Position numbers and translations under genes: made by a program | In this document: piece after piece, positions 1 to 64,000 of the stretch | Numbering within the stretch: position 1 is the stretch's first letter | Layout: every line of letters starts with the position of its first letter | The notes under the pieces: generated by a model | Told to the model about the DNA's origin: nothing | The model's input: the letters and a program-made list of their open reading frames with translations, nothing else | The model's database searches: none | DNA from: a virus | Reading direction: 5' to 3' (one strand) | IMG/VR virus record: IMGVR_UViG_3300028920_000061 | Location: 17,023-81,022 of that record | DNA length: 64,000 nt

Positions 1-17
1 ATGGAAGCGACATTGTA

Positions 18-332
18 ATGGGGATGATATCCTGGGTTGAGTGGCATAAGATTTGTGATAACGTATCCCAATGGACGTATCGTGTAGAGTCTTTATCTGA
101 AAAAATCATTTGGAACGAATTCAAGGCAAGATGCCAACTTCCAAATAACGCTGAGTTTCCAACCGATATCAGTACTACATGGAATAGTAAGCGTCATAAG
201 ATACCAATCGTATCTAATTATCCTGAAGAATGGACATGGAGAGAACTTTCTCAGATTGATCGCCACTGGGCCAAGCAAGCCTACCATTTAGCCAAATCCT
301 ACGGCTACGAATATGATAATTATTTGTTGTAG
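18..332 (+). CDS. Hypothetical protein, probably 5'-truncated by the window edge
   Basis: The frame is open back to the window start and ends YGYEYDNYLL*, directly before a promoter-like motif. Confidence 0.55.
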   Translation: MGMISWVEWHKICDNVSQWTYRVESLSEKIIWNEFKARCQLPNNAEFPTDISTTWNSKRHKIPIVSNYPEEWTWRELSQIDRHWAKQAYHLAKSYGYEYDNYLL

Positions 333-333
333 T

Positions 334-360
334 GTTATTTCATTTTTGATTCTGTAATAA
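334..360 (+). promoter_or_regulatory. Phage promoter-like motif GTTA-N15-TGTAATAA
   Basis: The same motif with the same spacing recurs at 5788, 6684, 17094, 18349 and 18813, always upstream of a + strand unit. Confidence 0.6.
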
Positions 361-403
361 TAATAGTAGAGATGTTTATCCGCTATTTTTTTATGAAGGA
401 GAA

Positions 404-2215
404 ATGATGTATGGATTTGTAGAAACGGATATTGCCGATATTTTGTTGGATCGTAACCTCATAGAGCCGTATGAAGAGTTTGCTACGACAAGCGGTGAGA
501 GGGTAGCTATGCTTGAAAAGGAAGATTTTCTTCTTGTAAAACAAATTTTGGTTCGCATGTGTGGAGAAGAAAAAGTTCAATTACTCAGTAGCGATGTCGT
601 TGGAATGTATATACTTCTTTATCCATATTGGATGCATGAGAATTTGTTTGACGCACTCACACCTGGCCCAGTAAAAGAATCTCCATTATATCTTGAGATA
701 CGAACTGAACCATCAACTTCACGATTTAACTGGGATAGTTTCATAATCTCTTTTAAAGAACTTTTGGATATAATTTTAACTGAAAATGAAGAATGTGACG
801 ATATTGATGAGGAAGAATCGACAGAAGAGGATCCAACGGAAGAAGAACAGGCCGTTCCGCCGAATTTCAATCCAGGCTACAGTTTTGCCAAAGATTTTTT
901 TAAATGTTATGATTTAGGATTCAGGGAAATAGAAATTGATAATATGCAATTTCTTATCCATTGGAATAGTAATATTCTGAACAAAACAGTGACGGAAATT
1001 GCTACACGGCTCAAGAAAAATGTAATTGTGCTTTCAGGATCGTGGTCTTCCAGAACTCAAGGTATTGAAAGGCATAAGGACGCGCTTAATCATGTTCTTA
1101 TCATACATACCAATCCGGATCATTTAAAATTTCTCTACCCGCCAATGGAAATGGAACATACGCTATTTGGGTATGAGTTGAGAAAGCTCGCTCAGATTCA
1201 TGGCAACAGTAGTGATATAAATCATGATCCAAACAATCCTCATCCTATCAGTCCTGTTTATTCTGATTTCGATTATGTATATCGAGATTATAAAACGGGT
1301 ATTGTCTGGGCGTTACAGAAGAATATGCAAATATTTTTCATGTTTGATTTGCTTGATGTTTCTGAAGACCTTCGATATATTGTACTTGAAGAATTGATTG
1401 ATCGATTTAATGGTGCACTTTCGTATGAAGAAATGGTAAAAAGAGATATTGAACATTTCAATATGAAATCTCAGTATATCAAGGAAGAGTTTCTGAGTAT
1501 GGCCATTAAAAATTCTAATAGCCTTATAGAAGAATTAAAAAATCAATATCTTTACGCAAAAGAACAATATGCTGAAGCTCTTGACAAGGCTATGGAGTTT
1601 GGAAAAGTAGCCCAGCGTCTTGAAGAAAATCTTGTCAGCCTTGATGAAGACAAGATTAAAAATAAAGAAGCTGAACGTTGTGAAAAAATGTTTGATGACG
1701 TTCTTAACATACCTAAGGTTGCCGCGATCAAATTAAAAGGAAGTGCCGTTCATGTTTACACGAAAAATATATATGTGAAGCATGATAAAGAAGGCACTTG
1801 GCATGATGTTGGTACGTTCAATATCGAAATAGGAATGTATGGGAATACTTATAACCCATCTAAAACTGTCAAGATATTTAACACCAAACATCAAATGCAT
1901 GCATTTAATTCACAAATGCAAGCCCCTCATGTATTCGATGATGGCCATTTATGTCATGGTAATTTAACTGCTGGTATGATTGATGCCTACAAAAGACGAG
2001 ATTTATACCAAATGATTTTGATGATTATCATGTTCCTTGAAAGTGCGAATCTTGACGATGCCGCTGGAGCCTATTTACCACGATGGCCTGAGGTTTCTGA
2101 AGAAATTGCCACACAACCTGAATCAGATGATAATGAAACAACGGTTGTGTTCCAAGAACAGACAGAAGAAGAAAAAGAATTTGATGAAATACTTGATATA
2201 CCAATTCACATATAG
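404..2215 (+). CDS. Coiled-coil protein with C-terminal prokaryotic E2 (Ubl-conjugating)-like domain
   Basis: AAGGAG RBS; central coiled coil; C-terminal APHVFDDGHLCHGN resembles the PH-x(6-7)-C-x-G E2 active-site signature; same operon as JAB, E1 and Ubl. Confidence 0.65.
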   Translation: MMYGFVETDIADILLDRNLIEPYEEFATTSGERVAMLEKEDFLLVKQILVRMCGEEKVQLLSSDVVGMYILLYPYWMHENLFDALTPGPVKESPLYLEIRTEPSTSRFNWDSFIISFKELLDIILTENEECDDIDEEESTEEDPTEEEQAVPPNFNPGYSFAKDFFKCYDLGFREIEIDNMQFLIHWNSNILNKTVTEIATRLKKNVIVLSGSWSSRTQGIERHKDALNHVLIIHTNPDHLKFLYPPMEMEHTLFGYELRKLAQIHGNSSDINHDPNNPHPISPVYSDFDYVYRDYKTGIVWALQKNMQIFFMFDLLDVSEDLRYIVLEELIDRFNGALSYEEMVKRDIEHFNMKSQYIKEEFLSMAIKNSNSLIEELKNQYLYAKEQYAEALDKAMEFGKVAQRLEENLVSLDEDKIKNKEAERCEKMFDDVLNIPKVAAIKLKGSAVHVYTKNIYVKHDKEGTWHDVGTFNIEIGMYGNTYNPSKTVKIFNTKHQMHAFNSQMQAPHVFDDGHLCHGNLTAGMIDAYKRRDLYQMILMIIMFLESANLDDAAGAYLPRWPEVSEEIATQPESDDNETTVVFQEQTEEEKEFDEILDIPIHI

Positions 2216-2223
2216 GAGGTATC

Positions 2224-3348
2224 GTGCAAATACGATTTTCTCGTGGTACTGGTGTCACTATTGACACTGTTCCGACTCAACTTCTTACATGGGCACAGCG
2301 ATGGTGGGTTGCGGATGATGGCGATTTCTGTCTTCGGTCAGCAATGCCTACAGAGCCTATCAGTAAAACTTTGACAGAAAATGGGTTCAACAATTTCTAT
2401 TATGATGATATCACTAATGTGGTAGCCATCGGTCAAAACATCACTGAAGAACATGTCAATACAGCAAGAGCGGTTGCTGAGGGCGGTGAAGCCGCGCCGG
2501 CTACCCCAAGACCCGTCGCTGCTTTAGAAACTGATATGGGTGAAGTTGAGCCCCTCCAAAGAGAAGAGGAGCCAGTAGAAGGCGTTGATTACGAAATTGA
2601 ACCGGAAGAAGAAGATGACCCCGATGGTGAGGATGAAGACGATCTCGAACGTCCATTCACTCCACATCTTGATCCGGTTGTTGACATCAATAACGATGAA
2701 ATTCTCAAACGCCTTCCACCAATGCTTCGTATGGAAGAAGCAAGCGCAATCAAACTGTATTGTGACAAGCTTCGTGAATACGAACGTGTCTGGAGTCAGG
2801 CGATCACAATGAAGAGAATAATTAACGAGATGATGACCAAAATCGATGAAAACGTCCTTCTGAAAACGGTACGTGACGATATCTCGTATCTTCAGGAAAA
2901 ATGCGATGATGTTGAATCAGTACGGTTTGGAACCGGTGTCAGAGAGTATAATCTGGTTATCACAACCAAAGAAATCATTACAGACGACCAGGAAAAGTAC
3001 GGTCGGCGCAGGCTTGGTGCAATGAGGATCACAATTGATTTGAGATACCTGTATGCTCAAACACCTCCTGGATCGAACTATACCAAAGCGATTGAAATAC
3101 AAAATCTCGACCGGCACCCAAGATTTGGTGGTACTTATTGGGATTGTGGCCATGTGCATCATGAAGATGAAGGTTCTACAATGAGCGCCTGCTTCGGTGG
3201 ATATTACCAACACATATTCGAAGCGTTCGTATCACGGAACCTTCCGATGCTGTTCGATACAATCATACGTTTTATCAAGCGTCCATACGAAATGGATGAA
3301 TGGGGTTGTAAGGTACGCCTCTTTCCGGAGGTAACCAGTGAATCCTGA
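2224..3348 (+). CDS. Second coiled-coil/E2-like protein (paralog of 404..2215 C-terminal half)
   Basis: AGGAGG RBS and GTG start; acidic linker, helical segment, then GHVHHEDEGSTMSACFGG; C-terminal region parallels the upstream protein (D-x-WG/AG-x-x-x-x-x-F/WPEV). Confidence 0.6.
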   Translation: MQIRFSRGTGVTIDTVPTQLLTWAQRWWVADDGDFCLRSAMPTEPISKTLTENGFNNFYYDDITNVVAIGQNITEEHVNTARAVAEGGEAAPATPRPVAALETDMGEVEPLQREEEPVEGVDYEIEPEEEDDPDGEDEDDLERPFTPHLDPVVDINNDEILKRLPPMLRMEEASAIKLYCDKLREYERVWSQAITMKRIINEMMTKIDENVLLKTVRDDISYLQEKCDDVESVRFGTGVREYNLVITTKEIITDDQEKYGRRRLGAMRITIDLRYLYAQTPPGSNYTKAIEIQNLDRHPRFGGTYWDCGHVHHEDEGSTMSACFGGYYQHIFEAFVSRNLPMLFDTIIRFIKRPYEMDEWGCKVRLFPEVTSES

Positions 3349-4315
3349 TTCAAGAAAATGCTCATGGTCGTTTCTTTCCGAAAGGACGGAAACGGCCCCT
3401 AATATTCAATTTACACCAAAGGCCTTGAAATGGATCAAGGCGATGGTTGAAGAACATAGTGAAGAAGTTGGCTTTCTTGGTATTGTTAGAGAGGTTGATT
3501 CTTCATATGTCATTGATGAAATATTCTATCCGAAACATTGCCTTGCTACTTCATCAACATGTGAAATAGCGCCCGAAGGTGAAGTAGAATTGGCGCAATA
3601 TCTGATTGATAATAACAGGGTAGAAGATGTTGCTCGAGTCAGATTTTGGGGTCATTCTCATCATACGATGGGAACAACGCCGTCTGGCCAGGATGACGAT
3701 CAGGCATTACAAAAAATGAATAATAACGGTGCGTATTTCGTTCGCGCCATATGCAACAAAAAAGGCGAAATGTCAGTTTCATTCTTTGATCATGAACGAC
3801 AACTCAAATTTGAGAATGTCAAATGGTCGATATGTGAAAACTACGACGAAATTCTCGCCAATGTTATTTGCGCCACAAATATGGAATCAAATAGTAAGGG
3901 GAAAGTTCAAGCCATACGTGCTGCTATCTCTGCACAAATTGATTACAAAGATGACGAATACAAAAAGATTACCGAAAAAGTGAAAGAGCTCAAAAAGAAA
4001 AATCTCCCGGCATCCGAAACAAGGGGGTTGGCTCGGCAACCATACCAGAGAGGGGTTATACATAGCCCCGGACATTATCCAAACGACATCCTTCCCGGGT
4101 TCCAGCAAGATATGTTCGATGATGATTGGCCCCCGTATGGTCCTGAATTCTATCGGAACAACGCTGGGCAGATGCCTTATCAACGCCGGCAAAGTAATTT
4201 TCCAAAAGTGAATGGTGCAAGAAAAAACAAAAGAAAAAAAAATCGAAACGGGGCTCTTTTGTCCGATAAGGAAATAGATTCGGTTGTTTCAGAGGCATGG
4301 GAGGGTGGATTATGA
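3338..4315 (+). CDS. JAB/MPN+ (JAMM) metallopeptidase
   Basis: EVGFLG...WGHSHHTMGTTPSGQD matches E-xn-HxH-x7-S-x2-D. Confidence 0.9.
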   Translation: MNPDSRKCSWSFLSERTETAPNIQFTPKALKWIKAMVEEHSEEVGFLGIVREVDSSYVIDEIFYPKHCLATSSTCEIAPEGEVELAQYLIDNNRVEDVARVRFWGHSHHTMGTTPSGQDDDQALQKMNNNGAYFVRAICNKKGEMSVSFFDHERQLKFENVKWSICENYDEILANVICATNMESNSKGKVQAIRAAISAQIDYKDDEYKKITEKVKELKKKNLPASETRGLARQPYQRGVIHSPGHYPNDILPGFQQDMFDDDWPPYGPEFYRNNAGQMPYQRRQSNFPKVNGARKNKRKKNRNGALLSDKEIDSVVSEAWEGGL

Positions 4316-5070
4316 TCGACTATCTCAGGCAGCTTGATCTGCTAGACCCGAAACAGATCGGCAATCGTTCTGTCAGCCTGATTGGGGCAGGAGCTACGGG
4401 TTCGCACATTGCATGGTATCTCGCTCAGCTCGGGTGGGGTGCTTCAAATCAAGGTCAAGGCATTCTCAAGGTATTTGATGACGACACAATTGAAGGTCAC
4501 AATCTGGCTAACCAGATATACTGGCCGGAGCATGTCGGCAAGCTGAAAGTCGAAGCTCTCAAAGATATGATAATCAAGAAGTTTGGGTTTGAAATAGAAA
4601 CCCATCCTGAAAAGGTTACTGACCAGAGAAACGACGTTGCAGCAAAATATGTATTTCTTCTTACGGACACCATGAGCAGCCGTGAAGAAATATTTGAGAA
4701 ATGTCTTCATTTCCAATTCGCAACAGACTTGGTGATTGAAACCCGGATGGGTTTGCGAGACGGTCGGGTCTACGCATTCAATCCGAACGATCCTAACCAT
4801 ATTGAGGAATGGAAAAAAACGCTCTATAAGGATGAGGAGGCGTCTGCGTCACTCTGTGGTGCAAGCGCATCCATTATATCCACTGTAACTTTCCTGTCAT
4901 CGCTTGCGGTCTGCCGGCTTGTGCAGCATTTCAATTGCAACTATGGGAGCGACACTCTCCGTGAGGAGGGTAAACCAATGAGGATGTGGAACGAAGTCCA
5001 CTTCTCCCTGTACCCCGAAGCAATGATGTTGCGCCAATTCGGTGAGGCTAAAGAGCCAATAATTTTCTGA
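4312..5070 (+). CDS. ThiF/MoeB/E1-family Ubl-activating enzyme
   Basis: YLRQLD, GAGATGS nucleotide-binding loop, DDDTIEGHNLANQ, GKLKVEAL, TDTMSSR, and SLCG candidate catalytic Cys. ATG at 4312 overlaps the JAB stop (ATGA). Confidence 0.93.
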   Translation: MIDYLRQLDLLDPKQIGNRSVSLIGAGATGSHIAWYLAQLGWGASNQGQGILKVFDDDTIEGHNLANQIYWPEHVGKLKVEALKDMIIKKFGFEIETHPEKVTDQRNDVAAKYVFLLTDTMSSREEIFEKCLHFQFATDLVIETRMGLRDGRVYAFNPNDPNHIEEWKKTLYKDEEASASLCGASASIISTVTFLSSLAVCRLVQHFNCNYGSDTLREEGKPMRMWNEVHFSLYPEAMMLRQFGEAKEPIIF

Positions 5071-5086
5071 CGGAAGGTTTTATCAG

Positions 5087-5554
5087 ATGGTTATCGTTCA
5101 GCTCGTTAAGGTCGGATCTGAGGTCCGTTCTTTCGACATTTCAGACAATCCCACTCTCGGCAACCTGCTTCGCATAGCTGATGAGTCTTTCACTCCCAAT
5201 ACCATTACTATCAATGCCCAGAACGTTGTCAGTGAAAACACCACCCTCCGTGATGGAGACCGTGTTTTTATTGGTAACAAGGTCAAGGGAAATACTCCCT
5301 ATATTGTTGAGTTTATCCGACTCGGGCAGGCTGAGGTCGTTCGCATATCCACTGAGGGTAGTGCAACCATTGGTGACTGCATCAATATGATGAGTGACAC
5401 CAATCGGAACTATTTTATTGGTGGTGATGGAAACGATGTTTTTCAATACCAAATAAGCGGCGTTACCAAACAGTCCAGTGATATTGTTCCTTTGCCATCC
5501 CAGGAGGGCGGAACAGTTCGTGTTATCTGCGCGACGAAGGTAAAAGGCAATTAA
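5087..5554 (+). CDS. Tandem di-ubiquitin-like (two beta-grasp domains) protein
   Basis: Two ~70-85 aa units, each ending KVKGN (LRDGDRVFIGNKVKGN; TVRVICATKVKGN*); follows E1 and JAB. Confidence 0.85.
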   Translation: MVIVQLVKVGSEVRSFDISDNPTLGNLLRIADESFTPNTITINAQNVVSENTTLRDGDRVFIGNKVKGNTPYIVEFIRLGQAEVVRISTEGSATIGDCINMMSDTNRNYFIGGDGNDVFQYQISGVTKQSSDIVPLPSQEGGTVRVICATKVKGN

Positions 5555-5577
5555 GTCGCCACTTTAATAAGCAGATT

Positions 5578-5605
5578 AACCGGCGATGAGAAATCATCGC
5601 CGGTT
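5578..5605 (+). terminator. Perfect 12-bp hairpin (GAAA loop) closing the Ubl operon
   Basis: AACCGGCGATGA-GAAA-TCATCGCCGGTT; the U-tract is weak. Confidence 0.6.
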
Positions 5606-5749
5606 CTATACTGCAGAAAGGAGTAGGCATGTTTCTAACTTTAACCCATCCTCGGAGGTATTGTGTTTCATCGAATTTTCCAAAGCGCAAAAGGGGAAAA
5701 CAACAACCCTACTAGATTGGTGAAACTTGCTACAATTATAAAATCATTT

Positions 5750-5783
5750 GTGGGCCGCGGCCCCGCAAGGGGTCGCCCATTTT
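5750..5783 (+). terminator. Intrinsic terminator
   Basis: GC-rich hairpin with GCAA loop followed by TTTT. Confidence 0.6.
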
Positions 5784-5785
5784 AG

Positions 5786-5814
5786 CCGTTAGTTAAATAA
5801 AAAATATGGTATAA
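5786..5814 (+). promoter_or_regulatory. Promoter motif CCGTTAG-N14-TGGTATAA
   Basis: Identical boxes and spacing at 18347 and 18811. Confidence 0.7.
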
Positions 5815-5846
5815 TAATAATAGAAAACTTTAACAAAGGAGAAGTT

Positions 5847-6668
5847 ATGAAACGCCTTTTTATTATTCTTATGCTTGCTGCTACTGCATTTTCTTATGAT
5901 TCAACATGGGCTCATGCCAAATTTGAATTATCCGCCGCAGTACCAGAATGGTTTTTTCGTCAACATGATACGCTGGTAACATGGAATTACCCTGTTCATG
6001 AGTTTGATTCAGTATGGTACGTCAAAAAACATGTTAACAGCATATCATCATGTTTTGTATCAGATACTTATACACAAATTACCATTAATATTTGTGATAG
6101 TATGGAATTTTCTCAGCGACTTTTTGATGAATCAATTAGTTATGATGAAGATGATTACGGTTTTCATTACAGATCAATGGTCAAGTTATACTTTTTAAGA
6201 ACCGATTTTCAAATGGATAAAGTTTGGTATTGGTTCAGAACAGTTCGTAAACCTCTCGAAAGTTCTCGAACAGATACTATCCCATGGTATAATTATGGAT
6301 GGAGTTGGGACAATAATATCTATGTTCAAGGATTGCGAATTGTTAATAACGACGACGATACGTTGTTATATAGAGTTCCAATAGGATGTAGAATTTGTGA
6401 CCACCTTCTTGTCAAAGGCTTTGTAATGAATATTGATAGCGTTGGCGATCTCGTTTTTGTATATAATCGGTATAATGATTTTCAAAAATTTGACGGCTGG
6501 GAAAATCGTCTTACCATTTTACCAAAAAGGGAAGATATAGTTTCCACCAGCATGCCACAGACGCTTGCACCGTATCGTTTTCAAAATATTTTTCATGAAT
6601 TTGACGCTTTAGGTAGATTAGTTAGAGAAAAGCGTCAATGGCAAATCGTTTTTAAAAAGGCGCATTGA
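5847..6668 (+). CDS. Secreted hypothetical protein (moron-like)
   Basis: Signal peptide MKRLFIILMLAATAFS; C-terminal FDALGRLV...basic tail; has its own promoter and terminator. Confidence 0.75.
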   Translation: MKRLFIILMLAATAFSYDSTWAHAKFELSAAVPEWFFRQHDTLVTWNYPVHEFDSVWYVKKHVNSISSCFVSDTYTQITINICDSMEFSQRLFDESISYDEDDYGFHYRSMVKLYFLRTDFQMDKVWYWFRTVRKPLESSRTDTIPWYNYGWSWDNNIYVQGLRIVNNDDDTLLYRVPIGCRICDHLLVKGFVMNIDSVGDLVFVYNRYNDFQKFDGWENRLTILPKREDIVSTSMPQTLAPYRFQNIFHEFDALGRLVREKRQWQIVFKKAH

Positions 6669-6732
6669 TATGCGCCTTTTTTAGTTATTTGTCAATAGAT
6701 TGTGGTATAGAAATTATGAAAGGAGATTAGCT

Positions 6733-7008
6733 ATGCCAACAGCGTATATTATTTGTGATAACGATTCGGCACTTCATGTTGTTATGGGTAATGACAAGGA
6801 TAAGGCCGCCGACGATCATTATGCTGAACAAGTCAAGAAGAAAATAGCTGACCACGAACGGGAGCAATGCAAGAAGCATTATGGCAATAGTGGTTGGGAA
6901 GAGGTATTCAAACGACATTTTTTTCATATTAACAGGGTTACTGCAGAGGAAGCGCCTAATGAACAAGACTCTCATCATCAACATAAGCATGAGAATACGA
7001 TTGGATGA
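6733..7008 (+). CDS. Hypothetical protein
   Basis: AAGGAG RBS before ATG 6733; preceded by a GTTA-N15-TGGTATAG motif. Confidence 0.65.
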   Translation: MPTAYIICDNDSALHVVMGNDKDKAADDHYAEQVKKKIADHEREQCKKHYGNSGWEEVFKRHFFHINRVTAEEAPNEQDSHHQHKHENTIG

Positions 7009-7123
7009 AGATGTGCAAATCCATGAAGTACTCCAAAACGCCGCCATCAGCTTTCAAGATACTACTGGGAAAGCAGATATCGACGAAGCACATATTTTAG
7101 ATTATTCAGAAGTAGAACACTAG
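6959..7123 (+). CDS. Small hypothetical protein
   Basis: GAGG RBS, ATG 6959, 54 aa. Confidence 0.5.
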   Translation: MNKTLIINISMRIRLDEDVQIHEVLQNAAISFQDTTGKADIDEAHILDYSEVEH

Positions 7124-7139
7124 AGTGTATTCAAACTAT

Positions 7140-7543
7140 GGGCCCGCACTTGGGTTTCGATGTGGGTACTGAATCATATGTAGCATGCCGAGGACGACGG
7201 TTGGCCTCGTTAATCATCCGTCAAAACAACAACTGCCAAAAACGACGGTTGTGCAATGGGCGCTGAGTTCGCAATCCAGTTCGCTGAGATTTGCAACCTG
7301 GCGACCGCACCAGCGCTGGTCTAAAGACCGGCAAACATCACTGATTGACGCCGATATGGCAGTGGTGTAAAACATCGGCTGGACGGAGAGAGGGTCGAAC
7401 TCTCTGTTGAGATAAGACTAGAGTTCCAGTATAGCTGCCGTGTTCAGTAGACGGAACTGACAATAGAAATGGACCGGATAAGCATGTAGAAGCGTGTGTG
7501 GATGTATTTACAGACATCGGTTCGATTCCGATCGGGTCCACCA
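7140..7543 (+). ncRNA. ssrA: tmRNA (transfer-messenger RNA)
   Basis: Acceptor stem GGGCCCG/CGGGTCC with G3:U wobble, A discriminator and CCA; GGTTTCGA near the 5' end; T-arm ATCGG-TTCGATT-CCGAT; GCATG...GAGG/CCTC PK1 region; resume context AACT-GCC; tag ORF 7235-7324. Confidence 0.95.
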
Positions 7544-7547
7544 ACTC

Positions 7548-7576
7548 AAAGGCTGTCTTCGGACAGCCTTTTTTTT
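7548..7576 (+). terminator. Intrinsic terminator of tmRNA
   Basis: AAAGGCTGTC-TTCG-GACAGCCTTT plus T-run. Confidence 0.9.
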
Positions 7577-7588
7577 GAAAGGAGTATT

Positions 7589-8008
7589 ATGCCACCATGC
7601 TCAACATGTAACGGCGCATGCTGTTACCTATTTATGTTACGATGGTCGAAAAGGGATCTTCTGTTAAGACTGTCCGGAAAAGGTATGTTTCGAAATCTTA
7701 AAGTTTCAACTTTTGAAATAATCAAACAGCTAACCTTTCTTCGCGATGCAACCAGTCAATTTGAAAAGAATCGGGATCCATCGGTAAGATTTTTCACCTG
7801 TCTCGCCTTCTCTAATAACAGATGTTCTATTTATAAATACAGAATGGCCTTTTGTGAACCATACGATTGCAAAGGAACCAAACAAATAGCTCATACTATG
7901 TCACTTGATGGAAAACCGCCGCTCCCAATAATGAATCAGGAGGTGGATATTGACAGACAAACAGATTATAGCCTGCAAGTTGCCCGGCGACCTGTTCTCA
8001 TCTCCTGA
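7589..8008 (+). CDS. YkgJ-like Cys-cluster (Zn/Fe-chelating) protein
   Basis: CSTCNGACC ... CLAFSNNRCSIYKYRMAFCEPYDC pattern; AAGGAG RBS before ATG 7589. Confidence 0.75.
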   Translation: MPPCSTCNGACCYLFMLRWSKRDLLLRLSGKGMFRNLKVSTFEIIKQLTFLRDATSQFEKNRDPSVRFFTCLAFSNNRCSIYKYRMAFCEPYDCKGTKQIAHTMSLDGKPPLPIMNQEVDIDRQTDYSLQVARRPVLIS

Positions 8009-8954
8009 AAACATGGAGAAGGAATTCACCGAGCTTGCCCAGCGTTGGCATCCGGACAAGATGGGCGGCAACAGCATTGTTATGGCTCATGTGAATTCTC
8101 TTCATGCGCAGGGGAGGGAGATGGTTGCATCCGGCAATTGGAAATCATCCAATAAACGATTTTTCACCCTCTCTAATGGCAGAACTGTTCGTATAAGCTT
8201 TCTGTCTGAAAATGATTTTGAACTCGGCAAATGGTACCTCTGCGAATCGGTTTGTGTCTATGCTTTCAATACTGGCTCTGCAATAAATTTCAAACTTCCG
8301 AAATTCAGATTTCGCAATACCAGTATGACAGATGAATTTACCGCATATTTGCCAAGAATTATCGACCAGTATGAAGTAAACAACGGGAAAAAGCTCATTG
8401 TCATTAATCGTGAGAAAGACCTTGTTCTTCTACGCGATTTGTTGGCATGGTTTGGAAATGCAGTACCGCCAAAGCATGTAGCGTGGATTCTCAGCTCCCT
8501 TTACAACCTTTGTGCTTTCTTCAAATATAATGGAATTGTTCACCATTCCATTAATCTGAATACATATTTTATTTCCCCAGCAAAACATAAAGGGGTCTTG
8601 CTTGGCGGGTGGTGGTATCACAAAGGGTTCGACCGTCGAATGAAAGTAGTACCAAAATCAACATACGACGTGATGACTCTAGACACGAAAAAGTCCAAAA
8701 AAGCCACGCCCATTACCGATCTCGAATGTGTAAAACTTATAGGTCGTCAGCTTCTTGGAAGTGCCAGTGGGAGCACGCTATATTCCAATCCTGATATACC
8801 GAAGCCAATGATACAATTCCTGAGAACCATCTCGTCTGAGAATGCCTACAAGGAATATGAGGCCTGGACGAATGTTCTACAAGAAAGTTTCGGCCCAAAA
8901 AAATTCATTGAGATGGATTGCAACGCGGACGAAATTTACAAGAAGCCATCCTAA
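7950..8954 (+). CDS. J-domain (HPD) fused to degenerate kinase-like domain
   Basis: LAQRWHPDK J-motif; C-terminal HVAWILSSL...GIVHHSIN...LLGGWWY, a kinase-fold pattern seen next to vWA and PurA-like genes. Confidence 0.75.
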   Translation: MTDKQIIACKLPGDLFSSPENMEKEFTELAQRWHPDKMGGNSIVMAHVNSLHAQGREMVASGNWKSSNKRFFTLSNGRTVRISFLSENDFELGKWYLCESVCVYAFNTGSAINFKLPKFRFRNTSMTDEFTAYLPRIIDQYEVNNGKKLIVINREKDLVLLRDLLAWFGNAVPPKHVAWILSSLYNLCAFFKYNGIVHHSINLNTYFISPAKHKGVLLGGWWYHKGFDRRMKVVPKSTYDVMTLDTKKSKKATPITDLECVKLIGRQLLGSASGSTLYSNPDIPKPMIQFLRTISSENAYKEYEAWTNVLQESFGPKKFIEMDCNADEIYKKPS

Positions 8955-8994
8955 CAGGTGGATAATCAATAACTTATAACAAAAGGAGTGTTTC

Positions 8995-9249
8995 ATGGGT
9001 GAAGCACCAAAGGGCTTCGAGCCCGAAACTGCCGTTGAAAAAACTGCGGACACCACCACAGAAGAAGCCCAGGCGGCCCCAGAATCCACTGGAGGGCAGC
9101 GGTCTGAAGAAGCTGCCGAAGAGGTTGCGTCGGAAGAGGCACCTGCAGAAGGCGGCTCAGAGGGCGCCGCAGAGCCTACAGCAGAAGATCCTGACGATGA
9201 ACCCTCTTCCGAGGTGCCTGAAGAGGACGAAAAAGCAGATTCCGAATAA
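8995..9249 (+). CDS. Highly acidic low-complexity protein
   Basis: AAGGAG RBS; E/A/P-rich 84 aa with almost no aromatic residues. Confidence 0.65.
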   Translation: MGEAPKGFEPETAVEKTADTTTEEAQAAPESTGGQRSEEAAEEVASEEAPAEGGSEGAAEPTAEDPDDEPSSEVPEEDEKADSE

Positions 9250-9338
9250 AAATCCAAGTAACTCCTTGATTCCAAGGCGGTTATTGTATCGGGAGACCCG
9301 AATGGGTCTCCCTTCACCATTTCAGAGAGGAATTCCAC

Positions 9339-10265
9339 ATGGGAAGTGGAAGAATGACAGCCGATGACTGGGGGGCATACTCGACCACCCATTTCGTAGA
9401 TCGTACAGTAGACAAGATCTACACCTCATCAACCATCGATTCCCGGTTCGATCCCAAGAAAATCACCATGAGAGAGTCGTGCGACTCTGATGACAATCCC
9501 GAATCAACAGCTGCTATCATCGCCCTGGATGTCACCGGTTCGATGTCTTATGTTCTGGAGGCAACTGCAAAGAACCTTGGCGTCCTGGTTCAGGAAGTCT
9601 ACGACCGGAAACCCATCACCGACCCCCACATGATGTTCATGGGAATCGGAGATGCGGAGATGAGAGACGAATATCCACTTCAGGTGACTCAGTTCGAAGC
9701 CGACATCCGGATTGCCGAACAACTCAAAAACATCTATTTCGAACGTCATGGCGGCGGCAACTCTTATGAGTCATATGCGCTGGCGTGGTATTTCGCGGCT
9801 CTGAGGACCAAAATTGACTGCTTCGAGAAGAGGGGCAAGAAAGGCACCCTGTTCACCATCGGTGATGAGGGTCCCACGCCATACCTGAAAGCAGACGACA
9901 TCGAGTACACTCTCGGGGAACGTCCTCAGAAGGACTTCACCGACAAAGAGCTGCTCGAAATGGTCTCACGGCAGTACGACGTGTTCCATCTCATCGTTGA
10001 AGAAGGCGACTTCGCCAGCCGGCACGGCGGGGAAGTGATCAAGAAGTGGACGGAGCTTCTTGGCCAGAGAGCTATCCCGATATCCGACTGTACCAAAGTT
10101 GCCGAAGTGATCGTGTCCGTTCTTCAAGCCAATGCGGGTGAAGACAAGGATAAAATCATTTCCAGTTGGGATGGCGACACATCAGTCGTTGTTTCAAAAG
10201 CAATCAACGGTCTCACTAAATCCGATGGGGTGGCCTCCTCATCGGATGGCGTTGTGGAACTATAG
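9339..10265 (+). CDS. von Willebrand factor A (vWA) domain protein
   Basis: MIDAS motif DVTGSM, GIGD, GGGNSYESY, FTIGDE. Confidence 0.9.
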   Translation: MGSGRMTADDWGAYSTTHFVDRTVDKIYTSSTIDSRFDPKKITMRESCDSDDNPESTAAIIALDVTGSMSYVLEATAKNLGVLVQEVYDRKPITDPHMMFMGIGDAEMRDEYPLQVTQFEADIRIAEQLKNIYFERHGGGNSYESYALAWYFAALRTKIDCFEKRGKKGTLFTIGDEGPTPYLKADDIEYTLGERPQKDFTDKELLEMVSRQYDVFHLIVEEGDFASRHGGEVIKKWTELLGQRAIPISDCTKVAEVIVSVLQANAGEDKDKIISSWDGDTSVVVSKAINGLTKSDGVASSSDGVVEL

Positions 10266-10282
10266 TTTCACTTCGCCCGACT

Positions 10283-10322
10283 GCGCCCAGGTTTCGTTAG
10301 GGTTTCCTGGGCGCTTTTTTTC
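10283..10322 (+). terminator. Intrinsic terminator
   Basis: GCGCCCAGG...CCTGGGCGC followed by T7. Confidence 0.75.
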
Positions 10323-10337
10323 TGGAGGATTTGTTAT

Positions 10338-10676
10338 ATGACTTACCCACATCCAGGAGTCGATGCCTGGGAAAGCTACAAAGAGGAAAATCCCATGGAA
10401 CTGAAAGTTCTTTTCTTCTGGGCCCCATGGTGCGCCCCATGCAAACTTATGAGTCCAGGATTTGATGATGCCTCAAAAGCAAATCCGAATATAAAATTCG
10501 AAAAAATAAATGTTGATCAGGATGACGCAACTCCAAACAGATATGGGGTATATGTTATCCCGTCAATATGTTTTTGCATCAATGGGCTTCTCTATCATAC
10601 TCATATCGGTATAATGACAGAATCTTCAATAAATGATGAAATTATGAAAATGAAAAAAGAAATCGAAAGTGGATAG
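10338..10676 (+). CDS. Thioredoxin
   Basis: FWAPWCAPCK, KINVD, YGVYVIP. Confidence 0.9.
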   Translation: MTYPHPGVDAWESYKEENPMELKVLFFWAPWCAPCKLMSPGFDDASKANPNIKFEKINVDQDDATPNRYGVYVIPSICFCINGLLYHTHIGIMTESSINDEIMKMKKEIESG

Positions 10677-10697
10677 ATTATTTGAAAGGAAGAATTT

Positions 10698-11873
10698 ATG
10701 AGAATCAAAGCAATAATTGGAAGTGGCATGGGTGATGAAGGTAAGGGTCGCATGACCGAATACTTTTCCGACAGCAAATCAATTGTTGTACGATTCAACG
10801 GAGGGGCACAAGCTGGTCATACTGTCGTACTTTCTGACTGGGCGCGTCATGTATTTCATCATTTTGGAAGTGGGAGCCTGCATGGTGCTCAAACATATCT
10901 GAGCAAATTTTTTATTGCCAATCCGATGTTCTTCTGTCGAGAGCGTAGAGAACTTCTGGCGAATTTTCAATGTAATCCTGATGTTTATATCAGTCCGTTT
11001 TGTTTTGTTACGACACCATGGGATATGATCATTAATGATCTAACAAATCAGAAAAACCAACATGGTACCTGTGGATTTGGCATTAACGAGACTGTTGAAC
11101 GATGTCAGAAGATGACATTAAATGTCAGTACGCTTCAGGCGGACTACTTTGACGACCTTCTCATGCACATCGTCAATGACTGGGTTCCGGTAAGAATTGA
11201 AGAGCTTGGGCTTGAGCCCGACGCAACATACCGCAAATGGCTTTCAAGCGAGAAGATGATAGACAATTTCAAAGATGATGTCAAATCATTTCTCAATTGG
11301 GTAACGATAGGAGACCCAAACTTTGACTTTGCCGAACAAGTCATTTTTGAAGGCGCTCAGGGACTCATGCTCGATCAGAATCATGAAAATTTCCCATATG
11401 TTACCAGGTCGAATACGGGAACCGGAAATGTCCGCGAACTGATTGAGGATTTTCATCTTCACGATGAACTGGAAGTGACATACGTTACCCGGTCATATGC
11501 GACCAGGCATGGGGCCGGACCTTTACTTCATGAGGATAAGACTCTCCAATATGGCGACCCAACAAACGTTCCAAACAGGTTTCAGGGAAGTCTACGATAT
11601 GGCCTTCTCGATATAAATCAAATTGTTCATGAAATCAATCAAGATATGGTAAATCTAAACGGCCTGGAGTACAATCCAAGTATTGCAGTCACCTGCCTGG
11701 ACCAAAATCCCGGATATTGTATCTGGGATGGTAAGGAAGAGCGCTTGTCACACAGTGAGCTATGCAAGCACGCTCTTGCGGACAATCTCCAGTTTAGCAA
11801 GGCGTATGGGTCCATTGGCCCCAGAACAACTGATCACATGAAAGTGTGGGAAAGGAAAGGGGTGCCAGTATAA
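10698..11873 (+). CDS. purA: Adenylosuccinate synthetase-like protein (divergent PurA family)
   Basis: GDEGKG, RFNGGAQAGHT, FEGAQGLMLD, FPYVTRS, TRHGAGP; canonical TTGR aspartate loop replaced by TNVPNRFQG. Confidence 0.85.
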   Translation: MRIKAIIGSGMGDEGKGRMTEYFSDSKSIVVRFNGGAQAGHTVVLSDWARHVFHHFGSGSLHGAQTYLSKFFIANPMFFCRERRELLANFQCNPDVYISPFCFVTTPWDMIINDLTNQKNQHGTCGFGINETVERCQKMTLNVSTLQADYFDDLLMHIVNDWVPVRIEELGLEPDATYRKWLSSEKMIDNFKDDVKSFLNWVTIGDPNFDFAEQVIFEGAQGLMLDQNHENFPYVTRSNTGTGNVRELIEDFHLHDELEVTYVTRSYATRHGAGPLLHEDKTLQYGDPTNVPNRFQGSLRYGLLDINQIVHEINQDMVNLNGLEYNPSIAVTCLDQNPGYCIWDGKEERLSHSELCKHALADNLQFSKAYGSIGPRTTDHMKVWERKGVPV

Positions 11874-12226
11874 TGGCTGAAGTAGCGCTGGTCAAAATCA
11901 CTTGTTGCGCCGAAGGTTACCATGTTCCATTCTGGATATCGGCAGCGCACAATTCGCATCTTCATGATACGCATGAATGGTTCTATTGTCCGAATGGTCA
12001 TCAACAGCATTACCCGCAGGAGACCGACGAAGAAAAATTCAAGCGACTCTACGAATTCGAAAAGAAAAATCGGGTTCAGGTAGAGCGTAGAGCAGAAAGA
12101 AATTACCAGAATTTTGAACAACAGATTCGATATACAGCGGCGCAGAAAGGGCTCGTTACAAAACTTCGCAAACAACTGAGGGAAAAGAATGAAAGAGATA
12201 ATCTACCCAAACGGGGAAACGCTTGA
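11873..12226 (+). CDS. Hypothetical protein with Cys/His motif and coiled coil
   Basis: FYCPNGHQQHY followed by a coiled coil; ATG overlaps the purA stop. Confidence 0.65.
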   Translation: MAEVALVKITCCAEGYHVPFWISAAHNSHLHDTHEWFYCPNGHQQHYPQETDEEKFKRLYEFEKKNRVQVERRAERNYQNFEQQIRYTAAQKGLVTKLRKQLREKNERDNLPKRGNA

Positions 12227-12452
12227 CTTTGAAACAAAAAAAGAGAAGCCAAGTCTTAAAGAACTGCAGAAAGCGGTTGGGGGGTACATTGAGTTGGTTC
12301 AGCTTCTTGATGGCAATATCATGATCATAAATGAAGAAGGGAAGCTCAACGATCTTGAGCCGAACCATGTTGCTACTGAAAAAGCGTTTCCTAAAGGTGG
12401 TGATATTATTGTCGGGAATGCTGTCGTACTTTCACCGGAGTTGATGATCTAA
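12189..12452 (+). CDS. DUF3846-like protein
   Basis: LKELQKAVGGYIE...INEEGKL..L.PN...IVGNAV. Confidence 0.75.
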   Translation: MKEIIYPNGETLDFETKKEKPSLKELQKAVGGYIELVQLLDGNIMIINEEGKLNDLEPNHVATEKAFPKGGDIIVGNAVVLSPELMI

Positions 12453-12676
12453 TGCCAGAAATTATTATAACCATAGCAGCCAAAGAGCTGGATCATGAGC
12501 AGCTTGATGAGGTTCGATATACAATTGAAAAGGTGGCTTCTTTGTTAGCAAATTCAAAGCCACCAAGCTTAAATGAAGTTATGGCGAATGCGTTAACAGG
12601 CACATTACCTGAGATGAGAACTCCAACCATGGTAATGAAAGCCACTTATGATTACATGCGGGGGAATCGTGGGTGA
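12452..12676 (+). CDS. Hypothetical protein
   Basis: Translationally coupled (TAATG). Confidence 0.55.
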   Translation: MPEIIITIAAKELDHEQLDEVRYTIEKVASLLANSKPPSLNEVMANALTGTLPEMRTPTMVMKATYDYMRGNRG

Positions 12677-12820
12677 ATACATGATACCAGCAGATGAGTT
12701 TATTGACGGGTTCGAAGACTTCCTTCGTAACTTTGAAGGTAATGTGTCAGCGGAATGTGTAGCCGAAGCGTGGAACAGGCTGGCTGAAAAATACGAATGG
12801 TCTGATAAGTTATTTGCCAA

Positions 12821-13027
12821 ATGAAAAGAAAAAGAATTGATATACCCAATGACGCGGTTCGGTCACTTGACTGGTTATGTGAAAAATGTGGCGAATCGCG
12901 TCCTGGGTGTATTTTAAGATTAATAGCAATGGGAGTTCGTGAAACAGAACTTTTTCTTCAAAGAAAGAAGTATCAAGAAGTTATCAATCGGTGGGGAGAA
13001 CCTACTCGAAAGATGGTCAAAAAATGA
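12821..13027 (+). CDS. Small basic protein, possibly ribbon-helix-helix
   Basis: MKRKRIDIPNDAVRSLDWL...SRPGCILRLI pattern; last gene before the cassette array. Confidence 0.5.
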   Translation: MKRKRIDIPNDAVRSLDWLCEKCGESRPGCILRLIAMGVRETELFLQRKKYQEVINRWGEPTRKMVKK

Positions 13028-13091
13028 AAGTTTGTAATACAAGGAGTTATGCAAAACTCTAGTCATGCTTTTTATTGATCGGAGGTTGCTT

Positions 13092-13322
13092 GTGTTTCAA
13101 ATAATGTTAGCATCATTCATAACAGGGTTTGTGTGTTTCTTGCTTGGTTGCTGGTATCAGCAACGCAACAGTAACACTAAGGTAGGCACTCCTTCCGCAT
13201 CGCACAACAGGCCAATTATGCAAGTTTGCCCTGTGTGCGGTAGTAGCGTTTCTTTACAACCATCTTTGGGTGCAAATATATACGGCTGTTGCAAGTGCGA
13301 GTGGTACGGCAAACCAGCATAA
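13092..13322 (+). CDS. Cassette 1: membrane anchor plus CxxC...CxxC zinc ribbon
   Basis: GGAGG then GTG 13092; hydrophobic N-terminus; the CPVCG...CCKC tail is encoded inside hairpin 1. Confidence 0.6.
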   Translation: MFQIMLASFITGFVCFLLGCWYQQRNSNTKVGTPSASHNRPIMQVCPVCGSSVSLQPSLGANIYGCCKCEWYGKPA

Positions 13323-13378
13323 GTTGGCCGAACCGTTGTCGGCAATATCTGTTGAACCATAATGTAAAGGAGTGCCTA

Positions 13379-13696
13379 ATGGCAAATTTTCGTAATCAAC
13401 TTACCGACCTTATCAACTGTCACTCGCTAGAGAACGGCAGTGATACTCCAGACTACATCTTGGCAGCATACTTGGATGGTTGCCGCAAAGAATTTGACGC
13501 TGCCGTTAACGCCCGTGCTCGGCACTCCTCAGAACAAGAGGTGTCAACAGAGAAAGCCGACAACAGCGACTATGCGGCGGCGCTTGAAGTGTGGGGCGAG
13601 TTTTTGAACACGTTCGTGATAACAGAAAGCGATAATAAGGTTTTTCCAGAGTGGTGTCGTAAGCGCCTCAATTCGGAGAAACCGAACTGCGCATAA
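13379..13696 (+). CDS. Cassette 2: hypothetical protein
   Basis: AAGGAG RBS; LINCHSLENGSDTPDYILAAYL is a recurrent small-phage-protein pattern. Confidence 0.75.
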   Translation: MANFRNQLTDLINCHSLENGSDTPDYILAAYLDGCRKEFDAAVNARARHSSEQEVSTEKADNSDYAAALEVWGEFLNTFVITESDNKVFPEWCRKRLNSEKPNCA

Positions 13697-13745
13697 TCGC
13701 AAACGTTGTACAAAATTTGTGCGCTTTTGAATTGGAGGTTGCGCC

Positions 13746-13949
13746 GTGAAATATTGTAAGGTTGAATTTATGTGCGATTGGTATCCGAACGATACGAGTA
13801 AATGCCCTCACCGTGTTTTAGATAAGTACCGTGATTGCATTTACGAAAATATTATTGCCGAAAACTATGCTATTTGTGGCAGCGAAGAGGCGCAACGGGA
13901 AGCTATGGAAGCGCACAAACTTCGTACAACAGGCCAAGTGTCGCAATAG
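13746..13949 (+). CDS. Cassette 3: Cys-rich hypothetical protein
   Basis: GGAGG RBS, GTG start. Confidence 0.65.
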   Translation: MKYCKVEFMCDWYPNDTSKCPHRVLDKYRDCIYENIIAENYAICGSEEAQREAMEAHKLRTTGQVSQ

Positions 13950-14020
13950 TCAAAGCACTACTGCGCACGTTGGCCGGAACGTTGCAGGCCATAGGGGCTG
14001 AACCATATTGGAGGTTGGTA

Positions 14021-14302
14021 GTGGTGCAAGTAAAGTGGTTGCAGATATACAAGTGTCGTGACTGTTGGCACCTTGAGCCGAGTTACGGAACTGGTGATAG
14101 GCGTTGCGGATTAACTGGGCGCAAGTGTGAATATGTCCCCGGCGTTGGGTGGTATGAGGATGTGCCGGAATGGTGTCCACTACCAACAGCAGAATCGGAG
14201 TCAGCCCCAACAGGCCAACAACAGTCCGCAGGAACGCCATTGTCGCAGGATTATGGAATAAATAAACGGTTGGAGCGCGAACAACAGCGTCCGTGCGGCT
14301 AA
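14021..14302 (+). CDS. Cassette 4: Cys-rich protein (CxxC...C...PEWCPL)
   Basis: GGAGG RBS; CRDCWH...RRCGLT...VPEWCPLP. Confidence 0.65.
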   Translation: MVQVKWLQIYKCRDCWHLEPSYGTGDRRCGLTGRKCEYVPGVGWYEDVPEWCPLPTAESESAPTGQQQSAGTPLSQDYGINKRLEREQQRPCG

Positions 14303-14348
14303 TCGTTGTAGGTCATAGCTGGTGAACCATATTGTAAAGGCGGTCAAC

Positions 14349-14639
14349 ATGGATTTTGAAAATAGAAAGAAGTTGCGCGAGAAGTACCGAGAAGAAACTG
14401 GATTTATGTGGAAGGTTCCACACCCAAAGTTTCTGCTTGCATCAGAGGGGTATGTCATGTGGCTTGAAGACCGCCTTGAAAAGGCGGAGTCACCAGCAAC
14501 GAACCCACAACAAACGCAGCCTGCCATTGCTCAACTCTGGGAACGGTATTCTGGTATTATGCCTGACGATACTCTGGAGAAACGTGCTTGTATTGCTAAT
14601 TTTGTCAGATATGTTGAGCAACAACAGGCGGGTGCGTAA
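14349..14639 (+). CDS. Cassette 5: hypothetical protein
   Basis: LREKYREETG...YVMWLEDRL; stop lies inside hairpin 5. Confidence 0.65.
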   Translation: MDFENRKKLREKYREETGFMWKVPHPKFLLASEGYVMWLEDRLEKAESPATNPQQTQPAIAQLWERYSGIMPDDTLEKRACIANFVRYVEQQQAGA

Positions 14640-14696
14640 TCAGTTGTGCGCAATCAACTGGCGAGTCTACATTGTAGGCCGCCGAAGGAGGTAAAG

Positions 14697-14900
14697 ATGA
14701 AAGGATTTATCGGTTTGATTATTGTGGTTCAAATTGTAGTGTACATCGGGATGGTGTCACTGGTCGGATGGGGCCTCTGGACTGGCGCAAGATATGTGTC
14801 AAAGCACGGCGTAAAATCAATTGTAGAGGAAATGTGGAACGGGTCGGCGGCAGAAAAAGAGGGTTCGCCAGTTGACAACACACAACAGCCGCAGCACTAA
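14697..14900 (+). CDS. Cassette 6: single-pass membrane protein
   Basis: AAGGAGG RBS; long hydrophobic helix followed by HGVKSIVEEMWNG. Confidence 0.7.
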   Translation: MKGFIGLIIVVQIVVYIGMVSLVGWGLWTGARYVSKHGVKSIVEEMWNGSAAEKEGSPVDNTQQPQH

Positions 14901-14977
14901 ATACTATCGTACTTCGTGCGAGTGCGGCGATACGTTGTGTGTTCGCTTCGCAAATTTTAACCTTTGGAGTATTGTAA

Positions 14978-15250
14978 ATGGAAATACATTGTTGCGGTTG
15001 CGTTGCTGAAGATATTTGTGAGGCTGTTCAGGGCGATAATAGATGTCTTGATTTCCATAAGGCTTTGGAAGCGGTTAAAACGTCACACAACAGCGCTAGT
15101 ACGCAATATTTTCCCGATGAAAAGGAGATGAAACATGCCGCGAGTCAGTGGATTGATTACCTAAGCACTATAGATTCAACATACTCTGACTTAGAGCAAA
15201 CTTTTATACAGGGAGTACGATGGGGTATCGGCCAACTGCCGGGCAAGTAG
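14978..15250 (+). CDS. Cassette 7: hypothetical protein
   Basis: GGAG RBS; Cys-rich N-terminus; more than half of the ORF lies within hairpin 7. Confidence 0.6.
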   Translation: MEIHCCGCVAEDICEAVQGDNRCLDFHKALEAVKTSHNSASTQYFPDEKEMKHAASQWIDYLSTIDSTYSDLEQTFIQGVRWGIGQLPGK

Positions 15251-15296
15251 TGCGAGACGTTTTGTGAATATGCCGATGTAAAATGCAAATGGAGGT

Positions 15297-15617
15297 GTGA
15301 TTAAACATGAAAGCTATAGTATTCGGATCAGAAGGTTGTGTGAAAGTCCAGTCAGCTTTTTAACAATTGGAGGCGGCATGCCACATTTCAGCGAAGAAGA
15401 AACGATTTCGATAATCAAACGTCTGATTGAGTTAGCAGAAATCAAGGAAGGGCGCCTCAAATCTAAGGAGTTGGCTACTTCACCCAACAACCGCTATGCG
15501 ACGGCGCTTGAGGTGTTGAATGAGTATGAAGAGGATGATTCATATTCTCCCAACGAACCGCCGTTTGAGATATGGCTCAAGTTGCGCCTAAATGCCGATG
15601 GCACTTCGCATAGCTAA
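15297..15617 (+). CDS. Cassette 8: hypothetical protein (start may be ATG 15378)
   Basis: GGAGG before both candidate starts; C-terminal tail homologous to cassette 2. Confidence 0.6.
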   Translation: MIKHESYSIRIRRLCESPVSFLTIGGGMPHFSEEETISIIKRLIELAEIKEGRLKSKELATSPNNRYATALEVLNEYEEDDSYSPNEPPFEIWLKLRLNADGTSHS

Positions 15618-15679
15618 ATCGTTATAGTCAATAAATTTGCCTTCTGATAGTATAGTCAGCTGGTAAGAAAGGAATTATT

Positions 15680-15832
15680 ATGCCATTGTATACAGTATCA
15701 GCAGATTGTCCAATCACGGAGTACGAAGCTGATGATGAAATGGGTGCTATCGAACAGTATTCTGAGAATTATCGTGTTAATTACAAGTTTTGTTCAGCAA
15801 CAAAGTGTGATGAACCCGCTGAAGAAGAATAA
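15680..15832 (+). CDS. Cassette 9: 50-aa acidic protein (not in ORF track)
   Basis: AAAGGA RBS; MPLYTVSADCPITEYEADDEMGAIEQ...AEEE*. Confidence 0.6.
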   Translation: MPLYTVSADCPITEYEADDEMGAIEQYSENYRVNYKFCSATKCDEPAEEE

Positions 15833-15937
15833 GGTGGGCAAATTTACAGCAACCAACAACCGTATGGTGTTCGTTTCACGAATGCGGGTATGCACTTCAC
15901 CATACTTTCCCGTTATAGGCTGTTTGAGGAGGCTTTT

Positions 15938-16204
15938 ATGGATATAGCAAATTTGACCCGATACACTATTGATTATGTTCCAGACTCTTGTGATGGTGAT
16001 TATGTTCAGCATAATGTAAGCAAGGATGGCGAGTATGTCAAATTTGAGGAAGCTATGGAAGCCTCCTCAAACAGCCTACAACAGCTAAAGGCTGAAATTT
16101 TAGCACTACGCAAAGATGGTGTAGTTGCAGACGATATGTATTGGATTGGTTGGAACATGGCCCTTGAACGTACTGCTGGTATGCTAAAACAATCAGCCGT
16201 TTAG
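15938..16204 (+). CDS. Cassette 10: hypothetical protein
   Basis: GAGGAGG RBS; LTRY...DGEYVKFEEA pattern. Confidence 0.7.
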   Translation: MDIANLTRYTIDYVPDSCDGDYVQHNVSKDGEYVKFEEAMEASSNSLQQLKAEILALRKDGVVADDMYWIGWNMALERTAGMLKQSAV

Positions 16205-16250
16205 CAAACATTGTCGGTAATCGGTTGTCAAATTATAGAAGGGCGGCAAA

Positions 16251-16562
16251 ATGAAGTTGAAAATGCACTCGTTTGATTTTGGTGAAAACACTCTGACATT
16301 TAGTATTCCCGCTGCTACTATGGAGTCCCATGCTTGGGGTAATGTCCCTGATGGTGTAGATGTAGACCTGTCCAAGGTGACTAATGACGTTGCCCTTGGG
16401 ACTAATGGAACAACCGACTCCGCTGGCGCTACCGACAACATCGCAAGGGACGAAATATTGCGCTGTATCACGTACATAGATAATTATTTATCGGCTGGCA
16501 ATATTGAATCGGCTCGCAAATGGTGCAACGAAGTACGCGCAATACTATCGCCCGTTGCGTAA
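16251..16562 (+). CDS. Cassette 11: hypothetical protein
   Basis: ORF ends within hairpin 11. Confidence 0.6.
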   Translation: MKLKMHSFDFGENTLTFSIPAATMESHAWGNVPDGVDVDLSKVTNDVALGTNGTTDSAGATDNIARDEILRCITYIDNYLSAGNIESARKWCNEVRAILSPVA

Positions 16563-16599
16563 CCGTTGCACGCCAGTTTTGATTTTGGAGATTTGTATT

Positions 16600-16782
16600 A
16601 TGTCAATATTGCCTAAACGTTGCAAATGTGGCAGATGGTCGTGGAGTATTCGGCGTAGAAGATTAAACACAGCCTACGTTGACGAGGAAAGAAATTATAT
16701 GTACTCGTGTCGCGAGTGCTATGAAGAGGCTTACGAATACTACGCCGAACGATGGGCGGATTATTATGCTAATTGCATGTAG
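16600..16782 (+). CDS. Cassette 12: small Cys-containing protein
   Basis: GGAG RBS; CKCG...RRRLNTAYVDEERNY..SCRECYE...YYAERWADYY. Confidence 0.7.
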   Translation: MSILPKRCKCGRWSWSIRRRRLNTAYVDEERNYMYSCRECYEEAYEYYAERWADYYANCM

Positions 16783-16823
16783 GAAGTGCAAAACCAGCAT
16801 GCAACAACAGCCGGAGGTAAAAA

Positions 16824-17066
16824 ATGCAAGAACAAAGAGAAAAAGCCCATTCGATATTACGCAAGGCATTCGATGAGGCTGGAATAGCAGATGGGTTTTA
16901 TTGTGGTGTTTTAATGGATGGAACTGATGTATCCGCGTACAGTGTCGGACGTGAGAATAAGGCAGAGTATTCTAACGTAGAGCGGTATCAACGCCTTCTC
17001 GGTGTTGTTGAATCGTGCAAATACTCATTATTGGTCAAAGCTCACGAAAAGCAGGAAAAATCATGA
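16824..17066 (+). CDS. Hypothetical protein
   Basis: GGAGG RBS. Confidence 0.6.
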   Translation: MQEQREKAHSILRKAFDEAGIADGFYCGVLMDGTDVSAYSVGRENKAEYSNVERYQRLLGVVESCKYSLLVKAHEKQEKS

Positions 17067-17175
17067 AAGGTTTTGTCACCCCACAACAATGATGTTATTT
17101 TTTTTCACTTTGTGGAATAGTAATAATATACAGATCTTTTGAAATATCATATATTCTACAACAAAGGAGGAATTC

Positions 17176-17937
17176 ATGGCAAAGGTCCATGAAATTGTTG
17201 CTGTCGAGAAAGACGTGAAGGGCACATTCAATAAGATGCTGGGTGAAACTCGCATGACATTCCTGAAGGGTGAGCATTTCGATGAGCACCTGAAAGAATA
17301 CCAGCCGCTCAATGCTGACGATCGTGAACAGCTCGATGCCGAACACAAGCCCATGGCTGACACTGTCCCCAGCAAGTTGTCATATTTCATGGGGCATATG
17401 AAGAGAATGTTCGACTTGGTGATACAGAAAGAAGTATCCAATCTGGACGCCAAAGCTGATGTCACTGTTCAAACAGACAGTGGTGATGAAGTTGTTTTGT
17501 ACGAACAGGCTCCGGTTGCGGCTATTGTTCAGCTTACCAATCTGATGGAAAGCGTTCGGATTCAGGTTCTTTTGAATATCCCCACGCTTGATCCGGCAAG
17601 ATCCTGGGCATCCGACGGAAATCGTCAGGACGTGTTTGTCACCCCCGAAGTCAGACGCGCCAGAACCAAGAAGGTGCAGGTCCCTATCGAATTGTCGCCG
17701 GCTACAGACAGACACCCGGCGCAGGTTCAGCTTGTCACGGAAGATGTGACTACCGGCCACTGGGTGCAGAAGTACTGGTCCGGTAAGATATCTTCGGCTG
17801 ACAAGTCAATGATTCTGAAACGAACCGACGCCCTCATAGCAGGCCTCAAAAGAGCCAAGTCGAGGGCTAATGAGAGTGAGGCGAAGAAGGTTGCCATAGG
17901 CGATCGCTGCGCCAAATGGATTTTGACAGGAGAATAA
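17176..17937 (+). CDS. Conserved helical hypothetical protein upstream of a structured RNA
   Basis: Strong AAGGAGG RBS and own promoter motif (17094). K-x-HEI-x-AVEK, Y-x-P...D-x-EQL, IPTLDP, RTKKV...AT-D-RHPAQV are motifs of a widespread uncharacterised family (recognised from memory, not searched). Confidence 0.85.
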   Translation: MAKVHEIVAVEKDVKGTFNKMLGETRMTFLKGEHFDEHLKEYQPLNADDREQLDAEHKPMADTVPSKLSYFMGHMKRMFDLVIQKEVSNLDAKADVTVQTDSGDEVVLYEQAPVAAIVQLTNLMESVRIQVLLNIPTLDPARSWASDGNRQDVFVTPEVRRARTKKVQVPIELSPATDRHPAQVQLVTEDVTTGHWVQKYWSGKISSADKSMILKRTDALIAGLKRAKSRANESEAKKVAIGDRCAKWILTGE

Positions 17938-17943
17938 TCAATT

Positions 17944-18322
17944 GGACGTATACTGAATTCGGGCTGGGGGACCAAATGAACCCGGCCCCGTCATATTCAG
18001 ATTCATGTTGATGGGAGTAGTTTTTACGAAACCGCTCATGTTATTGCGTCCTATGTTCAGGTTTATAACCTCAAAAACTTTTGATGCCGACACTAACACC
18101 TGTAACGAGAGTTCAAATCTCTCCCCGCCATCCAGAAATCAAAAATCATTTTTGGTTTCTCGATGGCGGGTAGTCCAGTGGTAAGACACAGGCATGATGT
18201 TTATGCTCGGTACGTCGATAGTCAAGAGGTGAAAAAAAATTCGTAATGAATACCAACACTTGAACTGTTGATTTATTCAATAAGTGGCGGGGTGGCAGGA
18301 TACGTCTGCCCCGCCTTTTTTT
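17944..18322 (+). ncRNA. Structured ncRNA with circularly permuted tRNA-like domain (YrlA/Y-RNA-like topology)
   Basis: T-arm GAGAG-TTCAAAT-CTCTC (18107-18123), acceptor-like helix CCCGCCATC/GATGGCGGG closed by a hairpin, TA, D-arm GTC-CAGTGGTAA-GAC, CCTGT/ACAGG closing helix; flanking long-range helices; no long ORF; ends in a terminator. Confidence 0.8.
18286..18322 (+). terminator. Intrinsic terminator
   Basis: GGCGGGG..GCAG / CTGCCCCGCC followed by T7. Confidence 0.8.
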
Positions 18323-18346
18323 ATTTTGGTTACAACATTTTTTTAG

Positions 18347-18422
18347 CCGTTAGACTAACGGAAAATCTGGTATAACTATAATAGGCAAGAGAATTCACTC
18401 TTGTCTATTTCCGTCGGAGGAA
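18347..18422 (+). repeat. Promoter-leader-RBS module, copy 1
   Basis: 18361-18422 matches 18825-18886 at 59/62 nt; includes TGGTATAA, a leader hairpin and GGAGG. Confidence 0.9.
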
Positions 18423-18425
18423 ATA

Positions 18426-18734
18426 ATGGTAGCCCTTATCACAAAAACAATAAAATACGAATGCCACATTTATGAAGAGTCTGATGACGCGGCTGAAGAA
18501 TTAGTTAAGATGGTTGATGAATGTCAACCTCATATTATTAAAATCCCCAAAGATATTGAAAAGTTTGCTAATGATTATAATATTTTTATTATATACAAAC
18601 TTCCCGGGGAAGGAAATCCAACTATAAAAGAATTTCTGTCAAAACCTGATGAATTTCGGCGATTTGAATGGCATGATACCATTCATGAGATGGGGCTTCG
18701 TAATCGCTTAAAAAATGGCGTTGGGGAATCGTAA
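18426..18734 (+). CDS. Hypothetical protein
   Basis: Driven by module copy 1. Confidence 0.7.
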   Translation: MVALITKTIKYECHIYEESDDAAEELVKMVDECQPHIIKIPKDIEKFANDYNIFIIYKLPGEGNPTIKEFLSKPDEFRRFEWHDTIHEMGLRNRLKNGVGES

Positions 18735-18810
18735 ATCCCCCGGTCCGAAAGGCCCGTTAACCGGCTGCCCTCCACAGATACTGACATATCTGTGAAGGGC
18801 TTTTTTTTAC

Positions 18811-18886
18811 CCGTTAGAATAGAAGAAAATATGGTATAACTATAATAGACAAGAGAATTCGCTCTTGTCTATTTCCGTCGGAGGAA
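18811..18886 (+). repeat. Promoter-leader-RBS module, copy 2
   Basis: Near-identical to copy 1. Confidence 0.9.
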
Positions 18887-18892
18887 TTCATT

Positions 18893-19057
18893 ATGTCACA
18901 ATATTTTTATAACCAATTCTATTTTAATGCGCAATTTCTTCCACATCTTCTAATAGATGATTATGTAGACGGTGGTAGCAGACGAAAGAGGAAAACCGAC
19001 CCAGTCGATATGGCTGACAAATTCATCGCGAGAATGGAGATTGACTGGAGGGAATGA
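18893..19057 (+). CDS. 54-aa hypothetical protein (not in ORF track)
   Basis: GGAGG RBS; MSQYFYNQFYF...EIDWRE*. Confidence 0.6.
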   Translation: MSQYFYNQFYFNAQFLPHLLIDDYVDGGSRRKRKTDPVDMADKFIARMEIDWRE

Positions 19058-19101
19058 TTTCTCTCCTTTTTATCCATCAGGTTGGCAAACCCTTTGCCCA
19101 T

Positions 19102-19133
19102 AAAAAACCCCTCCCGAGGGAAAACGGGAGGGG
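19102..19133 (-). terminator. Intrinsic terminator of the virion gene cluster
   Basis: A6 then CCCCTCCCG/CGGGAGGGG hairpin on + (hairpin plus T6 on -), downstream of the portal-like gene. Confidence 0.75.
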
Positions 19134-19188
19134 CCGGAGGTCGCACCTCAAGAAGAATAGAAAAGGTGCGTGGCCAGCAACAGGCTGG

Positions 19189-21261
19189 TTAAATCTGCGA
19201 ACTCACTTTCGACCCAGGCGGTCGCTGTTCAGGAAGAGCTGCAATATCAACTCCAGCTTCCGCCGGACCTGGCGGCTCTTCTCCATACGTGTCCCCCTGA
19301 GTTGTTGAAGGTATCTGCCCAGGTGTGTATTTCTGGACAGTCTCCATATCTGGTTTTGTATCTGCAAGAATAACATTCATCTCCTTCAGGTTCGAATAGA
19401 CCTCCTGATAGAGAGATGGCATGGAATTCTTCATGGCAAGCATTCTAATCTTGAATTCTTCAGGATTAATATCAGCAAGTCTTGCAAATCGCTGTGTAAT
19501 AATCATTATCAGGTTCGGAACTGAGATTTTGCCCGGATCCATACCTCTCTGCTGACTAAGTGCGGCAGTTTCCTGCGCAACCCCTTCAGCGTTCATCATT
19601 CTCTGCTCTTCAATCTGCTGCTCACGAGTAGCCTGATACTCTCGCTCGTTTTGTTCCATACGGCTACGATTGGCAAGCTCAGCATCAGCAGCATACATCG
19701 CATTTACAACTGTGGCACCACCAGCAGCCTCAGCCTCACCTTCAGCGGCTTTGACCTTCATTTCAATCATTCTCTTGAGTTCCTGCTCTTTGAGATTGTA
19801 TTCTTTCTCAGGATCAAGACCAAGCTCTTTTTGCATGGATGTACGGGAAATAAGCGATGTCGCCGGGTCATCCCCTGCGTTTCTCATCATCATTTCCTTC
19901 TTCTGAAGATCGTCAGCCATTTTGAAGTCTGACATTTTGATATCAATTGTCGGTATACTGAAATAGGCTGAAGTCTTATTCTTCACCCAGTCTATAAACT
20001 CGATCATATCATTACGATGATTGAGAAACGTGTTCTCAACAACACGCAGGGATACGTTACTTCCAGACCATGATGCTCCACCACGAATAATTTCAGGTAT
20101 CATCCCAACACCGGTAATGATATCATCTTCAACGAATTTCAACTCTTGAGAAATCAAAAGTAGTTTTGCATCGCCGCTGAAATTTTGCATTCCAAGAGGT
20201 AACGGTACGATTGACACGTAGTTCGGGTCTGCTCTCCACTTTCGTATCTCATCCTCGACTTTGGTTCTCCAGCTACCAAGGTTCATTATGGCATGAGGAC
20301 TGACATCGCCTTGAGACATTGGAAACAGAATTCGAAGAGGCACGATATGATCAAACGCAATCATCTCGTTGCCCTTCTTAAGAACCCTGACGTGGAATAT
20401 GTCTTTCAAAACAGGCATAACCGCGGGTATTCCCCAACCTCTCTGACCGGGTATGAGATATTGGGGCCCTGGGCGCTTGAGGTGATACACGTTGTCTGAA
20501 AGAAGCTTCAGCTGCTTACGCTTCTGAACCGCTTCAATAACTTCAAGCCTGAGAGTGCTGACAATATCCATATCCCCCTGACGAACCGCTGTAGCAATAG
20601 ATGGCGGTATAGTATAGTAATAGAAATGGTCGTCAGAAATGGGATTGTATTTAATGTCAATAAATGTGAGATCCCAGGAAATGATAGACATCTTGGACAT
20701 CTCTCGACTGTTCACATCACGGGCTTCCATTACCCCGTTGTATCCACAGTCTTTTTTGATGCACTTCGCGACAAACTTGAAATTCTTGAAAGAAGCGTTG
20801 AGACCTTCCGCCGTATGCTCTTCATTGCATTTTGGGCATTTCAGCATGCGTTTGAACGGATAGTGAATTGACATTATCGAATTGCCATAAGCGTAATAAT
20901 CCATTCCACACTGTTTGAGAACGCGAGTCATTTTCATATGATCTTCAAACAGTTTTTTCCACTTATCGACAGTCTTGTCATTTTCCAGATTAGCCGGCTT
21001 TTCCTCATCACCATATATGAGGTCGGTGATGGGATATTCAGACATCTTATTGACGCATTGTGATATCAGACCATCGCCAAGAACAAAAGAAGCAATAAAT
21101 GATATGAGACTCTTGATGGTCTTAGGAAGGAACGTGGATGTCATATCAAGAAACGGGCTATCGTACTTGATAGAACCACGATGAAACGTAACCGGCGTAG
21201 TGGTAGAAGTACTTGTACTGGTGGCCGCGGTAACCAGCCCCTGTCCTGACAAATCAGCCAT
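19189..21261 (-). CDS. Portal-like protein with zinc-finger insertion
   Basis: DYYAYGNS, VYHLK...RGWGIP, helical wing/crown pattern, SR...KELGLD; CPKC...CIKKDC insertion. Confidence 0.65.
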   Translation of the reverse strand: MADLSGQGLVTAATSTSTSTTTPVTFHRGSIKYDSPFLDMTSTFLPKTIKSLISFIASFVLGDGLISQCVNKMSEYPITDLIYGDEEKPANLENDKTVDKWKKLFEDHMKMTRVLKQCGMDYYAYGNSIMSIHYPFKRMLKCPKCNEEHTAEGLNASFKNFKFVAKCIKKDCGYNGVMEARDVNSREMSKMSIISWDLTFIDIKYNPISDDHFYYYTIPPSIATAVRQGDMDIVSTLRLEVIEAVQKRKQLKLLSDNVYHLKRPGPQYLIPGQRGWGIPAVMPVLKDIFHVRVLKKGNEMIAFDHIVPLRILFPMSQGDVSPHAIMNLGSWRTKVEDEIRKWRADPNYVSIVPLPLGMQNFSGDAKLLLISQELKFVEDDIITGVGMIPEIIRGGASWSGSNVSLRVVENTFLNHRNDMIEFIDWVKNKTSAYFSIPTIDIKMSDFKMADDLQKKEMMMRNAGDDPATSLISRTSMQKELGLDPEKEYNLKEQELKRMIEMKVKAAEGEAEAAGGATVVNAMYAADAELANRSRMEQNEREYQATREQQIEEQRMMNAEGVAQETAALSQQRGMDPGKISVPNLIMIITQRFARLADINPEEFKIRMLAMKNSMPSLYQEVYSNLKEMNVILADTKPDMETVQKYTPGQIPSTTQGDTYGEEPPGPAEAGVDIAALPEQRPPGSKVSSQI

Positions 21262-21273
21262 TATGTCTACTTT

Positions 21274-22020
21274 CTATTCAAAGTATGTTAAAGCCGCTGC
21301 TTCTGCATTTACAAGCCGCTTGGCTTGAATATCAACCATTTCTTCTTTTATCACAGTATCTTTTTCAGTTACAATCTCATTGTATCGCTTTAGTATCTTC
21401 AGCCAGTTCTTTTTCGTTTCTTCAGAAACAAGTTTGGACATTCTTTTTTTAATCAGAAGTAAAATTGATGGTGGCGGAATATACAGCCCATCATCAATCA
21501 AAGCTATGCTGGCATATTTGAGAACATCATCACCAAAAAAACCTTCACGGTCAGGTCTGATATGAATCATTGCCTTGAAAGTATTGATAACCATTCCAGG
21601 AGATGGTTTTCTCAACATCTCAAAATCGGCTATAGCCCCGGCAAATGACAGAGCTATTTGATTGAACTCGAACCAGTCATGAAATGCCCGGTCGCTCTGA
21701 CAGAGGTGCCTGATAGCCTGAATCTTGTCACGGTTCACATCCTCGAGAGCGACGCCGTATTTGATGAACAACATCTTCTCAATCGTTTCCCATTCCCATT
21801 CCCACCAGTCAGTACCAAGCGCTTTATTGAGAAAATCATAGACTTTGATTACTGACGCCTTCTCGTTATTGAGAACGGTATTAAGCTGTATCACATCTCT
21901 TTTTTTAGCCGTCAAGTGAGACTTTTGAAAATCAGAAATCTCCCGACGGACAGATTCGATGTCTTCAGGAGTTCCGCCCATGTAGGCGTTCATGAGACGC
22001 TGTGAGAGTTGTGATGGCAC
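21274..22020 (-). CDS. Hypothetical virion/head-associated protein
   Basis: Long ORF adjacent to portal-like gene; LGTDWWEWEWET motif. Confidence 0.7.
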   Translation of the reverse strand: MPSQLSQRLMNAYMGGTPEDIESVRREISDFQKSHLTAKKRDVIQLNTVLNNEKASVIKVYDFLNKALGTDWWEWEWETIEKMLFIKYGVALEDVNRDKIQAIRHLCQSDRAFHDWFEFNQIALSFAGAIADFEMLRKPSPGMVINTFKAMIHIRPDREGFFGDDVLKYASIALIDDGLYIPPPSILLLIKKRMSKLVSEETKKNWLKILKRYNEIVTEKDTVIKEEMVDIQAKRLVNAEAAALTYFE

Positions 22021-22074
22021 TTAATGATCCTTTTCACCTGCCACGCTTTTTTCCGGTGCTTTTGAATAAATGAT

Positions 22075-22683
22075 TCACGTTATTGCTCTCTTTAATAGAT
22101 AGGACCCATTAATAAACTCTATAATATCTTTTTGCAAAAGTGAAACAATTAATTTTTCTATGGAATGATGCCCTTTTATATGATCGCTTTCATTTTTATA
22201 TAACCAAAGATTTTCAATGTTATTATTTTCTTTATTCAAATCAATGTGATGCACTGTCTCATTTGAACTTAATTGTCTTCCAATTTTTTGTTCAATTAAA
22301 TATCGATGTATGTATATTCTTCTTCCTTTTGACGTTACCAGTTGTGGTCGCCATTTTTTAAATTTATTAGAACTTTTTTTTCGACCTTTCTTTTTTTTAC
22401 CCCTATTAAATTCAATACCACATTCAAAAGAACAAAATTTCTTTTTTTTCCATTTTTCAATTTGAAAAATCACCCTACACTGTGGGCATTTTCTCGATTC
22501 ATAAAATACGTGCCTAGGTTTTAACCCACATTTTATAGAACAAAATTTTTGCTTATTCCATTTTTGAGTAAAAAATGTTTTTTTACAACTTGGACAAACC
22601 CTTTGATCGTTTTTATACGATCCATATTTTGCTACAGATTCTTTTGTTGGCATAACATCATCCTCCTTGACAACATTATACAT
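22075..22683 (-). CDS. HNH homing endonuclease with two N-terminal Cys repeats
   Basis: CPxCxxxF...KFCSxxC twice; YIHRYL...GRQL...ETVHHIDLNKENNNIENL; markedly AT-rich compared with neighbours. Confidence 0.9.
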   Translation of the reverse strand: MYNVVKEDDVMPTKESVAKYGSYKNDQRVCPSCKKTFFTQKWNKQKFCSIKCGLKPRHVFYESRKCPQCRVIFQIEKWKKKKFCSFECGIEFNRGKKKKGRKKSSNKFKKWRPQLVTSKGRRIYIHRYLIEQKIGRQLSSNETVHHIDLNKENNNIENLWLYKNESDHIKGHHSIEKLIVSLLQKDIIEFINGSYLLKRAIT

Positions 22684-22712
22684 CCAAGGTAATGGTTAAG
22701 GCAAAGGAAAAT

Positions 22713-22967
22713 CTAATTTGTTCTATTACGACCTTGACCAGACCCTTTTCCTTCTCCGCCACCAGGACCGTCAGCTTCGCACTCTTCTTCATTCTTGTTG
22801 CGACGCATACCACCCGGCATTCCTTTGCCTTTACCGGCTCCGCTTTTGAGACCACGGCCCAGGCGAGCCATACGAGAAACGACTTCATCATCGCTTTCGG
22901 CAAGCTTGTTCATTTCATCCTCGAATGCTGCCTGCCGAACCTCTTCCAATAAGGCTTGCTTGTTCAT
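22713..22967 (-). CDS. Small Gly-rich protein
   Basis: GGAAGG RBS; AFEDEMNKLA helix and Gly/Lys-rich tail; coupled to the upstream gene. Confidence 0.7.
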   Translation of the reverse strand: MNKQALLEEVRQAAFEDEMNKLAESDDEVVSRMARLGRGLKSGAGKGKGMPGGMRRNKNEEECEADGPGGGEGKGSGQGRNRTN

Positions 22968-23263
22968 TTTTTTTCCTTCCCGAGCTTCTTCTTAGCCCAT
23001 TCATTAAATGTTTCGAGCGACCGCTCGATGACGGTTGTGACTTTCAGCACCTTCGGTAGGTATGCATGAATTACCCCTCCGCTCCAGATAACAGTGCCGA
23101 CACCGAACAGGATATTCAGAAGGTCGTCATCGATCTCAAAATCGGTTCCGGCCTGAGCGTTTGATATCCTGATGACGTACTTCACGATCATGGGGATCAT
23201 GACGATGAGTGCGCCGAGGCCACGTTTCTTGCCGGTGCTTTTGGTCAATGATTTGAAATTCAT
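22964..23263 (-). CDS. Holin-like membrane protein
   Basis: Two hydrophobic helices and basic termini; GGAGG RBS. Confidence 0.55.
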   Translation of the reverse strand: MNFKSLTKSTGKKRGLGALIVMIPMIVKYVIRISNAQAGTDFEIDDDLLNILFGVGTVIWSGGVIHAYLPKVLKVTTVIERSLETFNEWAKKKLGKEKK

Positions 23264-23928
23264 ATTACCTCCCCAAGGGCAGCCCTCTCAGCTGCACCTA
23301 ATGCTGAAACAGTACCCAAAGGGTCCTTACCGAAAGCGTCGGCGAACTTCTTCCCAAGTGACTTGGCGACCTTCTCCAGCGTCTCAGGCGTTCGTGAGGC
23401 CCTCGTAAGGTCATACTGGGTCTTATCACCCGCCAGCTTCACCGCGTCGTATTCCGGGTTTGTATAGCCACCAAACACAGCCATGTACGGGTCAGGGATG
23501 AGAGTATCATAATGATGTTCCAGATTTGCCAGCTTATCAAACTCCTGAACAGCGCTGAGGACCTCAAGAGGGGAAAGATCTGACGCCTGCTTTACGAGGG
23601 CTTCAACAACGCCAGTTCCTTCAACCTGCTTGCCACCAACATTTACTTTCACTTTATGGGTAAGACAGGCCTGTTTACGCATTTCCATAGAACGCCTGAA
23701 ATCGGGCGAAATTGGAGACCCCTCTTTCAAAGGGCGTGAATAGTTGGTTACCCAGTCTTCCGACAAGGCAACGCCGAGGTCGGCAGCACGTTTCTCGATA
23801 TTACACGCCGCGGTTACACGGTCGTTAGGGGAGAACCGATGCAGGTTCTTCTTGAAATAGACACAGGCCGTCTTGACCTGACGGTCTGTTTCGATTGGAT
23901 ACCTGTTTTTCAGTGCGTAATGCATCAT
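23260..23928 (-). CDS. Hypothetical head-associated protein
   Basis: YAL..RYPI.T..QVKTA..YF; several K-x-A motifs. Confidence 0.7.
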   Translation of the reverse strand: MMHYALKNRYPIETDRQVKTACVYFKKNLHRFSPNDRVTAACNIEKRAADLGVALSEDWVTNYSRPLKEGSPISPDFRRSMEMRKQACLTHKVKVNVGGKQVEGTGVVEALVKQASDLSPLEVLSAVQEFDKLANLEHHYDTLIPDPYMAVFGGYTNPEYDAVKLAGDKTQYDLTRASRTPETLEKVAKSLGKKFADAFGKDPLGTVSALGAAERAALGEVI

Positions 23929-23936
23929 AACTCCCT

Positions 23937-24959
23937 TTAATAGTCTGTTATTGTTGATATAGTCAAATAACGATCGTTATTATTTGAAGCTGGAATTGTC
24001 TGATTATTTCCTGAATTTTGATAAATATTCAATTTAACATAATCGCCGGCTGATAGATATACAAGAGCACTACCAATAGATTCTCTCTCTATAACACCCT
24101 CAGCATTGTTTGCAAAACCTCTATATGACCCCTTAAAACAATAATTGGAATCAATATTGTCATTGATACATATGTACGTTTTACAAAATTCTTGAACTGC
24201 CCAATTTGAAGAGTCTTGCAAAGAAATTTTCCATGATATCTGACGAAAACCATTTGTTCTTGCAGTATAATAATTCGGGGTCCCGTCGCTCCATTCTTCA
24301 GCAGTATCTTGAAGAACTGTTCCAAATGATAGATGAAAATCGTTGCCAGAAGTTATCGTTAGCTCGCTTCCGCCAACAACAATAACTTGCCCTCTAGATG
24401 CGCCACTTCTTGTTATTCCTGTAATTGATCCACTCGCCATTGTTATTGTGGCAATATGAACCAAATCATGATCTGCTTGTATTTGTGATATTGATGATTT
24501 TACTTCAAGAATGTTGCTATTAACTGGTGATGATGCGAATCCAAGTTCATCAAAAACTATTTGCTCATTTGCTGCCCCAATAAGCGGTGTAAACTTTCCA
24601 TATGAAAGTGTATTATCAACAGATGATAAACTATATCTTAGACACAAATAATTGTCAGCATCGTCAGTCAGATCGCCACTTAAATCCTTTTCAAGTGAGC
24701 TTTCAAGCGATATAATTCCACCATTTAGGGTAACGGCATATCCAGACGCAACAGTAACAACCAATCCGGAATTTGTAACTGTAAGTCCTGATAGAATTTT
24801 ACCTATACTTGATCCTGAATTGAGCGCTTTGGCAATCCTTTCAAAATTACTGAGCATTGCTGATTGAATAGACCACGCGGTCAGGTCACCGTCAGTTCCC
24901 TGACCGAGTATTTCATTAATCCTTTGCTTAATTCCAGTAACGATATTGACACGTCTCAT
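23937..24959 (-). CDS. Tail-fibre-like protein with C-terminal C1q/TNF-like head
   Basis: SGLTVT...VTVASGYAV N-terminal attachment motif; YTARTNG...LVYLSAGDYVKLNIYQNSG. Confidence 0.65.
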   Translation of the reverse strand: MRRVNIVTGIKQRINEILGQGTDGDLTAWSIQSAMLSNFERIAKALNSGSSIGKILSGLTVTNSGLVVTVASGYAVTLNGGIISLESSLEKDLSGDLTDDADNYLCLRYSLSSVDNTLSYGKFTPLIGAANEQIVFDELGFASSPVNSNILEVKSSISQIQADHDLVHIATITMASGSITGITRSGASRGQVIVVGGSELTITSGNDFHLSFGTVLQDTAEEWSDGTPNYYTARTNGFRQISWKISLQDSSNWAVQEFCKTYICINDNIDSNYCFKGSYRGFANNAEGVIERESIGSALVYLSAGDYVKLNIYQNSGNNQTIPASNNNDRYLTISTITDY

Positions 24960-25345
24960 TTTACCAACCCTTGAGGTGGCGTGATAATTGTCGATTTAGG
25001 AGCTGTTGCGCCAGCCATGTCGGCTGGTGCATTTTCAGGAACCTGAAACTGTTTCGGTTCGAACTTACTGGCAAACTCATCAATCTGTTCCGGGGTCATT
25101 TTTTCCCCAATAAGTTCAAAAAGCATTTTTGCTCCGCCAAGCTTCTGACCAAGCTCAGCATCGAGAGCTTCCATTTGTGCCTTTATGGACTGAATTTGTT
25201 TGACAATATCCATTCCCTCGGAATTAATTTTGATGAGCTTTTCAAGCTCTTTTTGAGTTCCATCAGGAGCGAGTTCTGGATTCTTTGAAAGAAAAGCTAC
25301 GGCCGCTGAGGCCTTCTGCTCACGAGAAGCGTTCGAAATGTCCAT
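24956..25345 (-). CDS. Coiled-coil hypothetical protein
   Basis: Coupled ORF. Confidence 0.7.
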   Translation of the reverse strand: MDISNASREQKASAAVAFLSKNPELAPDGTQKELEKLIKINSEGMDIVKQIQSIKAQMEALDAELGQKLGGAKMLFELIGEKMTPEQIDEFASKFEPKQFQVPENAPADMAGATAPKSTIITPPQGLVK

Positions 25346-26436
25346 TAAATATACCTTCCACTATAGTTATACAATTCAGTTCCAACAGTTTGCTGATACA
25401 AATTCTCAGCAACAGTAAAGTAATCACTCACCGTTGATGACAATGATGCCATCCCCTGGAATATGCCATGATACGCTCTGATTTTTAGAACATCAGTTCC
25501 AGCAACAGGAGCTGTACCACTCGTAAATCTTGAACTATTCCATTTTTCAAGAGCGATATTATACGCGCTTCCTGAAATAGTTTTTGATAGAACGATACCA
25601 TAACATGTCACGTCTGGAGTGTCGTCAAAAACGACTTTAAGAATGTCTCCAATCCCAACATTGTTGTATATCGTTAAATAATCAGCAACACTCGCGTCCC
25701 CGGTAATTGTGAACGTATAAGCGTTGCTTGATTGCATTTCAACTTCGTCAGTAGAAAACTCGTCGCCCTCTTTTGAGATCAAAAATGGATTGTTTGTTGT
25801 GATCGAAAAATAATCGAGAGGTACGACGAGTTTTGAATCTGACTTGAACCGTATGCCGGGAACACCGGCCCATTTAATTCTTCGGTACGCTGTCTGCGAA
25901 GCGGTAAGAGGTTGGTAATATTCTATATCAAAACGTGGAATTGTGATTCTAGCATTGGCTGAAAATCCAAAAAATTGAGATAACTCATACAAGTCACTGT
26001 CGTCATCATGCAGACTCGATAACAATTTATTATAGATTGGAAATGAGCTACCAAGAAGGTCAACACTCATGCTCTCCGGCTCTATCTGAAGAAAATACTT
26101 GTATTTCTGCAGACGCTCTTCTTCAACAAGGGTAGAAAAAGGAGTAATATCAGAATCAAAATAGTTGTATGCATCAGCCTTGAATGCTGGAATTGATACA
26201 CGGTCAGGCGTATGAATAATTCTTGAAGTGACAATGCCTGACTCTATTATATCGTAGGTTCCATTTGGTAGTGGGGAACTGACAAAATATCCTTGATCGT
26301 CAGATGATACAGAGTCAACAGTAACTGACCCGGAAGGGTCGTTTCTGGCTATTGAAATTGTAGTATTACGAATGACATTACCGGCACTGTCGGTAATAAA
26401 TCCTTGTATCGGGCTGGATCGAAGATTTGATATCAT
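25345..26436 (-). CDS. Virion protein with N-terminal carboxypeptidase-regulatory-like (prealbumin-fold) domain
   Basis: IQGFITDSAGNVI...SDDQGYF....LPNGTYDI. Confidence 0.65.
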   Translation of the reverse strand: MISNLRSSPIQGFITDSAGNVIRNTTISIARNDPSGSVTVDSVSSDDQGYFVSSPLPNGTYDIIESGIVTSRIIHTPDRVSIPAFKADAYNYFDSDITPFSTLVEEERLQKYKYFLQIEPESMSVDLLGSSFPIYNKLLSSLHDDDSDLYELSQFFGFSANARITIPRFDIEYYQPLTASQTAYRRIKWAGVPGIRFKSDSKLVVPLDYFSITTNNPFLISKEGDEFSTDEVEMQSSNAYTFTITGDASVADYLTIYNNVGIGDILKVVFDDTPDVTCYGIVLSKTISGSAYNIALEKWNSSRFTSGTAPVAGTDVLKIRAYHGIFQGMASLSSTVSDYFTVAENLYQQTVGTELYNYSGRYI

Positions 26437-26440
26437 AATA

Positions 26441-29400
26441 TCATCTGGAAAGGAGTGAAAAATAGCTCAAACCGAACCTGCGTATATATTCTACAATGTC
26501 GATCTTAGACCAGTCAAGGCCGTCATCCCAGTCTCCTGAAGGGGGCGTTATCGGATTCCACCATGGCATATTTGTATAATCATTTACTACACCGGTAACC
26601 CTACTATCAATATACTGCATGGTATCCGATCCGGTCCCAAAATTCCCATAGGAAACCGGGTAGGTTCTCGCCTTTAAAGGTCTTATTCGAATATATATTT
26701 TGCTGTTTTCATCCACATATCTATCAAAATCGCTATCGTCACCCCTTGATCCAAAATCCATGTGTCTTGTTTTAAAAAGCGTATCCACAGCTGAAGATGA
26801 AAACTGTGTTTCACAGCTCTTAAACTCAAAATCAGTTTTCTTATTCAATTTCGAATAGGGCTTATGAAGGGAAACGGGCCCTTCCCAGTCATATATATTT
26901 GCTGGTATGCCAGAGCCGTCAGTGATATTGTATGAGGCGCTTGGTGTTGTGAAATACACCTTTAAGCGTGTATTGTTCGGGTAGACGGTGTCCTGCTCCA
27001 CATAGGCAACATGATACATTCTTCCAGTTTCACTGTCATACATGACGAGGTTTGATTTTTCATCAACTTCAGCTGCCTCTTCGTCTGTTAATCCATAATC
27101 AATTGCTGAAGAGTCGTATTTTTCCAATATGACAAAATAAAGATTATTATGCACTAAAACTTTTGAAACTGCTGCATGAAGTCCTGAGACAAGGGTTTTA
27201 GCAGTGTATTTCTTATTGTCATACAGAGTCATTGAAAACGGTCGCCACATTGCCCTTGTTGAACCATTGACTGGGTAAGCAGTATCCCATACTTCAATTA
27301 TCACATCCGACAGAGATTCTTCAGTTGGTTTGTACCTGGTCCCATCCGTATAATCTTCATTGCTTGTTGCGGGTGGCCAGTATGCGGTATGACAAAACGC
27401 TGACACTTTTGAATAAATCCATCGTTTAATATCAGGAATCCCAGCATATTCATCCTGCTTTCGTCCTGTTGTACTTGACAACTCAGCAGTATCAAGCTCA
27501 AGCACATAAGATGGATACTCACGGTTGATATACGAACTGAATTTATTGTCTCCATATTTCCAGACGCGATTATCAACATTCCAAACCATTTTCATATCGG
27601 CTGGATTATGTGAAAAAAGCGAATCATCAATATCAATATCAAACGTACCAAATGTTGGATAAGTCTGTCTTGGTTTTGTCATTGATATGAAAATGGATGT
27701 CTCATCAACTCGATAATAACATAGATGCGCAGGATATATCAGACGATTAGCCGGTCGTGACACCATTTGTGTCAGATGACCGCCGGCGGATTCTGGGTCG
27801 CTTTCAATGGTGTCCTCAGTTGGTGAATCCATTCCTTTGAAATAATCTATTCGACAAAATGCGTCATCACCTTCAGGGGCATACCTGGCGTTGTAGGAAT
27901 CATAATGATTGTTGGAATCCAACGCCCATGATCCGGCGTTAATATAGGATGATTTTTTGAATATTTGAGTTTTCTTGAATTCAGACTGCCCTGCTACTCT
28001 GACCTGATATGAGCCGGCGCAAAATGGAAATTCCACTTCATACATTATTTCTTCACGGCCATCACTTAGCAATACCGGTTCGATATATGGGTCCCTTCTA
28101 ATGATTTTAACATACCCATGTATTCCAGGTATTCTCAGCATTGGTCTGAAAAGTTCATAATTGTCTATTTGGTGAATCCATTGAGGCATTGTTATGAGGG
28201 AGTCGCTTACAGTATCAGGACCGCCGGGTACATAATTAGTACAATAGAGTTTCGCATACACAGACGCTGAGCCCATTCCATTTTTTTTAGAATAATGACC
28301 GGCACCACAAATTCTAATCTTTTGGTCGGTGTAATAGCTTTCTATATCAGCAACTTCAGGACTGGCTGCTGAATTAGTATAAAAACTAAAACGTTTTACT
28401 CCTGTATCACCAACAAGTCCGCCAAGTAAATCATCAAGGGCATATTCTTCTCTTTTGAAATAGTCATTTAAAGAGGCTCCCTTGAAAGTATCATATGCCT
28501 CCGTGTCTTCACCTTCCATTTTCATTTCTGGGCCGTTCAAATGAAGAACATGAAGAATATCAGTATTATATTCTTCTCTATCAAGTTCACGGTCAAGTTC
28601 ACGAATATATGCTCTTGGCGCACGTATTTTAACACATGCTGTCCAAGCTTTTGGCCAACTAAAACTTATGTCACCCCCATCAGCTCCAACGATTTTGTAA
28701 TCTATCGCCTGTCCGTTCGCAAGGGGTCTCACTTTCATGTACGGCTCTGTTGTAACGATAGAGGAATACCGGCGATTTCGTTCTGTCTGTACATCTATAC
28801 CGCGTATGAAATTTGAACTATCATACATTTCCTGACCAATCACATAATTTCCACCGCCTTCATCGTATACGTTATTGCGAGAAATATGAAAGGCTATTTG
28901 TGACTGATCATCCTCTTCATATGATAAGCCTGGAGCATGAAAAAATGATTTTCCTTCTGGGGTAACAGGCCCCGAATGTGCCAATTTTTGTTTTTCAATA
29001 ACATTTTTCTGAGACAATTGAGGCAATAGGCGCGTAGTTAATAGTGCAATAGTTGCTTCCTGAAATTGGCCATCAACTTTATCGTCTCCATCGTAAACTT
29101 GATTATAGAAAAGTGGCAATCCGATATACGGATGGCACGTCCATGGTTCTTCCGATTTGAAATCATACGGATAGTGAATAAATTCTACTATTCCGCCATC
29201 GCAAAAACCCCAGTTGATGTCAGTTGGTACAACTTTATAATCAAGTAGTCTTGTAGTGTGTGCGATATCTGCATTAGCTACAAGGGCCTGTGCGGCACTC
29301 GTACAGTCCGCGTTGTATGTCCCCATTACCACAGAGAAACTGTAATCCTTCAGGGTTAATGGGCTGAATGATCGGTGTGCCCATATATAAAGGTCATAAC

Positions 29401-29905
29401 CGGGTTTTGAAGTATATGGTAAGCTTAAATATTCCTGATCGATTTTGTATCCGGTTTCATAAATTACAGGAGCAAAATAAAAAGAATGATACCTGCTGAT
29501 TGTCCCATCTGCGTCAGTAACCAGCTCAGATTGATTAATGAATTCGATAATATCAAAAGCAGCGTGCCTTTGTCCTACTTTGGAATACTGTTTGGTAGAA
29601 AGTTCATGCTCATATCCAAGCTTTTCATCTGCTATCAGAAGTATAATACCGTATACATCTGTAAGCTGCGTCACATTGGCGTATTCACTAATGAATATGT
29701 CATGGTTGCTGAAAAATGAGACGTATCCGACGTGCGGATTGAATGATGTATTGTTATTGAACTTGTGAAGAAAGTCGGCAAACCAGACATACCTCTCCGC
29801 AACAAACCCCTTGGCTGCCCCGGAGGCAAGAAAGCGTGACGACTCTGAAAAATCATTTATCAAAGCGTGGTGATACGATTCTTTATCTGGATTTATGCAT
29901 TTCAT
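26441..29905 (-). CDS. Large virion structural protein (1154 aa)
   Basis: Long Tyr/Asp-rich ORF in the structural operon. Confidence 0.75.
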   Translation of the reverse strand: MKCINPDKESYHHALINDFSESSRFLASGAAKGFVAERYVWFADFLHKFNNNTSFNPHVGYVSFFSNHDIFISEYANVTQLTDVYGIILLIADEKLGYEHELSTKQYSKVGQRHAAFDIIEFINQSELVTDADGTISRYHSFYFAPVIYETGYKIDQEYLSLPYTSKPGYDLYIWAHRSFSPLTLKDYSFSVVMGTYNADCTSAAQALVANADIAHTTRLLDYKVVPTDINWGFCDGGIVEFIHYPYDFKSEEPWTCHPYIGLPLFYNQVYDGDDKVDGQFQEATIALLTTRLLPQLSQKNVIEKQKLAHSGPVTPEGKSFFHAPGLSYEEDDQSQIAFHISRNNVYDEGGGNYVIGQEMYDSSNFIRGIDVQTERNRRYSSIVTTEPYMKVRPLANGQAIDYKIVGADGGDISFSWPKAWTACVKIRAPRAYIRELDRELDREEYNTDILHVLHLNGPEMKMEGEDTEAYDTFKGASLNDYFKREEYALDDLLGGLVGDTGVKRFSFYTNSAASPEVADIESYYTDQKIRICGAGHYSKKNGMGSASVYAKLYCTNYVPGGPDTVSDSLITMPQWIHQIDNYELFRPMLRIPGIHGYVKIIRRDPYIEPVLLSDGREEIMYEVEFPFCAGSYQVRVAGQSEFKKTQIFKKSSYINAGSWALDSNNHYDSYNARYAPEGDDAFCRIDYFKGMDSPTEDTIESDPESAGGHLTQMVSRPANRLIYPAHLCYYRVDETSIFISMTKPRQTYPTFGTFDIDIDDSLFSHNPADMKMVWNVDNRVWKYGDNKFSSYINREYPSYVLELDTAELSSTTGRKQDEYAGIPDIKRWIYSKVSAFCHTAYWPPATSNEDYTDGTRYKPTEESLSDVIIEVWDTAYPVNGSTRAMWRPFSMTLYDNKKYTAKTLVSGLHAAVSKVLVHNNLYFVILEKYDSSAIDYGLTDEEAAEVDEKSNLVMYDSETGRMYHVAYVEQDTVYPNNTRLKVYFTTPSASYNITDGSGIPANIYDWEGPVSLHKPYSKLNKKTDFEFKSCETQFSSSAVDTLFKTRHMDFGSRGDDSDFDRYVDENSKIYIRIRPLKARTYPVSYGNFGTGSDTMQYIDSRVTGVVNDYTNMPWWNPITPPSGDWDDGLDWSKIDIVEYIRRFGLSYFSLLSR

Positions 29906-32900
29906 AGGTTGAAAATTGGCCCTCCGCCAAATTTGACATTCTTAATCGGATTCTTTGCCCCGGAGATACAAAGGGTCACAGCCTCATTCAAAAGAAGCTG
30001 AAGCTTATTCTCCTGTTCATTAAAATAGAGTGAATACCTGTCATCATCAAGCATTCTACCAAGAATGAATGGGGATTCGCTGTTTATCTTTGTTGCAATA
30101 ATTGTCATTGATTCCGCATCATAATACGCAGTAAATTCTTCCACTACTTTTCTAACCTTATCGGTTTTCAAAAGAATAGAAGGTTCAGCCTTTAATTGAA
30201 TTGCGATTTTCTGTTCACGTATGAACTCTTCAAGCTCATCCTGATTGTATTGAAATCTTGCATACAAATCTTCATACACTGTATCATTTTTCAGACAAAT
30301 AAGACGCTTATTTTCTCGATCAAGGTCAATTCGTATTTGATCAACAGACCGCACATCAGATGATTCAAGATCAAAAATGTGAATAGCCAGCTCATAAGGG
30401 CCTATATCAATAAATCCACCCCTGAATTGCCTATCGCTTCCTTCTATATCAGTCGTCATTGAATACAAGGTAACGGCAGAATCGTTTCCAGTATTGGCAA
30501 CAATACTTGTAAGAAGTGGCTTGAGGTTTGATTGAGTCATAACTGTTGATGGAGCTGAAAAACTTTCAATTTCTGTGAACTCAGGATCTTCGTTTTCTTG
30601 AGGATTAACAACTCTCGAAGACGTTATACCTATATCAAAGTCACCAGATCCGATATTGTATGTTAAACCATTGTACATGTAATCATCAAGAGAGCCTGTG
30701 CATGTTTTAAATGTGAGAGTGCTTGACTCGTCACAAATGAATATCGAATTGTAATTTTTGTGACCTGTCAGTGTGGTTTTGGCCAAATACATCGTTGATA
30801 AAGAACCGTCATTAAAATATAAAACTATCGAATTCACGATTTCGATATTGGTATCAGAATTGACAAGTGTATCATTGTTTACCTGAACGATGCAATTGAT
30901 TAAAATGATTTTTGACGTAAGTGCAGAGTGCGATTCGTTCAGACTGTAATTTCCACTTGAGTCAACACTGTAAATTTTTATGTTTTCAAAAGTCAAACTG
31001 CCTTGTTTGCTGTCATCATCGAAAAGGCCATCTGAATTATACCGTATTGATGCCGGGCCCTCAGCCGCCTCGTTTGGATCAGTCATCACCTTAACGGTTC
31101 TATCTTCACGATTGTCAAATTCGAACATTCCTTCAAATGTCTTATTGGCTTCTACATATATGAGTATGTTATCAATTGTGTTTGTTGCCAGATATGCATT
31201 AAGAGTTGTTATAGTGTGAAACTGATAAATGGTTGAAACGCTGTCATAAAAATTATCTCTTAAATAAAGAGTTTGCGTTGGAAATTCGTCAGTTGCTATT
31301 CCAAATTGATTTGATATACTGACGGGGCCTATTTGCAGGGACCCTGTTCCTATTAACTGACTTTGTTCTATGGCACCCCTATCCCATTGCTCCTCTTCAC
31401 GATCTACACCGCGGCAGTCTTCAAAGAAATAATATGGTGAGGTTTCTCGGAGATCATAAGCTGAATTGATTGCGACAGAATCTACATCCAAGTCAGGGGT
31501 GTAATCTTCAGTTAATCGGTCAATGAATTTTATATATTGCTTGTTGATATTTCCATTATTAGTTCCGGCAGTCACGTCTCGGCTGATGTTGTACAACAAA
31601 AGGAATTTGCCGGTATTCTCAGGATGATCTTCTATGAAATCTCCAGCAACATTGTCTTGACATATGTTATTGTACATCTGCACAATAGTAGAAAGTCCAG
31701 AACTTTTAATTTGATAAATTCCATAATAGCAATTGACAATTGTGTTATTCATCACCCAAACATAATTGGTATAACCGCCTTCCATTGAGATGCCGCCTAT
31801 GCATCTGCTTAGAATATTATTGACGATTACATAGATTATACCATTGACCATTCCATCGTCGCAATCACAATGAATGGCTTTGGCGCCACATTCATGAATT
31901 ATGTTTGAATCAATTAAGAACCCTTTTGAATATTGTATGTATATACCGCCACCGTTTGCATTACTATTTTCAAGAATAATTCCAGAAATTTCAATATACC
32001 TTGCATTATTAACATTAATGGCATAGCCTAAATCGTTCAAAAGAACTTCGGATCCAGAGCTGGGGTTCCCTTTGTGCCTGTGAGGCACATTGCAGTGTTT
32101 TGTAATATCAATTGGTGAGAATATGCGTATGAAATAATCAACATCGCATGTGTACCCGGAAATCGTACATGCACTTGAAACAAGACCGACGCTGTCATCT
32201 GAAACAACAATATTGACCTGTACTTCAGCAGAAGTTAAATCACTTCCTACAATTGTTTCAATCCCACCGGAAAATGCACTTGGAAGATTACTGAATTTTC
32301 TCTTTATAATAGTAATCAGATGTTCACCAGAAACAGCATCATCACCATTTTCATCAGATATATACCAGTTTAAACTGTCAATTTTTTCTCCAAGATATCC
32401 AATAACAGTGGAGACGCCCGTTATAACCACATCACCTGATGCAATTTTATCGTTTGTTTGAGGGGTCCCAAACGTAATGATGGAACCGATTACGGTGGCC
32501 TTTGCGGCAGATGCTGTGTGATAATTCTGTGTAATATCTCCAACAGAAAAGAACACTTTTTTTGCTTGATACTCAAGGGCACCCATGTCCCAGAATCTGC
32601 CACGGGCATTTCCAACGGCGTCTGTATCAAAAGGATATGTGGTATCACCGTTAAGCTGTGTGCCAACCCCTCGAGGAGAGTCTTTTGTTAGATTATAATT
32701 TCTGTTTGGAACATCTTCAAATTCCGCTGTAGTTGAATCAAGATCCCCAGTTCCGCCACCGGTACTCGCATCTTCAGCCATACAGTATCTCGTATTGGGA
32801 ACGCCACCATAACATCCTGAAGGGCAATTCTGAACAATATTATTTGTCAAGTTGCACAATACTGTAGAGTATATCCCCACATCGCAATCGTCTATGGTGT

Positions 32901-35900
32901 TGCTGTAGATGTAATCAGTAAGTGATGCTAATATTCCTTTATTTAAAAAATCATAAATTATGTTATTTACGATTTTTGATTTCAAATCTGACGAAACACA
33001 TTCAATTCCATGTTTACCATTGAAAATGATATTGTTTATGATCTTACAATTTGATGCGTTTACATATATACAAGAAAGGGTGCTTGCCCCACTTACTGAT
33101 ATTAAAATTCCATCTATTTCTGTGTAATCGCATGATATGTCTACCATTGGTTGTAAAGTGGTAGAACTGTAAATCATTCTTGCATACGAATCGTATACAC
33201 CATCGTGTCTTTGGGTAGAATAGCATTCATCAGTTTCATATGGGGCATACAATCTTAGATAATTATCTTCATCAGTTGTGAATCCTGAAATGACTGCAGG
33301 TTCAATATTATTTGACCCTTTGTCCATAGCAATGCTTATTTGAAGCTTTGCTTTAACAAGGTCGGTCATTGGATTGGTAGCGTCTCCGTATGGAGAAAAT
33401 TGAGCAATACTTTCGGAATCAGTTGAATCATAAACTTTTTCAACATAATTGAATGTTCGCTTGATTGATATAACCAAAACGCCCGATGCCGCTTCCGGAA
33501 TTTCACCAACATCGTTCACAACGGTCCATGATGTATCTGAAATTTTATTTTTTAGATAAGCTGTTTTAGTGCTTGGCGCAATATCATATAGAAGAGTATC
33601 TCCAATAATAACACCGCTATCGGAAATATCCGTTGAAAATGTAGCCACATTTCCTGAAATGGTTACTGTCAACCCGGTTAAAGACAGTACTTTATTGTCT
33701 GTTGATGTACCACAAGAAAAAGTTTGAACCGTCGTAGTCAAATCTTGACAGTCAGCACCAATACTGTATTCCGGTATCAATTCCGAATCTATGTCCCGAG
33801 TGGGGTTGTTACTGTCAATCGCCCCCTGATTGAGTGCTTCAAAATCATTTCTAGCCAAATGGTAATCATCGGTACCGGCAAATGATAAAGTGACACTTGT
33901 AATTGTGCCTGTTGCATCTTCACTAATACAATTTGAAATTGAGCCTCCACCGGAGTAACCTGTTGCAGACCCTTGAGCAATATCGTTATTCAATGCGGCT
34001 GTCGCCTGGGTTGTATAGGCTGTCCCATTGTCAGAAACAATAGTATTATTATTGCTGTAACCATTCTTAATATCGAGCCCAACGGTGGTGGTATCGTAAA
34101 TAATATTTGCTTTTGCATATATCACATATGCATTCGTGTCCTGCGTTACTCCATCGGTGCTATCCTTGATGATACATCGCTTTACAGATGATCCGCCGGC
34201 AGACGAAAAAGCGACACCAGTACTGCTGGCTGCTTTGATTTGCAAACCATCAATATGTATGTATTGATTTGAAACTGCAATTGCAACTGCAGCTGAAGTT
34301 TCGATTCGATATCTCGTATCAAGCCATGCGCCTGAATGCCTTTGCCTTGTATTGCATTGGGTTAGAGTATCAAAAGGGGCTTCAATGGTCATGAAATATG
34401 TGGAGCTTGTCGTCCACCCCGAAACAGTGACTGTTGATGTATCTGCTGAAGCATCGTCCTGGTAGCACTCGATTTTGATATCAGCAGTATTCGTAACAAG
34501 ATCTTTGGACCCAAACTCAGCAGAGATATCGGTGCTCAAAGCTGTATGAAGGGCGTTCGAGACGCGTTTGATATCTGTAACAGTGTTAGAAAAATTTGCG
34601 ACAGTTCCACCGGTATTGTCTACAACCCTCCAGATACTCGCTGAGCCCTTTTCTGCCAGATAAACGTCCCCTCCAGGAGTTGTTACTTTATCACCTATGC
34701 CAATTCCGCTATCGAGAGATGCGCTGAATGTAGCAATACCGCCCACAACGTCAATGTTTACTGAGCCAGATTGAAGATCTGATGAATTATGACCGACTGA
34801 AAAATATGCAGCATTCTTTGTTGGTAACGAGTACTGATCAGCCCCAATGCTCCACCCATAAGGCTCATTATAGTATGTCTCGGGCCTTGTTTCACTGTCA
34901 ATATCAATATATGCCTGAAAGAAATGATCAACATTTGCGGCATAACCTGAACTCATCAAAATCTGTTGAGCAAAAGGTATATGAAAATCCCGAACATCTC
35001 TGAATGTAACCGTTTTTAAGGCGTCGTTATTCCGATCGAGCTTCAGCGAAAGTCCGGTAGAGTCAGAAGTCCAGTTTGATTCTGAGGTTATGTAATCTGA
35101 TGTTGGCTCATCACCCTCCAAATCAATTCCGTTTTGAAGCATCAAATTGTTAAGAAGTCGTATCTGATTAATTGCGCTGGAATCTACTGATCCTCTTGCA
35201 AGATATTTGATACCGTATCCGCAATTGTAAACAGTATTGTTGAAAATGGCAAATAGATAACCACCACTATCTGTGTTGTAATTATCAATCAATATTCCAG
35301 CATTCGTATTGTCATACACCACATTACTGAGAACAGCAATTTTTGAATCCTGTCCAGTTTCAGAAATAACTTGAATCCCTGCTTCTTTAACTATGTTGGC
35401 TTCAACTCTGGAAATTGCGTTCAGCAAATAGATATCATCATCGAGTTGCATTCCAATAATTTTGAAATATCCACCTGTTGAACTTGCTTGTATTCCACTC
35501 ACATACATCAAATCATTATCCCACACCCCTGCATGACGACGGTTCGAGTTTGATTTAGAGTCAGAACCTGTCGGGGTATAAATAGTAATACCTCTTGTTT
35601 CATCGCATGTGTATCCAGTAAAAGAAGCGTAAGAATCCGATGTCGCAGTTTTTTCAACACACACAAGTTCAATCTGAATATCGCTACTAACAAGATTGGT
35701 CGGTGCACCGCTTAATATGAAAGCTGCCAAACTATTAAATTGAGGAAGGATAGATGTAATAGCTGACGGGCCTGCGACATCTGCAGGTGCCAATCCGTTT
35801 GTTGCTGTAGTCCTCCATTGGGTGGAACTTATTTTTTCAGTGAGTATGCAGCTTCCAGACGCATGAGTCAGAACGTAGCCTGCCGATACCAGTGGGTTCA

Positions 35901-37227
35901 ATTGGTCGGTGCTGAATGTCACAACCCCATTTGATATGCTGATACTGGCGGCGGTATGAACACTGCCACCTAATGTGTTTCCAATTCCATACGGAACAAC
36001 CCGAACAAACTCAAGAGCACCCATTGTCGGGGTACTGTCGACCGGGTTTCCTTCGATATCTTCGCTAATCGCGAATAGCGAATACTTTGAAAGGTCGAGG
36101 GCCGCATCCATGACGCTCGTGTTGTTGGCGTTGGTAAGCCTGAAATCACCATTGGCGGCGTCGTAGAAATCAAGCGCGGCACTTGTTACGCAGTTGGTGC
36201 CTGTTGCCGTCGCATCATCACTGGCTGAATTGTAGAATGCGGCTGGAGGGGTTACAAAACCATTTGTGGCGTTACTTGCCGCCAAACAATTGGCACAATA
36301 TGTACTGGCTCCCGCGGCGGTAAATTCGTATCCAACTGGATACCCATGAACGGTGTTCTGAATCACTTTTGAAGATGCGTTTGCGCCAATACCTTTCCCC
36401 GCACTTCCATGTACAATATTTCTAGCTACTACCACATCATCAGACGATTCAGTGACAAGTATGCCATATCCTGTAAAATCTTTTAATTTGCAATCAGAAA
36501 CAACCCCTGTACCTTGCATGTCAATTCCGTTAGTGCAGGCACCATTCTTCTGCAGGTGGAGGCCTTCAACAAGCACATTGTCGTCTGAGCATTGAAGGAG
36601 CGTCGTGACAGCGTTCGACTCGATAACAAACCCGTCAGACGAATGGGTGTGACGTTGAGACTTGTTGCATTCTTTGGCAATGCTGGTTGGCGTGTATATC
36701 TTTATGAATGACGAATTGGATGTGGTCCAGCCGGTAACGTCAATAGTATTGCTTGTGTACGATGACTTTTCGTAACACGGGAAATATACTGTATAACCAT
36801 TTGATGCAATGTTGGCGCCTATTTCAGATTTTGTGTCACTCAAGGCGTCTATGAGATTGGAATAGACCTTATCTATTCTTTCGATATTACCTGAATGGTC
36901 GTATGGGACTTCACCATTATAAGTGCTAACTTCCCATTGCCGTGTGGATATCTTCCTTGTAAGATATACATACGGTCCAACAGATTTGTGAACGATATCC
37001 CCAATTCCAATATACGGATGTGTTTGAGGGCAGGAAAAAGTAAGTACACCGTTTTCTAACGAAAAGGTAGGTAAGCTGCCGTCGGTTTCTCGCGTAACAT
37101 ATGTACTGTTTAAAACCTGATCGCCAACCGACCTGGCAATAATTGTTCCTGATGGCTTATATCCATAGGTGGAGTATGCAGCGCCCTGAATTGGATTTGC
37201 AGGGCTGTATATGCGCCCGAAGAACAT
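29902..37227 (-). CDS. Giant (2441 aa) repeat protein with five tandem beta-helix modules; putative spike/appendage
   Basis: Five ~360-400 aa units, each with F-S-V-G, YL..K.S...W, SG(W/Y/F)T, RH.G, parallel beta-helix NN(T/I)I repeats and a (D/S/T)(I/M/R)GA(D/L/I)(E/Q) end. Confidence 0.85.
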   Translation of the reverse strand: MFFGRIYSPANPIQGAAYSTYGYKPSGTIIARSVGDQVLNSTYVTRETDGSLPTFSLENGVLTFSCPQTHPYIGIGDIVHKSVGPYVYLTRKISTRQWEVSTYNGEVPYDHSGNIERIDKVYSNLIDALSDTKSEIGANIASNGYTVYFPCYEKSSYTSNTIDVTGWTTSNSSFIKIYTPTSIAKECNKSQRHTHSSDGFVIESNAVTTLLQCSDDNVLVEGLHLQKNGACTNGIDMQGTGVVSDCKLKDFTGYGILVTESSDDVVVARNIVHGSAGKGIGANASSKVIQNTVHGYPVGYEFTAAGASTYCANCLAASNATNGFVTPPAAFYNSASDDATATGTNCVTSAALDFYDAANGDFRLTNANNTSVMDAALDLSKYSLFAISEDIEGNPVDSTPTMGALEFVRVVPYGIGNTLGGSVHTAASISISNGVVTFSTDQLNPLVSAGYVLTHASGSCILTEKISSTQWRTTATNGLAPADVAGPSAITSILPQFNSLAAFILSGAPTNLVSSDIQIELVCVEKTATSDSYASFTGYTCDETRGITIYTPTGSDSKSNSNRRHAGVWDNDLMYVSGIQASSTGGYFKIIGMQLDDDIYLLNAISRVEANIVKEAGIQVISETGQDSKIAVLSNVVYDNTNAGILIDNYNTDSGGYLFAIFNNTVYNCGYGIKYLARGSVDSSAINQIRLLNNLMLQNGIDLEGDEPTSDYITSESNWTSDSTGLSLKLDRNNDALKTVTFRDVRDFHIPFAQQILMSSGYAANVDHFFQAYIDIDSETRPETYYNEPYGWSIGADQYSLPTKNAAYFSVGHNSSDLQSGSVNIDVVGGIATFSASLDSGIGIGDKVTTPGGDVYLAEKGSASIWRVVDNTGGTVANFSNTVTDIKRVSNALHTALSTDISAEFGSKDLVTNTADIKIECYQDDASADTSTVTVSGWTTSSTYFMTIEAPFDTLTQCNTRQRHSGAWLDTRYRIETSAAVAIAVSNQYIHIDGLQIKAASSTGVAFSSAGGSSVKRCIIKDSTDGVTQDTNAYVIYAKANIIYDTTTVGLDIKNGYSNNNTIVSDNGTAYTTQATAALNNDIAQGSATGYSGGGSISNCISEDATGTITSVTLSFAGTDDYHLARNDFEALNQGAIDSNNPTRDIDSELIPEYSIGADCQDLTTTVQTFSCGTSTDNKVLSLTGLTVTISGNVATFSTDISDSGVIIGDTLLYDIAPSTKTAYLKNKISDTSWTVVNDVGEIPEAASGVLVISIKRTFNYVEKVYDSTDSESIAQFSPYGDATNPMTDLVKAKLQISIAMDKGSNNIEPAVISGFTTDEDNYLRLYAPYETDECYSTQRHDGVYDSYARMIYSSTTLQPMVDISCDYTEIDGILISVSGASTLSCIYVNASNCKIINNIIFNGKHGIECVSSDLKSKIVNNIIYDFLNKGILASLTDYIYSNTIDDCDVGIYSTVLCNLTNNIVQNCPSGCYGGVPNTRYCMAEDASTGGGTGDLDSTTAEFEDVPNRNYNLTKDSPRGVGTQLNGDTTYPFDTDAVGNARGRFWDMGALEYQAKKVFFSVGDITQNYHTASAAKATVIGSIITFGTPQTNDKIASGDVVITGVSTVIGYLGEKIDSLNWYISDENGDDAVSGEHLITIIKRKFSNLPSAFSGGIETIVGSDLTSAEVQVNIVVSDDSVGLVSSACTISGYTCDVDYFIRIFSPIDITKHCNVPHRHKGNPSSGSEVLLNDLGYAINVNNARYIEISGIILENSNANGGGIYIQYSKGFLIDSNIIHECGAKAIHCDCDDGMVNGIIYVIVNNILSRCIGGISMEGGYTNYVWVMNNTIVNCYYGIYQIKSSGLSTIVQMYNNICQDNVAGDFIEDHPENTGKFLLLYNISRDVTAGTNNGNINKQYIKFIDRLTEDYTPDLDVDSVAINSAYDLRETSPYYFFEDCRGVDREEEQWDRGAIEQSQLIGTGSLQIGPVSISNQFGIATDEFPTQTLYLRDNFYDSVSTIYQFHTITTLNAYLATNTIDNILIYVEANKTFEGMFEFDNREDRTVKVMTDPNEAAEGPASIRYNSDGLFDDDSKQGSLTFENIKIYSVDSSGNYSLNESHSALTSKIILINCIVQVNNDTLVNSDTNIEIVNSIVLYFNDGSLSTMYLAKTTLTGHKNYNSIFICDESSTLTFKTCTGSLDDYMYNGLTYNIGSGDFDIGITSSRVVNPQENEDPEFTEIESFSAPSTVMTQSNLKPLLTSIVANTGNDSAVTLYSMTTDIEGSDRQFRGGFIDIGPYELAIHIFDLESSDVRSVDQIRIDLDRENKRLICLKNDTVYEDLYARFQYNQDELEEFIREQKIAIQLKAEPSILLKTDKVRKVVEEFTAYYDAESMTIIATKINSESPFILGRMLDDDRYSLYFNEQENKLQLLLNEAVTLCISGAKNPIKNVKFGGGPIFNL

Positions 37228-37239
37228 TGACAGCCTTCC

Positions 37240-37782
37240 TTATATCGCTTCAATTGGGCCACGGTGAGTAACCTTTGTGGCATCAGTGGCTGCTGTAGTA
37301 CCAGTCGAACCTTCGTATATTTCAGCACGAAATTTGGCCACAGCCCATGTCGTGTCTTCATACCATGTGATATATGAGGGTGTTCCAAAACTGTATTTGA
37401 ACGGGAGTCTCATCAGTGTCTCTTCGAACGAATTGTTATCTACACCGAATTCAGTAAGATAGAAATCTCTCATATTAGCTGTTCCACCAGAATGTTCTGA
37501 TATTTTGGCGACATATTTATGCCTGTCCGTCAATGCTGAAGAAATACTTGAAACGGGTATGGACCAGAAACCAGATGCAGAATTGTATGTCATTGTGACA
37601 GACGAAACGGTAGCAACAGCGCTTCCAGCAGTAACATCGTAAAAATCAATATCAATTGTTATTGGGGAAACGGCAACTGTAAGCGCGGTCTGAGTTGTAT
37701 CATCAATAACATCTGCACCAATAACAACCAGGGAAGTGTCAGGGTTTGCTCCGGCAATTGAAATAGTCTGTGGGTATTTCAT
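37240..37782 (-). CDS. Virion protein
   Basis: AAGGA RBS; beta-rich. Confidence 0.7.
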   Translation of the reverse strand: MKYPQTISIAGANPDTSLVVIGADVIDDTTQTALTVAVSPITIDIDFYDVTAGSAVATVSSVTMTYNSASGFWSIPVSSISSALTDRHKYVAKISEHSGGTANMRDFYLTEFGVDNNSFEETLMRLPFKYSFGTPSYITWYEDTTWAVAKFRAEIYEGSTGTTAATDATKVTHRGPIEAI

Positions 37783-37792
37783 AATTTTTCCT

Positions 37793-39166
37793 TTATGTAT
37801 CCATGACGTGAATTCTTCCCGTCATAAACATGCTCCATTCACTTGTTGACAAACCATTGTATATAAAGGCTATTCCATCAGCTTTAGCAATCACACTGAC
37901 CGGCCCTTCAGGAGTATTATCAAAATCAAAAAATGTTCCAGAGGCATATTGACTGCTATTAATTGCTGTGGATTTTGGCGTGATAGTATATGCGCTATCA
38001 TAACGTCGTGAAATCACCTCATCCGCCGGCCATGTACCCTCTCCAGAAATATTAAAGGCAGAATCTAAACGATGCAAATATATTGTAGAACCAACTCTTA
38101 CTTTTATGAATAAATCAAAAGCCATTAATGCATCTGAAGCCGGTATAGAAATTCCAACATTTGCATATTCAAAAAACCATGCTGCGCTTAAAACTGGCGT
38201 TATTGCAGCAGAACCTGTTTTTTTCAAGGATGCGAAAACATCATGAGATGACATATCGTCAGAATCCCAACCTGTTAATGAGTATACAGGGGTTTGATGT
38301 TTTACTGAAACATATACCGTTCCAAGATTATTAGCCAATACTTGGGTCCAATTAGTTGTTGCTTCAGCAATAGATACGCTTCCACCGGAAGGTTGAAACC
38401 TGACTGATGGTCCTATAAAATTTCCAGCTTGCGCTTGAACATCACCCACTGTTGCTATAATATCACCAGAAGAAGATGTTATAGCACCGCCGGCATCTAT
38501 ATCACCGCTTGCATCAACTTCGTCAGTTGTGACAGTGTTGGCAATTATTTCATCACAATTTTCGATATCCTGACCGCTCATATCAAGAGATCCGCCCCAT
38601 CCAGAAAGTATGGTCAACCCTCGAAATGATGGGGAAGAATTGATTCCAACATTTTGTAAATTAGCAACATAGTCCCATTCTGCTTGCGTAATCGAAGAGG
38701 CAATGCCGGTCATATTTACAAGGTTTTCTGCCGTGCCATAACTTATTTCAGAAAGCTTTTCCCATGTTCTCCAGGGGTTCGCCGGCCACGCAGGGTTACA
38801 GTTATCATAGAATTTTATGAACTGGTCACATAATGGACCAAGAACAAACGCTCTTGCAGTGTCGCTCGATGTAAGAGTGGCGTCACCCGTCATTAAAGCC
38901 TGTTCTATGAAGGATGTTTTATACTTGAATTCATAACGAGCGCCGGCGGTTGCAACTGAAGTGCCACCAAAAACAAATGTCCGTGAACCCGATGGGTTGA
39001 AATATGAATTACCAAGATCCGTTATGAGAATATTCGTTCCAACATAAATACGTGACGTTGTAATAGAATAGATTAAATCTATACTGTTAGAGGACGCTGA
39101 ACTATTCAGAATCTTCTTAGCTGAAATAGAATGATCAAGAGTTTCGGTTGGAACAAAGCTTTCCAT
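37793..39166 (-). CDS. Tail fibre/spike-like protein
   Basis: SSPSFRGLTI and ASGDIDAGGAIT...GDII beta-helix-like repeats. Confidence 0.65.
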   Translation of the reverse strand: MESFVPTETLDHSISAKKILNSSASSNSIDLIYSITTSRIYVGTNILITDLGNSYFNPSGSRTFVFGGTSVATAGARYEFKYKTSFIEQALMTGDATLTSSDTARAFVLGPLCDQFIKFYDNCNPAWPANPWRTWEKLSEISYGTAENLVNMTGIASSITQAEWDYVANLQNVGINSSPSFRGLTILSGWGGSLDMSGQDIENCDEIIANTVTTDEVDASGDIDAGGAITSSSGDIIATVGDVQAQAGNFIGPSVRFQPSGGSVSIAEATTNWTQVLANNLGTVYVSVKHQTPVYSLTGWDSDDMSSHDVFASLKKTGSAAITPVLSAAWFFEYANVGISIPASDALMAFDLFIKVRVGSTIYLHRLDSAFNISGEGTWPADEVISRRYDSAYTITPKSTAINSSQYASGTFFDFDNTPEGPVSVIAKADGIAFIYNGLSTSEWSMFMTGRIHVMDT

Positions 39167-39167
39167 A

Positions 39168-39555
39168 TTATGACCCCGTAGGAAATGCGAATTTGAGCTG
39201 AGAAATAATCACGATTTGATTTGCCTGCCATTCCACTTCGTTGAATTCTATATCGCTTCCTGAATTAATTAAACCTACTGTTCCGGACACGATAATTGCG
39301 GGTGTTGAATCGTAAATATTGAATTTACTGACAGTTCCGGTAGAACTTACAATTCCACGTATTATTCTTGAATCAGAGGAATCCTGAAAATAAAATTCGT
39401 TCGGAAAGCTGCCATCTGCTTCAATATCATCAAATGCTACATTACAAAGAGCCGTGCCATTAGATGTGGTGAAATAGACACGCTTATCTCCAGCGACTAT
39501 CTCATCGTGGAGCACATCAAACATATCTGCAATAATGGCAAGAGTCAGATTCATA
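39168..39555 (-). CDS. Virion protein (likely start MNLTLAI)
   Basis: GAGG RBS before ATG; GTVSKFNIY...SGTVG...SDIEFN motif typical of small tail proteins. Confidence 0.6.
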
Positions 39556-39582
39556 TGTACCTCTATTATACAATATAATTGG

Positions 39583-42273
39583 TCACAGGACAATATACCC
39601 AGATGGGAAATATTGTCCAAATTTTGCCGATGAATCAGCAAAGACCAGCTCCACAATGTCAGTATCCACATTGATACCGGGCGACCGTCTAAAATTCATG
39701 TATTGGTTCCAGTGTGGAAACAGGCCGCCATTCAAAACTGACGCATTTCTACAAATAATTTGATATTGCTGCAATGTATCCCCGGCGTCATAAATAGTGT
39801 CCATGGGAGAATCCATATAAGCTCGATAAAGCCGGTCGCTTTCCATCATATACAGATACAGGAACTTATGCGTCGGCCAGCACATATGGGCAAACCCAAG
39901 AGTCAAGCTTTCATTAAGACATGTGCCAGTCGGAGGCTCGCTCAAATACGTTGTTTCAACATAATCGTTATACAATGGGTCTGTCGCTTCGTCAGGAGCG
40001 TACAGCGTTATTCTGACAACATTAGCAAACCCAAGCGGATGAGTTGCGGCGTTCGTCGCATGATACAGGCCATTATAGTTTATATCATTGCTTTCAGTAC
40101 CGTGAATTATTAATTCAGGATATTTCCCATAAAGACCGTAGACAGTGTCAATAATATGCTGGACCGGCTTGTAACCTTCGGGAATGTACACGTCAATATA
40201 CGGCGCCGAACTGCCTGAATTCGCATAAATATTTTTTATCGGGAATCGGTTGTTCAATCTCAAATACAGATGGTCACCATACGACAGCTCATCAAAATCT
40301 CCCGAAAGCTGAATCTTACCCGACGTTCTTGGGTTGATAACGTTTTCAATGGAAAACCCTTTACCCGAATCATTAATCATGGTGCAATGATTCTGAATAA
40401 ACGGATGAAGCTCTTCATCATCTTTAATTTCAAGAGTCACTATCGGATTTGAAACATCAATAATCTTGTACCCGTAGGATTCGAAGAGCCCGACAGTCTT
40501 ACACTTTTCAGGAGAGACCGGGAGCCCGTAGTAGACATTGAGCGCTTTTTGATATTCAGATATCGTACTCGAATCTCTCATAGAGGAGAGAAGCGTGTTG
40601 AGAGCAGCTTTTCCTGGGATATTTTTGTATTCGTACTGAGCCCACTGGTTGATACCAACCATGCCACCATGCTGGTCAAACAGGTAACGTTCAATGATAG
40701 GTGTTTTCTTGCTATACAGATAAGAATCAATTTCGACACTATCGTTAACAAATATATCTCTATTAAATTCAAGGACATACGAGTTTATGACAAAATCAGT
40801 CTCTTTATCAAATTGCGTTCCTGGTATCTCAATCCCGGTTGTCAGATATGGAATATCCAGAACCTCGTTGTTGATATCATAGGACTTCCCGGTCGTGAGA
40901 TATATCGAGAACGTCTCAACGCCAAGATAGTTCAGACTTCCTTCAACTTCAATCATATATTTGAACTTGGCACGACTTTCTGCCCAATAACCCTGACTAT
41001 CTGTACCAACAGTTCCGGTACTGTCAGACCATCCGGGGTACCACTTCCATACCTTCGCCGTGTCAGGATAATAGCGCCCTTCGCCGGTTTGAGCATTCAC
41101 ATAGCTGTCAAGATCCTCGAAATCCTCATTGGCGACTTCAGGACAGTCTGTTTTCAATGTCGATGGGTCGCTTGGGTCAACTGGGTCTGAAATGTCTGAC
41201 AAGGTAGCCCACGGTGTCCCCGTAGCAACCGCGGCAAGAACATCTGCTATCTGTGTCAAGCTCGTATTATCAAACGTAATATCAAGAGATGTTGCCGTCC
41301 ATGCAACCGCTGTCGGGCCGCCAGCAGATCCTGTAATCGTAATTTTGTATTGCGACACATCGGTTGTATCAACAGACTCAATTCTGAGAGCTCCCTGGGA
41401 ACTTGTCCCACTTATTATAGCCCAAGCCTCACGGTCATATGCTTCAGAAGAAGCATAGAAATCAGTAACAGGAAACCATTTTGTATCAAGAGAAGTGTCT
41501 TTTGGAGTGATTACAACATAGCATTCACTGACAATCTTGCCACCGCTCCGGTATCCAAGGTATCGAATCTGTTCATAATCATTGCCACGCACTTCAATCA
41601 AGTCATTATATATTGGACTAAGGTCAGAGTCATATGTTGGCTCTATGAGAACTGTCCCAATAGGATTGATAATTGATTTTGGGGACTTGAGTGTCGGGTC
41701 AAGAAATACTGGCCTTGAATATAATGGCCCTACCTGAAGGTCATAATAATCTTCAAATGGGCAAACGCCAGGCTCCTCAGGATTGACCGCAGCCAGGAAG
41801 CGCAGCCCTTTCTTAACAAGCGATCCGCCGGCTATGACAAGTCCAAACCAGAAATTTTCAGTCATGTCTCTGGAATCATCTTCAAGGAAATTCCAGAATG
41901 TGCTGAGATAGTCCCAGAATTGAACTCGTTCAAAATCATCTTCAGTACATGCTTCTGGAGCATCTATTGATTCATATTCGCTTCCAGGGAGTGTCGTGTA
42001 AAAATAGAAGAACCCTATTCCGTCACGAAGAGTATTGTAAATTCCATAGTTATAATTATTCGCAAGCCATGTTGATACCCCAGACCCAGAATTAACAAAT
42101 CCGAATATGGCATAAATGAAATCAATCTCATTGAAATCTGCGGCATCGAAGTAGTCCGGAAGCAAATCTGTCGGATCTGTTGAATCAAATGTACAGTCAG
42201 TTATAATAGTAGATGTCAAATCGGAACTTGGCCGATTTGTTTCTACATGCGTCCAGTTAACTGTACCTGCCAT
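39583..42273 (-). CDS. Baseplate wedge-associated protein
   Basis: FWDYLSTFWNF...FW and ALNVYYGLPV motifs; position in baseplate cluster. Confidence 0.55.
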   Translation of the reverse strand: MAGTVNWTHVETNRPSSDLTSTIITDCTFDSTDPTDLLPDYFDAADFNEIDFIYAIFGFVNSGSGVSTWLANNYNYGIYNTLRDGIGFFYFYTTLPGSEYESIDAPEACTEDDFERVQFWDYLSTFWNFLEDDSRDMTENFWFGLVIAGGSLVKKGLRFLAAVNPEEPGVCPFEDYYDLQVGPLYSRPVFLDPTLKSPKSIINPIGTVLIEPTYDSDLSPIYNDLIEVRGNDYEQIRYLGYRSGGKIVSECYVVITPKDTSLDTKWFPVTDFYASSEAYDREAWAIISGTSSQGALRIESVDTTDVSQYKITITGSAGGPTAVAWTATSLDITFDNTSLTQIADVLAAVATGTPWATLSDISDPVDPSDPSTLKTDCPEVANEDFEDLDSYVNAQTGEGRYYPDTAKVWKWYPGWSDSTGTVGTDSQGYWAESRAKFKYMIEVEGSLNYLGVETFSIYLTTGKSYDINNEVLDIPYLTTGIEIPGTQFDKETDFVINSYVLEFNRDIFVNDSVEIDSYLYSKKTPIIERYLFDQHGGMVGINQWAQYEYKNIPGKAALNTLLSSMRDSSTISEYQKALNVYYGLPVSPEKCKTVGLFESYGYKIIDVSNPIVTLEIKDDEELHPFIQNHCTMINDSGKGFSIENVINPRTSGKIQLSGDFDELSYGDHLYLRLNNRFPIKNIYANSGSSAPYIDVYIPEGYKPVQHIIDTVYGLYGKYPELIIHGTESNDINYNGLYHATNAATHPLGFANVVRITLYAPDEATDPLYNDYVETTYLSEPPTGTCLNESLTLGFAHMCWPTHKFLYLYMMESDRLYRAYMDSPMDTIYDAGDTLQQYQIICRNASVLNGGLFPHWNQYMNFRRSPGINVDTDIVELVFADSSAKFGQYFPSGYIVL

Positions 42274-42275
42274 AA

Positions 42276-44171
42276 TTACGCCCCCATTGGCGGACCACCG
42301 CCGCCACCAAGAGTATCATACAATTCACCAGCCTTGACGACAGAATCAATTAAATCGACTATAGATCCGGTTTCTGCAGTCGTAATAAAATCTCCAGGAG
42401 TTTTTATTGTTAAGCCTTCTCCTGACACATCCATGTTCCCATCAAAACTTGAAAAGAAAATATCTGCTGATTTGCAATATAACATTGCATTTTTAATATG
42501 AACATAAGATTTTTGAGAGACGCCCAATGAATCTACAGTAACAATTGTATTTGTATCTTCCGTGTTTTGCGTAAGAATAAAATCCTTAACTATAAGCTTT
42601 TTCATATTGGTAGATGTATCTATTTGTATAATTATGAATTCATCCGCTGGTGCATAGTCTTTCGTTTCTATGAACCAGGCTTTATCACGACCAATATCAG
42701 CAGCTTTAATGAAGGAATATCCGCCAATTTCTTCGTTTACATTAATAAAGAAATTATCAACCGGAGTAAATATGTTTTTCAAAAGAAATGTATCATATCC
42801 GGTTGGTGACACGCCGCATGAATCGCCTTCCGTATTATCAAAATAATTTCTCAATTGTCTGAACATGAACTGGTCGGATTCGCTACCGTCTCCTGAAAAC
42901 CCCTTTTCCCCATCTACATAATAAGAATACGCTTCAAACCTGAATGCGCCAATACCAGCCCTGGTATATCCTTTAATATCGAGCAGTATGCCATTAGCAA
43001 TCCAGAATACTGAACCGTTACCGGAATTAGTAATTTCATAGATGTAGTAATTAAAATCATTTTCAAGAAATGTGGTAGCCGTCAAGCTTGTCGGCATATC
43101 ATCAATGGAACTGTTACTGAAGGTACAATCAGTTTTTGTACCCGGTATCAAACCTGTCACAACGTTTGTTTCACAATGATCCCATGTCAGGGTTCCGCCA
43201 GAGTCGTTAATCGAAGCCGTTCCCTGCAGATTGATAACAGAATCGTATACCAAAGTGGTATCTGAATATTCATTGATTTCAAATGCGGCGTCCTCGAATG
43301 AGAAGTTGCATCCGTAAGCGGTAATGTTAGTCTTCTCAGTAGTGCTTGCTCCAGTCATATGCACTTCTTGATCACTGATAATCATTGACCCTCTTAGAAT
43401 AACACTATTCGGACCAGAAGTATTATCAGTTGATTTGGCTATGATTAAATCAGATGGTCCGGAGCCGGCTGTATCTTGAGGTATTACTACCATATCGCTT
43501 ACATTAAGCGTTACATCGGAAGACGCGATTCTGAATATTTCATGCCCCGAATTTGGGGTGGTAACTGTCCACAAACCATTTGTAGACTTGTCCCATGCTC
43601 TTAAAGTAATCTCTATGCTATCCCCAGGATCAACCAGAAACATGTATGCATTGACAGTGTCAATCGGTATGTCACCTTTAATATTGACAATATCCCCATC
43701 AACTGGGAAATATGTCGGAGCATCGGCCAGGTACAATTTAAGCTGTGCAAGATTCCACGGGCTTGCCTCTGTTCCAGCACCGGTCGCCACTTGGTTTACA
43801 TCAACGTAATAGTCGCTGGATGTTGAGGGATCGACATCAAATGCATTAAGAAGAGTGTCCTCTTGAGCATCAGATCGGACGACCTTGAGATCATATGTGC
43901 CATACAACAGTGCTAATGGCACACTCATGATAATTTGACCGTTCGTCCATGTATCATAAACCCCGGTTGTTACCCATGGGCCGCCATCTTTACGATAATA
44001 TAACACACCCGGATACAGGAAAAAATTCTCTCCAGATGCAGTGATATCAAGAGTAATTGGATTGTAAGCACCTGATATGATATTAGGTGCTCCAAGCTCT
44101 GTTAGCCAGATATGTGGGTCAACAAACCCGTCTTCCCACATATCGGATTCAAGGTAGCCGGATTGATACAT
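42276..44171 (-). CDS. Virion protein with Ig-like domain and two YYVD...G.G.E..P modules
   Basis: GENF...GTYDLKVV Ig/IPT-like; YYVDVNQVATGAGTEASPW and YYVDGEKGFSGDGSESDQF. Confidence 0.7.
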   Translation of the reverse strand: MYQSGYLESDMWEDGFVDPHIWLTELGAPNIISGAYNPITLDITASGENFFLYPGVLYYRKDGGPWVTTGVYDTWTNGQIIMSVPLALLYGTYDLKVVRSDAQEDTLLNAFDVDPSTSSDYYVDVNQVATGAGTEASPWNLAQLKLYLADAPTYFPVDGDIVNIKGDIPIDTVNAYMFLVDPGDSIEITLRAWDKSTNGLWTVTTPNSGHEIFRIASSDVTLNVSDMVVIPQDTAGSGPSDLIIAKSTDNTSGPNSVILRGSMIISDQEVHMTGASTTEKTNITAYGCNFSFEDAAFEINEYSDTTLVYDSVINLQGTASINDSGGTLTWDHCETNVVTGLIPGTKTDCTFSNSSIDDMPTSLTATTFLENDFNYYIYEITNSGNGSVFWIANGILLDIKGYTRAGIGAFRFEAYSYYVDGEKGFSGDGSESDQFMFRQLRNYFDNTEGDSCGVSPTGYDTFLLKNIFTPVDNFFINVNEEIGGYSFIKAADIGRDKAWFIETKDYAPADEFIIIQIDTSTNMKKLIVKDFILTQNTEDTNTIVTVDSLGVSQKSYVHIKNAMLYCKSADIFFSSFDGNMDVSGEGLTIKTPGDFITTAETGSIVDLIDSVVKAGELYDTLGGGGGPPMGA

Positions 44172-44172
44172 A

Positions 44173-45039
44173 TCAGTACGTTTCTATTTTAATGTAATCC
44201 GTCATGCCGACAGCAGTATCGAGAGTTGTTGTTACAGTCTCGTCCGTGCCAGTAGCCGCGTCTCCAACGTCAATTAATTGAGGTTTACCATTGGCGTGGC
44301 GATTAGTAACATTTCTCTTGAACAACAGGTCTTTCATCTGAACAAGAGTTACGTTATCTGATTCAGAATCCGCAAGCCCCTCTTGAGAATCGTACAGACG
44401 ATTGTATGAAGCAGCCCCGGCAGTCTTACCAGCCATCGCGGTCAGCATGGACACAATGTCAGTGTCACCGTCACCCAAATCTATTGGCGCACCAACCCGA
44501 CCATAAACATTATTTATGGCCGTATCAATATCTGAATTGTTATCTCCAAGAGTTGCCCCACTTCCAAGGTCGGAAGGTGTTCCAATTCTGGCATAGTTAT
44601 AATTTAAAATGGAGTTAATATCAACAACATTTTGAGAAATTGTTGCCCCGCCACCAATATCAGATGGTATTCCAATATGTCCATATAAATAATTTATAAG
44701 TGGATCGTAAGATCCGTCTCTCATTTGAAATGATTTTAATTCAGTCATTCCAACTGATGAAATTTCATAATAGACATATATATTATAACATTTTGCCTTT
44801 TCGAAACCGGCCGCAGCAGTCAATTGTATTTTTTCCGAATAAAATCCGATAGTGCCGGCGTCATCAAGCTTTGTCATTGTTCCTGTGAGAATTGGCGTTG
44901 CCGTCTCTTCTTCATAAATACGATAAGACGGATTAGAATCAGCGTCAACAGCCTGACCACCACCAGCAAATGTTGTTGGTGATTTTGCACATATTGCGAA
45001 TGTCAGATATTGATTTATTACACATTCTCCCAGGTACAT
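44173..45039 (-). CDS. Virion protein with three G.P.DLG.G repeats
   Basis: IGIPSDIGGG, IGTPSDLGSG, VGAPIDLGDG. Confidence 0.7.
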   Translation of the reverse strand: MYLGECVINQYLTFAICAKSPTTFAGGGQAVDADSNPSYRIYEEETATPILTGTMTKLDDAGTIGFYSEKIQLTAAAGFEKAKCYNIYVYYEISSVGMTELKSFQMRDGSYDPLINYLYGHIGIPSDIGGGATISQNVVDINSILNYNYARIGTPSDLGSGATLGDNNSDIDTAINNVYGRVGAPIDLGDGDTDIVSMLTAMAGKTAGAASYNRLYDSQEGLADSESDNVTLVQMKDLLFKRNVTNRHANGKPQLIDVGDAATGTDETVTTTLDTAVGMTDYIKIETY

Positions 45040-45040
45040 A

Positions 45041-45193
45041 TTATTCCCCTTTATCTATTTCATTATTTAATTGCTTCATTTGAGCAATCTCATCTTCTAA
45101 TTCTTTAATTCTTTTGCCACGTAATATTATTTCTTGACGCAAAATGCTTAATTCTTCATTTATAGATATAATGATATCGTTAACGGATTTCAC
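45041..45193 (-). CDS. 50-aa coiled-coil protein (not in ORF track)
   Basis: GGAGG then GTG; heptad pattern. Confidence 0.5.
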   Translation of the reverse strand: MKSVNDIIISINEELSILRQEIILRGKRIKELEDEIAQMKQLNNEIDKGE

Positions 45194-45194
45194 T

Positions 45195-45695
45195 CTAATG
45201 CCTCCAATTAATTCCAATACTTTTTAAAAGATCAATATCCCTATCAAATGTAAACTGATTATCAAATACGGAATCATCAATAAAGTTAACTTTTTTAATA
45301 CGAAGAATTTTTCTGAACCCCCACAAATTATTGAATAAATTTCTTTCTTTAATTTGTTGAAGCATTTTCTTAAAAAATTTAATATTTTCACCATTATAAC
45401 AAAGCATTTCATCACCAACGCCGCTCGAATGTCTGGCAAAATATGGTCGATTATTTTCAGAATCAAATAATGGCCAAGATTTCAAAACAATATCACGATC
45501 GATATAAAAAGTATTCGAAAAATTTGACATGATATCAAAAATAATTTCATGCCTATCTTTTATTTCATTTTCACAATTGCCACGATATATACGTTCGTAT
45601 TCAGCGCCATTAGTATGAGCAATGGCCTCAGTCCCATTCAACCTTTCTACCGTTTGCTCCGACAGATTCCCATGGATGATCTGAACCACTTTCAT
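45195..45695 (-). CDS. Glycosyltransferase-like (DxD) protein, paralog B
   Basis: MKVVQI..G, YIDRDIV, RPYF...L.YN; AT-rich. Confidence 0.55.
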   Translation of the reverse strand: MKVVQIIHGNLSEQTVERLNGTEAIAHTNGAEYERIYRGNCENEIKDRHEIIFDIMSNFSNTFYIDRDIVLKSWPLFDSENNRPYFARHSSGVGDEMLCYNGENIKFFKKMLQQIKERNLFNNLWGFRKILRIKKVNFIDDSVFDNQFTFDRDIDLLKSIGINWRH

Positions 45696-46179
45696 ATTTC
45701 CTCCATATTTCAGTACTTGTATAACAATGATGATTATATAAATTTTTTGGTATTACGTTAACTTTCTTTTTTCGTATTATCTTCATCGGCCACCCATGCA
45801 CATATGGAAGATTTCTATCATTTCTTTCATCAATAATTTTTTGAAAAAATTTTGTATTATTATTCACATAAAATAGACAATGGTTTATCTTTCCCTTTAT
45901 TCCATGCCCAAAGTATGGTCTACCATTTCCAGTTTCAAAATCTGGAATTTTTTTAAATTCAATATCGCAATCGGCATACAACATTTCCGGCTCTTGCGTG
46001 GCATATTCTATTCTGACAGTATCTGTAACAATTATTGGACTAAAAAAACCTTTCATGTCCTTTATAATAATTCTTTCATAATTAGGTAAAAACATTTCAC
46101 GAACCATATCCATAGATCGTTCATATTTTTTATACAAGTCAGTATTAGTTTCTCCGCACCAAATCTGAATCAATTTCAT
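45628..46179 (-). CDS. Glycosyltransferase-like (DxD) protein, paralog A
   Basis: MKLIQIWCG, TDTVRIEY...LYADCDIE resembles the SD..R....G.Y.D.D pattern of DxD sugar-binding (GT32-like) proteins. Confidence 0.6.
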   Translation of the reverse strand: MKLIQIWCGETNTDLYKKYERSMDMVREMFLPNYERIIIKDMKGFFSPIIVTDTVRIEYATQEPEMLYADCDIEFKKIPDFETGNGRPYFGHGIKGKINHCLFYVNNNTKFFQKIIDERNDRNLPYVHGWPMKIIRKKKVNVIPKNLYNHHCYTSTEIWRKYESGSDHPWESVGANGRKVEWD

Positions 46180-46180
46180 G

Positions 46181-46927
46181 TTATGCAGCTTGGCAAGGTA
46201 TTTTATATGATGTACCACTTGAATCTTTAATAGTGAGATATCCGTCAGGTGTCGGCGCTCCGGCCTGTCTTGCGTTACCTAATTGTAAAGATTTGCCAGA
46301 TGCTATTTCTAAATTAACAGATGTATATAACTGATATTCACTATTATTGTACCCAAGGCAAACATATGCATTTTCAGAATCATCAAAAGAACTATATGTT
46401 GACATACGAAGAAGGCCTTGAGGAATTCCGCCGCCATCTTGAGTTTGAACGCATTGTATTCTTGCCGATTTAGTTAAACCTCCGGGCTCAGAATCGCCAG
46501 AACCTTCTGTTATAAAATCCATACCAACAGCTTTATTAACATACCCCCATGCCGTATCACTATGACATAACGTAAGAAGAATCTTAAGATCGTCATCACC
46601 ATCTTCTACACCAATGAATAATTGTGGAGGGCTGCTTAATGATGTTGCTGGATCTCCAATTACTATACTGTCATGTATTTTTAAGTAATCTTCATCTTCC
46701 ATCCACGACATCTGGCCAATTGATGAATTCGCAGAAAATATTAGTAGAACATCATCATCTGTTCCACCTCCGATTGTCATACTATTACTTTTACATACTA
46801 TTGCACCAGATGCATCAACAGTAATACTTTCCACTGGTGCCGAAACATCTGATGCTATAATTCTATGTAAAGCAGAATGATCTGGTGATGATAAAGGATC
46901 TGTTGCGGTTGGTTGGGATATCGCCAT
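46181..46927 (-). CDS. Short fibre-like virion protein
   Basis: DPLSSPDHSALH N-terminus; TPDGYLTIKDSSGTSYKIPC C-terminus. Confidence 0.65.
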   Translation of the reverse strand: MAISQPTATDPLSSPDHSALHRIIASDVSAPVESITVDASGAIVCKSNSMTIGGGTDDDVLLIFSANSSIGQMSWMEDEDYLKIHDSIVIGDPATSLSSPPQLFIGVEDGDDDLKILLTLCHSDTAWGYVNKAVGMDFITEGSGDSEPGGLTKSARIQCVQTQDGGGIPQGLLRMSTYSSFDDSENAYVCLGYNNSEYQLYTSVNLEIASGKSLQLGNARQAGAPTPDGYLTIKDSSGTSYKIPCQAA

Positions 46928-46936
46928 AGTGTTACC

Positions 46937-49930
46937 TCATATTTTTAAAACTGTTAGATTGTCAATACGAAAAAACTCAATATTCTTCACTTCCAGTTCA
47001 TCTGTAAAGGTACCCGTTTCTACATCAAGGTCATCGTCATATTTCGAATACGAGAACGTGATAGGTTGTACAACTGATGTGGCGTAATTATTATTGTACA
47101 AATAATTAATCATCTCCCTGACGTTGAGAACAGGCCCACTATTCTGGTCAAAATAACTTCTAATTTCATCAATCATCTGTTCTTCATTGATATCACCGCG
47201 GTATGACATGGAGAACGATATATTAACCGGCTGTTTATGCTTGACCAGTATATCACCAAATATTTTCCCATAGTCAGTCCCATCAAAAAAATCCTGAATA
47301 CTACTGATAACCGGATACGACCGATATTCAACAGTAATAGTGTTGATTGATGTGTCTTCCAGAACTATTCGTATGGTTTCATCTGAAGATAGATAATTTT
47401 CATCATCAGTACGGATGATTGAATATTCTGTAGGGGATATCGCTTCAACTTGTTCTGTCGTTCCACTTGCAGAAACGGAAACAATCTCAAGAACAGGCAT
47501 TGTACAATCATTTGCCGTGCTCATTTCGAAATATGAATCAGATGTATTTTTTTCAAGGACTGTTGTTACAGAGTCAGGCTCTTCAGAGTTCTGATATGTC
47601 ATTACATACACATCAGCCTTATTGTTGGCGTGATATTGCTGAGAAGCCAGATTTTCGAGCTTGATGTAATCAACTTTAATTATTGAATGAATATCATCTG
47701 CAAGGCTGCCACCATACTTTATTGATGGACGTGACGTTCCAGAAGTCGTAAGCATAATGAAAATGACTTTTCCATATCTGCTATTTACCACATATCGGTC
47801 AGAATTCTCAATCGTATGAGTAAGAAGACTTGTCGTTGTTAAGTCCTTCGTTCCGTCAGCATTTGATATTCCATCAAGGATAGACCACCCACCACTTGTC
47901 AACTCTGAAGAGGTAGTAGAGGCCACAGAATTGTTTTCCTTATCCCATATGTATGCCTCATATCCGTCGGTGAGAATGTTGTTGACGGCACCTTCTCCGA
48001 AGGCTCTCAGAAAAACAGTGAGAGGGTCTTCCATATCTTTCACGTTAATTGCGAAGAGAAGATTTGCTCGATGCTCGTCAATATCAAAAGCGTTGAGGTC
48101 GGCAACAATCCAGGCGTCATTTGGGTCCTCAGATTCCGTCTCAAGGGACACCTTCATCATTGTGCCATAATGCGTTGTTTCTGGATCCATTAATTCCTGA
48201 CGGAAAATATTAAGAACCTGCGAGGGCAAATTGAAATGCATGAAATTCTCAACATTGTCAACATCTGCGCCAGCATCAGGGTTGGGATCAACCTTTTTCA
48301 AATACAATGTGATTCGTAAGTCGTCATATACAACGAACTCGAATTCGTATTCTTTCTCAGGTTCAATTCTGAATGATTTTTCAGCCATTGCACCCATATC
48401 TGTAATAGATATATGGTCTGAAAAATCAGTGTCCGAAGCAAACACCTGAGCTTGTCCGTATCTCTCTGAATGGGCGAGATATACCACGGCGTTGTAATTT
48501 ACCGGGCTCGTGAGGGTGGCGTATTCGCTCGTTATACGAACGCCAAAACCAAGACCTGTAAAAGCATCAACAAGACCACCATTCGTTTCAGGATTCACCC
48601 CACCAAACATAATCTGAAGGTTACTGTTCAAAACTGCTGAGTCTGAATCATCAACAGCGGGACACGTAAAAGACCCTGTCAACTTCACACCAATACGCTT
48701 CAAAATATCCTTTGAAACTGAAACGACCTCTTCACATCCACCCGCAAGGGTGATTTCATTGTTATTGAAGTTCATTGATTCTATTGGAGATACACCATCA
48801 GCAAACTCTCCGAACTCACCATTCGGCCTCATATGGCATCCATAAATCCACTCGTCACTCGGAACGAGGACATCTGAAAAGCCAATATCCTCATCGTAAA
48901 TGTCGAACAGGTCGAGTGTGGAACGCTGCATGAAACCAGAGTAATCATTGAAAAATAAGCCTGAATACATGGCATCGGTGGCCTCTTGAGAAAGAGGGTA
49001 GCCATGGTAGGCTGGGTCATCTTGAGTGCTGTCGCTGGGCTCTATCGTGAGTGGGTATTCGAAATCTGAAGGGATTGGTATTCCCGCTCTGTAATCAGAG
49101 GCTGCGCTCCATGCTTCCGGAGGGAAAGATCCGAAAAAAGCGGCATGTTTGACTGAATTATTTGCCTGCGTTTTACCCAGATATGAAGCCACTTTTGTTT
49201 CGCTCGACAAGTCTTCACCTGAAACCAAATCTCTGGTCATATACTTGCTGCCTGGATTTGCGACAAACATCGAAATGATTGAAGGGAAGAATTCGGGTAG
49301 TCGAGCATACATGCTGCGAAGATTCATCAAGCTGCCATCATTAACGCCGTACCTCAGGCGTTTATAATACTGCTCATTAGTCTCGCGATTCGTTCCATTA
49401 ATGATTTTGCTTATATTCGTTGCAGTTTTGTACTGAAAATCAATACCTGTAACAGAAACGATTTTTCCTATTTCAAGATTGTATGAACTACCTTCCGAAT
49501 CGGCAATAATAGGAATATCAACGTAGTAAATACCATATGAGTCGCTGGATTTTTTGAATGAACTGGCGCTGACATATCCAGGCTGAACCGCGGAGAATGT
49601 CAAACTGTTGTATGCTACAGCCCTGAAATCTTCAGATACTTCAAATCTGAATTTGTAATCGAACCATATTCGAACTGACCCTGACGCCTTGCTTCCAACA
49701 GTTCGAGGCATGAAATATTTACCGCCAAACGCATCAAGTTGCTCCTCAGTCATTTGAGCCCATTGAGTAATATCATTTGATATGCGCTCATTCACTAAAG
49801 CATTATTGAAATCAGCTATGACAAGCCCAGTTGGTTTCACAGCAAGGTCATCTACAACCGTTCCCTGCTGACCGCTTGATGCCGAATACTCCGCGAACTT
49901 TCTTCTTATGAAAGCATAGAAATTAAACAT
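46937..49930 (-). CDS. Baseplate J-like (wedge) protein
   Basis: KASGSVRI.F, YYVDIPIIA..EGSSYN, NGTNRETNEQY..R baseplate-J motifs. Confidence 0.85.
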   Translation of the reverse strand: MFNFYAFIRRKFAEYSASSGQQGTVVDDLAVKPTGLVIADFNNALVNERISNDITQWAQMTEEQLDAFGGKYFMPRTVGSKASGSVRIWFDYKFRFEVSEDFRAVAYNSLTFSAVQPGYVSASSFKKSSDSYGIYYVDIPIIADSEGSSYNLEIGKIVSVTGIDFQYKTATNISKIINGTNRETNEQYYKRLRYGVNDGSLMNLRSMYARLPEFFPSIISMFVANPGSKYMTRDLVSGEDLSSETKVASYLGKTQANNSVKHAAFFGSFPPEAWSAASDYRAGIPIPSDFEYPLTIEPSDSTQDDPAYHGYPLSQEATDAMYSGLFFNDYSGFMQRSTLDLFDIYDEDIGFSDVLVPSDEWIYGCHMRPNGEFGEFADGVSPIESMNFNNNEITLAGGCEEVVSVSKDILKRIGVKLTGSFTCPAVDDSDSAVLNSNLQIMFGGVNPETNGGLVDAFTGLGFGVRITSEYATLTSPVNYNAVVYLAHSERYGQAQVFASDTDFSDHISITDMGAMAEKSFRIEPEKEYEFEFVVYDDLRITLYLKKVDPNPDAGADVDNVENFMHFNLPSQVLNIFRQELMDPETTHYGTMMKVSLETESEDPNDAWIVADLNAFDIDEHRANLLFAINVKDMEDPLTVFLRAFGEGAVNNILTDGYEAYIWDKENNSVASTTSSELTSGGWSILDGISNADGTKDLTTTSLLTHTIENSDRYVVNSRYGKVIFIMLTTSGTSRPSIKYGGSLADDIHSIIKVDYIKLENLASQQYHANNKADVYVMTYQNSEEPDSVTTVLEKNTSDSYFEMSTANDCTMPVLEIVSVSASGTTEQVEAISPTEYSIIRTDDENYLSSDETIRIVLEDTSINTITVEYRSYPVISSIQDFFDGTDYGKIFGDILVKHKQPVNISFSMSYRGDINEEQMIDEIRSYFDQNSGPVLNVREMINYLYNNNYATSVVQPITFSYSKYDDDLDVETGTFTDELEVKNIEFFRIDNLTVLKI

Positions 49931-49932
49931 GC

Positions 49933-50385
49933 TCAAGGCCTTCTGATGACAGGTAAATTGGTGACTATTACGTCATATGTTTCAGTTTCGACAGGCTCAA
50001 CCTGTATCTGTGCGAATATTATACCATTCTCAATATACATATTCAATAGCTGTGCTGCATCAAGACGTTCAGTATCAGGCAATCCCACCGGCTCATCCTG
50101 TTTGATTTATTCAACCGTTCTCTCTATGCAGACGGATATCGCCGATATGATTCCGTTAGGGTCATTGAGTACTTGAGGGCGAACGAGAAGTATATCTGCG
50201 CTACCTCCATAATTGTCGATAAATGTCGATTCGTCATCACCTAGAAGATACACTTTTGCCTGTGTAAGAAAGGTGATTTCAAAATGGTTGAGAAGCGCCC
50301 GGTTACCCGTCACCTGCCGAGGGTTGCTTGTGAGCGATATCTCAAACCCGCTTCTTAAATCGGTAATAAAGTCTATGTCTGCCAT
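49933..50385 (-). pseudogene. gp25-like baseplate wedge gene interrupted by in-frame TAA at 50107-50109
   Basis: VTGNRAL...FLTQ...YGG; after TAA the same frame continues IKQDEPVGLPDTERLDAA...PVIRRP* to abut the baseplate J start. Confidence 0.75.
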
Positions 50386-50400
50386 AATAGTAAAATAATG

Positions 50401-52413
50401 TTAGTTTTGAGCAACTGTACCTTTCAAATCAGTATCGTCGATATTAATCCTGTAACTATGGATGGTTTTGACAGCCTCAACCCGGTTCAATTCCTTCTCT
50501 TCCATGAACTGATTAGCCCTTGTGCTGAACTGTATCGGCTTCCTCATAGATTCTGCAGCAGCCTGCGCTTTGATTACTGACCCTTCAAACAAGTCTGGAT
50601 ACGCAACCTGACATGATTCAAGCTGCAGTCCATCGAGGACATCCTGGCCGTTCTTTGCGGCCAGTCCAACAACTAGCTTCAATGCGTCGAATGCGGCCGG
50701 CCCGACAAGAAACAGATTCATCAGGTCGGGATATTGACTCATGGCGCGTTCAAATTCTTCAATATAAGGACTGGTGGGTGGCGTGTATGATGTCAGGACG
50801 GATACTACATCAGAGTTGTGGCGATAAAGTTCCCGGAATGTTTTCGTGGTTTCTTTCAGCCTGTTATTGGTTGCCACAACCGCATTCTGGTTCGCAAGAA
50901 GACCAGTCGTCGCGATTGTTGATATGAGCCCCGCAACAGACGCAAGCATACGGGGATATGGGGAGGCGGCAGCTTCAGTTGGGTTTACTGCCCATACATT
51001 TGTCGTGCCATCCCAGTCAGGTATCTGCTCAAGGCGACCAATGAACAAGTCCAGCTTTTTACTTGCTTGATTCAGCTCTTCATCGGCATTGATAAGGTCT
51101 ATCAGGCTTTGTGTTATAGTCGCCGCAAGAGAAGCGTCTGCTGATATGAGCAGTCCGTTCCCGGCGCCGAGCTTGGTTGACATATATGTTGAACTGACAA
51201 AATCAGTGGAAGAGCTGTATTTCAATAACGCTTCTTCAAACATGTCCCGAACACGTTCCATGGAGGCTAAAGAAAAGCGCAACGGTGCGAGTACAGCAGA
51301 ACCAGCTCCATTACCGGCTTTTCCAATAAGTTCAATTATTTTCTCAATAAGTACGTTAATAAGCTCTTGTGATGAATGCAAGGAATAGCAATAACCCTGA
51401 CACTTTTTGTACTGTATGAATGCGTTGGTAAGGTTCGATTGAAAATCGTACAGCGCCGCCCCAACGTGTTGCCAATCAAGAGTAAATTGGTCTGATTTGC
51501 TGTTGATAATTCCAGAATATGTAGATGAGTTCGTAACTGCCTGTGCCTTGGCTCTTGTGCGTATAGTGGCTATGTCCCTTTTCTTTTTTGAATCAAGGGC
51601 TTTCAGTTTGGTCGAATACAGGGACGTATCTATTTCCTGCATGGACCCGCTAAGATATTCTTCTGTCAATTTCTTCTTATCTATTTTATATTGAGCATTA
51701 ACCCTGGATATCTGTTCTCGAGATTCTTTTTCAGCAGTAAGTTCGATATTCTCGTTAAGTTTTGCCTGATTTAAAAATACTGGGTCGGAATTTGTTATTT
51801 GTATTGCTGATGCCAGGTTGTCACGAAGATTGCGATATTTGTTTTCATCGAATTGGGCAGTCAAAAAACTATTTTCATCCACTTCCAGCTTCCGTATTAA
51901 AGCCTCACAACTTTCAATTGCAGACACTATATACGGTAATGAGTCATACATCTTAGCCGCATACCTGCCTCCGCCAATGTCATATGCCCATTTCGTTATC
52001 AATGTGAGGGCGGTGTTGAGATTTACTTTAGCCTGTTCAAGATAATACCTCTCACGTTCAGCGGCTTTGATGGCACGATTGAGTGGAAGTTTTATCAAAG
52101 CAAACATAGCCTCAGGGCCGGACATCAATATAGTAAGCAACGGCGCTAGAACCATTTCGATAGCTGCTGATGCCGCGGCTGATGTCTGGGCCACAACCTG
52201 TTGAGCTATTGATGTTGCCATAGTTGATGCCATTGAGATGACTTCAGATGCAATCAAGTCACCAACAGCACCTATCCCATACAGGATTTTATTCTTGAGA
52301 GAAAGAACGCGAAGAACAGCACGACGTATATCGGCAATAGTCTCGAGAAGCTGCGCCCAGACCTTGTAGACTTCAGCATATGCTGAACATATCGTTTTAG
52401 GAGGTGCTGCCAT
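50401..52413 (-). CDS. Helical virion-associated hypothetical protein
   Basis: 670-aa Ala/Leu-rich ORF coupled to the sigma gene. Confidence 0.75.
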   Translation of the reverse strand: MAAPPKTICSAYAEVYKVWAQLLETIADIRRAVLRVLSLKNKILYGIGAVGDLIASEVISMASTMATSIAQQVVAQTSAAASAAIEMVLAPLLTILMSGPEAMFALIKLPLNRAIKAAERERYYLEQAKVNLNTALTLITKWAYDIGGGRYAAKMYDSLPYIVSAIESCEALIRKLEVDENSFLTAQFDENKYRNLRDNLASAIQITNSDPVFLNQAKLNENIELTAEKESREQISRVNAQYKIDKKKLTEEYLSGSMQEIDTSLYSTKLKALDSKKKRDIATIRTRAKAQAVTNSSTYSGIINSKSDQFTLDWQHVGAALYDFQSNLTNAFIQYKKCQGYCYSLHSSQELINVLIEKIIELIGKAGNGAGSAVLAPLRFSLASMERVRDMFEEALLKYSSSTDFVSSTYMSTKLGAGNGLLISADASLAATITQSLIDLINADEELNQASKKLDLFIGRLEQIPDWDGTTNVWAVNPTEAAASPYPRMLASVAGLISTIATTGLLANQNAVVATNNRLKETTKTFRELYRHNSDVVSVLTSYTPPTSPYIEEFERAMSQYPDLMNLFLVGPAAFDALKLVVGLAAKNGQDVLDGLQLESCQVAYPDLFEGSVIKAQAAAESMRKPIQFSTRANQFMEEKELNRVEAVKTIHSYRINIDDTDLKGTVAQN

Positions 52414-53105
52414 TATCGGTACATCTTCACTTTCTCTGCCATTGCACGTTTCGCACGATGGATGGCCATTTCATTGGTCCCAAGCTTTTGCGCAATTTGT
52501 TTATTATTTAATTTAGGTTTACCGCCAAGACCAAGTGAATACTCAAGAATTGTTTTATCCCTGCCATGGAGTTCGTGATACAAGTAGTCAACAAGAAGCC
52601 TGTCACGGCTTTCCATCTGCTTGGCATTGCCGAAAAAATCAAACTCAGCTTTTGATGCTGTTACCTCACCACCAAGCTCGGAATTCATTCGTGATACTTC
52701 ATTGCGGCTCCATCCGAGCTCATCAGCCATTTCATCAACATTAGGCTCGTATCCGAATTTATCCTGCAGGTTATCCCGGACAGTCATAAATGTCGAACGC
52801 TTGATATTCCTGTACTCAGGAACGTGGCCGGAAGTAAGGCTTTCCGTGGCAACACGCTGGACTTTCTGCATCTGATTCCAGATATGGGTTGTAGGCTGCG
52901 TTCCCCTGTTCGGGTCATAGCTCTTAAAAGCTTTGATAAGTTGAGTAGTCGCTTTTGTTCTCAACGATGCGGGGGATATTCCGACAGAACGATACTTGTT
53001 CACCACGCTGTTAACAACAGGCTGATATTCAACCACCAGCTCGGTGAATAGCTTGGGGTCTCTGGTCTTCTGCCATTCGAGTATTTTTTCAGTCTTATCC
53101 GCCAC
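52413..53105 (-). CDS. Phage sigma70-family factor (regions 2-4)
   Basis: LIKAFKSYDPNRG...TTH (region 2), GYEPNVDEMADELGW (region 3), LNNKQIAQKLG HTH (region 4); GGAG plus GTG at 53105. Confidence 0.9.
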   Translation of the reverse strand: MADKTEKILEWQKTRDPKLFTELVVEYQPVVNSVVNKYRSVGISPASLRTKATTQLIKAFKSYDPNRGTQPTTHIWNQMQKVQRVATESLTSGHVPEYRNIKRSTFMTVRDNLQDKFGYEPNVDEMADELGWSRNEVSRMNSELGGEVTASKAEFDFFGNAKQMESRDRLLVDYLYHELHGRDKTILEYSLGLGGKPKLNNKQIAQKLGTNEMAIHRAKRAMAEKVKMYR

Positions 53106-55743
53106 TGAACACGACTCCTGAAGCTGTTTTGAGAACAGCCAGCTTGTATGCCTCAACCGCTTCCCGGCGTTCTCGTATGAATGCGGTAATTGGTGAATGT
53201 TCCCTGATACTGCTGAATCCACCGGATTCTATTTCAAGATCCTCTTGCGCCTCCGTTACCCCAAAATACTGACTTTTGATGACATTGTCGAGAAAATCAT
53301 TTTCTCGATTCACATACTCTGGAGGCGATGTTCCCGGAATGAGTGATGAAAGCCCGAGAATTCCATGATAGAAAGCATCTGCGGAACAGATGTTGCGATC
53401 TATGTAATTCATGCATGCCGAGTAATCAGAGAGAAGGTCGGGGCGATTGCGTTTCAGTTCCTGGAAAGCTTCGTGCATTGAATTGTAAGCAAACCATTTC
53501 CTGCCGACGTGACCAAGCATGAAGTGGTGGGAACGATGCTGGAACACCTGTTCGTAGAACCGGAAAATGCGATTCGGTTCATATGACCGGTCAACATAAA
53601 TGTTTTCATCTTTACCTTCACTCAAATCTTTTGCGCTTGTCGAAAGGAAATCTTTCACAAACAGGGCATCATCCGGTATTTTAACTTTCTCATTCAAATC
53701 GAACTTCTCTCCATCATCATCCTCTTCGACAATGGATACACCAGTTGGTACAAAGAATGGGTCTTTAGGAGTTTGCTGATCTTTCTTGAATTCAAGCTTT
53801 TCTATGTCAACTTCAGCATCATTAATGTCTGTCACAGGCATATACAAAGGCATACCATTAGCATCAAGGTCTGTCGGCTCATCTTCAAATCTCACATTAT
53901 TCATAATGACTGTTGTAGAAGCGTCGGCGCCCTGTCCGGTAATGTAGATATTATGACTAACTTGCTGCACCATGCCAATCATTGTTTTTGAAACATTCGT
54001 ATTCATCTCTTCTTCAGCACTGATGACAGCGCCAGGGAATCCTGCCATTACATAAGGATTGAACACCATATCAACAGTCAACACACGCCCCTGGTACTTC
54101 AAATTGACATATTTAATCATTGCATGGCGCTTATACGCGGTAGCCACATCATCACCAAATTTTGTCTTTGTTTGATAAGAGGCCTGTAATGCAGCATATT
54201 GCTTCTTCGCAACTTCAAGCTCTTTCTTTTTTTCCTGCATAACAGGGTTGTTTGGATCATTATTGAATTGTGCATCAAGACCAGATCCTGGATCAAGCTC
54301 TTTGGTAAGCCTGTCAATATCAGCCTGTGCGTCTGTAACCTTCTGTTGTTTTTCCTTACTGAGAGGAAACATGGACGTTGCTTTTGCGGCATCAGAAGCT
54401 GCAAGATTGTACTCAACCGTCCCATGATATACACTTACACCTTTGTATCTCTCTTCAAGAGTAAGGGGTAAACCTTTCGTTTTCTTTGGTTTATCCTTTG
54501 ATGCTCCAAATAAATCGTTCGGAACTTGAAACTTTAAATTCCCCCAATCAACCCCAGCTTTTGCAACAAGAGAATGAATAACACTGAAATATCCTCGAGT
54601 AATATCACTGTCATCATCACGCCGCCAGTTGAGACGGTCATACATTGGAGGAAAAAATAAGTTGCAATTTGGTGGTGCTGTAAACTCGAGTGGTGGGAGA
54701 AGCATTGTTTCATTCAATGTGTATAGGGCCCCGTATTCAGCCTTGTTCGCTACAAGAAACTTTCGTACACCTTCATCCATAATGAATTCAAGACCGGGAT
54801 TGTTTGCTTCCTGTAACGATATGAGAGTTGGTGTATTGCATGAATATACCCTACATGAAAACATACCGGCGGCATTCATCATGGCTGCTTCCAGACTTGT
54901 GAATCTGGAATTACCCATAATAGCGGTCCCCACCTCTATTCCAAAATTGTTTTTCTTCCAGAAATTGAATCCGGCATAGTTACGAGGAACGAGGAACCGC
55001 TTGTCAGCACGAACCCTCTTATTGAGGAATGAGTTTACTCGTGTTCCTCCCACGGCCTCCATCCAGATGCCTCGAATGAACGCATCGAGGAATAGTCCAC
55101 CGTTTGCTTTTTTAGTTCCGTTTGCACCTTCCACTTCAGTTGTAGTAAAATTCATTGCAGAGAATTTTTTTGTCTTATTGATCTTTGCCCCACCAAAGGC
55201 TGTCCCGGCTATCTTCTCCATGGCAAAAGCAAGATCGGTGAGCCCCTCAGTATTGTAAATTCTTGTTGTCACTCCTTGGTCAACAACAGTATCTTCACCA
55301 ACTTCTTTTGAGGTAACCAACTTTTTTCTTGCAATTGTCTGTTTGATGCCATGTACACTGTACTGGACCATCGTATCGCCAGGAAGCTCATTTGATGGCA
55401 AATATGCCATTGCGGCCGGCGACTTCCTGATATCCATCCTGAAATCGCGACAAGTAATCCCGATAGCCCTTCCGCCCTGCGAGTCTTCCCCTGTCACATA
55501 ACCGCTAAAAAAACCATCGGCAAGCATACGCCATGCCTTCGCGGCGGTATGCCATTCACGAAACCATATCTGTACAGCTGTTTTAGGTTTGAGGTCGAGG
55601 AGTTCTTTATTGACGTGGACGTTGATATTGAACTCGACGCCGTTTGGAGTGCATACAACGTTAGCGCTCTTGAAAGGTAATTCTATCCCTTCAAGATGCA
55701 TCTTGAATTCGTAATTGTATGCTCTGCCGGCTACCTTGTTCAT
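53095..55743 (-). CDS. Baseplate hub/tail-associated protein
   Basis: LEGIELP, PPNCNLFFP, FNPYVMAGFPGAVI...IGMVQQVSHNI (gp27/VgrG-like end); position after tape measure. Confidence 0.65.
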   Translation of the reverse strand: MNKVAGRAYNYEFKMHLEGIELPFKSANVVCTPNGVEFNINVHVNKELLDLKPKTAVQIWFREWHTAAKAWRMLADGFFSGYVTGEDSQGGRAIGITCRDFRMDIRKSPAAMAYLPSNELPGDTMVQYSVHGIKQTIARKKLVTSKEVGEDTVVDQGVTTRIYNTEGLTDLAFAMEKIAGTAFGGAKINKTKKFSAMNFTTTEVEGANGTKKANGGLFLDAFIRGIWMEAVGGTRVNSFLNKRVRADKRFLVPRNYAGFNFWKKNNFGIEVGTAIMGNSRFTSLEAAMMNAAGMFSCRVYSCNTPTLISLQEANNPGLEFIMDEGVRKFLVANKAEYGALYTLNETMLLPPLEFTAPPNCNLFFPPMYDRLNWRRDDDSDITRGYFSVIHSLVAKAGVDWGNLKFQVPNDLFGASKDKPKKTKGLPLTLEERYKGVSVYHGTVEYNLAASDAAKATSMFPLSKEKQQKVTDAQADIDRLTKELDPGSGLDAQFNNDPNNPVMQEKKKELEVAKKQYAALQASYQTKTKFGDDVATAYKRHAMIKYVNLKYQGRVLTVDMVFNPYVMAGFPGAVISAEEEMNTNVSKTMIGMVQQVSHNIYITGQGADASTTVIMNNVRFEDEPTDLDANGMPLYMPVTDINDAEVDIEKLEFKKDQQTPKDPFFVPTGVSIVEEDDDGEKFDLNEKVKIPDDALFVKDFLSTSAKDLSEGKDENIYVDRSYEPNRIFRFYEQVFQHRSHHFMLGHVGRKWFAYNSMHEAFQELKRNRPDLLSDYSACMNYIDRNICSADAFYHGILGLSSLIPGTSPPEYVNRENDFLDNVIKSQYFGVTEAQEDLEIESGGFSSIREHSPITAFIRERREAVEAYKLAVLKTASGVVFSGG

Positions 55744-56600
55744 GCGCCTCTGATTTGCTGATCTTGAACAGCCCTGGTATTCATTGCGATGGATTGGTTC
55801 TGGTTTGCCTCAGAAGTTTGTTCAGCTTTCTGAATCTCCGCAGCTGACAACAATGAGGGGTATTGGTCCACAACACGATGAGCATTGTTCATCTGATTGT
55901 ACCCAGAGGCCTCGACAACCTTAGTTCCGAGAACTACAGCATTGTCCCTCAAATATCCTTCATGAGTGATAATAACAGTAAATGAGAATGTCTTTGAGTG
56001 GGGAGTATCTCCACTCAAAACAGTTTTTATGTTCATGAGATACCCGCCAACAATTTTGTTGTCGTAAACTATTTTCATCTTGTAACCATTTTCGACACAC
56101 TGCTTGCCGGCAAGATATCGGTCATACATCTCCATAAACTCTTGATAGTACGGGTATTCCCATGTATCAAGAAAGATGCCCCTGAATGTGTAGACACTCG
56201 GACTGTCGCCGAAGAAGAACAAGTTCCAGCTATCACCGAAGTTCTGATGCAATTTGACAATGGGATCCTTTGACTCCATCACTTCGAGCAGTGAAAAGTT
56301 ATTGAATATTCCATAGTACAGACCGCGGCTGTTGTTATTCAAAACAGGGACTTGCCCTGGAACCGCTATAGCCCTGCTTGTTGTATTGTTAAGCTTCGGC
56401 TGGATAGCCTTGACAGGCGTGAGGCTGTTATCATCCAGATAATTTACAAGAGACCTGTTGAGAGCCGTTGTAATGGCCGGAGCTGAAGTATACAGAACAA
56501 TCGTAGCTACCGAATTGTCACGTTCCCGGAATCCAACCGTATACGGCCTGACGTTGTTATCTTGTCGATTTTGAATAAGGAATGGATTTGACAAACTCAT
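55740..56600 (-). CDS. Tail tube-initiator-like protein
   Basis: QNFGD...FFFGDSP.VYTFRG...YDNKIVGGYL...FSFTVII; immediately after tape measure. Confidence 0.55.
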   Translation of the reverse strand: MSLSNPFLIQNRQDNNVRPYTVGFRERDNSVATIVLYTSAPAITTALNRSLVNYLDDNSLTPVKAIQPKLNNTTSRAIAVPGQVPVLNNNSRGLYYGIFNNFSLLEVMESKDPIVKLHQNFGDSWNLFFFGDSPSVYTFRGIFLDTWEYPYYQEFMEMYDRYLAGKQCVENGYKMKIVYDNKIVGGYLMNIKTVLSGDTPHSKTFSFTVIITHEGYLRDNAVVLGTKVVEASGYNQMNNAHRVVDQYPSLLSAAEIQKAEQTSEANQNQSIAMNTRAVQDQQIRGA

Positions 56601-59600
56601 AATACCCACCTGTTGTTCCAGTAATTGAGAATCGGCGATGAGACGGAGGCGGTGTTGCCGGACTTGCCCTGGCCCATCATTTGAAGCATCATTTCTGTAC
56701 CAAGCTCTGCACGCTTTGCCGCAACAGCTTCGCGATCATCTCTTAATCGCTGAAGCTCTTGTTGTTTTTCTTCATTATTTGCAAATTTAACCTCTTTACC
56801 AAATTCATCAACACCAGTTGTAATAGCCTTTCTTCTCTTCTCCAGGGTTTCAAGCTCAGCAGCAAGAGACGCATGTACAGTACCTATGGTTGGTTTTTGC
56901 TCCTTAGCCGCACCTATAGTATATGAGAGAAATTTTTGCTGCTTTTGAGCAAGGGTTGTCTTTTGCCCAGGGGTAAGAACCTGCTCTCGCATTATGTCCG
57001 ATTCTTGATCAAAAAATTTAGCGTACTTATCTATAAACCCACCCATCTTTTCAGCTTTTTCTAACGCACCAAGGTATTCTTGAGGTGTGAACACCTCTGA
57101 CAGTGCTATACCACGAGCTTTTGCTATCCTCTTTGCGATATCAGAAGCTATGTAACCACGATTGGCAAGATCGAGGGCAGACGCTTTATCAGATGCCGCT
57201 ATGACATCTTGAAAATCTTTATCCTGATAATACTTTCTGTAAGCTTTAGATTCTTCAGGTGACGGGTCTTCACCACTATCCAATTTTGCTTTTGCTGATT
57301 TGTAAAGAGCGAGATTTTTTCTAAGTTCTGCACCTTCTTTTCTATTTATTCGATTTTTATACATTTTAGTCCAAAATTCATCTCTACCACCAGCGGACCC
57401 CCAACGATATATGTTTGAAAGCATGCCCAATCTATCTGAATATGGCCCTGGAGTCAAATATCTCTCTATAGCCTTCTGCCTCATACCTTCAACATCAAAC
57501 CGCAGAGGCTCCATTGTTTGTACTCCTGCGAGCCCCTGAGAACGTATTCTCTTCTCTGCAAGAGCTACAGCTCTTGACCTATCGAAAATTGATAAGCCTT
57601 CAGGAAGCGCTTGTCCAGAAATCATTCCTTCATATTCAGTGACGGCTTCGGTAAGGGTCGTTTTACTATCCCTTGTCCTCAAATAGCGGTTTGCATTAAT
57701 TAATTCGGTCTGAAATACAGGACTATTCAGAACATCTTTTCGTATGTTCTTCTCAAACTGCATAGCTTGATTTTGATCCTGCTTAACCCTTCCAGATATC
57801 GCGTCTATTGCCGATACTACACCGGCACGGGTATGAAGCTTTGACAGGTCTTCCGTTTGTAAAGCCTGTTGCAAACCAACATATTTCTTCAAATCTCCAG
57901 CAATATCAGTAGACTGAGCAAGAGAGTGGAGGCGTGATAATGTAAATTGTATAACCCGCGGGTCCTGGTTCATTATCCTATTTAAGTTCAACCCAGTATC
58001 AATACGCCCGACGGGATTAATAGTTGAAAAATCCCTAAACCCATTGGTTATTAAGCTGAGTTGTCTGAGACTTTCAGTAGGATTTGTCAGCGGATTTGCA
58101 CCAGTCAAAGACATCGCTAATTGTTCGGTGTTACCATAATTTATCGGCCTCCTCCATATTCCACGCCTGTCACCACCAAGGGCGCGATACCCAAGATTAA
58201 CAAGACCCCTGGGGGCGCCGGCCACATAACTCCACCAGTCACTCACGCCGGCACCAGCGGCCGTTATTGCTTCCATAGTGAAGTCGGTAGCACCATAGAC
58301 TCCACGTCGAACACCTCTTCCAGCCGCTCCCAATGCACGAATTATTGGACCGCTCTGCCACGGGGGTTCCATCATATCTGCAGAGGAAAATCTCTGTGCT
58401 GATGCAACCGCTTCAAGGTTCATTAATCCACTTGGGCCAATAAGAGACTCGTAGGCAAGCCTTCTCGAAACTGGATCATTGGTGAACATTTTTGCCCATA
58501 CAGCAGCTTGGTTTAACCCACCTCCACCACGACCCCTGCGCCACTCATTGAATGCTACTTTAGCGGCTCTAGCACGGTCCTGGTCAGACATTTGATTCAG
58601 TAAGTCTTCTTTGAACATATCAAACCGGACACGGTTAGCCCCCATAGCATACCCAGCCTGATTAGCACCACTAACTATTTGATATCCACTAACATTACCA
58701 CTGAGCAAATTTCGAAGGCGCCCCTGATTAACTGTCAAGTCTGGGTTTGCAGCATAAGCAGCCATTCTTGTTCCGATACCTGACTGAAGAACATTCATCT
58801 GGAATGAGGCTATTCCGGCCCCAGCCTGCCCAACACCACCAGCCCTTTCAACAGCCCTGGCACCTGCTGATGATGCATTTGCTATTGCAGCCGCGTTCAC
58901 TGCCCCCATTTGAAACATCGAAGCACCTGTAGCCGCCGTCCATGGTGTCCCCTGAACAGCCTGTGCTCCTGCGGCTCCTATTTGAAGCATGTTCTGCATA
59001 CCAATGCCAGTTGCAGTTCCTCCAGCTTTAGCCATGCGTATTGCTGACCTTACTTGAGGAAGTGTCTTAAACCCAATCTGATTCACTTCCTTGATGATGG
59101 ACATTCCACCTTCGATAGTTGTCTGAAGGGCTTTGACTATTTCCTCTGTTGAGTCAATCAGGTCTTTGAGATTTCTGGTATATCGCGATACGCTTCCAGA
59201 TTGGTTAAGCATTCCTTCAGAAAGACCAATCTTATGAATACGCATCATCTGTTCTTTAGAAAAGAATTTACCCTTATCATCAAGCATCATGCCGGCCGCC
59301 ATAGCTCCTCCAGCTGTTGCCTGGTTATAGGTCAATCCACTCATCCCAAGCCTGTCACGATTCTGCTGCAAATCCATCGCAATGGAATGCATGTATTTCT
59401 GTCGTGTCAAATTCTGATCAACGCGACCTGCTATCATATTCGTTATCGGAGCTGTTAAAGCCATAGCCGGCAGGAACACACTTGACCCTGCGAAGCCGGC
59501 TGCGGCCAGGGGGGCCGCCACAGCCGACCAGGCTGCAGAGCTCAATGCCCCGGTAGTTATAGCCCCGGCATACGCTGTCCGGTTGAGTGACGCCTGCCTG

Positions 59601-59845
59601 TTGTAATACGATGGATCCAGGCCACCCTGAACGCCATATGAGTATCTAGGGTCCGTCAGGACCTGACGTTGCATTTGTTGAGGAAGGTTATACTGGGTTG
59701 GCTGTTGTTGCTGGTATTGCGCCACCATCTGGTAACGCATCATTGCCTGATAATCAATTTGATTATTGAACGGCGCAAAAGGGCCCATCGGTTGTCCGGC
59801 AAAATTTGCCGGGCCCTGTCCATATGGAGGAGGAGTAGGTGGCAT
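56597..59845 (-). CDS. Tape measure protein
   Basis: 1082 aa, Ala/Gly/Met-rich helical; downstream of a frameshifting chaperone and upstream of hub genes. Confidence 0.8.
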   Translation of the reverse strand: MPPTPPPYGQGPANFAGQPMGPFAPFNNQIDYQAMMRYQMVAQYQQQQPTQYNLPQQMQRQVLTDPRYSYGVQGGLDPSYYNRQASLNRTAYAGAITTGALSSAAWSAVAAPLAAAGFAGSSVFLPAMALTAPITNMIAGRVDQNLTRQKYMHSIAMDLQQNRDRLGMSGLTYNQATAGGAMAAGMMLDDKGKFFSKEQMMRIHKIGLSEGMLNQSGSVSRYTRNLKDLIDSTEEIVKALQTTIEGGMSIIKEVNQIGFKTLPQVRSAIRMAKAGGTATGIGMQNMLQIGAAGAQAVQGTPWTAATGASMFQMGAVNAAAIANASSAGARAVERAGGVGQAGAGIASFQMNVLQSGIGTRMAAYAANPDLTVNQGRLRNLLSGNVSGYQIVSGANQAGYAMGANRVRFDMFKEDLLNQMSDQDRARAAKVAFNEWRRGRGGGGLNQAAVWAKMFTNDPVSRRLAYESLIGPSGLMNLEAVASAQRFSSADMMEPPWQSGPIIRALGAAGRGVRRGVYGATDFTMEAITAAGAGVSDWWSYVAGAPRGLVNLGYRALGGDRRGIWRRPINYGNTEQLAMSLTGANPLTNPTESLRQLSLITNGFRDFSTINPVGRIDTGLNLNRIMNQDPRVIQFTLSRLHSLAQSTDIAGDLKKYVGLQQALQTEDLSKLHTRAGVVSAIDAISGRVKQDQNQAMQFEKNIRKDVLNSPVFQTELINANRYLRTRDSKTTLTEAVTEYEGMISGQALPEGLSIFDRSRAVALAEKRIRSQGLAGVQTMEPLRFDVEGMRQKAIERYLTPGPYSDRLGMLSNIYRWGSAGGRDEFWTKMYKNRINRKEGAELRKNLALYKSAKAKLDSGEDPSPEESKAYRKYYQDKDFQDVIAASDKASALDLANRGYIASDIAKRIAKARGIALSEVFTPQEYLGALEKAEKMGGFIDKYAKFFDQESDIMREQVLTPGQKTTLAQKQQKFLSYTIGAAKEQKPTIGTVHASLAAELETLEKRRKAITTGVDEFGKEVKFANNEEKQQELQRLRDDREAVAAKRAELGTEMMLQMMGQGKSGNTASVSSPILNYWNNRWVL

Positions 59846-59951
59846 GTCAATAATATATATGGTTGAATGTGAAAAAGGTGAAACCTCAAAGGCTTCACCT
59901 TATCATTATACATTAAACGCGGCAGAAAGAATAGTAGCTACTGCAAAAAAA

Positions 59952-60218
59952 TTATGCTTCGTCTTGAGTTGCAACTTCCCAATCGGTTGCGAGCATATCT
60001 GTCTGTGAAGCAAGCCATGGAATGCGGCATTTTGGAGCATTGGGATTTTCAGTCTGAAGTCCGGTCGTGTCGATAAAAATATACGGGCCGGTCATTTTCG
60101 AATTTTCATCAGGCAATTGGAGCTCAATGAAAATGCCTTTCCCATTCCATCCTTTTCGACGAAGCTTGTTTCCATTTTTGAGTTCTGACAGTGCGTAGCC
60201 AAAATCTGATTCTCCCAT
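59952..60218 (-). CDS. tad2: DUF2829 / Tad2-family anti-Thoeris sponge protein
   Basis: FGYAL..LK.G....RKGWNGKG.F...PWLASQTDMLA.DW hallmark. Confidence 0.85.
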   Translation of the reverse strand: MGESDFGYALSELKNGNKLRRKGWNGKGIFIELQLPDENSKMTGPYIFIDTTGLQTENPNAPKCRIPWLASQTDMLATDWEVATQDEA

Positions 60219-60231
60219 AATACATCCTTTG

Positions 60232-60534
60232 TTAAAGTGGTTTCACACGCATATCAAAGCTTCTCATCTTGTTGAAAATCTTCTCAGCTTTTTTGTAATA
60301 TTTCACATCATCAAACTTATCCTCAGGAAACACCATGAAACGATATTGTTTCATCAAGTCCCCAGCCTTTTCCGGGTCAGCCAATGCAAAGAGAGGTTGC
60401 ATGTACTCTTTCGATCTTTGCCGCTGGAAAACAGCGATAGCAATCGCCTCATTTACTGATCCGTACTGGAATCGTTTTCCTTCATAGGTGAAGCTGGCTC
60501 TTGCGTATCCCGTGACTGACCCGAGGATTTTGGG
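60232..60534 (-). CDS. -1 frameshift extension (gpGT-like) of tail assembly chaperone
   Basis: Slippery C-CCA-AAA at 60534-60528; the -1 frame is open for 98 codons (ILGSVTGYARASF...MRVKPL*). Confidence 0.8.
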   Translation of the reverse strand, partial: PKILGSVTGYARASFTYEGKRFQYGSVNEAIAIAVFQRQRSKEYMQPLFALADPEKAGDLMKQYRFMVFPEDKFDDVKYYKKAEKIFNKMRSFDMRVKPL

Positions 60535-61328
60535 ATTAACTGTTTGGCAGTCATAATCTGATACATGGCTTGATCGAACATGATTTTCTCGTTCGATATG
60601 AAATCAATCACAGGGGTTGGTAACCGGCGAACTCTGACCGCACGGTGCTTCAAAGACCTTTTCAAGCTCTCACTCAATTTTGCCGACTTCTCGATGTCAC
60701 CTTCGTATTCGAGATCCTTCACTTTTATGACGGCACGTTTAATAGCCATGAGTTGATGAATGGGCTCATCACAATAATCCTTCCCATCCATACCTTTAAA
60801 GCCAATGGCTATCATCAGCGCAGACCTGAAGGTTTGTACGTGCTGGGCAGGAAGGTCAACCTGGCCGTCTTTATCTTCCTTGTCTTTCACCATATCGTAA
60901 ATGATTTCGTCGATAACACTCATGTCTTCAGCTGAAGTGGTGGTGATTGTGAATGTGTGCCCTGGCATATTTGGTATTGTGACGACTTTTTCAGCATACC
61001 CTTTGAAAATCACCTGTTCGGCAAGCTCGAGGTCTTCATCGCTGATTTTCTGGAGTTGTTCGAATTCGTCAAAATCAGGACCATTACCCATTCCTGAAAG
61101 TGCGGCATTTGCCTTATTGACCATTTCATCTGTTTTTGATTCAACTGCATTCTTAATCATTTCAGCGGCCGGCTTCCGCCTTCCCTGAACCATATCCTCA
61201 TGCTGCTGGGATACTGTCTTGAAGTCCTGTTTCTGTTGTGTGGGGGACTCTTGAGGCTCCTGAGCCCGCCCTGGAGATTGTTGCCTCTGGCTGGTCTCCT
61301 TAACGGTGCCCATCACTGATTTCTGCAT
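60453..61328 (-). CDS. Tail assembly chaperone (gpG-like)
   Basis: AGGAGG RBS before ATG 61328; slippery site near the 3' end; upstream of tape measure. Confidence 0.75.
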   Translation of the reverse strand: MQKSVMGTVKETSQRQQSPGRAQEPQESPTQQKQDFKTVSQQHEDMVQGRRKPAAEMIKNAVESKTDEMVNKANAALSGMGNGPDFDEFEQLQKISDEDLELAEQVIFKGYAEKVVTIPNMPGHTFTITTTSAEDMSVIDEIIYDMVKDKEDKDGQVDLPAQHVQTFRSALMIAIGFKGMDGKDYCDEPIHQLMAIKRAVIKVKDLEYEGDIEKSAKLSESLKRSLKHRAVRVRRLPTPVIDFISNEKIMFDQAMYQIMTAKQLIPKSSGQSRDTQEPASPMKENDSSTDQ

Positions 61329-61715
61329 TAAAACCCTCCTTTGAAAATCGTCAAAAAGTAATATAATTGATATATATGAAAAATGCAAGATTAAATCATA
61401 TATTTTTTCTTTATTGGCCAATTCTTGTAACTTGAATTGCAATTTAGTTTACATAATGTTTGAACTTTTCGCGTAATGAATTGAAAAGGTACAAATTACG
61501 AAAAAAAACGAAAAAAAAAATCGAAGTGGCCGCACACTTCAGCCACGCCCGCCCCCTCCCTAAAACGCACATGTTCACGTAATGAGAAAAAAAAGCGTTT
61601 CGACTTGAACGACCAAAGGCAAGTACAACTGTAATTTGTTATATATACATGTGGGTTTATATATATAAAGTTAGTAAAATCAATGGTTTATATATAGTAT
61701 ATCCCTTATATTAAA

Positions 61716-61732
61716 AGCAAAAATCGTGCCAA
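61716..61732 (-). promoter_or_regulatory. Sigma54-type -24/-12 consensus
   Basis: TTGGCACGATTTTTGCT matches TGGCAC-N5-TTGC and points toward the virion operon. Confidence 0.5.
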
Positions 61733-61788
61733 TCTAGAAGATATTGTAAATTGGGAAGTTACAACGTTTTTATAAAATAATACTTTAA

Positions 61789-62027
61789 TTTACTTCATGT
61801 AATTTCATCAGGCAATTTCTTGATAAAATCGGAATAATTTTACTTGGTTGATGGTTTTACTTTACTTCATACAGAACTAAGTAAAATTTTAGCAATTTTA
61901 TTTAAGCGCTAAATATAGGGGGTCTAAAACTTTACTTGGTTCTGTATTTTGTAAAACAAAAACTTTACTTGAGTGTAAAAATTCCCACTCTATCAAGTAA
62001 TTGCCTGATGAAATTACATGAAGTAAA
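61789..62027. repeat. 37-bp inverted repeat enclosing TTTACTT iterons (possible origin/packaging region)
   Basis: 61789-61825 and 61991-62027 are 36/37 complementary; multiple TTTACTT/AAGTAAA copies; AT-rich non-coding region at the strand switch. Confidence 0.8.
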
Positions 62028-62169
62028 CTTTTTTTTAGACGCTGGGAAGCATCACTTAAGTCTCCTGACTTAAAGTGTTACTTTAAGTGTCGTTAAAATT
62101 ATATAAGAAAAAATCTTGTTTTCTCATATATTTTCATATATATTTTAAATAAGACAGGAGGTGTATATT

Positions 62170-62349
62170 ATGTGTGATAAAATAGGTAAACACTGGGATG
62201 ATTTCGTCGAGTACGCCAGGAAAGAGGGAATCGAATTCAGGCACTTGGAGGATTATGAGCCGTTCTGGAAATGCTGGATGACGGCTGTTCATTCAGTTGG
62301 TGCGGTTCATAAAGATGAGCAAAATTCGGTTACTGAAGAGGTGGTATGA
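62170..62349 (+). CDS. Small hypothetical protein
   Basis: AGGAGG RBS. Confidence 0.6.
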   Translation: MCDKIGKHWDDFVEYARKEGIEFRHLEDYEPFWKCWMTAVHSVGAVHKDEQNSVTEEVV

Positions 62350-62556
62350 ATGGAAGAGGCTTCAACCGCAGAAAATATCGTAACGGTGAATTTCAAGATA
62401 CCGGCAGAAATGCGAGATGAATTCAAGATGGCTGCTAAAAATAATGGCATGACCATGCAGACAGTAATATTCTTCCTGGTCCGAGATTATATTGACAATT
62501 CCGATCATCTGAAATTCAAACTGGTTGATGCAAGGGGTAACAATGGAAGAAAATGA
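62350..62556 (+). CDS. Ribbon-helix-helix (Arc/CopG-like) DNA-binding protein
   Basis: VTVNFKIPAEMRDEFK..A..NGMTM..VI..LVRDYI. Confidence 0.75.
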   Translation: MEEASTAENIVTVNFKIPAEMRDEFKMAAKNNGMTMQTVIFFLVRDYIDNSDHLKFKLVDARGNNGRK

Positions 62557-62923
62557 TTTGAGAGGGCTTGTGGCATATGATTTTGAAATGCCAAAAGGTG
62601 GGGAAATCACCTATGCAGATATGCAGTTCAAATCATTTCAGGTGAGGGAAGTGTATATCAATGGAAGGCAAACAGGTGAATACCATGTGAAACCGGTTGG
62701 CAAAAGTCATGTGTCAGCAGTTATGTTTCTCAAAGCCAGAATGCACAGATGTTCTATTGGTTTGATTGATCCATCAGGCCTTCTTAATCTTGAGTATCCG
62801 ATTTACATAGTATGTAAAAACGATCCTATGGTAATGGAGGCTATTCCGCAAATCTTTGAACAAATTGATGAGGAAATGAATGAAACGACCGTATCTCAGC
62901 ATCGTAATGGCGTCCCGGAATGA
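62543..62923 (+). CDS. Hypothetical protein
   Basis: AGGGG RBS before ATG 62543. Confidence 0.6.
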   Translation: MEENDLRGLVAYDFEMPKGGEITYADMQFKSFQVREVYINGRQTGEYHVKPVGKSHVSAVMFLKARMHRCSIGLIDPSGLLNLEYPIYIVCKNDPMVMEAIPQIFEQIDEEMNETTVSQHRNGVPE

Positions 62924-63821
62924 CAACCATGGTGGAGACCTCAATGAGCGAACGCAGGCATGCATCAATAGCCTAAGACAGCAATCACGCGAACTTAAAA
63001 TGCCTATCGAAGTCGTGATGGTGGACTGGAATCCACCAGACGACAAACCCCCGCTTCATGAAATAATTGATTATGATGGTCTACTTTTCCATTCTATTAT
63101 AGTACCTCCGGAAATTCATCAGCGATACAAGCTGTCTGGAAAGCTCCCCCTTTATCAGATGATAGCAAAAAATGTTGGTGTCCGCCGGGCACATGGGTAT
63201 TTCATCCTGTGCACCAACGTAGACATTTTCTTCAGCAATGAGCTCATGAAAGAAATTTCTATGAAGAAGCTGAAGAAGAACCTGCTCTATCGAGCATACC
63301 GATACGATACACAGAGGGGCGTGAGGTCTCTTGATGGTATCGAGAATAAGCTGATACGAATCAACCTGTCCCGGAATGATGAACTTTGCACTAACGCATG
63401 CGGGGACTTCCAAATGATGCATCGGGATAATTGGCATGACCTCCGCGGTTACTACGAAGGCGACCTGTTCTCCATACATCTCGACTCACTGTTCGAATAT
63501 CATGCATACTATAATGGATATATGGAAAGTATTTTTGACCCACCAATGGTCACGTACCATGTGGAACATGATGGCGGGTGGGTTCCAGGTGTTGAAAAAA
63601 TCAGTAGTTACAACAGAATGAATGATAATGAAATTAAAAAACTTTCATATAAAGATTTTCTTGAGATTGTCGCAGTCATGGCTCGGAAAGAGCCACCGAT
63701 TCATTACAATAAAGAATCGTGGGGACTAATTGACGATGAGTTACAGGAGTTAATTAATGGGAAAAATTATCGAGTTTCAGAAGCTGAAAGAAATCTGCGA
63801 AGACAAGTTGTTCGAACATAA
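62880..63821 (+). CDS. GT-A fold glycosyltransferase-like protein
   Basis: LSIVMASRND, EVVMVDWN, AKNVGVRRAHG.FILCTNVD, GDFQMM...W..LRGY.E, YHVEH. Confidence 0.8.
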   Translation: MKRPYLSIVMASRNDNHGGDLNERTQACINSLRQQSRELKMPIEVVMVDWNPPDDKPPLHEIIDYDGLLFHSIIVPPEIHQRYKLSGKLPLYQMIAKNVGVRRAHGYFILCTNVDIFFSNELMKEISMKKLKKNLLYRAYRYDTQRGVRSLDGIENKLIRINLSRNDELCTNACGDFQMMHRDNWHDLRGYYEGDLFSIHLDSLFEYHAYYNGYMESIFDPPMVTYHVEHDGGWVPGVEKISSYNRMNDNEIKKLSYKDFLEIVAVMARKEPPIHYNKESWGLIDDELQELINGKNYRVSEAERNLRRQVVRT

Positions 63822-64000
63822 GGGCAGGGGGTACTATTTTGTTAGATGTAAAAGAGGTATTCCATTTTGTAATGAAAGAGTGTGCCCGATATGGAATGGT
63901 CTTGATGAAGTTCCACTCATGTCACTGGGTGATATCAATAGGAGTTTAAATGGCAAAAAAAATATTCCCATACATGAAGAAAAAGAAAAGCGGGACGTTC

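Follow-up and report, generated by a model that had tools for sequence, protein, structure and literature searches.

Does a large bacterial phage encode a complete ubiquitin-like protein-conjugation machinery? The question arises from a stretch of 64,000 nucleotides of the IMG/VR virus record IMGVR_UViG_3300028920_000061 (the window), in which the initial annotation had described a coupled operon of two E2-like genes (here g1 and g2), a JAB gene, an E1 gene and a ubiquitin-like (Ubl) gene, with its own promoter motif and closing hairpin.

Operon layout and expression signals

The open reading frame (ORF) list placed the five genes at 404-5554 of the window as a single tightly coupled unit on the plus strand, in the order g1, g2, JAB, E1, Ubl.

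334-359, +, promoter-like motif GTTA-N15-TGTAATA, 44 nt 5' of the g1 start (1 of 6 matches)
404-2215, +, g1, 603 aa (ORF)
2224-3348, +, g2, 374 aa (ORF)
3338-4315, +, JAB, 325 aa (ORF)
4297-5070, +, E1, 257 aa from 4297 (ORF)
5087-5554, +, Ubl, 155 aa (ORF)
5578-5605, +, stem-loop, 12-bp stem, 24 nt past the Ubl stop, -29.4 kcal/mol
5788-5813, +, next copy of the promoter-like motif, ahead of the next gene (5847; 1 of 6 matches)

The junctions were read directly. The g1 stop codon and the GTG of g2 are separated by 8 nt, with GGAGG spanning the stop. g2 and JAB overlap by 11 nt (GGAGG 6 nt 5' of the GTG), JAB and E1 overlap through ATGA at 4312-4315 with GGGAGGG ahead of it, and the 16-nt gap between E1 and Ubl contains GGAAGG. 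E1 probably starts at ATG 4312, giving 252 aa, rather than at 4297.

The motif GTTA-N15-TGKWATA occurred six times in the window against 0.11 copies expected, and none of 100 shuffles reached six. All six copies are on the plus strand; none lies within the operon, which is bracketed by two of them. From its sequence, the motif is a candidate promoter. The closing hairpin was also recovered, with a z-score of -5.9 and no equally good structure among 200 shuffles. It was absent from the output of a generic terminator scan, and because no T-run follows it, we regard it as a putative terminator.

The peptidase, the E1 and the Ubl precursor

The products of the three downstream genes could be assigned to functional classes through the following features.

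3653-3694, +, JAMM motif H106-x-H108-x7-S116-x2-D119 of JAB (regex match), plus invariant Glu43
4855-4857, +, E1 Cys187, invariant, in the same loop as ThiF Cys184
5087-5293, +, Ubl module 1, residues 1-69, ending K67-G68-N69
5294-5554, +, Ubl module 2, residues 70-155, ending K153-G154-N155, then the stop codon

The full JAMM motif of JAB is invariant in five orthologues. Pfam Prok-JAB matched below its cutoff (E = 1.2e-3), precisely over the JAMM motif stretch, and matched the L014 orthologue at 2e-4; no PDB sequence matched JAB. JAB is thus a predicted JAMM/MPN+ metallopeptidase. E1 matched Pfam ThiF at 6.4e-18 (65.2 bits, cutoff 28.1) and, over the E1 part, PADLOC Cap2-type E1-E2 models at up to 2.8e-14. 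Aligned to E. coli ThiF, it shows the Arg finger, GxGxxG, Mg-Asp and loop Cys in corresponding positions and none of the zinc CxxC pairs. Sequence matches in the PDB included UBA6 (8e-8), PaaA (5.5e-7) and MccB (6e-6), the latter two confined to the generic Rossmann part. The top NCBIfam match was the PRTRC-system ThiF family TIGR03736 (3.4e-14), at 52.8 bits far below its cutoff of 144.75. E1 is predicted to be a minimal ThiF-type adenylating enzyme with one ThiF domain.

The AF2 model of Ubl (pLDDT 88) is a tandem di-beta-grasp. Foldseek returned 71 PDB matches at E <= 1e-3, with linear di-ubiquitin, FAT10 and ISG15 at the top (E about 1e-6). A precomputed ThiS/MoaD Pfam match was found on 3 of 73 Ubl family members, and BLASTP detected no similarity between modules 1 and 2. 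The K-G-N at both module ends is strongly conserved (K 60/60, G 59/60, N 60/60); in one relative (P0086) the Gly is changed to Ala at both sites together. The terminal Asn is followed by 0-33 residues among the 60 sequences and is itself the final residue in 33 of them. Another relative (P0089) is a polyUbl of four near-identical repeats, each ending KVKGN, and the Ubl of a distant lineage consists of one module that ends VVGN. The K-G-N module ends, the variable tails and the four repeats of P0089 lead us to predict that the Ubl product is a processed precursor. Since a mere cap would not be expected to keep its terminal Asn invariant, the Gly-carboxylate model may not describe the chemistry.

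A shared E2-like domain in g1 and g2

Both proteins have an acidic linker followed by a helical region and, C-terminally, a shared domain of UBC/RWD-like type. They differ at the N-terminus, which is a conserved region in g1 and a short domain in g2. The acidic linkers, pointed out initially, are visible in both translations.

1694-2119, +, g1 E2-like domain, residues 431-572 (AF2, Foldseek, VIA, alignment)
1928-1930, +, g1 His509, invariant
1952-1954, +, g1 Cys517, invariant
2887-3345, +, g2 E2-like domain, residues 222-374 (aligned to the g1 domain, A6 and A8)
3151-3153, +, g2 His310, invariant
3190-3192, +, g2 Cys323, invariant

No Pfam, PHROG or NCBIfam family matched g1, and 14 close homologues were found among 5.8 billion proteins searched. 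The g1 alignment (A4) holds 17 sequences, and g2 orthologues were aligned separately (A5). g1 and g2 matched each other by BLASTP at E = 0.009, the g1 query found g2 orthologues in tblastn cross-matches at 1e-6 to 4e-7, and the two C-terminal domains aligned cleanly in a 10-sequence alignment. Judged by these comparisons, g1 and g2 are paralogues with a common C-terminal domain, as had been proposed. Across relatives, identity was 28-46% for g1 and 26-40% for g2 versus 59-83% for E1, and by this measure both evolve much faster than E1.

The initial annotation had made its reading depend on a UBC fold in these two products. The AF2 model of the g1 domain has a pLDDT of 94.7 and a pTM of 0.88. 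Among the PDB matches listed by Foldseek, all were E2 or UEV proteins (best E = 0.016, TM 0.45-0.50). VIA retrieved mostly E2 and RWD chains with Z <= 6.8, none reaching the caution line of 8, below which values can reflect merely a common arrangement. Its list included bacterial CdnG-E2 and Cap2 (Z 5.1), and kinetochore RWD domains (Knl1 at Z 6.8, Spc24/25, Ctf19-Mcm21) matched as well as true E2s. Two aligners thus returned almost exclusively E2, UEV and RWD proteins, and the g1 domain is modelled with confidence as a UBC/RWD-type fold at middling match scores. The g2 domain is predicted to carry the same fold by its alignment to g1.

N63, H79, C87, G89 and D122 (alignment numbering) are invariant in 81 diverse g1- and g2-type sequences, which share 15-59% identity with the first sequence. 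DSSP on the g1 model placed the invariant His after the last beta-hairpin and the invariant Cys right before the first long helix. E2s carry HPN and the catalytic-site Cys in the same order, His before Cys; the HPN tripeptide is absent from the g1/g2 domain. No Pfam or NCBIfam E2 model matched g1, g2 or any of the 81 family members, and Pfam has no coverage of the shared domain. In PADLOC, the g1 domain faintly matched one Cap2 model in its E2 region (E = 5.6e-4), and just 2 of the 81 members touched a Cap2 model. Five relatives carry the domain in tandem, and there His and Cys are not kept invariant in the second copy. Taken together with the fold model, these data suggest that the shared domain is a carrier-enzyme domain without earlier annotation, present in two copies in the operon.

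Genomic setting, proposed mechanism and alternatives

The gene order, which the initial annotation had wished to see surveyed in other phages, was found complete in 10 of 14 non-self contigs, one of them belonging to a distant lineage whose E1 is 39% identical. Three other contigs were too short for a judgement. The last one (L016, 14.8 kb) has the g1-g2 pair with no E1, JAB or Ubl detected, so the link between the pair and the other genes is not a strict one. SNF2 helicase, PD-(D/E)XK nuclease, HTH and VRR-NUC genes lie upstream in 7-8 of the 10 loci. The module is placed in the replication/repair block of phages of roughly 170-210 kb, on the strand opposite the structural genes. Among 185,579 cellular species genomes there were 2 matches, both on MAG contigs. 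Large uncultured phages of one lineage carry this module as a conserved component, and the element itself is viral. The operon and its scanned neighbours hold no sulfurtransferase, rhodanese or ThiG/MoaE-type gene, in agreement with the earlier claim that sulfur-pathway genes are missing. No cyclase or effector gene was present among the scanned genes, no integrase or lysogeny gene within the scanned part of the genome, and no DUF6527 match in the Pfam scan. A literature search found no published description of such a phage module.

The proposed virus-side ubiquitination machine gains from the four functional classes, the viral element and the conserved module; the heteromeric E2/E3-like scaffold, the tagging of host proteins and the countering of host Ubl defences, also put forward initially, are speculative. 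We consider it reasonably probable that the operon is a self-contained ubiquitin-like protein-conjugation module of a large bacterial phage. The proposal takes the gene set, folds, invariant residues, gene-order conservation and precursor architecture as directly observed and adds every chemical step by inference. A sigma70-like promoter of the extended -10 type would drive transcription of the whole operon as one message. The JAMM peptidase would trim the C-terminal tail of the 155-aa Ubl precursor and probably also cleave between the two modules in a polyubiquitin-like manner, presumably after either the Gly or the Asn. The minimal E1, probably homodimeric, would adenylate the exposed Ubl C-terminus and load Cys187, and Ubl would be handed to g1 Cys517 and g2 Cys323, with the adjacent invariant His aiding catalysis. 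Targets may be picked by the N-terminal parts of g1 and g2, which are long and evolve fast, so that each protein would combine an E2 with its own E3-like specificity arm; JAB could also reverse the marks. The position of the module at the close of a conserved replication/recombination gene block inclines us towards host or phage proteins as targets, modified to the benefit of the phage in the replication phase.

The same biochemistry could serve the opposite role, a phage-carried anti-phage (superinfection-exclusion) defence with Bil-like tagging of competitors' structural proteins. The characterised relatives, Bil and type II CBASS, are defence systems, Bil acting by tagging a phage tail protein, and the rapid divergence of g1 and g2 would suit an arms race against other viruses no less than one against hosts. 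However, the module occupies a fixed site in a syntenic block across the lineages examined rather than a variable island, is nearly absent from cellular genomes, is matched by PADLOC through Cap2 models in its E1 part (the faint g1 match aside), and has no integrase or lysogeny gene in the scanned part of the genome. A defence role is therefore unlikely, if worth keeping in mind. Conjugation by E1 alone has precedents, since SAMP/UbaA and TtuB/TtuC are E2-less systems, and g1 and g2 might then be non-catalytic RWD/UEV-like adaptors, coiled-coil proteins whose paired globular heads bind Ubl or targets. The high-scoring kinetochore RWD domains, the missing HPN and E2 profile matches and the variable His and Cys in the second domains of the tandem relatives would all suit adaptors, and for polyUbl operons Iyer et al. 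(2006) noted RWD-like inactive E2-fold proteins. Invariance of His79, Cys87 and Gly89 across 81 diverse members is hard to square with a purely structural head, and E1 retains a loop Cys like thioester-relay E1s, which makes a purely adaptor function quite improbable.

It is also conceivable, at a still lower probability, that nothing is conjugated in the ubiquitin manner and that the product is a modified protein or peptide end instead of Lys-linked tags. MccB acts on MccA through adenylation, a succinimide and an N-P linkage, and E1 might treat the C-terminal Asn of Ubl likewise. The Asn is kept more strictly than the Gly, is often the last residue and also ends the distant single-module Ubl, and MccB and PaaA are among the PDB sequence matches of E1. 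But those matches cover the generic Rossmann part alone and UBA6 scores better, and what E1 would act on is no short peptide but a folded beta-grasp protein, in one case a polyUbl of four repeats. If Ubl were instead a sulfur carrier, the lack of sulfur-pathway partners in the operon and the scanned neighbours and of the ThiF zinc CxxC pairs would speak against it. Against both versions, two UBC-like proteins with an invariant Cys and a JAB always accompany Ubl. With the conjugation module as the preferred reading, our results suggest that ubiquitin-style tagging may be used by viruses of bacteria, besides their hosts.

Comparison with known systems

In the literature, BilABCD operons of Types I and II unite the same four kinds of component as here: Ubl, E2-type carrier, JAB/JAMM peptidase and E1. 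The phage Ubl resembles the two-beta-grasp Type I BilA, and shares with Type II BilA a conserved C-terminal Gly followed by a removable tail (up to 9 residues, removed by BilC). By analogy, Cys-based chemistry would be expected. In contrast to Bil in its bacterial defence island, the phage module belongs to the core genome of a phage lineage. Its two paralogous E2-like proteins, of 603 and 374 aa, have long N-terminal arms and are matched by no E2 profile. Its E1 is one ThiF domain of 257 aa, lacking the inactive-adenylation and CYS domains of BilD, and each of its Ubl modules closes with K-G-N, in which the Asn is invariant. Type II CBASS (Cap2, E2-E1; Cap3, JAB) provides the PADLOC models against which the phage E1 scores best, has a JAB partner as well, and is echoed in the faint E2-region match and the Cap2 and CdnG-E2 chains listed by VIA. 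However, the phage module encodes E2 and E1 in separate genes and would work on a beta-grasp Ubl in place of a CD-NTase.

The likeness to Bub drawn in the initial annotation is loose, because Bub/'6E' polyUbl operons (class 6e of Iyer et al. 2006; Ye et al. 2024, preprint) are described as using Ser/Tyr oxyesters, whereas the phage E1 and both E2-like proteins conserve Cys. Domain fusions (Ubl-E2, JAB-E1) and a DUF6527 protease in every case are further traits described for Bub; the phage genes are separate. The TIGR03736 family of PRTRC systems is related to E1 at a level far short of membership. The only phage pairing of Ubl and JAB that we found in print, the lambda/T1 tail-assembly proteins I (Ubl) and K (JAB plus NlpC/P60) as covered by Iyer et al. 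(2006), is without E1 or E2 and lies in a tail gene cluster, unlike a module in a replication/repair block. Polyubiquitin and ISG15/FAT10 share with the phage Ubl the head-to-tail modules, the same short motif at each module end and a cap or tail after the last one, but the two modules in the window are divergent, end in K-G-N instead of G-G, and would be processed by the co-encoded JAMM peptidase.

The five-gene operon and its phage genome

The five open reading frames that the initial annotation had described as one ubiquitin-like conjugation operon were all recovered, each at exactly the position it had been assigned.

Genes of the operon (window coordinates)
404-2215, +, g1, 603 aa, with a putative C-terminal E2-like domain
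2224-3348, +, g2, 374 aa, paralogue of g1 sharing this domain
3338-4315, +, JAB, putative JAMM peptidase
4297-5070, +, E1, ThiF-type adenylating enzyme
5087-5554, +, Ubl, two beta-grasp modules

The tight coupling claimed for these genes also held, since their junctions are typical of a translationally coupled operon. An 8-nt gap separates g1 from g2, with a GGAGG spanning the g1 stop codon; g2 and JAB overlap by 11 nt, and JAB and E1 meet in an ATGA overlap, so the E1 start is likely to shift to 4312. A 16-nt gap lies upstream of the Ubl gene. The motif GTTA-N15-TGKWATA, which from its sequence appears to resemble an extended -10 promoter, was found six times in the window (0.11 expected), each time on the plus strand. 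Copies at 334 and 5788 flank the operon, which itself contains no copy. Downstream of the Ubl stop codon, the sequence can form a 12-bp hairpin (z = -5.9), and because a T-run is absent it is regarded here as a putative terminator. Generic sigma70 and terminator scans gave counts close to the shuffled expectation, and neither singled out the operon ends.

Gene order was compared on 14 non-self contigs. The order g1-g2-JAB-E1-Ubl was kept in 10 of them, including a distant lineage (L019, E1 identity 39%), and three were too short to show gene order (2.3-4.3 kb). The remaining contig, L016, has the g1-g2 pair alone; E1, JAB and Ubl were looked for by profile search over its 14.8-kb stretch and none was detected, which weakens a strict linkage of the five genes. 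L016 (Ga0268299_1002987) is a high-GC contig whose g1-like and g2-like pair occupies 5098-8016, and two unannotated ORFs (151 and 265 aa) without a Pfam match come after it. In the best tblastn segments, identity to the window was 59-83% for E1, 35-69% for JAB, 31-77% for Ubl, 28-46% for g1 and 26-40% for g2. Upstream, an SNF2 helicase, a PD-(D/E)XK/Cas4-like nuclease, an HTH protein and a VRR-NUC nuclease were syntenic in seven to eight of the 10 loci, and the downstream genes were common to close relatives only. The g1 family gave two matches in 185,579 species (one genome each), both on MAG contigs, and neither tblastn with g1 nor blastn with window 1-8000 gave a match in 50,697 deposited phage genomes. 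Because the gene order is kept, the upstream synteny is shared and the module is nearly absent elsewhere, we conclude that this phage lineage inherits it stably and vertically and keeps it at the end of a replication/recombination block.

The parent record, of which the window covers bases 17023-81022, is an 81-kb IMG/VR virus, about 45% complete by CheckV, and relatives are on contigs of 149-207 kb. Long structural ORFs occupy the minus strand of the window, which also has a baseplate-wedge homologue and a PurZ-like gene. We interpret the source as a large tailed bacteriophage. At a distance of 1.6 kb beyond the operon there is a bona fide tmRNA (141 bits versus a gathering score of 47), which a close relative, contig L014, has too. 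This phage-borne tmRNA argues for a bacterial host.

Neighbouring features (window coordinates unless marked)
7140-7543, +, tmRNA (Rfam RF00023); in L014 at 13685-14087
7950-8954, +, 334-aa protein with a J-domain-like N-terminus (HPD tripeptide); in L014 at 14625-15650, 51% identity
10698-11873, +, PurZ-like gene (phrog_1211, 8.1e-54)
17176-17937, +, full-length DUF7873 protein (1.3e-61), with one of the six promoter-like motifs in front
29902-37227, -, 2,441-aa ORF with right-handed beta-helix repeats (Pfam Beta_helix, 8e-17), inside the structural block

An archaeal host, prompted by the MAG labels on L014 and P0043, was rejected since both the window and L014 have a tmRNA, which is a bacterial feature. 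L014 (CAZUBH010000002.1, 168 kb) was deposited within a 'Thermoplasmatales archaeon' MAG; it is collinear with the phage of the window, with E1 identity of up to 83%. The label is probably a binning artefact, a phage genome having been placed in an archaeal MAG. The predicted tag of the phage tmRNA is unusually long, ends in APALV and is kept in L014. The J-domain-like protein had no Pfam match at E <= 1e-3; together, the Ubl operon, the tmRNA and this protein give the neighbourhood a proteostasis flavour. The PurZ-like gene suggests a 2-aminoadenine (Z) genome, or at least a Z synthesis pathway.

The adenylating enzyme, the peptidase and the Ubl precursor

E1 matched Pfam ThiF with 65.2 bits (cutoff 28.1). 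Its best PADLOC matches were Cap2-type E1-E2 models, and its best NCBIfam match, PRTRC-ThiF, was under the cutoff. When E1 was aligned with E. coli ThiF (annotated record), the Arg finger, the GxGxxG motif, the acidic pair, the Lys and the T-D-x-M Mg site were present in both, and residues R11, G30/G32/G35, D61/D63, K84, T123-D124 and R129 are invariant in E1 and common to ThiF. Cys187 is the only invariant Cys of E1. In the alignment it is three residues away from ThiF Cys184 and within one loop with it, the crossover-loop region in which a Cys can serve for an acyl intermediate. The CxxC cysteines of ThiF are at 169/172 and 240/243, whereas the four Cys of the phage E1 (136, 187, 206 and 214) form no CxxC. 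E1 consists of one 257-aa domain, and its alignment with the 251-aa ThiF runs over the full length of both. On account of this ThiF-type alignment and the absence of the ThiF CxxC pairs, we regard it as a minimal one-domain enzyme, unlike the two-domain BilD in print. Within the operon and the scanned neighbours, the proposed lack of sulfur-pathway genes held: no ThiG, MoaE or rhodanese was found there. E1 is without the zinc CxxC pairs.

Database matches of JAB were faint. Prok-JAB scored 19.1 bits for the window protein and 21.7 bits for that of L014, below the Pfam cutoff of 25; three other orthologues had no Pfam match at E <= 0.01, and the JAB profile A3 had no match among PDB sequences. 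The JAMM/MPN+ zinc and catalytic motif is E...H-x-H-x7-S-x2-D. Glu43 and H106-x-H108-x7-S116-x2-D119 are invariant in all five aligned orthologues, and a JAMM regular expression gave one match in JAB, at residue 106, in exactly the stretch covered by the weak Pfam match. We therefore accept JAB as a predicted JAMM peptidase on motif grounds.

The AlphaFold2 model of Ubl (60-sequence alignment) reached a pLDDT of 88. A Foldseek search with it gave 71 matches in the PDB at E <= 1e-3; the top ones were linear di-ubiquitin (best, 9.9e-7), FAT10, ISG15 and a di-Ubl of OASL. A profile search collected 73 family members, three of which had a precomputed ThiS/MoaD Pfam match. BLASTP gave no alignment between module 1 and module 2; the tandem nature of Ubl rests on the fold and on the repeated K-G-N, which closes both modules (per site in the 60 sequences: K 60/60, G 59/60, N 60/60).

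Three kinds of relatives bear on how this protein is read. The 294-aa relative P0089 consists of four near-identical repeats, each ending in KVKGN, followed by a 3-residue tail; this head-to-tail polyUbl is a prokaryotic-virus analogue of polyubiquitin genes. In P0086, Ala replaces Gly at both motif sites together. In the distant lineage, Ubl is a single 69-aa module ending in VVGN. From these cases we argue that each module may be a modifier of its own, with both sites read by one enzyme, and that the Ubl gene product would be a polyubiquitin-style precursor of separate modifiers.

In the 60 sequences, Gly154 is always followed by the invariant Asn, and 0-33 residues come after this terminal Asn (none in 33 sequences, 1-4 in 17 and 7-33 in 10). 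Type II BilA has a conserved Gly followed by up to nine residues, which are removed by BilC; the Ubl tail beyond the conserved Gly is a parallel feature. The Asn, most often the last residue, is conserved more than the Gly. This was unexpected. A discarded cap need not be invariant, and JAB may cut after Gly or after Asn. Six of the 10 long tails (P0018, P0022, P0023, P0044, P0047 and P0073) end in -AA, similar to an ssrA-type degron, and such a tail might destabilise the unprocessed precursor.

The UBC-like domain of g1 and g2

Neither g1 nor g2 had a match in Pfam (E <= 0.1), PHROG or NCBIfam. BLASTP aligned the helical region and C-terminal domain of one with those of the other (E = 0.009), g1 cross-matched g2 orthologues at other loci, and a clean alignment was obtained for the C-terminal domains of g1 and g2 orthologues, five of each. 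These results indicate that g1 and g2 are paralogues. The domain alignment has 11 invariant positions, including His79 and Cys87, which correspond to His509/Cys517 of g1 and His310/Cys323 of g2.

An exhaustive search of 1.84 billion representatives with the domain profile gave 2,157 matches at E <= 1e-3, 926 at 1e-10 and 107 at 1e-30. The best 150 of the 2,157 comprised 84 g1-type, 61 g2-type and five two-domain proteins. The tandem-domain proteins were considered as a Rosetta stone (g1-g2 fusion) and rejected, the domains being in separate adjacent ORFs at related metagenome loci. In an 81-sequence alignment of the domain, N63, H79, C87, G89 and D122 were invariant. None of these 81 members matched a Pfam E2 family, and the E2 region of one PADLOC Cap2 model matched two of them faintly. 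The cluster representatives thus define a large unannotated UBC-like family with no Pfam model, which comes in the form of two conserved, paired paralogues whose arms evolve fast.

The fold was evaluated on a model of the g1 domain (pLDDT 94.7, pTM 0.88). Among the Foldseek matches listed, the PDB entries were E2/UEV only, with weak scores (best E = 0.016, TM 0.45-0.50, probability up to 0.98). VIA, an aligner independent of Foldseek, superposed about 109 of 142 residues on many E2s, including CdnG-E2 and Cap2, with Z of 5-6.8 and an rmsd of about 3.3 A; non-catalytic kinetochore RWD domains scored equal to the E2s, and no chain reached Z 8. A search of a viral structure library (best E = 1.8e-4) placed the domain in further uncharacterised proteins, which come from uncultured phages. 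The UBC-type fold proposed for g1 was thus supported at the superfold level, with middling scores that RWD domains equal, and we read the g1/g2 domain as a predicted UBC/RWD superfold.

Sequence searches of solved structures with g1, g2 and the profiles A6 (shared domain) and A4 (g1) by phmmer/hmmsearch returned nothing meaningful. In the ESM Atlas, g2 matched only sub-0.9 'hypothetical protein' clusters, mostly viral, and g1 residues 1-360 gave no usable match, so we can only infer what the N-terminal arms do. A complex prediction of g1 335-603 with g2 145-374 gave a score of 0.01 and a mark of 0.32, which weighs neither for nor against their pairing.

Possible mechanisms and comparison with known systems

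In the mechanism we propose, JAB would mature the Ubl precursor, and E1 would adenylate Ubl and carry it on Cys187. The domain Cys of g1 and of g2 would then receive Ubl, the fast-diverging N-terminal arms of both proteins would choose the targets, and JAB could also remove the marks. We infer each chemical step, and on balance we lean towards this mechanism. With two divergent Ubl modules and two divergent E2-like proteins, we speculate that there may be a one-to-one pairing. The initial annotation was confirmed in its observation of a complete operon, and its interpretation, a virus-side ubiquitination machine that might tag host proteins or counter host Ubl defences, was partly supported.

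The same biochemistry could be used for superinfection exclusion. Another explanation is that g1 and g2 are non-catalytic adaptors and that E1 alone performs conjugation. We take both proteins to be putative coiled coils with RWD-like heads, an architecture like that of Spc24/Spc25. In the g1 domain model, the HPN tripeptide is absent, and His79 and Cys87 come once the last beta-hairpin has ended and ahead of the first long helix. Because an invariant His-x7-Cys sits at this place, a putative E2-like carrier is more likely than a passive RWD head.

A further explanation is a non-ubiquitin chemistry centred on the terminal Asn of Ubl. MccB and PaaA are among the PDB matches of E1, which favours it; however, their matches are confined to the generic Rossmann portion, and UBA6 has a better score. 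We consider it rather improbable that the module is an autonomous phage ubiquitination-like system with K-G-N-cut modifiers, two E2/E3 hybrids, Gly-Asn ends and a novel linkage chemistry. In such a system the two hybrids, one dedicated to each modifier, would mark host or phage replication/repair proteins. The mature modifier would end in Gly-Asn and would be joined by a chemistry of no known Ubl system; one example, by analogy with MccB, would be a succinimide that E1 forms at the Asn.

So far, prokaryotic Ubl conjugation has been characterised as a bacterial anti-phage weapon, in Bil, type II CBASS and probably Bub. If our proposal is true, a conserved E1/E2-like/JAB/Ubl set in phage genomes means that the virus side uses the same chemistry, which would mirror the way eukaryotic viruses supply ubiquitin enzymes of their own or hijack those of the cell. 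The K-G-N polyUbl is an easily testable precursor: trypsin would leave Gly or Gly-Asn on modified lysines, and this remnant bears on both the cleavage site and the targets.

By analogy, the module would be closest to Bil in its set of Ubl, E2, JAB and E1, its Cys-based chemistry and its tail-trimmed Ubl. Membership in Bil fails on the architecture of E1, which is single-domain in the phage and two-domain in BilD as described in print. A PADLOC v2.0.0 scan gave no Bil-named match, in a model set from which Bil may be absent. In type II CBASS, Cap2 is a fused E2-E1 acting on a CD-NTase; in contrast, the phage has its E2-like proteins and E1 encoded apart. For this reason, and because no CD-NTase was found among the proteins scanned (the operon and scanned neighbours), a system of the CBASS type was rejected. 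Bub (6E) has Ser/Tyr in place of the Cys that is invariant in the phage E1 and both E2-like domains, and DUF6527, the Bub protease, had no match among the five operon proteins. A lambda-type tail-assembly Ubl was rejected since the module is on the strand opposite the structural block and far from it.

In the literature searched, the only precedents from phages or archaeal viruses are the tail-assembly Ubl and JAB of lambda/T1 (Iyer 2006) and genes for E1 alone in Asgard viruses (Rambo 2021 preprint). Neither a complete set carried by a phage nor the g1/g2 E2-like family is described there, although the supplementary operon catalogues for Bil and Bub (Chambers Table S1, Gong Table S1) might list phage-borne cases. 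In comparison with these systems, what is new here is a phage-core Ubl conjugation module with a UBC-like paralogue pair, a minimal E1 and a K-G-N polyUbl precursor.

Follow-up and report, generated by a model that had tools for sequence, protein, structure and literature searches.

Clusters of attC sites that lack an integrase (CALINs) are already documented for virulent phages (Qi et al., 2023, PMC9892861), and in light of this precedent the original prediction, which had seen in the locus analysed here a candidate for an undescribed system, was overstated. Our locus shares with CALINs the small co-oriented cassettes that end in imperfect AAC...GTT hairpins with no integrase nearby, the complementarity between the start of a cassette and the sequence that precedes its own AAC, the better folding of the bottom strand and whole-cassette differences with cuts at G|TT. 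It also resembles the rAID-1 arrays of Bacteroidales, described as co-oriented accessory genes with structured, integron-reminiscent intergenic elements (Ross et al., bioRxiv 10.1101/471110), and the PeSLs of T4-type phages, where modules of small dispensable genes from a variable part of a large phage genome are shuffled between relatives by homologous recombination of conserved promoter-plus-stem-loop repeats (PMC2839356, PMC4122927).

The window, a stretch of 64,000 nucleotides from IMG/VR record IMGVR_UViG_3300028920_000061, derives from a large marine-sediment phage and contains at positions 13046-17087 about 12 small co-oriented gene cassettes, which occupy a fixed variable site between the PurZ early-gene block and late genes. 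The alternation of 12 same-strand genes with AAC...GTT hairpins of 53-173 nt, on which the original prediction was founded, is confirmed with agreeing coordinates, although its interpretation is only partly supported. Each of the 12 cassettes starts with GTT(G/A)(T/C), which is followed by a 5'UTR and small ORF, an ACAAC core and an imperfect hairpin leading to the next GTT. The proposed span of 13030-16805 identified the right locus but not its ends, with the first junction visible in the sequence data being the GTT at 13046 and the array extending to a final ACAAC at 17083-17087. Its features are:

12821-13027, plus strand: upstream gene of 68 aa adjoining the array, with a ribbon-helix-helix look by eye only
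13032-13042, no strand: 11-bp palindrome TTGTAATACAA between the stop of the upstream gene and the first junction
13046-13334, plus strand: cassette 1; gene 13065-13322; ACAAC 13204-13208; hairpin 13204-13339 closes; arms weak
13335-13704, plus strand: cassette 2; gene 13379-13696; arms 13335-13378 / 13521-13564 (z -5.1); hairpin 13560-13709
13705-13980, plus strand: cassette 3; gene 13746-13949; arms 13705-13726 / 13909-13930 (z -3.4); hairpin 13926-13985 (z -3.2)
13981-14304, plus strand: cassette 4; gene 14021-14302; arms 13981-14026 / 14177-14222 (z -3.8); hairpin 14218-14309
14305-14642, plus strand: cassette 5; gene 14349-14639; arms 14305-14347 / 14469-14511 (z -3.2); hairpin 14507-14647
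14643-14933, plus strand: cassette 6; gene 14697-14900; arms 14643-14685 / 14844-14886 (z -3.4); hairpin 14882-14938
14934-15258, plus strand: cassette 7; gene 14978-15250; weaker arms 14934-14977 / 15048-15091 (z -2.6); weak hairpin 15087-15263 (z -0.1)
15259-15620, plus strand: cassette 8; mini-ORF 15308-15364; gene 15378-15617; weak arms (z -0.9); hairpin 15487-15625 (z -4.0) with stem GCTATGCGA/TCGCATAGC
15621-15911, plus strand: cassette 9; gene 15680-15832 with its stop 5' of the core; ACAAC 15856-15860; hairpin 15856-15916; fold weak
15912-16209, plus strand: cassette 10; gene 15938-16204; arms 15912-15957 / 16037-16082 (z -8.1), spanning Shine-Dalgarno and start codon; hairpin 16078-16214 with ATT as its end
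16210-16564, plus strand: cassette 11; gene 16251-16562; weak arms (z -2.3); hairpin 16435-16569 (z -2.4)
16565-16808, plus strand: cassette 12; gene 16600-16782 with its stop 5' of the core; arms 16/22 (z -2.1); ACAAC 16804-16808
16809-17087, plus strand: end segment and right array border; gene 16824-17066; minimal GTTTTG...CACAAC module 17070-17087

The upstream gene, which matched no Pfam family and has a similar-looking small counterpart at the equivalent position of a 168-kb relative, may belong to the cassette system. The palindrome, at whose start (13032) a contig from the source sample ends, is possibly a protein-binding or attI-like element. Within the cassettes, 10 of the 12 ORFs read through the ACAAC core, which falls into the three reading frames in 1, 5 and 4 genes and lies outside the ORF in the other two cassettes, thus indicating a nucleotide signal rather than a protein motif. 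The extended ACAACAG is found in 18 copies in the genome, 10 of them inside the array (0.9 expected), and its complement in 11 copies, none inside the array. As a consequence of sites being located inside ORFs, translation of the 3' arm gives a linker and that of the hairpin interior a C-terminal tail. For the protein of cassette 2, IMG/VR contains 69 relatives that match its N-terminal 48-62 residues, none of them past residue 64.

Following each GTT, a stretch of 20-46 nt complements the sequence that ends at the ACAAC of the same cassette. The four offset inverted repeats named beforehand, in cassettes 2, 3, 6 and 10, are all present with 72-91% pairing, namely 13335-13355/13544-13564 (21 nt, 86% paired), 13705-13726/13909-13930 (22 nt, 91%), 14643-14685/14844-14886 (43 nt, 72%) and 15912-15957/16037-16082 (46 nt, 80%). 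The predicted arm length of about 20 bp was underestimated, as arms extend to 40-46 nt and include the Shine-Dalgarno and start region. When the whole genome (81,022 bases) was scanned for GTT...AAC-anchored arms of 22 nt that are separated by 40-450 nt and have at least 18/22 positions paired, 5 pairs equivalent to 4 stems were retrieved, every one inside the array; the same scan retrieved 1 pair from 69 unrelated phage loci (2.26 Mb, both strands counted). In minimum-energy structures calculated with RNAfold, GUUGU closes with ACAAC in 9 of the 12 cassettes with z-scores of -2.1 to -8.1 relative to dinucleotide shuffles; end-closing is weak in cassettes 1, 8 and 9. Pairing is specific: if the common 5-nt core is left out, the own partner of an arm is the best of 11 in 9/11 rows (mean -30.9 vs -15.3 +/- 3.9 kcal/mol), the exceptions being cassettes 11 and 12. 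Cassette 5 has a 5'UTR with homology to the ones in cassettes 2 and 4, and both arms are altered in step. In a set of 27 arm pairs that was drawn from 5 sequences, positions 1-9 are paired in 222/243 cells and positions 10-11 are both mismatched in 20/27, with AA opposite CA in 13/27, which defines the latter as a conserved unpaired feature.

The hairpins between cassettes share a design in which ACAAC is followed by 1 nt and by a stem that carries one extra base after about 6 bp; beyond a variable loop the stem returns, and 4-5 nt lead to GTTG(T/C). In the specificity test, their own partner scores best in 7/11 rows. The view that they are not copies of each other does not apply to hairpins 1 and 3, which have ACAACAGGCCAA...TTGGCCG..CGTTG in common, nor to hairpins 2 and 8, which are identical in 21/23 nt; a homologue of hairpin 9 is located at one end of the 168-kb relative. 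If the stems of three arrays are pooled (with 16, 8 and 2 A.C), their top strand has 26 A.C vs 2 G.U as non-Watson-Crick oppositions (binomial p = 3e-6), which indicates that the bottom DNA strand folds better than the mRNA strand, as is reported for attC sites (PMC5027507).

Differences between contigs involve whole cassettes and cuts at cores. In the source sample, a joint from 13045 to 13335 skips the 289 nt of cassette 1 with a cut exactly at GTT|GTT, three letters (GTT) being common to both sides. This one sample contains versions with and without cassette 1, with depths of 21.1 for the joint, 17.4 for the reference path at 13019-13364 and 42.4 for the flank. Contigs from this sample break at 13032, 13364 and 13703, where the contig starting at 13703 begins 2 nt before the GTT of cassette 3, and in a mosaic from a second sample homology is interrupted at 13334/5, 13209 and 16213, each of which falls on a core. 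Loop variants leave stem and cores intact, skipping 13583-13685 in hairpin 2 (depth 7.1) and 15515-15600 in hairpin 8 of the second sample. Some breaks are located at ACAAC rather than GTT, namely 13209, 15085 to 16078 (at a depth of 2) and 17087, where the array has its right border, which is not predicted by crossover only at R'. All joints come from contigs and have sides of only 22-46 nt, and the main sample may be the window's own source.

Relatives differ at the same locus. In one of them (L122), whose adjoining DUF7873 protein is 61% identical to that of our phage, there is no array: DUF3846 passes directly to DUF7873 and homology resumes at 17088, directly 3' of the last ACAAC. The 168-kb relative (G001:C2), a syntenic contig of 168,390 bases with 78% and 51% protein identity in portal and PurZ, carries an array of at least 13 unrelated cassettes that is split across both contig ends, with 8 arm pairs at a minimum of 17/22 in L223, 2 at a minimum of 16/22 in L205 and others recognized by eye; no cassette ORFs common to this array and the window were found. 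In pattern searches, the same site design was detected in two other phage contigs from IMG/VR and in a contig from an Ignavibacteria bin with AT-rich cassettes of 670-1160 nt, whose ends pair with 19/22, 19/22 and, by eye and with one indel, 22/26 (about 0.02 chance matches estimated for one of these searches). One IMG/VR contig contains 6 cassettes at 18/22 or better, one of them holding a C5 DNA methyltransferase, a cargo also found in the phage CALIN paper (PMC9892861).

We regard it as probable that the locus is an integron-like, CALIN-type array of mobile cassettes whose attC-like sites are non-canonical and lie inside genes, with a recombinase acting in trans. The proposed platform with integron-type junction logic is supported by the presence or absence of cassette 1, the mosaic sample, the variable relatives and the bottom-strand bias. 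Its unit would extend from one G|TT to the next, with the attC-like imperfect hairpin as 3' part. Since the start of a cassette pairs with its own ACAAC end, both ends would in an excised circle come together again as a single long hairpin centered on the crossover triplet. The sites presumably fold as single-stranded DNA, where a structure-specific recombinase, for which a host integron integrase, a Xer-like enzyme or another class are candidates, may cut and rejoin at GTT/AAC, and cassettes would move as circles. Circle junctions, proposed as a check of the original prediction, were not seen among the contig joints.

The earlier statement that no integrase is encoded holds for the entire 81-kb record (about 45% complete), where PF00589, PF00239 and TIGR02249 found no match. 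A tyrosine recombinase (PF00589) was found in none of the five phage records with such sites (G000, G001:C2, G303, G304 and G305), one of which is 100% complete, so that the assignment to a tyrosine recombinase of the host or a distant phage stays an inference. None of the recombinase loci retrieved from two bins has cassettes of this kind at a distance of up to about 1.5 kb. A PurZ-like enzyme is encoded by the phage, and should 2-aminoadenine be present in the phage DNA, the sites that a host recombinase encounters would be modified.

An alternative that we consider unlikely is passive modular shuffling as in PeSLs, where cores and related 5'UTRs would act as micro-homologies without a dedicated site-specific recombinase. 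Hairpins would juxtapose successive GTTGT cores on a single-stranded template with slippage deleting whole cassettes, and mosaics would reflect ordinary recombination between co-infecting relatives. This would agree with the five phage records in which no recombinase was found, with breakpoints at GTT and ACAAC cores alike, with contig joints that are exclusively deletions and contain no circles, and with 5'UTRs that are common to several cassettes and to different phages, including an 18-nt identity. Against it stand a conserved core of merely 5-7 nt, the in-step alteration of arms in related cassettes, the bottom-strand bias of the stems and a fixed geometry that recurs in unrelated phages and the bacterial-bin contig, which together have the look of selection for a recognised structure. 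This geometry combines a box of 9 bp with a 2 x 2 loop at positions 10-11, 1 x 4-5 spacing and a stem that has its extra base at 6 bp. Moreover, the array contains no conserved promoter-terminator unit of the PeSL type.

Improbable in our view is the same cassette logic served by another enzyme, such as a phage- or host-encoded transposase or nuclease that acts on single-strand DNA and is of the HUH/Y1, HNH or another type. Such an enzyme would suit the lack of a tyrosine recombinase even in the complete phage record and the 168-kb relative, the HNH and PD-(D/E)XK nucleases encoded in the genome, and the core-side and stem boxes, which by eye look like direct rather than inverted copies, with CGTTG about 12 nt before CGTTGT in hairpins 1, 3 and 11. 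However, no HUH or transposase family appears among the 25 listed of 31 Pfam families for 70 ORFs, and the AAC/GTT triplets, bottom-strand bias and layout closely mimic attC.

Improbable as well is an origin of the stems as mRNA structures that sequester ribosome-binding sites and either limit translation to nascent transcripts or make it RNase- or helicase-gated, with the cassette look being secondary. The arms extend from GTT through Shine-Dalgarno and start codon and might thus play a role in expression, the 5'UTR measures 40-44 nt in 6/12 cassettes and fold z-scores are strongly negative. Yet G.U does not exceed A.C on the sense strand, neither in the hairpins nor in the long arms, which, with the conserved loop excluded, show no strand bias (G.U 23 vs A.C 21), the same arms flank non-coding modules and cassettes of 670-1434 nt outside ORFs in other arrays, breakpoints fall on cores at the DNA level, and Rfam found no match to the array. 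A shufflon- or inverton-like system, where an invertase would flip segments between inverted GTTGT/ACAAC sites to turn genes on or off, accounts for cores alternating in inverted orientation and inverted repeats around every segment, but is scarcely credible given that 8/8 listed joints are skips with no strand change (contigs only), that the imperfect, pair-specific arms are explained by base pairing and not by a double-strand binding site, that inverted cassette 2 has no open frame and that no invertase (PF00589, PF00239) was found in the 81-kb record.

When the preferred reading as CALIN-type array is compared with known systems, its sites depart from several defining features of attC. The core reads (N)NACAAC / GTTG(T/C) instead of the R-box consensus RYYYAAC / GTTRRRY, spacers measure 1 nt in one arm and 4-5 nt in the other compared to 5-6 nt in each arm, and the extra stem base resides on the opposite arm (attC as given in PMC5027507). 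End-to-end pairing covers 20-46 bp, interrupted by a conserved 2 x 2 loop, in place of 7 bp in attC, and sites are located inside ORFs, unlike the attC sites of CALINs, for which PMC9892861 required a minimum of two per cluster, compared to at least 12 cassettes here. In the literature searched, no site design was found that combines an intra-ORF position with an ACAAC/GTTGT core, 1 x 4-5 nt spacing and 20-46 bp arms. The likeness to rAID-1 is one of description, and these arrays are, according to bioRxiv 10.1101/471110, defined by a XerD-like recombinase gene at the 5' end, which is found in none of the five phage records. In contrast to PeSLs, our array has only 5-7 nt in common and its pairing is cassette-specific. 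Finally, structure-specific recombination sites placed within a sequence of other purpose are described for synthetic attC sites (Nivina et al., 2020, PMC7439510), which were engineered, whereas in the phage array the embedding of sites in genes is natural.

The array on the plus strand of the window is built from consecutive units of similar organization, each containing a short gene. Its extent and two features that lie within or close to it are the following:

13046–17087, plus strand: array of 12 short genes (g1–g12), with a 13th at its end
15308–15364: mini-ORF of 18 codons that has a separate Shine-Dalgarno sequence, in the leader of cassette 8, which is unusually long (119 nt)
10698–11873: PurZ-like adenylosuccinate synthetase (PF00709, E = 4.7e-43; PHROG '2-aminooxy adenylosuccinate synthetase')

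Each unit starts with the sequence GTT(G/A)(T/C), which is replaced by ATT in one case, and continues with a 5'UTR that comprises 40–44 nt in six of the 12 units and the ensuing ORF. About two thirds along the ORF resides an ACAAC core followed by an imperfect hairpin, which extends to the next GTT and, in 8 of 11 units, terminates 2–12 nt past the stop codon. The 11 hairpins (h1–h11) range in length from 53 to 173 nt, each beginning with AAC and, except for the mentioned ATT, ending with GTT. In the minimum-energy fold, the ends of the hairpin are paired in h1–h6 and h11, and inner stems are formed in h8–h10. Only 5–7 nt are common to all junctions. The sequence ACAACAG is present in 18 copies in the 81-kb record, 10 of which are located inside the array, compared to 0.9 expected, with all array copies residing on the same strand. 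Since the core is found in all three reading frames, and outside of the ORF in two cassettes, it constitutes a nucleotide signal, and the T/N/Q-rich 'linkers' of the encoded proteins are its by-product.

In each cassette, the stretch starting with GTT was proposed to pair with the stretch ending with the next AAC. These arms, for which the original prediction had named specific inverted repeats, were recovered with a repeat finder, and the underlying observation was confirmed overall. With respect to arm length, the pairing stood, whereas the claimed extent did not, as the arms are longer and span the Shine-Dalgarno sequence and the start codon. Arms that are anchored by GTT and AAC and pair in at least 18 of 22 positions were found five times in the genome, always within the array, and once in 69 unrelated phage loci, and 80 other loci contain unanchored long-range repeats at a frequency of 0.037 per kb. 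The two cores are joined by folding in 9 of 12 cassettes (z-scores between –2.1 and –8.1). After removal of the common core, the 3' arm preferred by a 5' arm is that of the same cassette for 9 of 11 arms; in the hairpins, the 5' half pairs best with the 3' half of the same hairpin in 7 of 11 rows. In cassettes 2, 4 and 5, which contain homologous 5'UTRs, changes are mirrored in the 3' arms (TCTGTTGA, GCTGGTGA, GGGGCTGA). An alignment of 27 arm pairs from the array and from look-alike sequences shows positions 1–9 to be paired in 222 of 243 cells, and positions 10–11 to be unpaired in 20 of the 27 pairs, with AA opposing CA in 13 of them. This shared pattern indicates that the site design is conserved and not accidental.

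A pattern derived from hairpins h1 and h3 matched two contigs of the genome collection and three contigs of IMG/VR. The contig G001:C2 (CAZUBH010000002.1, 168,390 bases) was binned with a Thermoplasmatales archaeon but is actually a syntenic phage genome with a collinear late module, whose portal and PurZ proteins are 78% and 51% identical to those of the window. Its array reaches both ends of the contig and contains eight arm pairs with at least 17 of 22 paired positions beside PurZ, and 5–6 further cassettes beside the late genes. No cassette ORF is common to this contig and the window; what they share is hairpin h9 and an 18-nt segment from the arm of cassette 2. As part of a 'Thermoplasmatales archaeon' MAG, this array could pass for archaeal. 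At about 17990–18090 on the minus strand of its locus L205, the loop of a cassette hairpin resembles the sequence of the D-arm and T-arm of a tRNA, and ARAGORN identified no tRNA in this stretch or in the array of the window. In a 3.6-kb contig from an Ignavibacteria bin, AT-rich genes alternate with GC-rich sites (GCACAAC-A-stem...stem-N5-GTTGTGC) and the cassettes pair end-to-end over their full length. One of the three IMG/VR contigs contains six cassettes with at least 18 of 22 paired positions, among them one with the gene of a C5 DNA methyltransferase. At 7719–9152 of a sister-array locus (L225, IMGVR_UViG_3300031707_000086), a cassette encodes a C5 cytosine DNA methyltransferase of 454 residues (PF00145, E = 3.5e-51), which likely is anti-restriction cargo.

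The array is absent in L122, a 6.6-kb metagenome contig where the neighbouring DUF7873 protein is 61% identical and the gene order is PurZ, small gene, DUF3846, DUF7873. Homology of this contig to the window restarts at 17088, directly behind the last ACAAC core. Other searches were negative: no match to the array was obtained by blastn in 50,697 phage records, scanning IMG/VR with the single proteins DUF7873 and PurZ revealed no relative, such arms were absent from 69 IMG/VR loci that encode homologues of the g2 N-domain, loci with DUF7873 relatives (50 from IMG/VR and 80 from metagenomes, including L122) contained no such arrays, and the tail pattern of g2 and g8 found nothing in IMG/VR. Among cultured phages, portal relatives are only about 30% identical. 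A 14-mer probe, searched in 301 genomes from the phylum to which the Ignavibacteria bin belongs, returned 32 matches in 27 genomes compared to 26 for the reversed control, and was dropped because it performed at chance level.

The PurZ-like gene is also present in the 168-kb relative and in L122, and judged from this gene, adenine may be replaced by 2-aminoadenine in the phage DNA. Upstream of the window, the record encodes a protein with an RNA-recognition motif (G000:C1:15620–15961; RRM_1, E = 4.6e-19), a family that, in control genomes, matched only in Synechococcus and Bacteroides. Pfam matches of the whole record, pooled from 70 ORFs with unmapped positions, include Tad2-like (anti-Thoeris), ThiF, radical SAM, thioredoxin and MerR families, and a Gp3-like 'recombination directionality factor-like' domain, SNF2 and MCM.

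The mobility of cassettes was investigated by aligning contigs from two public marine-sediment runs to positions 9000–21000 of the window; these are contigs and not reads, the sides of the joints measure 22–46 nt, and the first run may be the source of the window itself. The flanks of the array are covered by single long contigs at a depth of about 42–43, and the array itself is found in pieces. A joint connecting 13045 to 13335 with a common GTT has a contig depth of 21.1, compared to 17.4 for the path containing cassette 1 (13019–13364), with a third path departing at 13048 at a depth of 8.9. One contig ends at 13032 and another begins at 13703, each beside a GTT. In the second sample, homology to the window ends at 13334/5 (before GTTGT), at 13209 (after ACAAC-A) and at 16213 (within ATTGT), and some breaks are thus located at ACAAC and not at GTT. 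Deletions of 13583–13685 and 15515–15600 take only the hairpin loops and keep stems and cores. The joint 12843→14600 matches no core. The gain and loss at GTT boundaries anticipated in the original prediction is reflected in the presence or absence of cassette 1 at GTT|GTT within one sample, and the proposed comparison with relatives found either no or at least 13 different cassettes at the locus. Circle junctions, which had also been proposed as a check, were not seen in the contigs of the two runs in this region. At 14750–14806 and 16111–16181 (cassettes 6 and 10), a relative from the second sample shows 7 and 11 point changes within 57 and 71 nt, respectively, with almost none in the listed flanks. 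In sequence, and not only in content, the array forms a hot spot of divergence.

If the described structures were to act in mRNA, sense-strand RNA should tolerate G·U and avoid A·C pairs. The hairpin stems show the opposite, with 2 G·U versus 26 A·C on the top strand (p = 3e-6, pooled from the arrays of the window, the relative and the bacterial bin), an excess that implies a better folding of the bottom DNA strand. For 8 of 11 hairpins, the bottom-strand duplex has the lower energy. We have dropped the mRNA explanation also because other sequences contain the same arms around non-coding modules or in cassettes of 670–1434 nt with arms outside of the ORFs, and since differences between genomes at the level of DNA stop on cores. 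In the long arms, we find no strand bias (23 G·U versus 21 A·C, with the conserved mismatch left out). An early count in favour of the bottom strand in these arms vanished once the conserved A·C at position 11 was excluded.

The absence of an integrase, which the original prediction had noted for 64 kb, extends to the whole 81-kb record (about 45% complete), where PF00589, PF00239 and TIGR02249 found no match and the suggested search for an IntI-like recombinase was in vain. No recombinase catalytic domain is found among the 25 listed of 31 Pfam families from 70 ORFs of the record. PF00589 also found no match in the 168-kb relative or in the three IMG/VR records, which include a complete one, so that none of five phage records has a match. 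The Ignavibacteria bin encodes a true integron integrase (TIGR02249, 425 bits at a cut-off of 265) and a shorter Xer-like enzyme, neither of which was found beside sites of this design. The DNA adjoining the true IntI contains a different repeat, and copies of the look-alike element in this bin are located on contigs without recombinase match. The recombinase loci that were fetched (L207–L214 and L219–L222) contain no chain-complementary cassettes. With no match in the five phage records and neither enzyme of the bin found beside such sites, we infer that the recombinase, whichever its class, acts in trans.

Pfam assigned no family to 10 cassette proteins, and PHROGs matched only the N-domain of g2 and, weakly, g6. 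Several features of these genes hint at a role of both cores in the exchange of protein parts. Two cassettes of G001:C2 with unrelated N-terminal parts encode C-terminal tails that are 42% identical over 55 residues (E = 1.4e-7). The genes g2 and g8 are alike in 21 of 23 nt directly after the core, and their proteins are not paired by blastp at E ≤ 0.01. Homologues of g2 found elsewhere match no further than residues 40–64, with the AAC of the core being codon 62. Finally, homology breaks or joints at ACAAC are located at 13209, 15085→16078 and 17087. Together, these hints allow for the tentative and rather doubtful proposal that both cores are exchange points in a natural, structure-guided shuffling of protein domains in phages by a recombinase acting in trans. 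Exchange at GTT would swap whole cassettes, and exchange at ACAAC would swap an N-terminal module, consisting of the 5'UTR and a domain, against the C-terminal module encoded by the hairpin. Sites that are located within ORFs and translated make it possible to test in nature the long-standing idea that hairpin sites embedded in coding regions shuffle protein modules. The conserved unpaired features, namely the 2 × 2 loop at positions 10–11, the 1 × 4–5 spacer and the extra base, offer handles for experiments and engineering. The arrays also suggest that phages store and carry cassettes, with one sister array containing a DNA methyltransferase.

The classical device for gene capture in bacteria is the integron, whose sites are recognised by their shape rather than by their sequence. 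In the description of attC sites in PMC5027507, R boxes have the sequence RYYYAAC and GTTRRRY, the unpaired central spacer contains five to six bases per arm, and the bottom strand is the better-folding and the recombinogenic strand. Integrase-less clusters in virulent phages, with sites that are recombined by IntI1, are reported in PMC9892861. A full-text search of the literature did not find the present site design described, and Rfam gave a single sub-threshold chance match.

Among other systems, the T4-type PeSL modules, described as containing a conserved early promoter and a terminator stem-loop between genes, differ from the array, where only 5–7 nt are conserved; terminator-like sites number 7, compared to 4.1 ± 1.9 in shuffles, with none at later junctions. 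For invertons and shufflons, whose segments occur in both orientations, the 8 listed joints include none with a change of strand, in runs that are represented by contigs, where rare forms are lost. The rAID-1 or Xer-like arrays, in the available accounts, carry the gene of a XerD-like tyrosine recombinase at their 5' end, unlike any of the five phage records, and a complete integron would contain attI and an intI gene beside the array; for the latter, the 81-kb record, at about 45% completeness, shows no match with the three profiles.

The closest resemblance is to attC sites and to CALINs, integron cassette arrays without integrase, with which the array shares co-oriented cassettes that are each followed by an imperfect AAC...GTT hairpin with variable loop. 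As in attC sites, the bottom strand of the hairpins is more stable, and as in CALINs, cassettes are gained and lost unit-wise at G|TT, with some breaks at ACAAC. Site lengths fall within the attC range of 57–141 bp in 7 of 11 cases, the other four lying below (53 and 56) or above it (146 and 173). In contrast to the attC consensus, all 12 cores are ACAAC, with A in place of Y, and the GTT side is GTTG(T/C) in 7 of 11 sites, with a pyrimidine in place of R; the AAC and GTT triplets alone fit, and one site has ATT. The spacers differ by comprising 1 nt after ACAAC versus 4–5 nt before GTT in the window, the relative and the bacterial-bin contig. Hairpins h1, h3, h10 and h11, like sites of G001:C2 and the Ignavibacteria-bin contig, carry one extra base about 6 bp inside the stem. 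This base is on the 3' arm of the top strand, opposite to the arm with the extrahelical bases near L'' in attC. The unit-wise differences that are cut at cores, the cassette content of relatives and the bottom-strand bias support the predicted cassette platform and, by analogy, a layout that would work like a CALIN. We thus find the logic of integrons in phage genomes without integrase, with a different site geometry that several unrelated phages and a contig from a bacterial bin have in common, which suggests a family of structure-specific recombination that is wider than the pair of IntI and attC.

Follow-up and report, generated by a model that had tools for sequence, protein, structure and literature searches.

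Why do the small genes of a sediment phage run on into the hairpins that separate them, and do the residues encoded there matter to the proteins? The window, a stretch of 64,000 nucleotides from an uncultured marine-sediment phage, carries 12 small open reading frames (ORFs) in a row between 13.0 and 16.8 kb, spaced by attC-like hairpins. A sequence-only reading of this DNA had suggested that the sites may be portable donors of protein domains. We consider it likely that the region is a phage-borne integron-like cassette array, whose sites double as code for a portable C-terminal module. The features are given below in window coordinates, which are used throughout, and all lie on the plus strand. 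T1 denotes the tail type of cassettes 2 and 8, and T2 that of cassette 10.

13046..13048, + strand: array start and first GTT crossover point, without an upstream hairpin
13065..13322, + strand: ORF1, 85 aa; membrane-like head, then a four-Cys tail of ~38 aa encoded within site 1
13204..13339, + strand: site 1, an ACAAC...GTTGT hairpin of 136 nt; duplex -40.3
13335..13564, + strand: terminal inverted repeat of cassette 2, with arms at 13335-13385 and 13500-13564; duplex -55.5; z -5.0 and -4.8 for the two strands
13379..13696, + strand: ORF2, 105 aa; a widespread phage N-domain of ~50 aa, then a T1-type tail
13560..13709, + strand: site 2, 150 nt; codes for the T1 tail of 44 aa; stop 13694-13696
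13746..13949, + strand: ORF3, 67 aa; 6-aa tail, ending at a stop in the site 3 loop
13926..13985, + strand: site 3, 60 nt
14021..14302, + strand: ORF4, 93 aa; 26-aa tail; site 4 = 14218-14309
14349..14639, + strand: ORF5, 96 aa; tail of ~43 aa; site 5 = 14507-14647
14697..14900, + strand: ORF6, 67 aa; 4-aa tail; site 6 = 14882-14938
14978..15250, + strand: ORF7, 90 aa; 53-aa tail; site 7 = 15087 to ~15263, its 3' core weak
15378..15617, + strand: ORF8, 79 aa; head unrelated to that of ORF2, T1-type tail
15487..15625, + strand: site 8, 139 nt; codes for the T1 tail of 42 aa; z -3.8 for each strand
15680..15832, + strand: ORF of cassette 9, ending ahead of its site
15856..15916, + strand: site 9, 61 nt, untranslated
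15912..16082, + strand: cassette-10 terminal inverted repeat, the strongest of the array; arms 15912-15971 and 16024-16082; duplex -63.3; z -8.1 and -9.8; 46 nt at 80%
15938..16204, + strand: ORF10, 88 aa; head and T2-type tail (40 aa); site 10 = 16078-16228
16251..16562, + strand: ORF11, 103 aa; 41-aa tail; site 11 = 16435-16569
16600..16782, + strand: ORF12, whose stop precedes the final ACAAC core
16600..16808, + strand: array end, with the last ACAAC core and no clear 3' core after it
ACAAC cores, + strand: 13204, 13560, 13926, 14218, 14507, 14882, 15087, 15487, 15856, 16078, 16435, 16804
GTT-type cores, + strand: 13335, 13705, 13981, 14305, 14643, 14934, 15259 (weak), 15621, 15912, 16224, 16565

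The hairpins stand out from their surroundings. ACAAC is denser at 12-18 kb (6, 9 and 6 per 2-kb bin) than in the other bins (0-5), cognate core pairs bind far more strongly than non-cognate ones, and folding z-scores in the array reach -8 to -10. Across the 81-kb contig, the eight best inverted repeats with a separation below 400 nt include four GTT...AAC pairs of the array region. By z-score both strands fold about equally well, and neither these scores nor the counts of G-T versus A-C mismatches (56 vs 34 and 24 vs 22) settle which strand folds. Position 14621 was dropped as core 5 for 14507, the preceding-core pairing energy being -43.1 for 14507 and -23.2 for 14621; the hairpin energy of site 5 from 14507 is -42.5. 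The single Rfam match was sub-threshold and was taken as chance.

In the explanation that we propose, a cassette would extend from one GTT to the next and be closed by an imperfect hairpin site. Such a site would open with the ACAAC core and, after what is mostly a single unpaired base, the first strand of a paired box. An interior varying from 20 to more than 150 nt would separate this from the second strand of the box, and an unpaired spacer, as a rule of 4-5 bases, would lead to the closing GTT core. The first 20-45 nt of the cassette would be complementary to the 20-45 nt directly 5' of its own ACAAC. In an excised circular cassette these arms would extend the hairpin stem and place the crossover mid-way in a long one. 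The complementarity itself was seen in 30 of 68 cassettes, which match at no fewer than 18 of 22 positions, compared with 0.7% of non-cognate pairs.

These terminal repeats invite a reading at the level of mRNA, in which the 5' leader pairs with the stretch ahead of the next ACAAC and controls translation, the tails being incidental. Ribosome-binding sites (RBS) and start codons do lie within the left arms; the arms of cassette 2 enclose the RBS, the start codon and the head of ORF2, and the ORF2 RBS has a 12/12 complement at 13183-13194. However, the same repeats also flank cassettes of 1.0-1.4 kb, the two strands fold about equally well, and the exchange of modules at cores requires a process at the level of DNA. 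We therefore regard control of translation as a very improbable account of the array.

The architecture recurs beyond the window, a search with a single site pattern having brought up 48 metagenome contigs that have it. Rule-based hairpin detectors gave an excess of false matches or misses, and an nhmmer model of the junction was used instead; it recovered 149 junctions in 44 sequences, none of which had matches on both strands. The sites in this set are 23-230 nt long, with the hairpin, the second box and the variable interior present, and 68 of 106 have spacers of 1 and 4-5 bases, with the 5' core of relatives assigned automatically and roughly. Each stem-loop is followed by a conserved A/T-rich hexamer ~18 nt further on and by an RBS. 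Three loci, L186 and L197 (NrdD context) together with L221 (DDE transposase), are probably chance or unrelated matches to the pattern. The cargo of the arrays includes Dam, MT-A70, two C5 methylases and DUF5662, and is typical of phage accessory regions.

Comparison of contigs shows that recombination at GTT brings about the gain, loss and reordering of cassettes. Two contigs, L190 and G001, are 99-100% identical and differ in that one cassette has moved and one C5-methylase cassette is absent; their three junctions share 7, 7 and 7 nt, and GTT is what all three have in common. One contig of run X1, which comes from the same sample as the window, is without cassette 1; 13045 is joined there to 13335 (289 nt skipped) across three shared letters, at a depth similar to that of the cassette-bearing form. 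The crossover is thereby resolved to the 3-nt GTT rather than to an exact bond. Interiors vary as well, a contig of run X1 keeping the arms of site 2 around another interior (joint 13582 to 13686) and a contig of run X2 doing the same for site 8 (joint 15514 to 15601). Two further X1 joints, 13048 to 15923 and 15085 to 16078, were set aside as too weak, with a depth of 2 and 22 letters on the shorter side. The sites are also points at which assemblies break.

Could the array instead consist of terminator/promoter motifs like the PeSLs of the hyperplastic regions of T4-type phages, around which genes are shuffled by homologous recombination? The setting fits, in that small ORFan-like genes of a phage are accompanied by stem-loops with hexamer and RBS behind them, and recombination at PeSLs is described as yielding indels and mini-circles (PMC2839356; PMC4122927). 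In a weak scan for the sigma-70 consensus, though, only 2 of 11 GTT cores were promoter-like, and no hairpin was terminator-like. In phi1/RB49, as described, the upstream stop precedes the PeSL (PMC2839356), whereas here ORFs overlap the hairpins. Moreover, unrelated hairpins are joined with only 3-7 nt in common, centred on GTT, which argues against homologous exchange, and cassette-specific terminal repeats are foreign to PeSLs. We consider this account improbable.

The array region had no blastn match in 50,697 phage records, and no close relative was found among viral contigs by way of the adenylosuccinate-synthetase-like and DUF7873 genes. A 16-nt site pattern hit 91 loci in viral contigs, approximately the chance expectation by a rough estimate, with L131 the only real one, and a 21-nt exact site string returned L131 alone. 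This phage contig (L131/G001) carries a 59-nt copy of site 3 at 98.3% identity and is otherwise unrelated. The head domain of ORF2 was inspected at 80 viral loci, at none of which the GTT/AAC terminal-repeat pattern was seen, and the head thus exists independently of the array. No large protein is common to the array-bearing contigs.

How far, then, are the hairpins read? Translation of the sites, and with it the tails of what are predicted proteins, is inferred from the ORFs. ORFs 1-8, 10 and 11 cross the AAC and have their sole in-frame stop inside the site, with tails of about 38, 44, 6, 26, 43, 4, 53, 42, 40 and 41 aa, respectively, and the ORFs at 15680-15832 and 16600-16782 stop ahead of the core. 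Among the ten that read through, AAC falls in frame 0 in five, frame 1 in four and frame 2 in one. The sequence-only reading had claimed as much, namely that 10 of 12 ORFs end inside the hairpin with ~5-50 site-encoded residues (here 4-53) and that AAC occurs in all three frames, and both statements hold; the paired cysteines that it saw in the product of hairpin 1 are likewise present, as two Cys pairs in the translated tail of ORF1.

The same habit is found in relatives, where 64 of 83 assignable ORFs end in sites (39 of 122 ORFs were left unassigned), and the stops are grouped at fixed distances from GTT. Most cassette ORFs carry no stop of their own and are supplied with one by the site, either in its loop or as a TAA in the 3' spacer. 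Stops in several frames are indeed carried by site loops and by the first bases of the next cassette. The majority of tails in relatives are short (2-20 aa, median 15), and these are probably by-products, that is, tolerated read-through. One site type keeps to a single frame in 9 of 11 cassettes, and L204 reads a site type in a second one. Where homologous sites are read in the same frame, unrelated proteins would receive one C-terminal peptide.

Such sharing is evident within the window itself. The tails of ORF2 and ORF8 are identical at 15 of 47 positions by BLASTP (E 8e-4 for that single comparison), the DNA at 13561-13601 and 15485-15525 is 78% identical, and the N-terminal parts of the two proteins do not align to each other, as had been proposed from the letters alone. 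Matches of ORF2 to PHROGs are confined to aa 4-52, and its homologues span the head only. A word-based search with the ORF2 tail recovered nothing but the query, a blank that we attribute to its sensitivity, since an exhaustive T1 profile search of 1.84 billion proteins gave 225 cluster representatives at E <= 1e-3. Among the best 150 of these 225, which share less than 50% mutual identity, 127 terminate exactly where the profile terminates, and 147 heads fall into 125 unrelated BLASTP clusters; the database proteins are automatic gene calls, and their site structure is assumed from the four members with DNA known. Among members whose DNA was compared, T1 sits on four unrelated heads.

The pattern extends to other tail types. 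T2 is found on nine further proteins at 83-88% identity, and the invariant columns of their alignment all lie within the tail. Among 132 distinct cassette ORFs there are 65 significant pairwise similarities, of which 41 involve the tail only, and a single site type is attached to at least nine different cargo genes, all with the same terminal peptide. Tails are thus not fixed to one N-terminus. ORF1, for its part, has a relative at 32% identity over its full length, tail included, in locus L182. The tail family itself had no match in Pfam and PHROGs matched the ORF2 head alone; the best match among PDB sequences, a beta-galactosidase at E 0.0097, was taken as chance, and named Atlas clusters scored 0.78 or less, which indicates no family.

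In the long sites 1, 2, 7, 8, 10 and 11 the ORF frame stays open for 38-53 codons (38 in site 1), with 0-6 stops in the other frames; the combined shuffle P for these six, site 5 having been left out of the test, is ~1.4e-7. Columns 16 and 33 of the T1 profile hold an aromatic residue in 97-100% of cases, Y, W and F replacing one another, and column 12 holds V, I or L. The open frames and aromatic swaps point to selection on the protein. The paired arms tell of another constraint, conservation at codon positions 1/2/3 being.78/.76/.89 for T1 (4 distinct sequences) and.82/.93/.83 for T2 (8 distinct sequences). Third positions are on a par with the first two there, and part of the likeness of tails is therefore at the level of DNA. 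The T2 interior is essentially unalignable between most members.

These arms lend weight to a rival account, in which ORFs merely run into recombination or regulatory hairpins, the tails have no function and their likeness is that of conserved site DNA. The three frames of AAC, the prevalence of short tails in relatives, the multi-frame stops of loops and cassette starts, and the second frame in L204 also speak for it. It does not, however, anticipate six long interiors that are open in the ORF frame alone, nor conservative swaps at aromatic and hydrophobic positions of T1, which go beyond base pairing, together with so many tails ending at the same residue, nor the shared frame of nine cassettes out of eleven. 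As a complete explanation we find it rather unlikely. The idea that the sites are portable domain donors instead draws support from the tails on unrelated heads and from the coding constraint.

Returning to the reading of an array with coding sites, the long-interior sites (T1 of cassettes 2 and 8, T2 of cassette 10) would encode a peptide of ~40-45 aa, kept open and always C-terminal, and the T1/T2 tail is probably a real protein module, putatively a helical hairpin. As the DNA that encodes this module is also the recombination site, a gene that takes up the site in frame would take up the module. It is tempting to speculate, tentatively, that a captured gene thereby gains a common C-terminal handle that links a large and rapidly renewed set of small effector heads to one machinery, e.g. 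packaging into the virion for injection, a protease or adaptor, or a host target in common.

The significance of the array lies in one site family supplying the last 40-45 residues of more than 100 small phage proteins that are unrelated in the remainder. Should the tail be functional, gene capture would be coupled to protein tagging, and this would explain how phages could trial many new small proteins against hosts while one delivery or docking route stays. Were the handle true, the system would amount to a tagging vector of natural origin, in which a mobile-DNA site shapes proteins by a new route. For annotation, shared tails create false "homology" among unrelated ORFans. The system also offers a testable case of DNA under double constraint, from hairpin pairing and from protein sequence.

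Conserved handles on diverse phage proteins have a parallel in the internal proteins of T-even phages, which are described as sharing a capsid targeting sequence (PMC3012670, citing Repoila et al. 1994). In that account, too, very diverse small phage proteins have one short conserved peptide as a handle, but it is N-terminal, ~10 aa long, known in function and outside any hairpin recombination site. The parallel is an analogy of logic only, and implies no targeting by the tails. PeSLs offer a likeness of another kind, as stem-loop motifs reported to bracket small genes in the plastic regions of T4-type phages, to act as points of exchange and to give circular excision products (PMC2839356; PMC4122927). 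Like the array, they are repeated stem-loops around small accessory genes. As described in the same papers, however, a PeSL is an intergenic terminator/promoter that follows the upstream stop and recombines by homology, and PeSLs are without the AAC/GTT cores, the cassette-specific terminal repeats and the translated hairpin, all three of which the array has.

The closest likeness is to integrons and CALINs, and Qi et al. (2023, Front Microbiol; PMC9892861) report 17 CALINs in phages, with IntI1 active on 5 of 6 phage attC sites tested; their phage-CALIN tables may contain relatives of the array. The array shares with these systems a one-directional row of mostly single-gene cassettes with no adjoining integrase, imperfectly paired hairpins with AAC and GTT as inverse cores and interiors of highly variable length, a crossover at GTT (in the L190/G001 junctions and the X1 joint), and one site family on many unrelated genes, with methyltransferase cargo. 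Might the sites then be genuine attC sites, in an ordinary CALIN served by a host integron integrase, as reported for other phages? The cores, hairpin, crossover and methylase cargo speak for this, as does the activity of IntI1 on phage sites. A search for the tyrosine recombinase PF00589, positive in 14 of 14 control genomes, found none on the window's contig (45% complete by CheckV) or on G001 (64% complete), both incomplete, and a complete integron, with an IntI-type recombinase and attI adjoining the array, was not recognised.

The sites themselves also depart from the attC consensus, about three quarters of them differing at a single position. Position +4 after G is T in 73% of 146 distinct junctions, where GTTRRRY leads one to expect R, and position -2 before AAC is A in 74% of 58 sites, where RYYYAAC has Y. 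The unpaired spacers of attC are about 5 and 5-6 nt long, in contrast to the asymmetric 1 and 4-5 nt of the array, and integron cassettes differ from those of the phage, in which cassette-specific terminal repeats of 20-45 nt extend the stem beyond the crossover and an RBS and conserved hexamer follow each site. The sites are attC-like and non-canonical, near to the consensus but not a strict fit, and it is unlikely that they are ordinary attC sites. Cassette ORFs are known to terminate often within attC, and integron-type sites are treated as non-coding DNA signals. No paper on a conserved site-encoded domain was found in the literature searched and, as far as these searches show, what is new here is a conserved module encoded by a recombination site. 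The main difference from attC is that the long interiors of the phage sites are kept as a reading frame for a conserved C-terminal module.

From 13.0 to 16.8 kb, the window carries 12 small plus-strand ORFs with alternating ACAAC and GTT-type cores, each cassette running from one GTT to the next and ending in a hairpin site that lies between its ACAAC and GTT cores. As the sequence-only reading had claimed, most of these ORFs (10 of 12) cross the AAC, with their sole in-frame stop inside the next hairpin, and the AAC falls in all three frames (frame 0 in five ORFs, frame 1 in four, and frame 2 in one). The predicted site-encoded C-terminal peptides, hereafter tails, range from 4 to 53 aa (~38, 44, 6, 26, 43, 4, 53, 42, 40, and 41 aa), and the two other ORFs terminate upstream of the core. 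The value of ~43 aa for ORF5 applies with core 5 set at 14507 rather than at 14621, where the tail would be 4 aa; the former position was chosen for its far better pairing on both sides. The homology proposed between the tails of cassettes 2 and 8 was also recovered (E 8e-4; 78% DNA identity over 41 nt), and their N-terminal parts, or heads, gave no alignment. For hairpin 1, described as encoding a CxxC...CxxC ribbon, the ORF1 tail does contain two Cys pairs, and in a relative at locus L182 this tail is conserved together with its head.

Sites predicted to be translated are the norm across this family of elements. A site-pattern search detected the same architecture in one viral contig, the otherwise unrelated phage contig G001, and in 48 metagenome contigs. 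A junction model built from these relatives detected 149 junctions in 44 sequences, none of which had matches on both strands. The consensus, drawn from 146 distinct junctions, has a dominant spacer geometry of one unpaired base after AAC and 4–5 before GTT. Among 83 assignable cassette ORFs of the relatives, the stop lies within the site in 64, precedes it in 18, and follows it in 1; a further 39 were excluded from this census as lacking a reliable 5′ core. ORF and core assignments were automatic, and taking the longest ORF picked the wrong frame in some cases (e.g., in L182). Tails in the relatives measure 2–71 aa (median 15), core frames 0, 1, and 2 occur in 29, 20, and 15 ORFs, and the stops cluster 3 nt before GTT (spacer TAA), at 8–9 nt, and at 27–34 nt, in the loop. 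Cassette cargo includes Dam, MT-A70, two C5 methylases, and DUF5662.

The tails are not bound to one N-terminus. Among 132 distinct cassette ORFs, 65 pairwise similarities were significant, of which 41 were confined to the tail, 5 were full-length, 2 involved only the head, and 17 were of other kinds. Four unrelated heads in the contigs compared here bear the tail type of cassettes 2 and 8 (T1), and a profile derived from the four tails matched 225 proteins at E ≤ 1e-3 (18 at E ≤ 1e-10) among 1.84 billion cluster representatives. Within the best 150 of these 225 matches, all proteins but one (453 aa) are small, the C-terminus coincides exactly with the profile end in 127, and the heads span 9–97 aa (median 41); BLASTP clustering of the 147 heads that reach 20 aa yields 125 groups, of which the largest has six members. 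The head of ORF2 is itself a widespread phage domain of ~50 aa, usually found as a free-standing protein of 64–72 aa without the T1 tail. The tail type of cassette 10 (T2) is carried by at least five mutually unrelated heads among the loci compared and by nine further database proteins, at 83–88% identity across all 43 aa, and the invariant columns in the alignment of the database proteins all lie within the tail.

Are these tails under coding constraint, or are they simply what results when a frame runs into a hairpin? Long sites 1, 2, 7, 8, 10, and 11 are open for 38–53 codons in the ORF frame only, with shuffle probabilities of 0.03–0.12 per site and a product of 1.4e-7 over the six sites covered, long site 5 having been left out. 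In addition, T1 has 11 strongly conserved columns (N3, Y6, A9, L10, E15, aromatic 16, F30, aromatic 33, R37, L38, and N39), and the interchange of Y, W, and F at columns 16 and 33 is unexplained by base pairing. The tails of the long sites thus appear to be more than read-through. On the other side, third codon positions in the paired arms are conserved as much as first and second positions, T2 interiors are mostly unalignable, and short tails occur in any frame. Weighing these observations together, we regard the long tails as probably dual-use sequence, and short tails as likely by-products. The suggestion that the sites act as portable protein-domain donors is supported for the long site families.

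The sites are also structured as DNA. For the hairpins that stretch between an ACAAC and the GTT after it, cognate duplex energies lie around −20 to −40, and a second set of pairings, between the sequence 3′ of each GTT and that 5′ of the next ACAAC, is stronger, and thus each cassette has its own terminal inverted repeat. Energies of this second set reach −42 to −63 in 5 of 11 cassettes (2, 3, 4, 6, and 10) and −43 in cassette 5 with its core at 14507, compared with −10 to −25 for non-cognate pairs. Folding z-scores fall as low as −8 to −10 on both strands, and four of the eight best close inverted repeats of the whole contig are of this cassette-terminal kind. A local mRNA fold could be proposed as the reason for such pairing. 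However, terminal repeats are a general feature, with at least 18 of 22 positions matching in 30 of 68 cassettes versus 0.7% of non-cognate pairs, and they also occur in cassettes of 1.0–1.4 kb; they are therefore a property of the DNA. In an excised circle, the full site would consist of 3′ arm, hairpin, and 5′ arm, and the crossover would sit midway in its long stem.

Several cassettes encode a Pro/Ser/Ala/Thr-rich linker just 5′ of the ACAAC core, and the same stretch is complementary to a Shine-Dalgarno region; that at 13183–13194 complements the ribosome-binding site of ORF2 (13367–13378) at 12 of 12 positions, and another lies at 13521–13530. In many database proteins, the T1 tail likewise comes after a linker of this kind. 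A cassette-like unit in G001 (L131 7496–7668; G001 about 30436–30608), which has a strong terminal inverted repeat and is followed by a site, has a longest ORF of at most ~12 codons and may be an empty or RNA-only cassette.

Comparison of near-identical arrays indicates that cassettes move, with the crossover at GTT. Locus L190 and G001 are 99–100% identical, yet a 355-nt cassette is relocated in L190 and a 1.5-kb C5-methylase cassette is absent from it; only 7 nt are in common at each of the three junctions, and GTT is the part that recurs in every one of them. Cassette 1 is missing from one contig of the window's own sample, where 13045 is joined to 13335; the joint shares three letters, and the depth resembles that of the form that retains the cassette. 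Pieces from a second sample end at 13209, 13334, and 14304, all of which are cores. Site 3 (59 nt) is 98.3% identical to a copy in G001; outside this copy, the window's contig and G001 have neither DNA nor any ORF of 40 aa or more in common. One combination of 5′ arm, 3′ arm, and 73-nt hairpin recurs on at least nine different cargo genes.

No tyrosine recombinase was detected on the window's contig or G001, both of which are incomplete, and no large protein common to the array-bearing contigs was found. The hairpins matched no Rfam family. The G001 array begins at a GTT without a preceding hairpin, and a few kb upstream of it (G001 23179–26897; L173 6179–9897) lie a YqaJ-type exonuclease and an SbcC-like AAA_23 ATPase.

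The window covers bases 17023–81022 of an IMG/VR record of 81,022 nt, which is of the linear class, with an estimated completeness of 45% (CheckV). The portal proteins of large Vibrio and Salmonella phages are only ~30% identical to its own. Genes for replication and accessory functions occupy the plus strand up to ~18.7 kb, beyond which virion genes lie on the minus strand. Features near the array and beyond it include:

10338–10676, ORF judged by eye to be thioredoxin-like
10698–11873, 3′ of the former, 391-aa ORF, adenylosuccinate synthetase-like by eye and possibly a PurZ-type enzyme for a modified base
17176–17937, directly 3′ of the array, 253-aa protein matching DUF7873 (E 1.3e-61)
22075–22683, minus strand, 202-aa HNH_3 endonuclease amid virion genes

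Upstream of the window, the contig (G000 1–17100, locus L222) encodes a radical SAM protein, an MCM-like protein of 1175 aa, an RNase_T and PD-(D/E)XK fusion, an SNF2 helicase, an RRM protein, and a protein with a "recombination directionality factor-like" (Gp3-like) domain. A nucleotide comparison with 50,697 phage records gave no match for the array region, which is present in public runs only in two marine-sediment metagenomes, one of them the probable source. For window positions 12900–17100, public assemblies of the source sample consist of short contigs that break at cassette boundaries (13032, 13364, 13703, 14748, 15971, and 16184), and long contigs therefore probably undercount such arrays.

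In integrons, cassette ORFs often end inside attC, the cassette recombination site, and chromosomal integrons have homogeneous site families. Our full-text literature searches found no description of a conserved site-encoded tail. Integrase-free attC clusters carried by phages are on record; their cargo includes methylases, and IntI1 recombined such sites in an assay (Qi et al., 2023; PMC9892861). The window's array is a variant of these. Compared with such clusters, its core flanks are one position off, its spacers are asymmetric, and its cassettes have long, specific terminal repeats, the chief difference being the conserved site-encoded tails. The promoter-early stem-loops (PeSLs) of T4-type phages, as outlined in PMC2839356 and PMC4122927, are a looser analogue, and a sigma-70 promoter and terminator scan gave no support for a PeSL-type unit. 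The internal proteins of T-even phages, which by the account in PMC3012670 have the capsid targeting sequence alone in common, offer an analogy for one handle on diverse heads.
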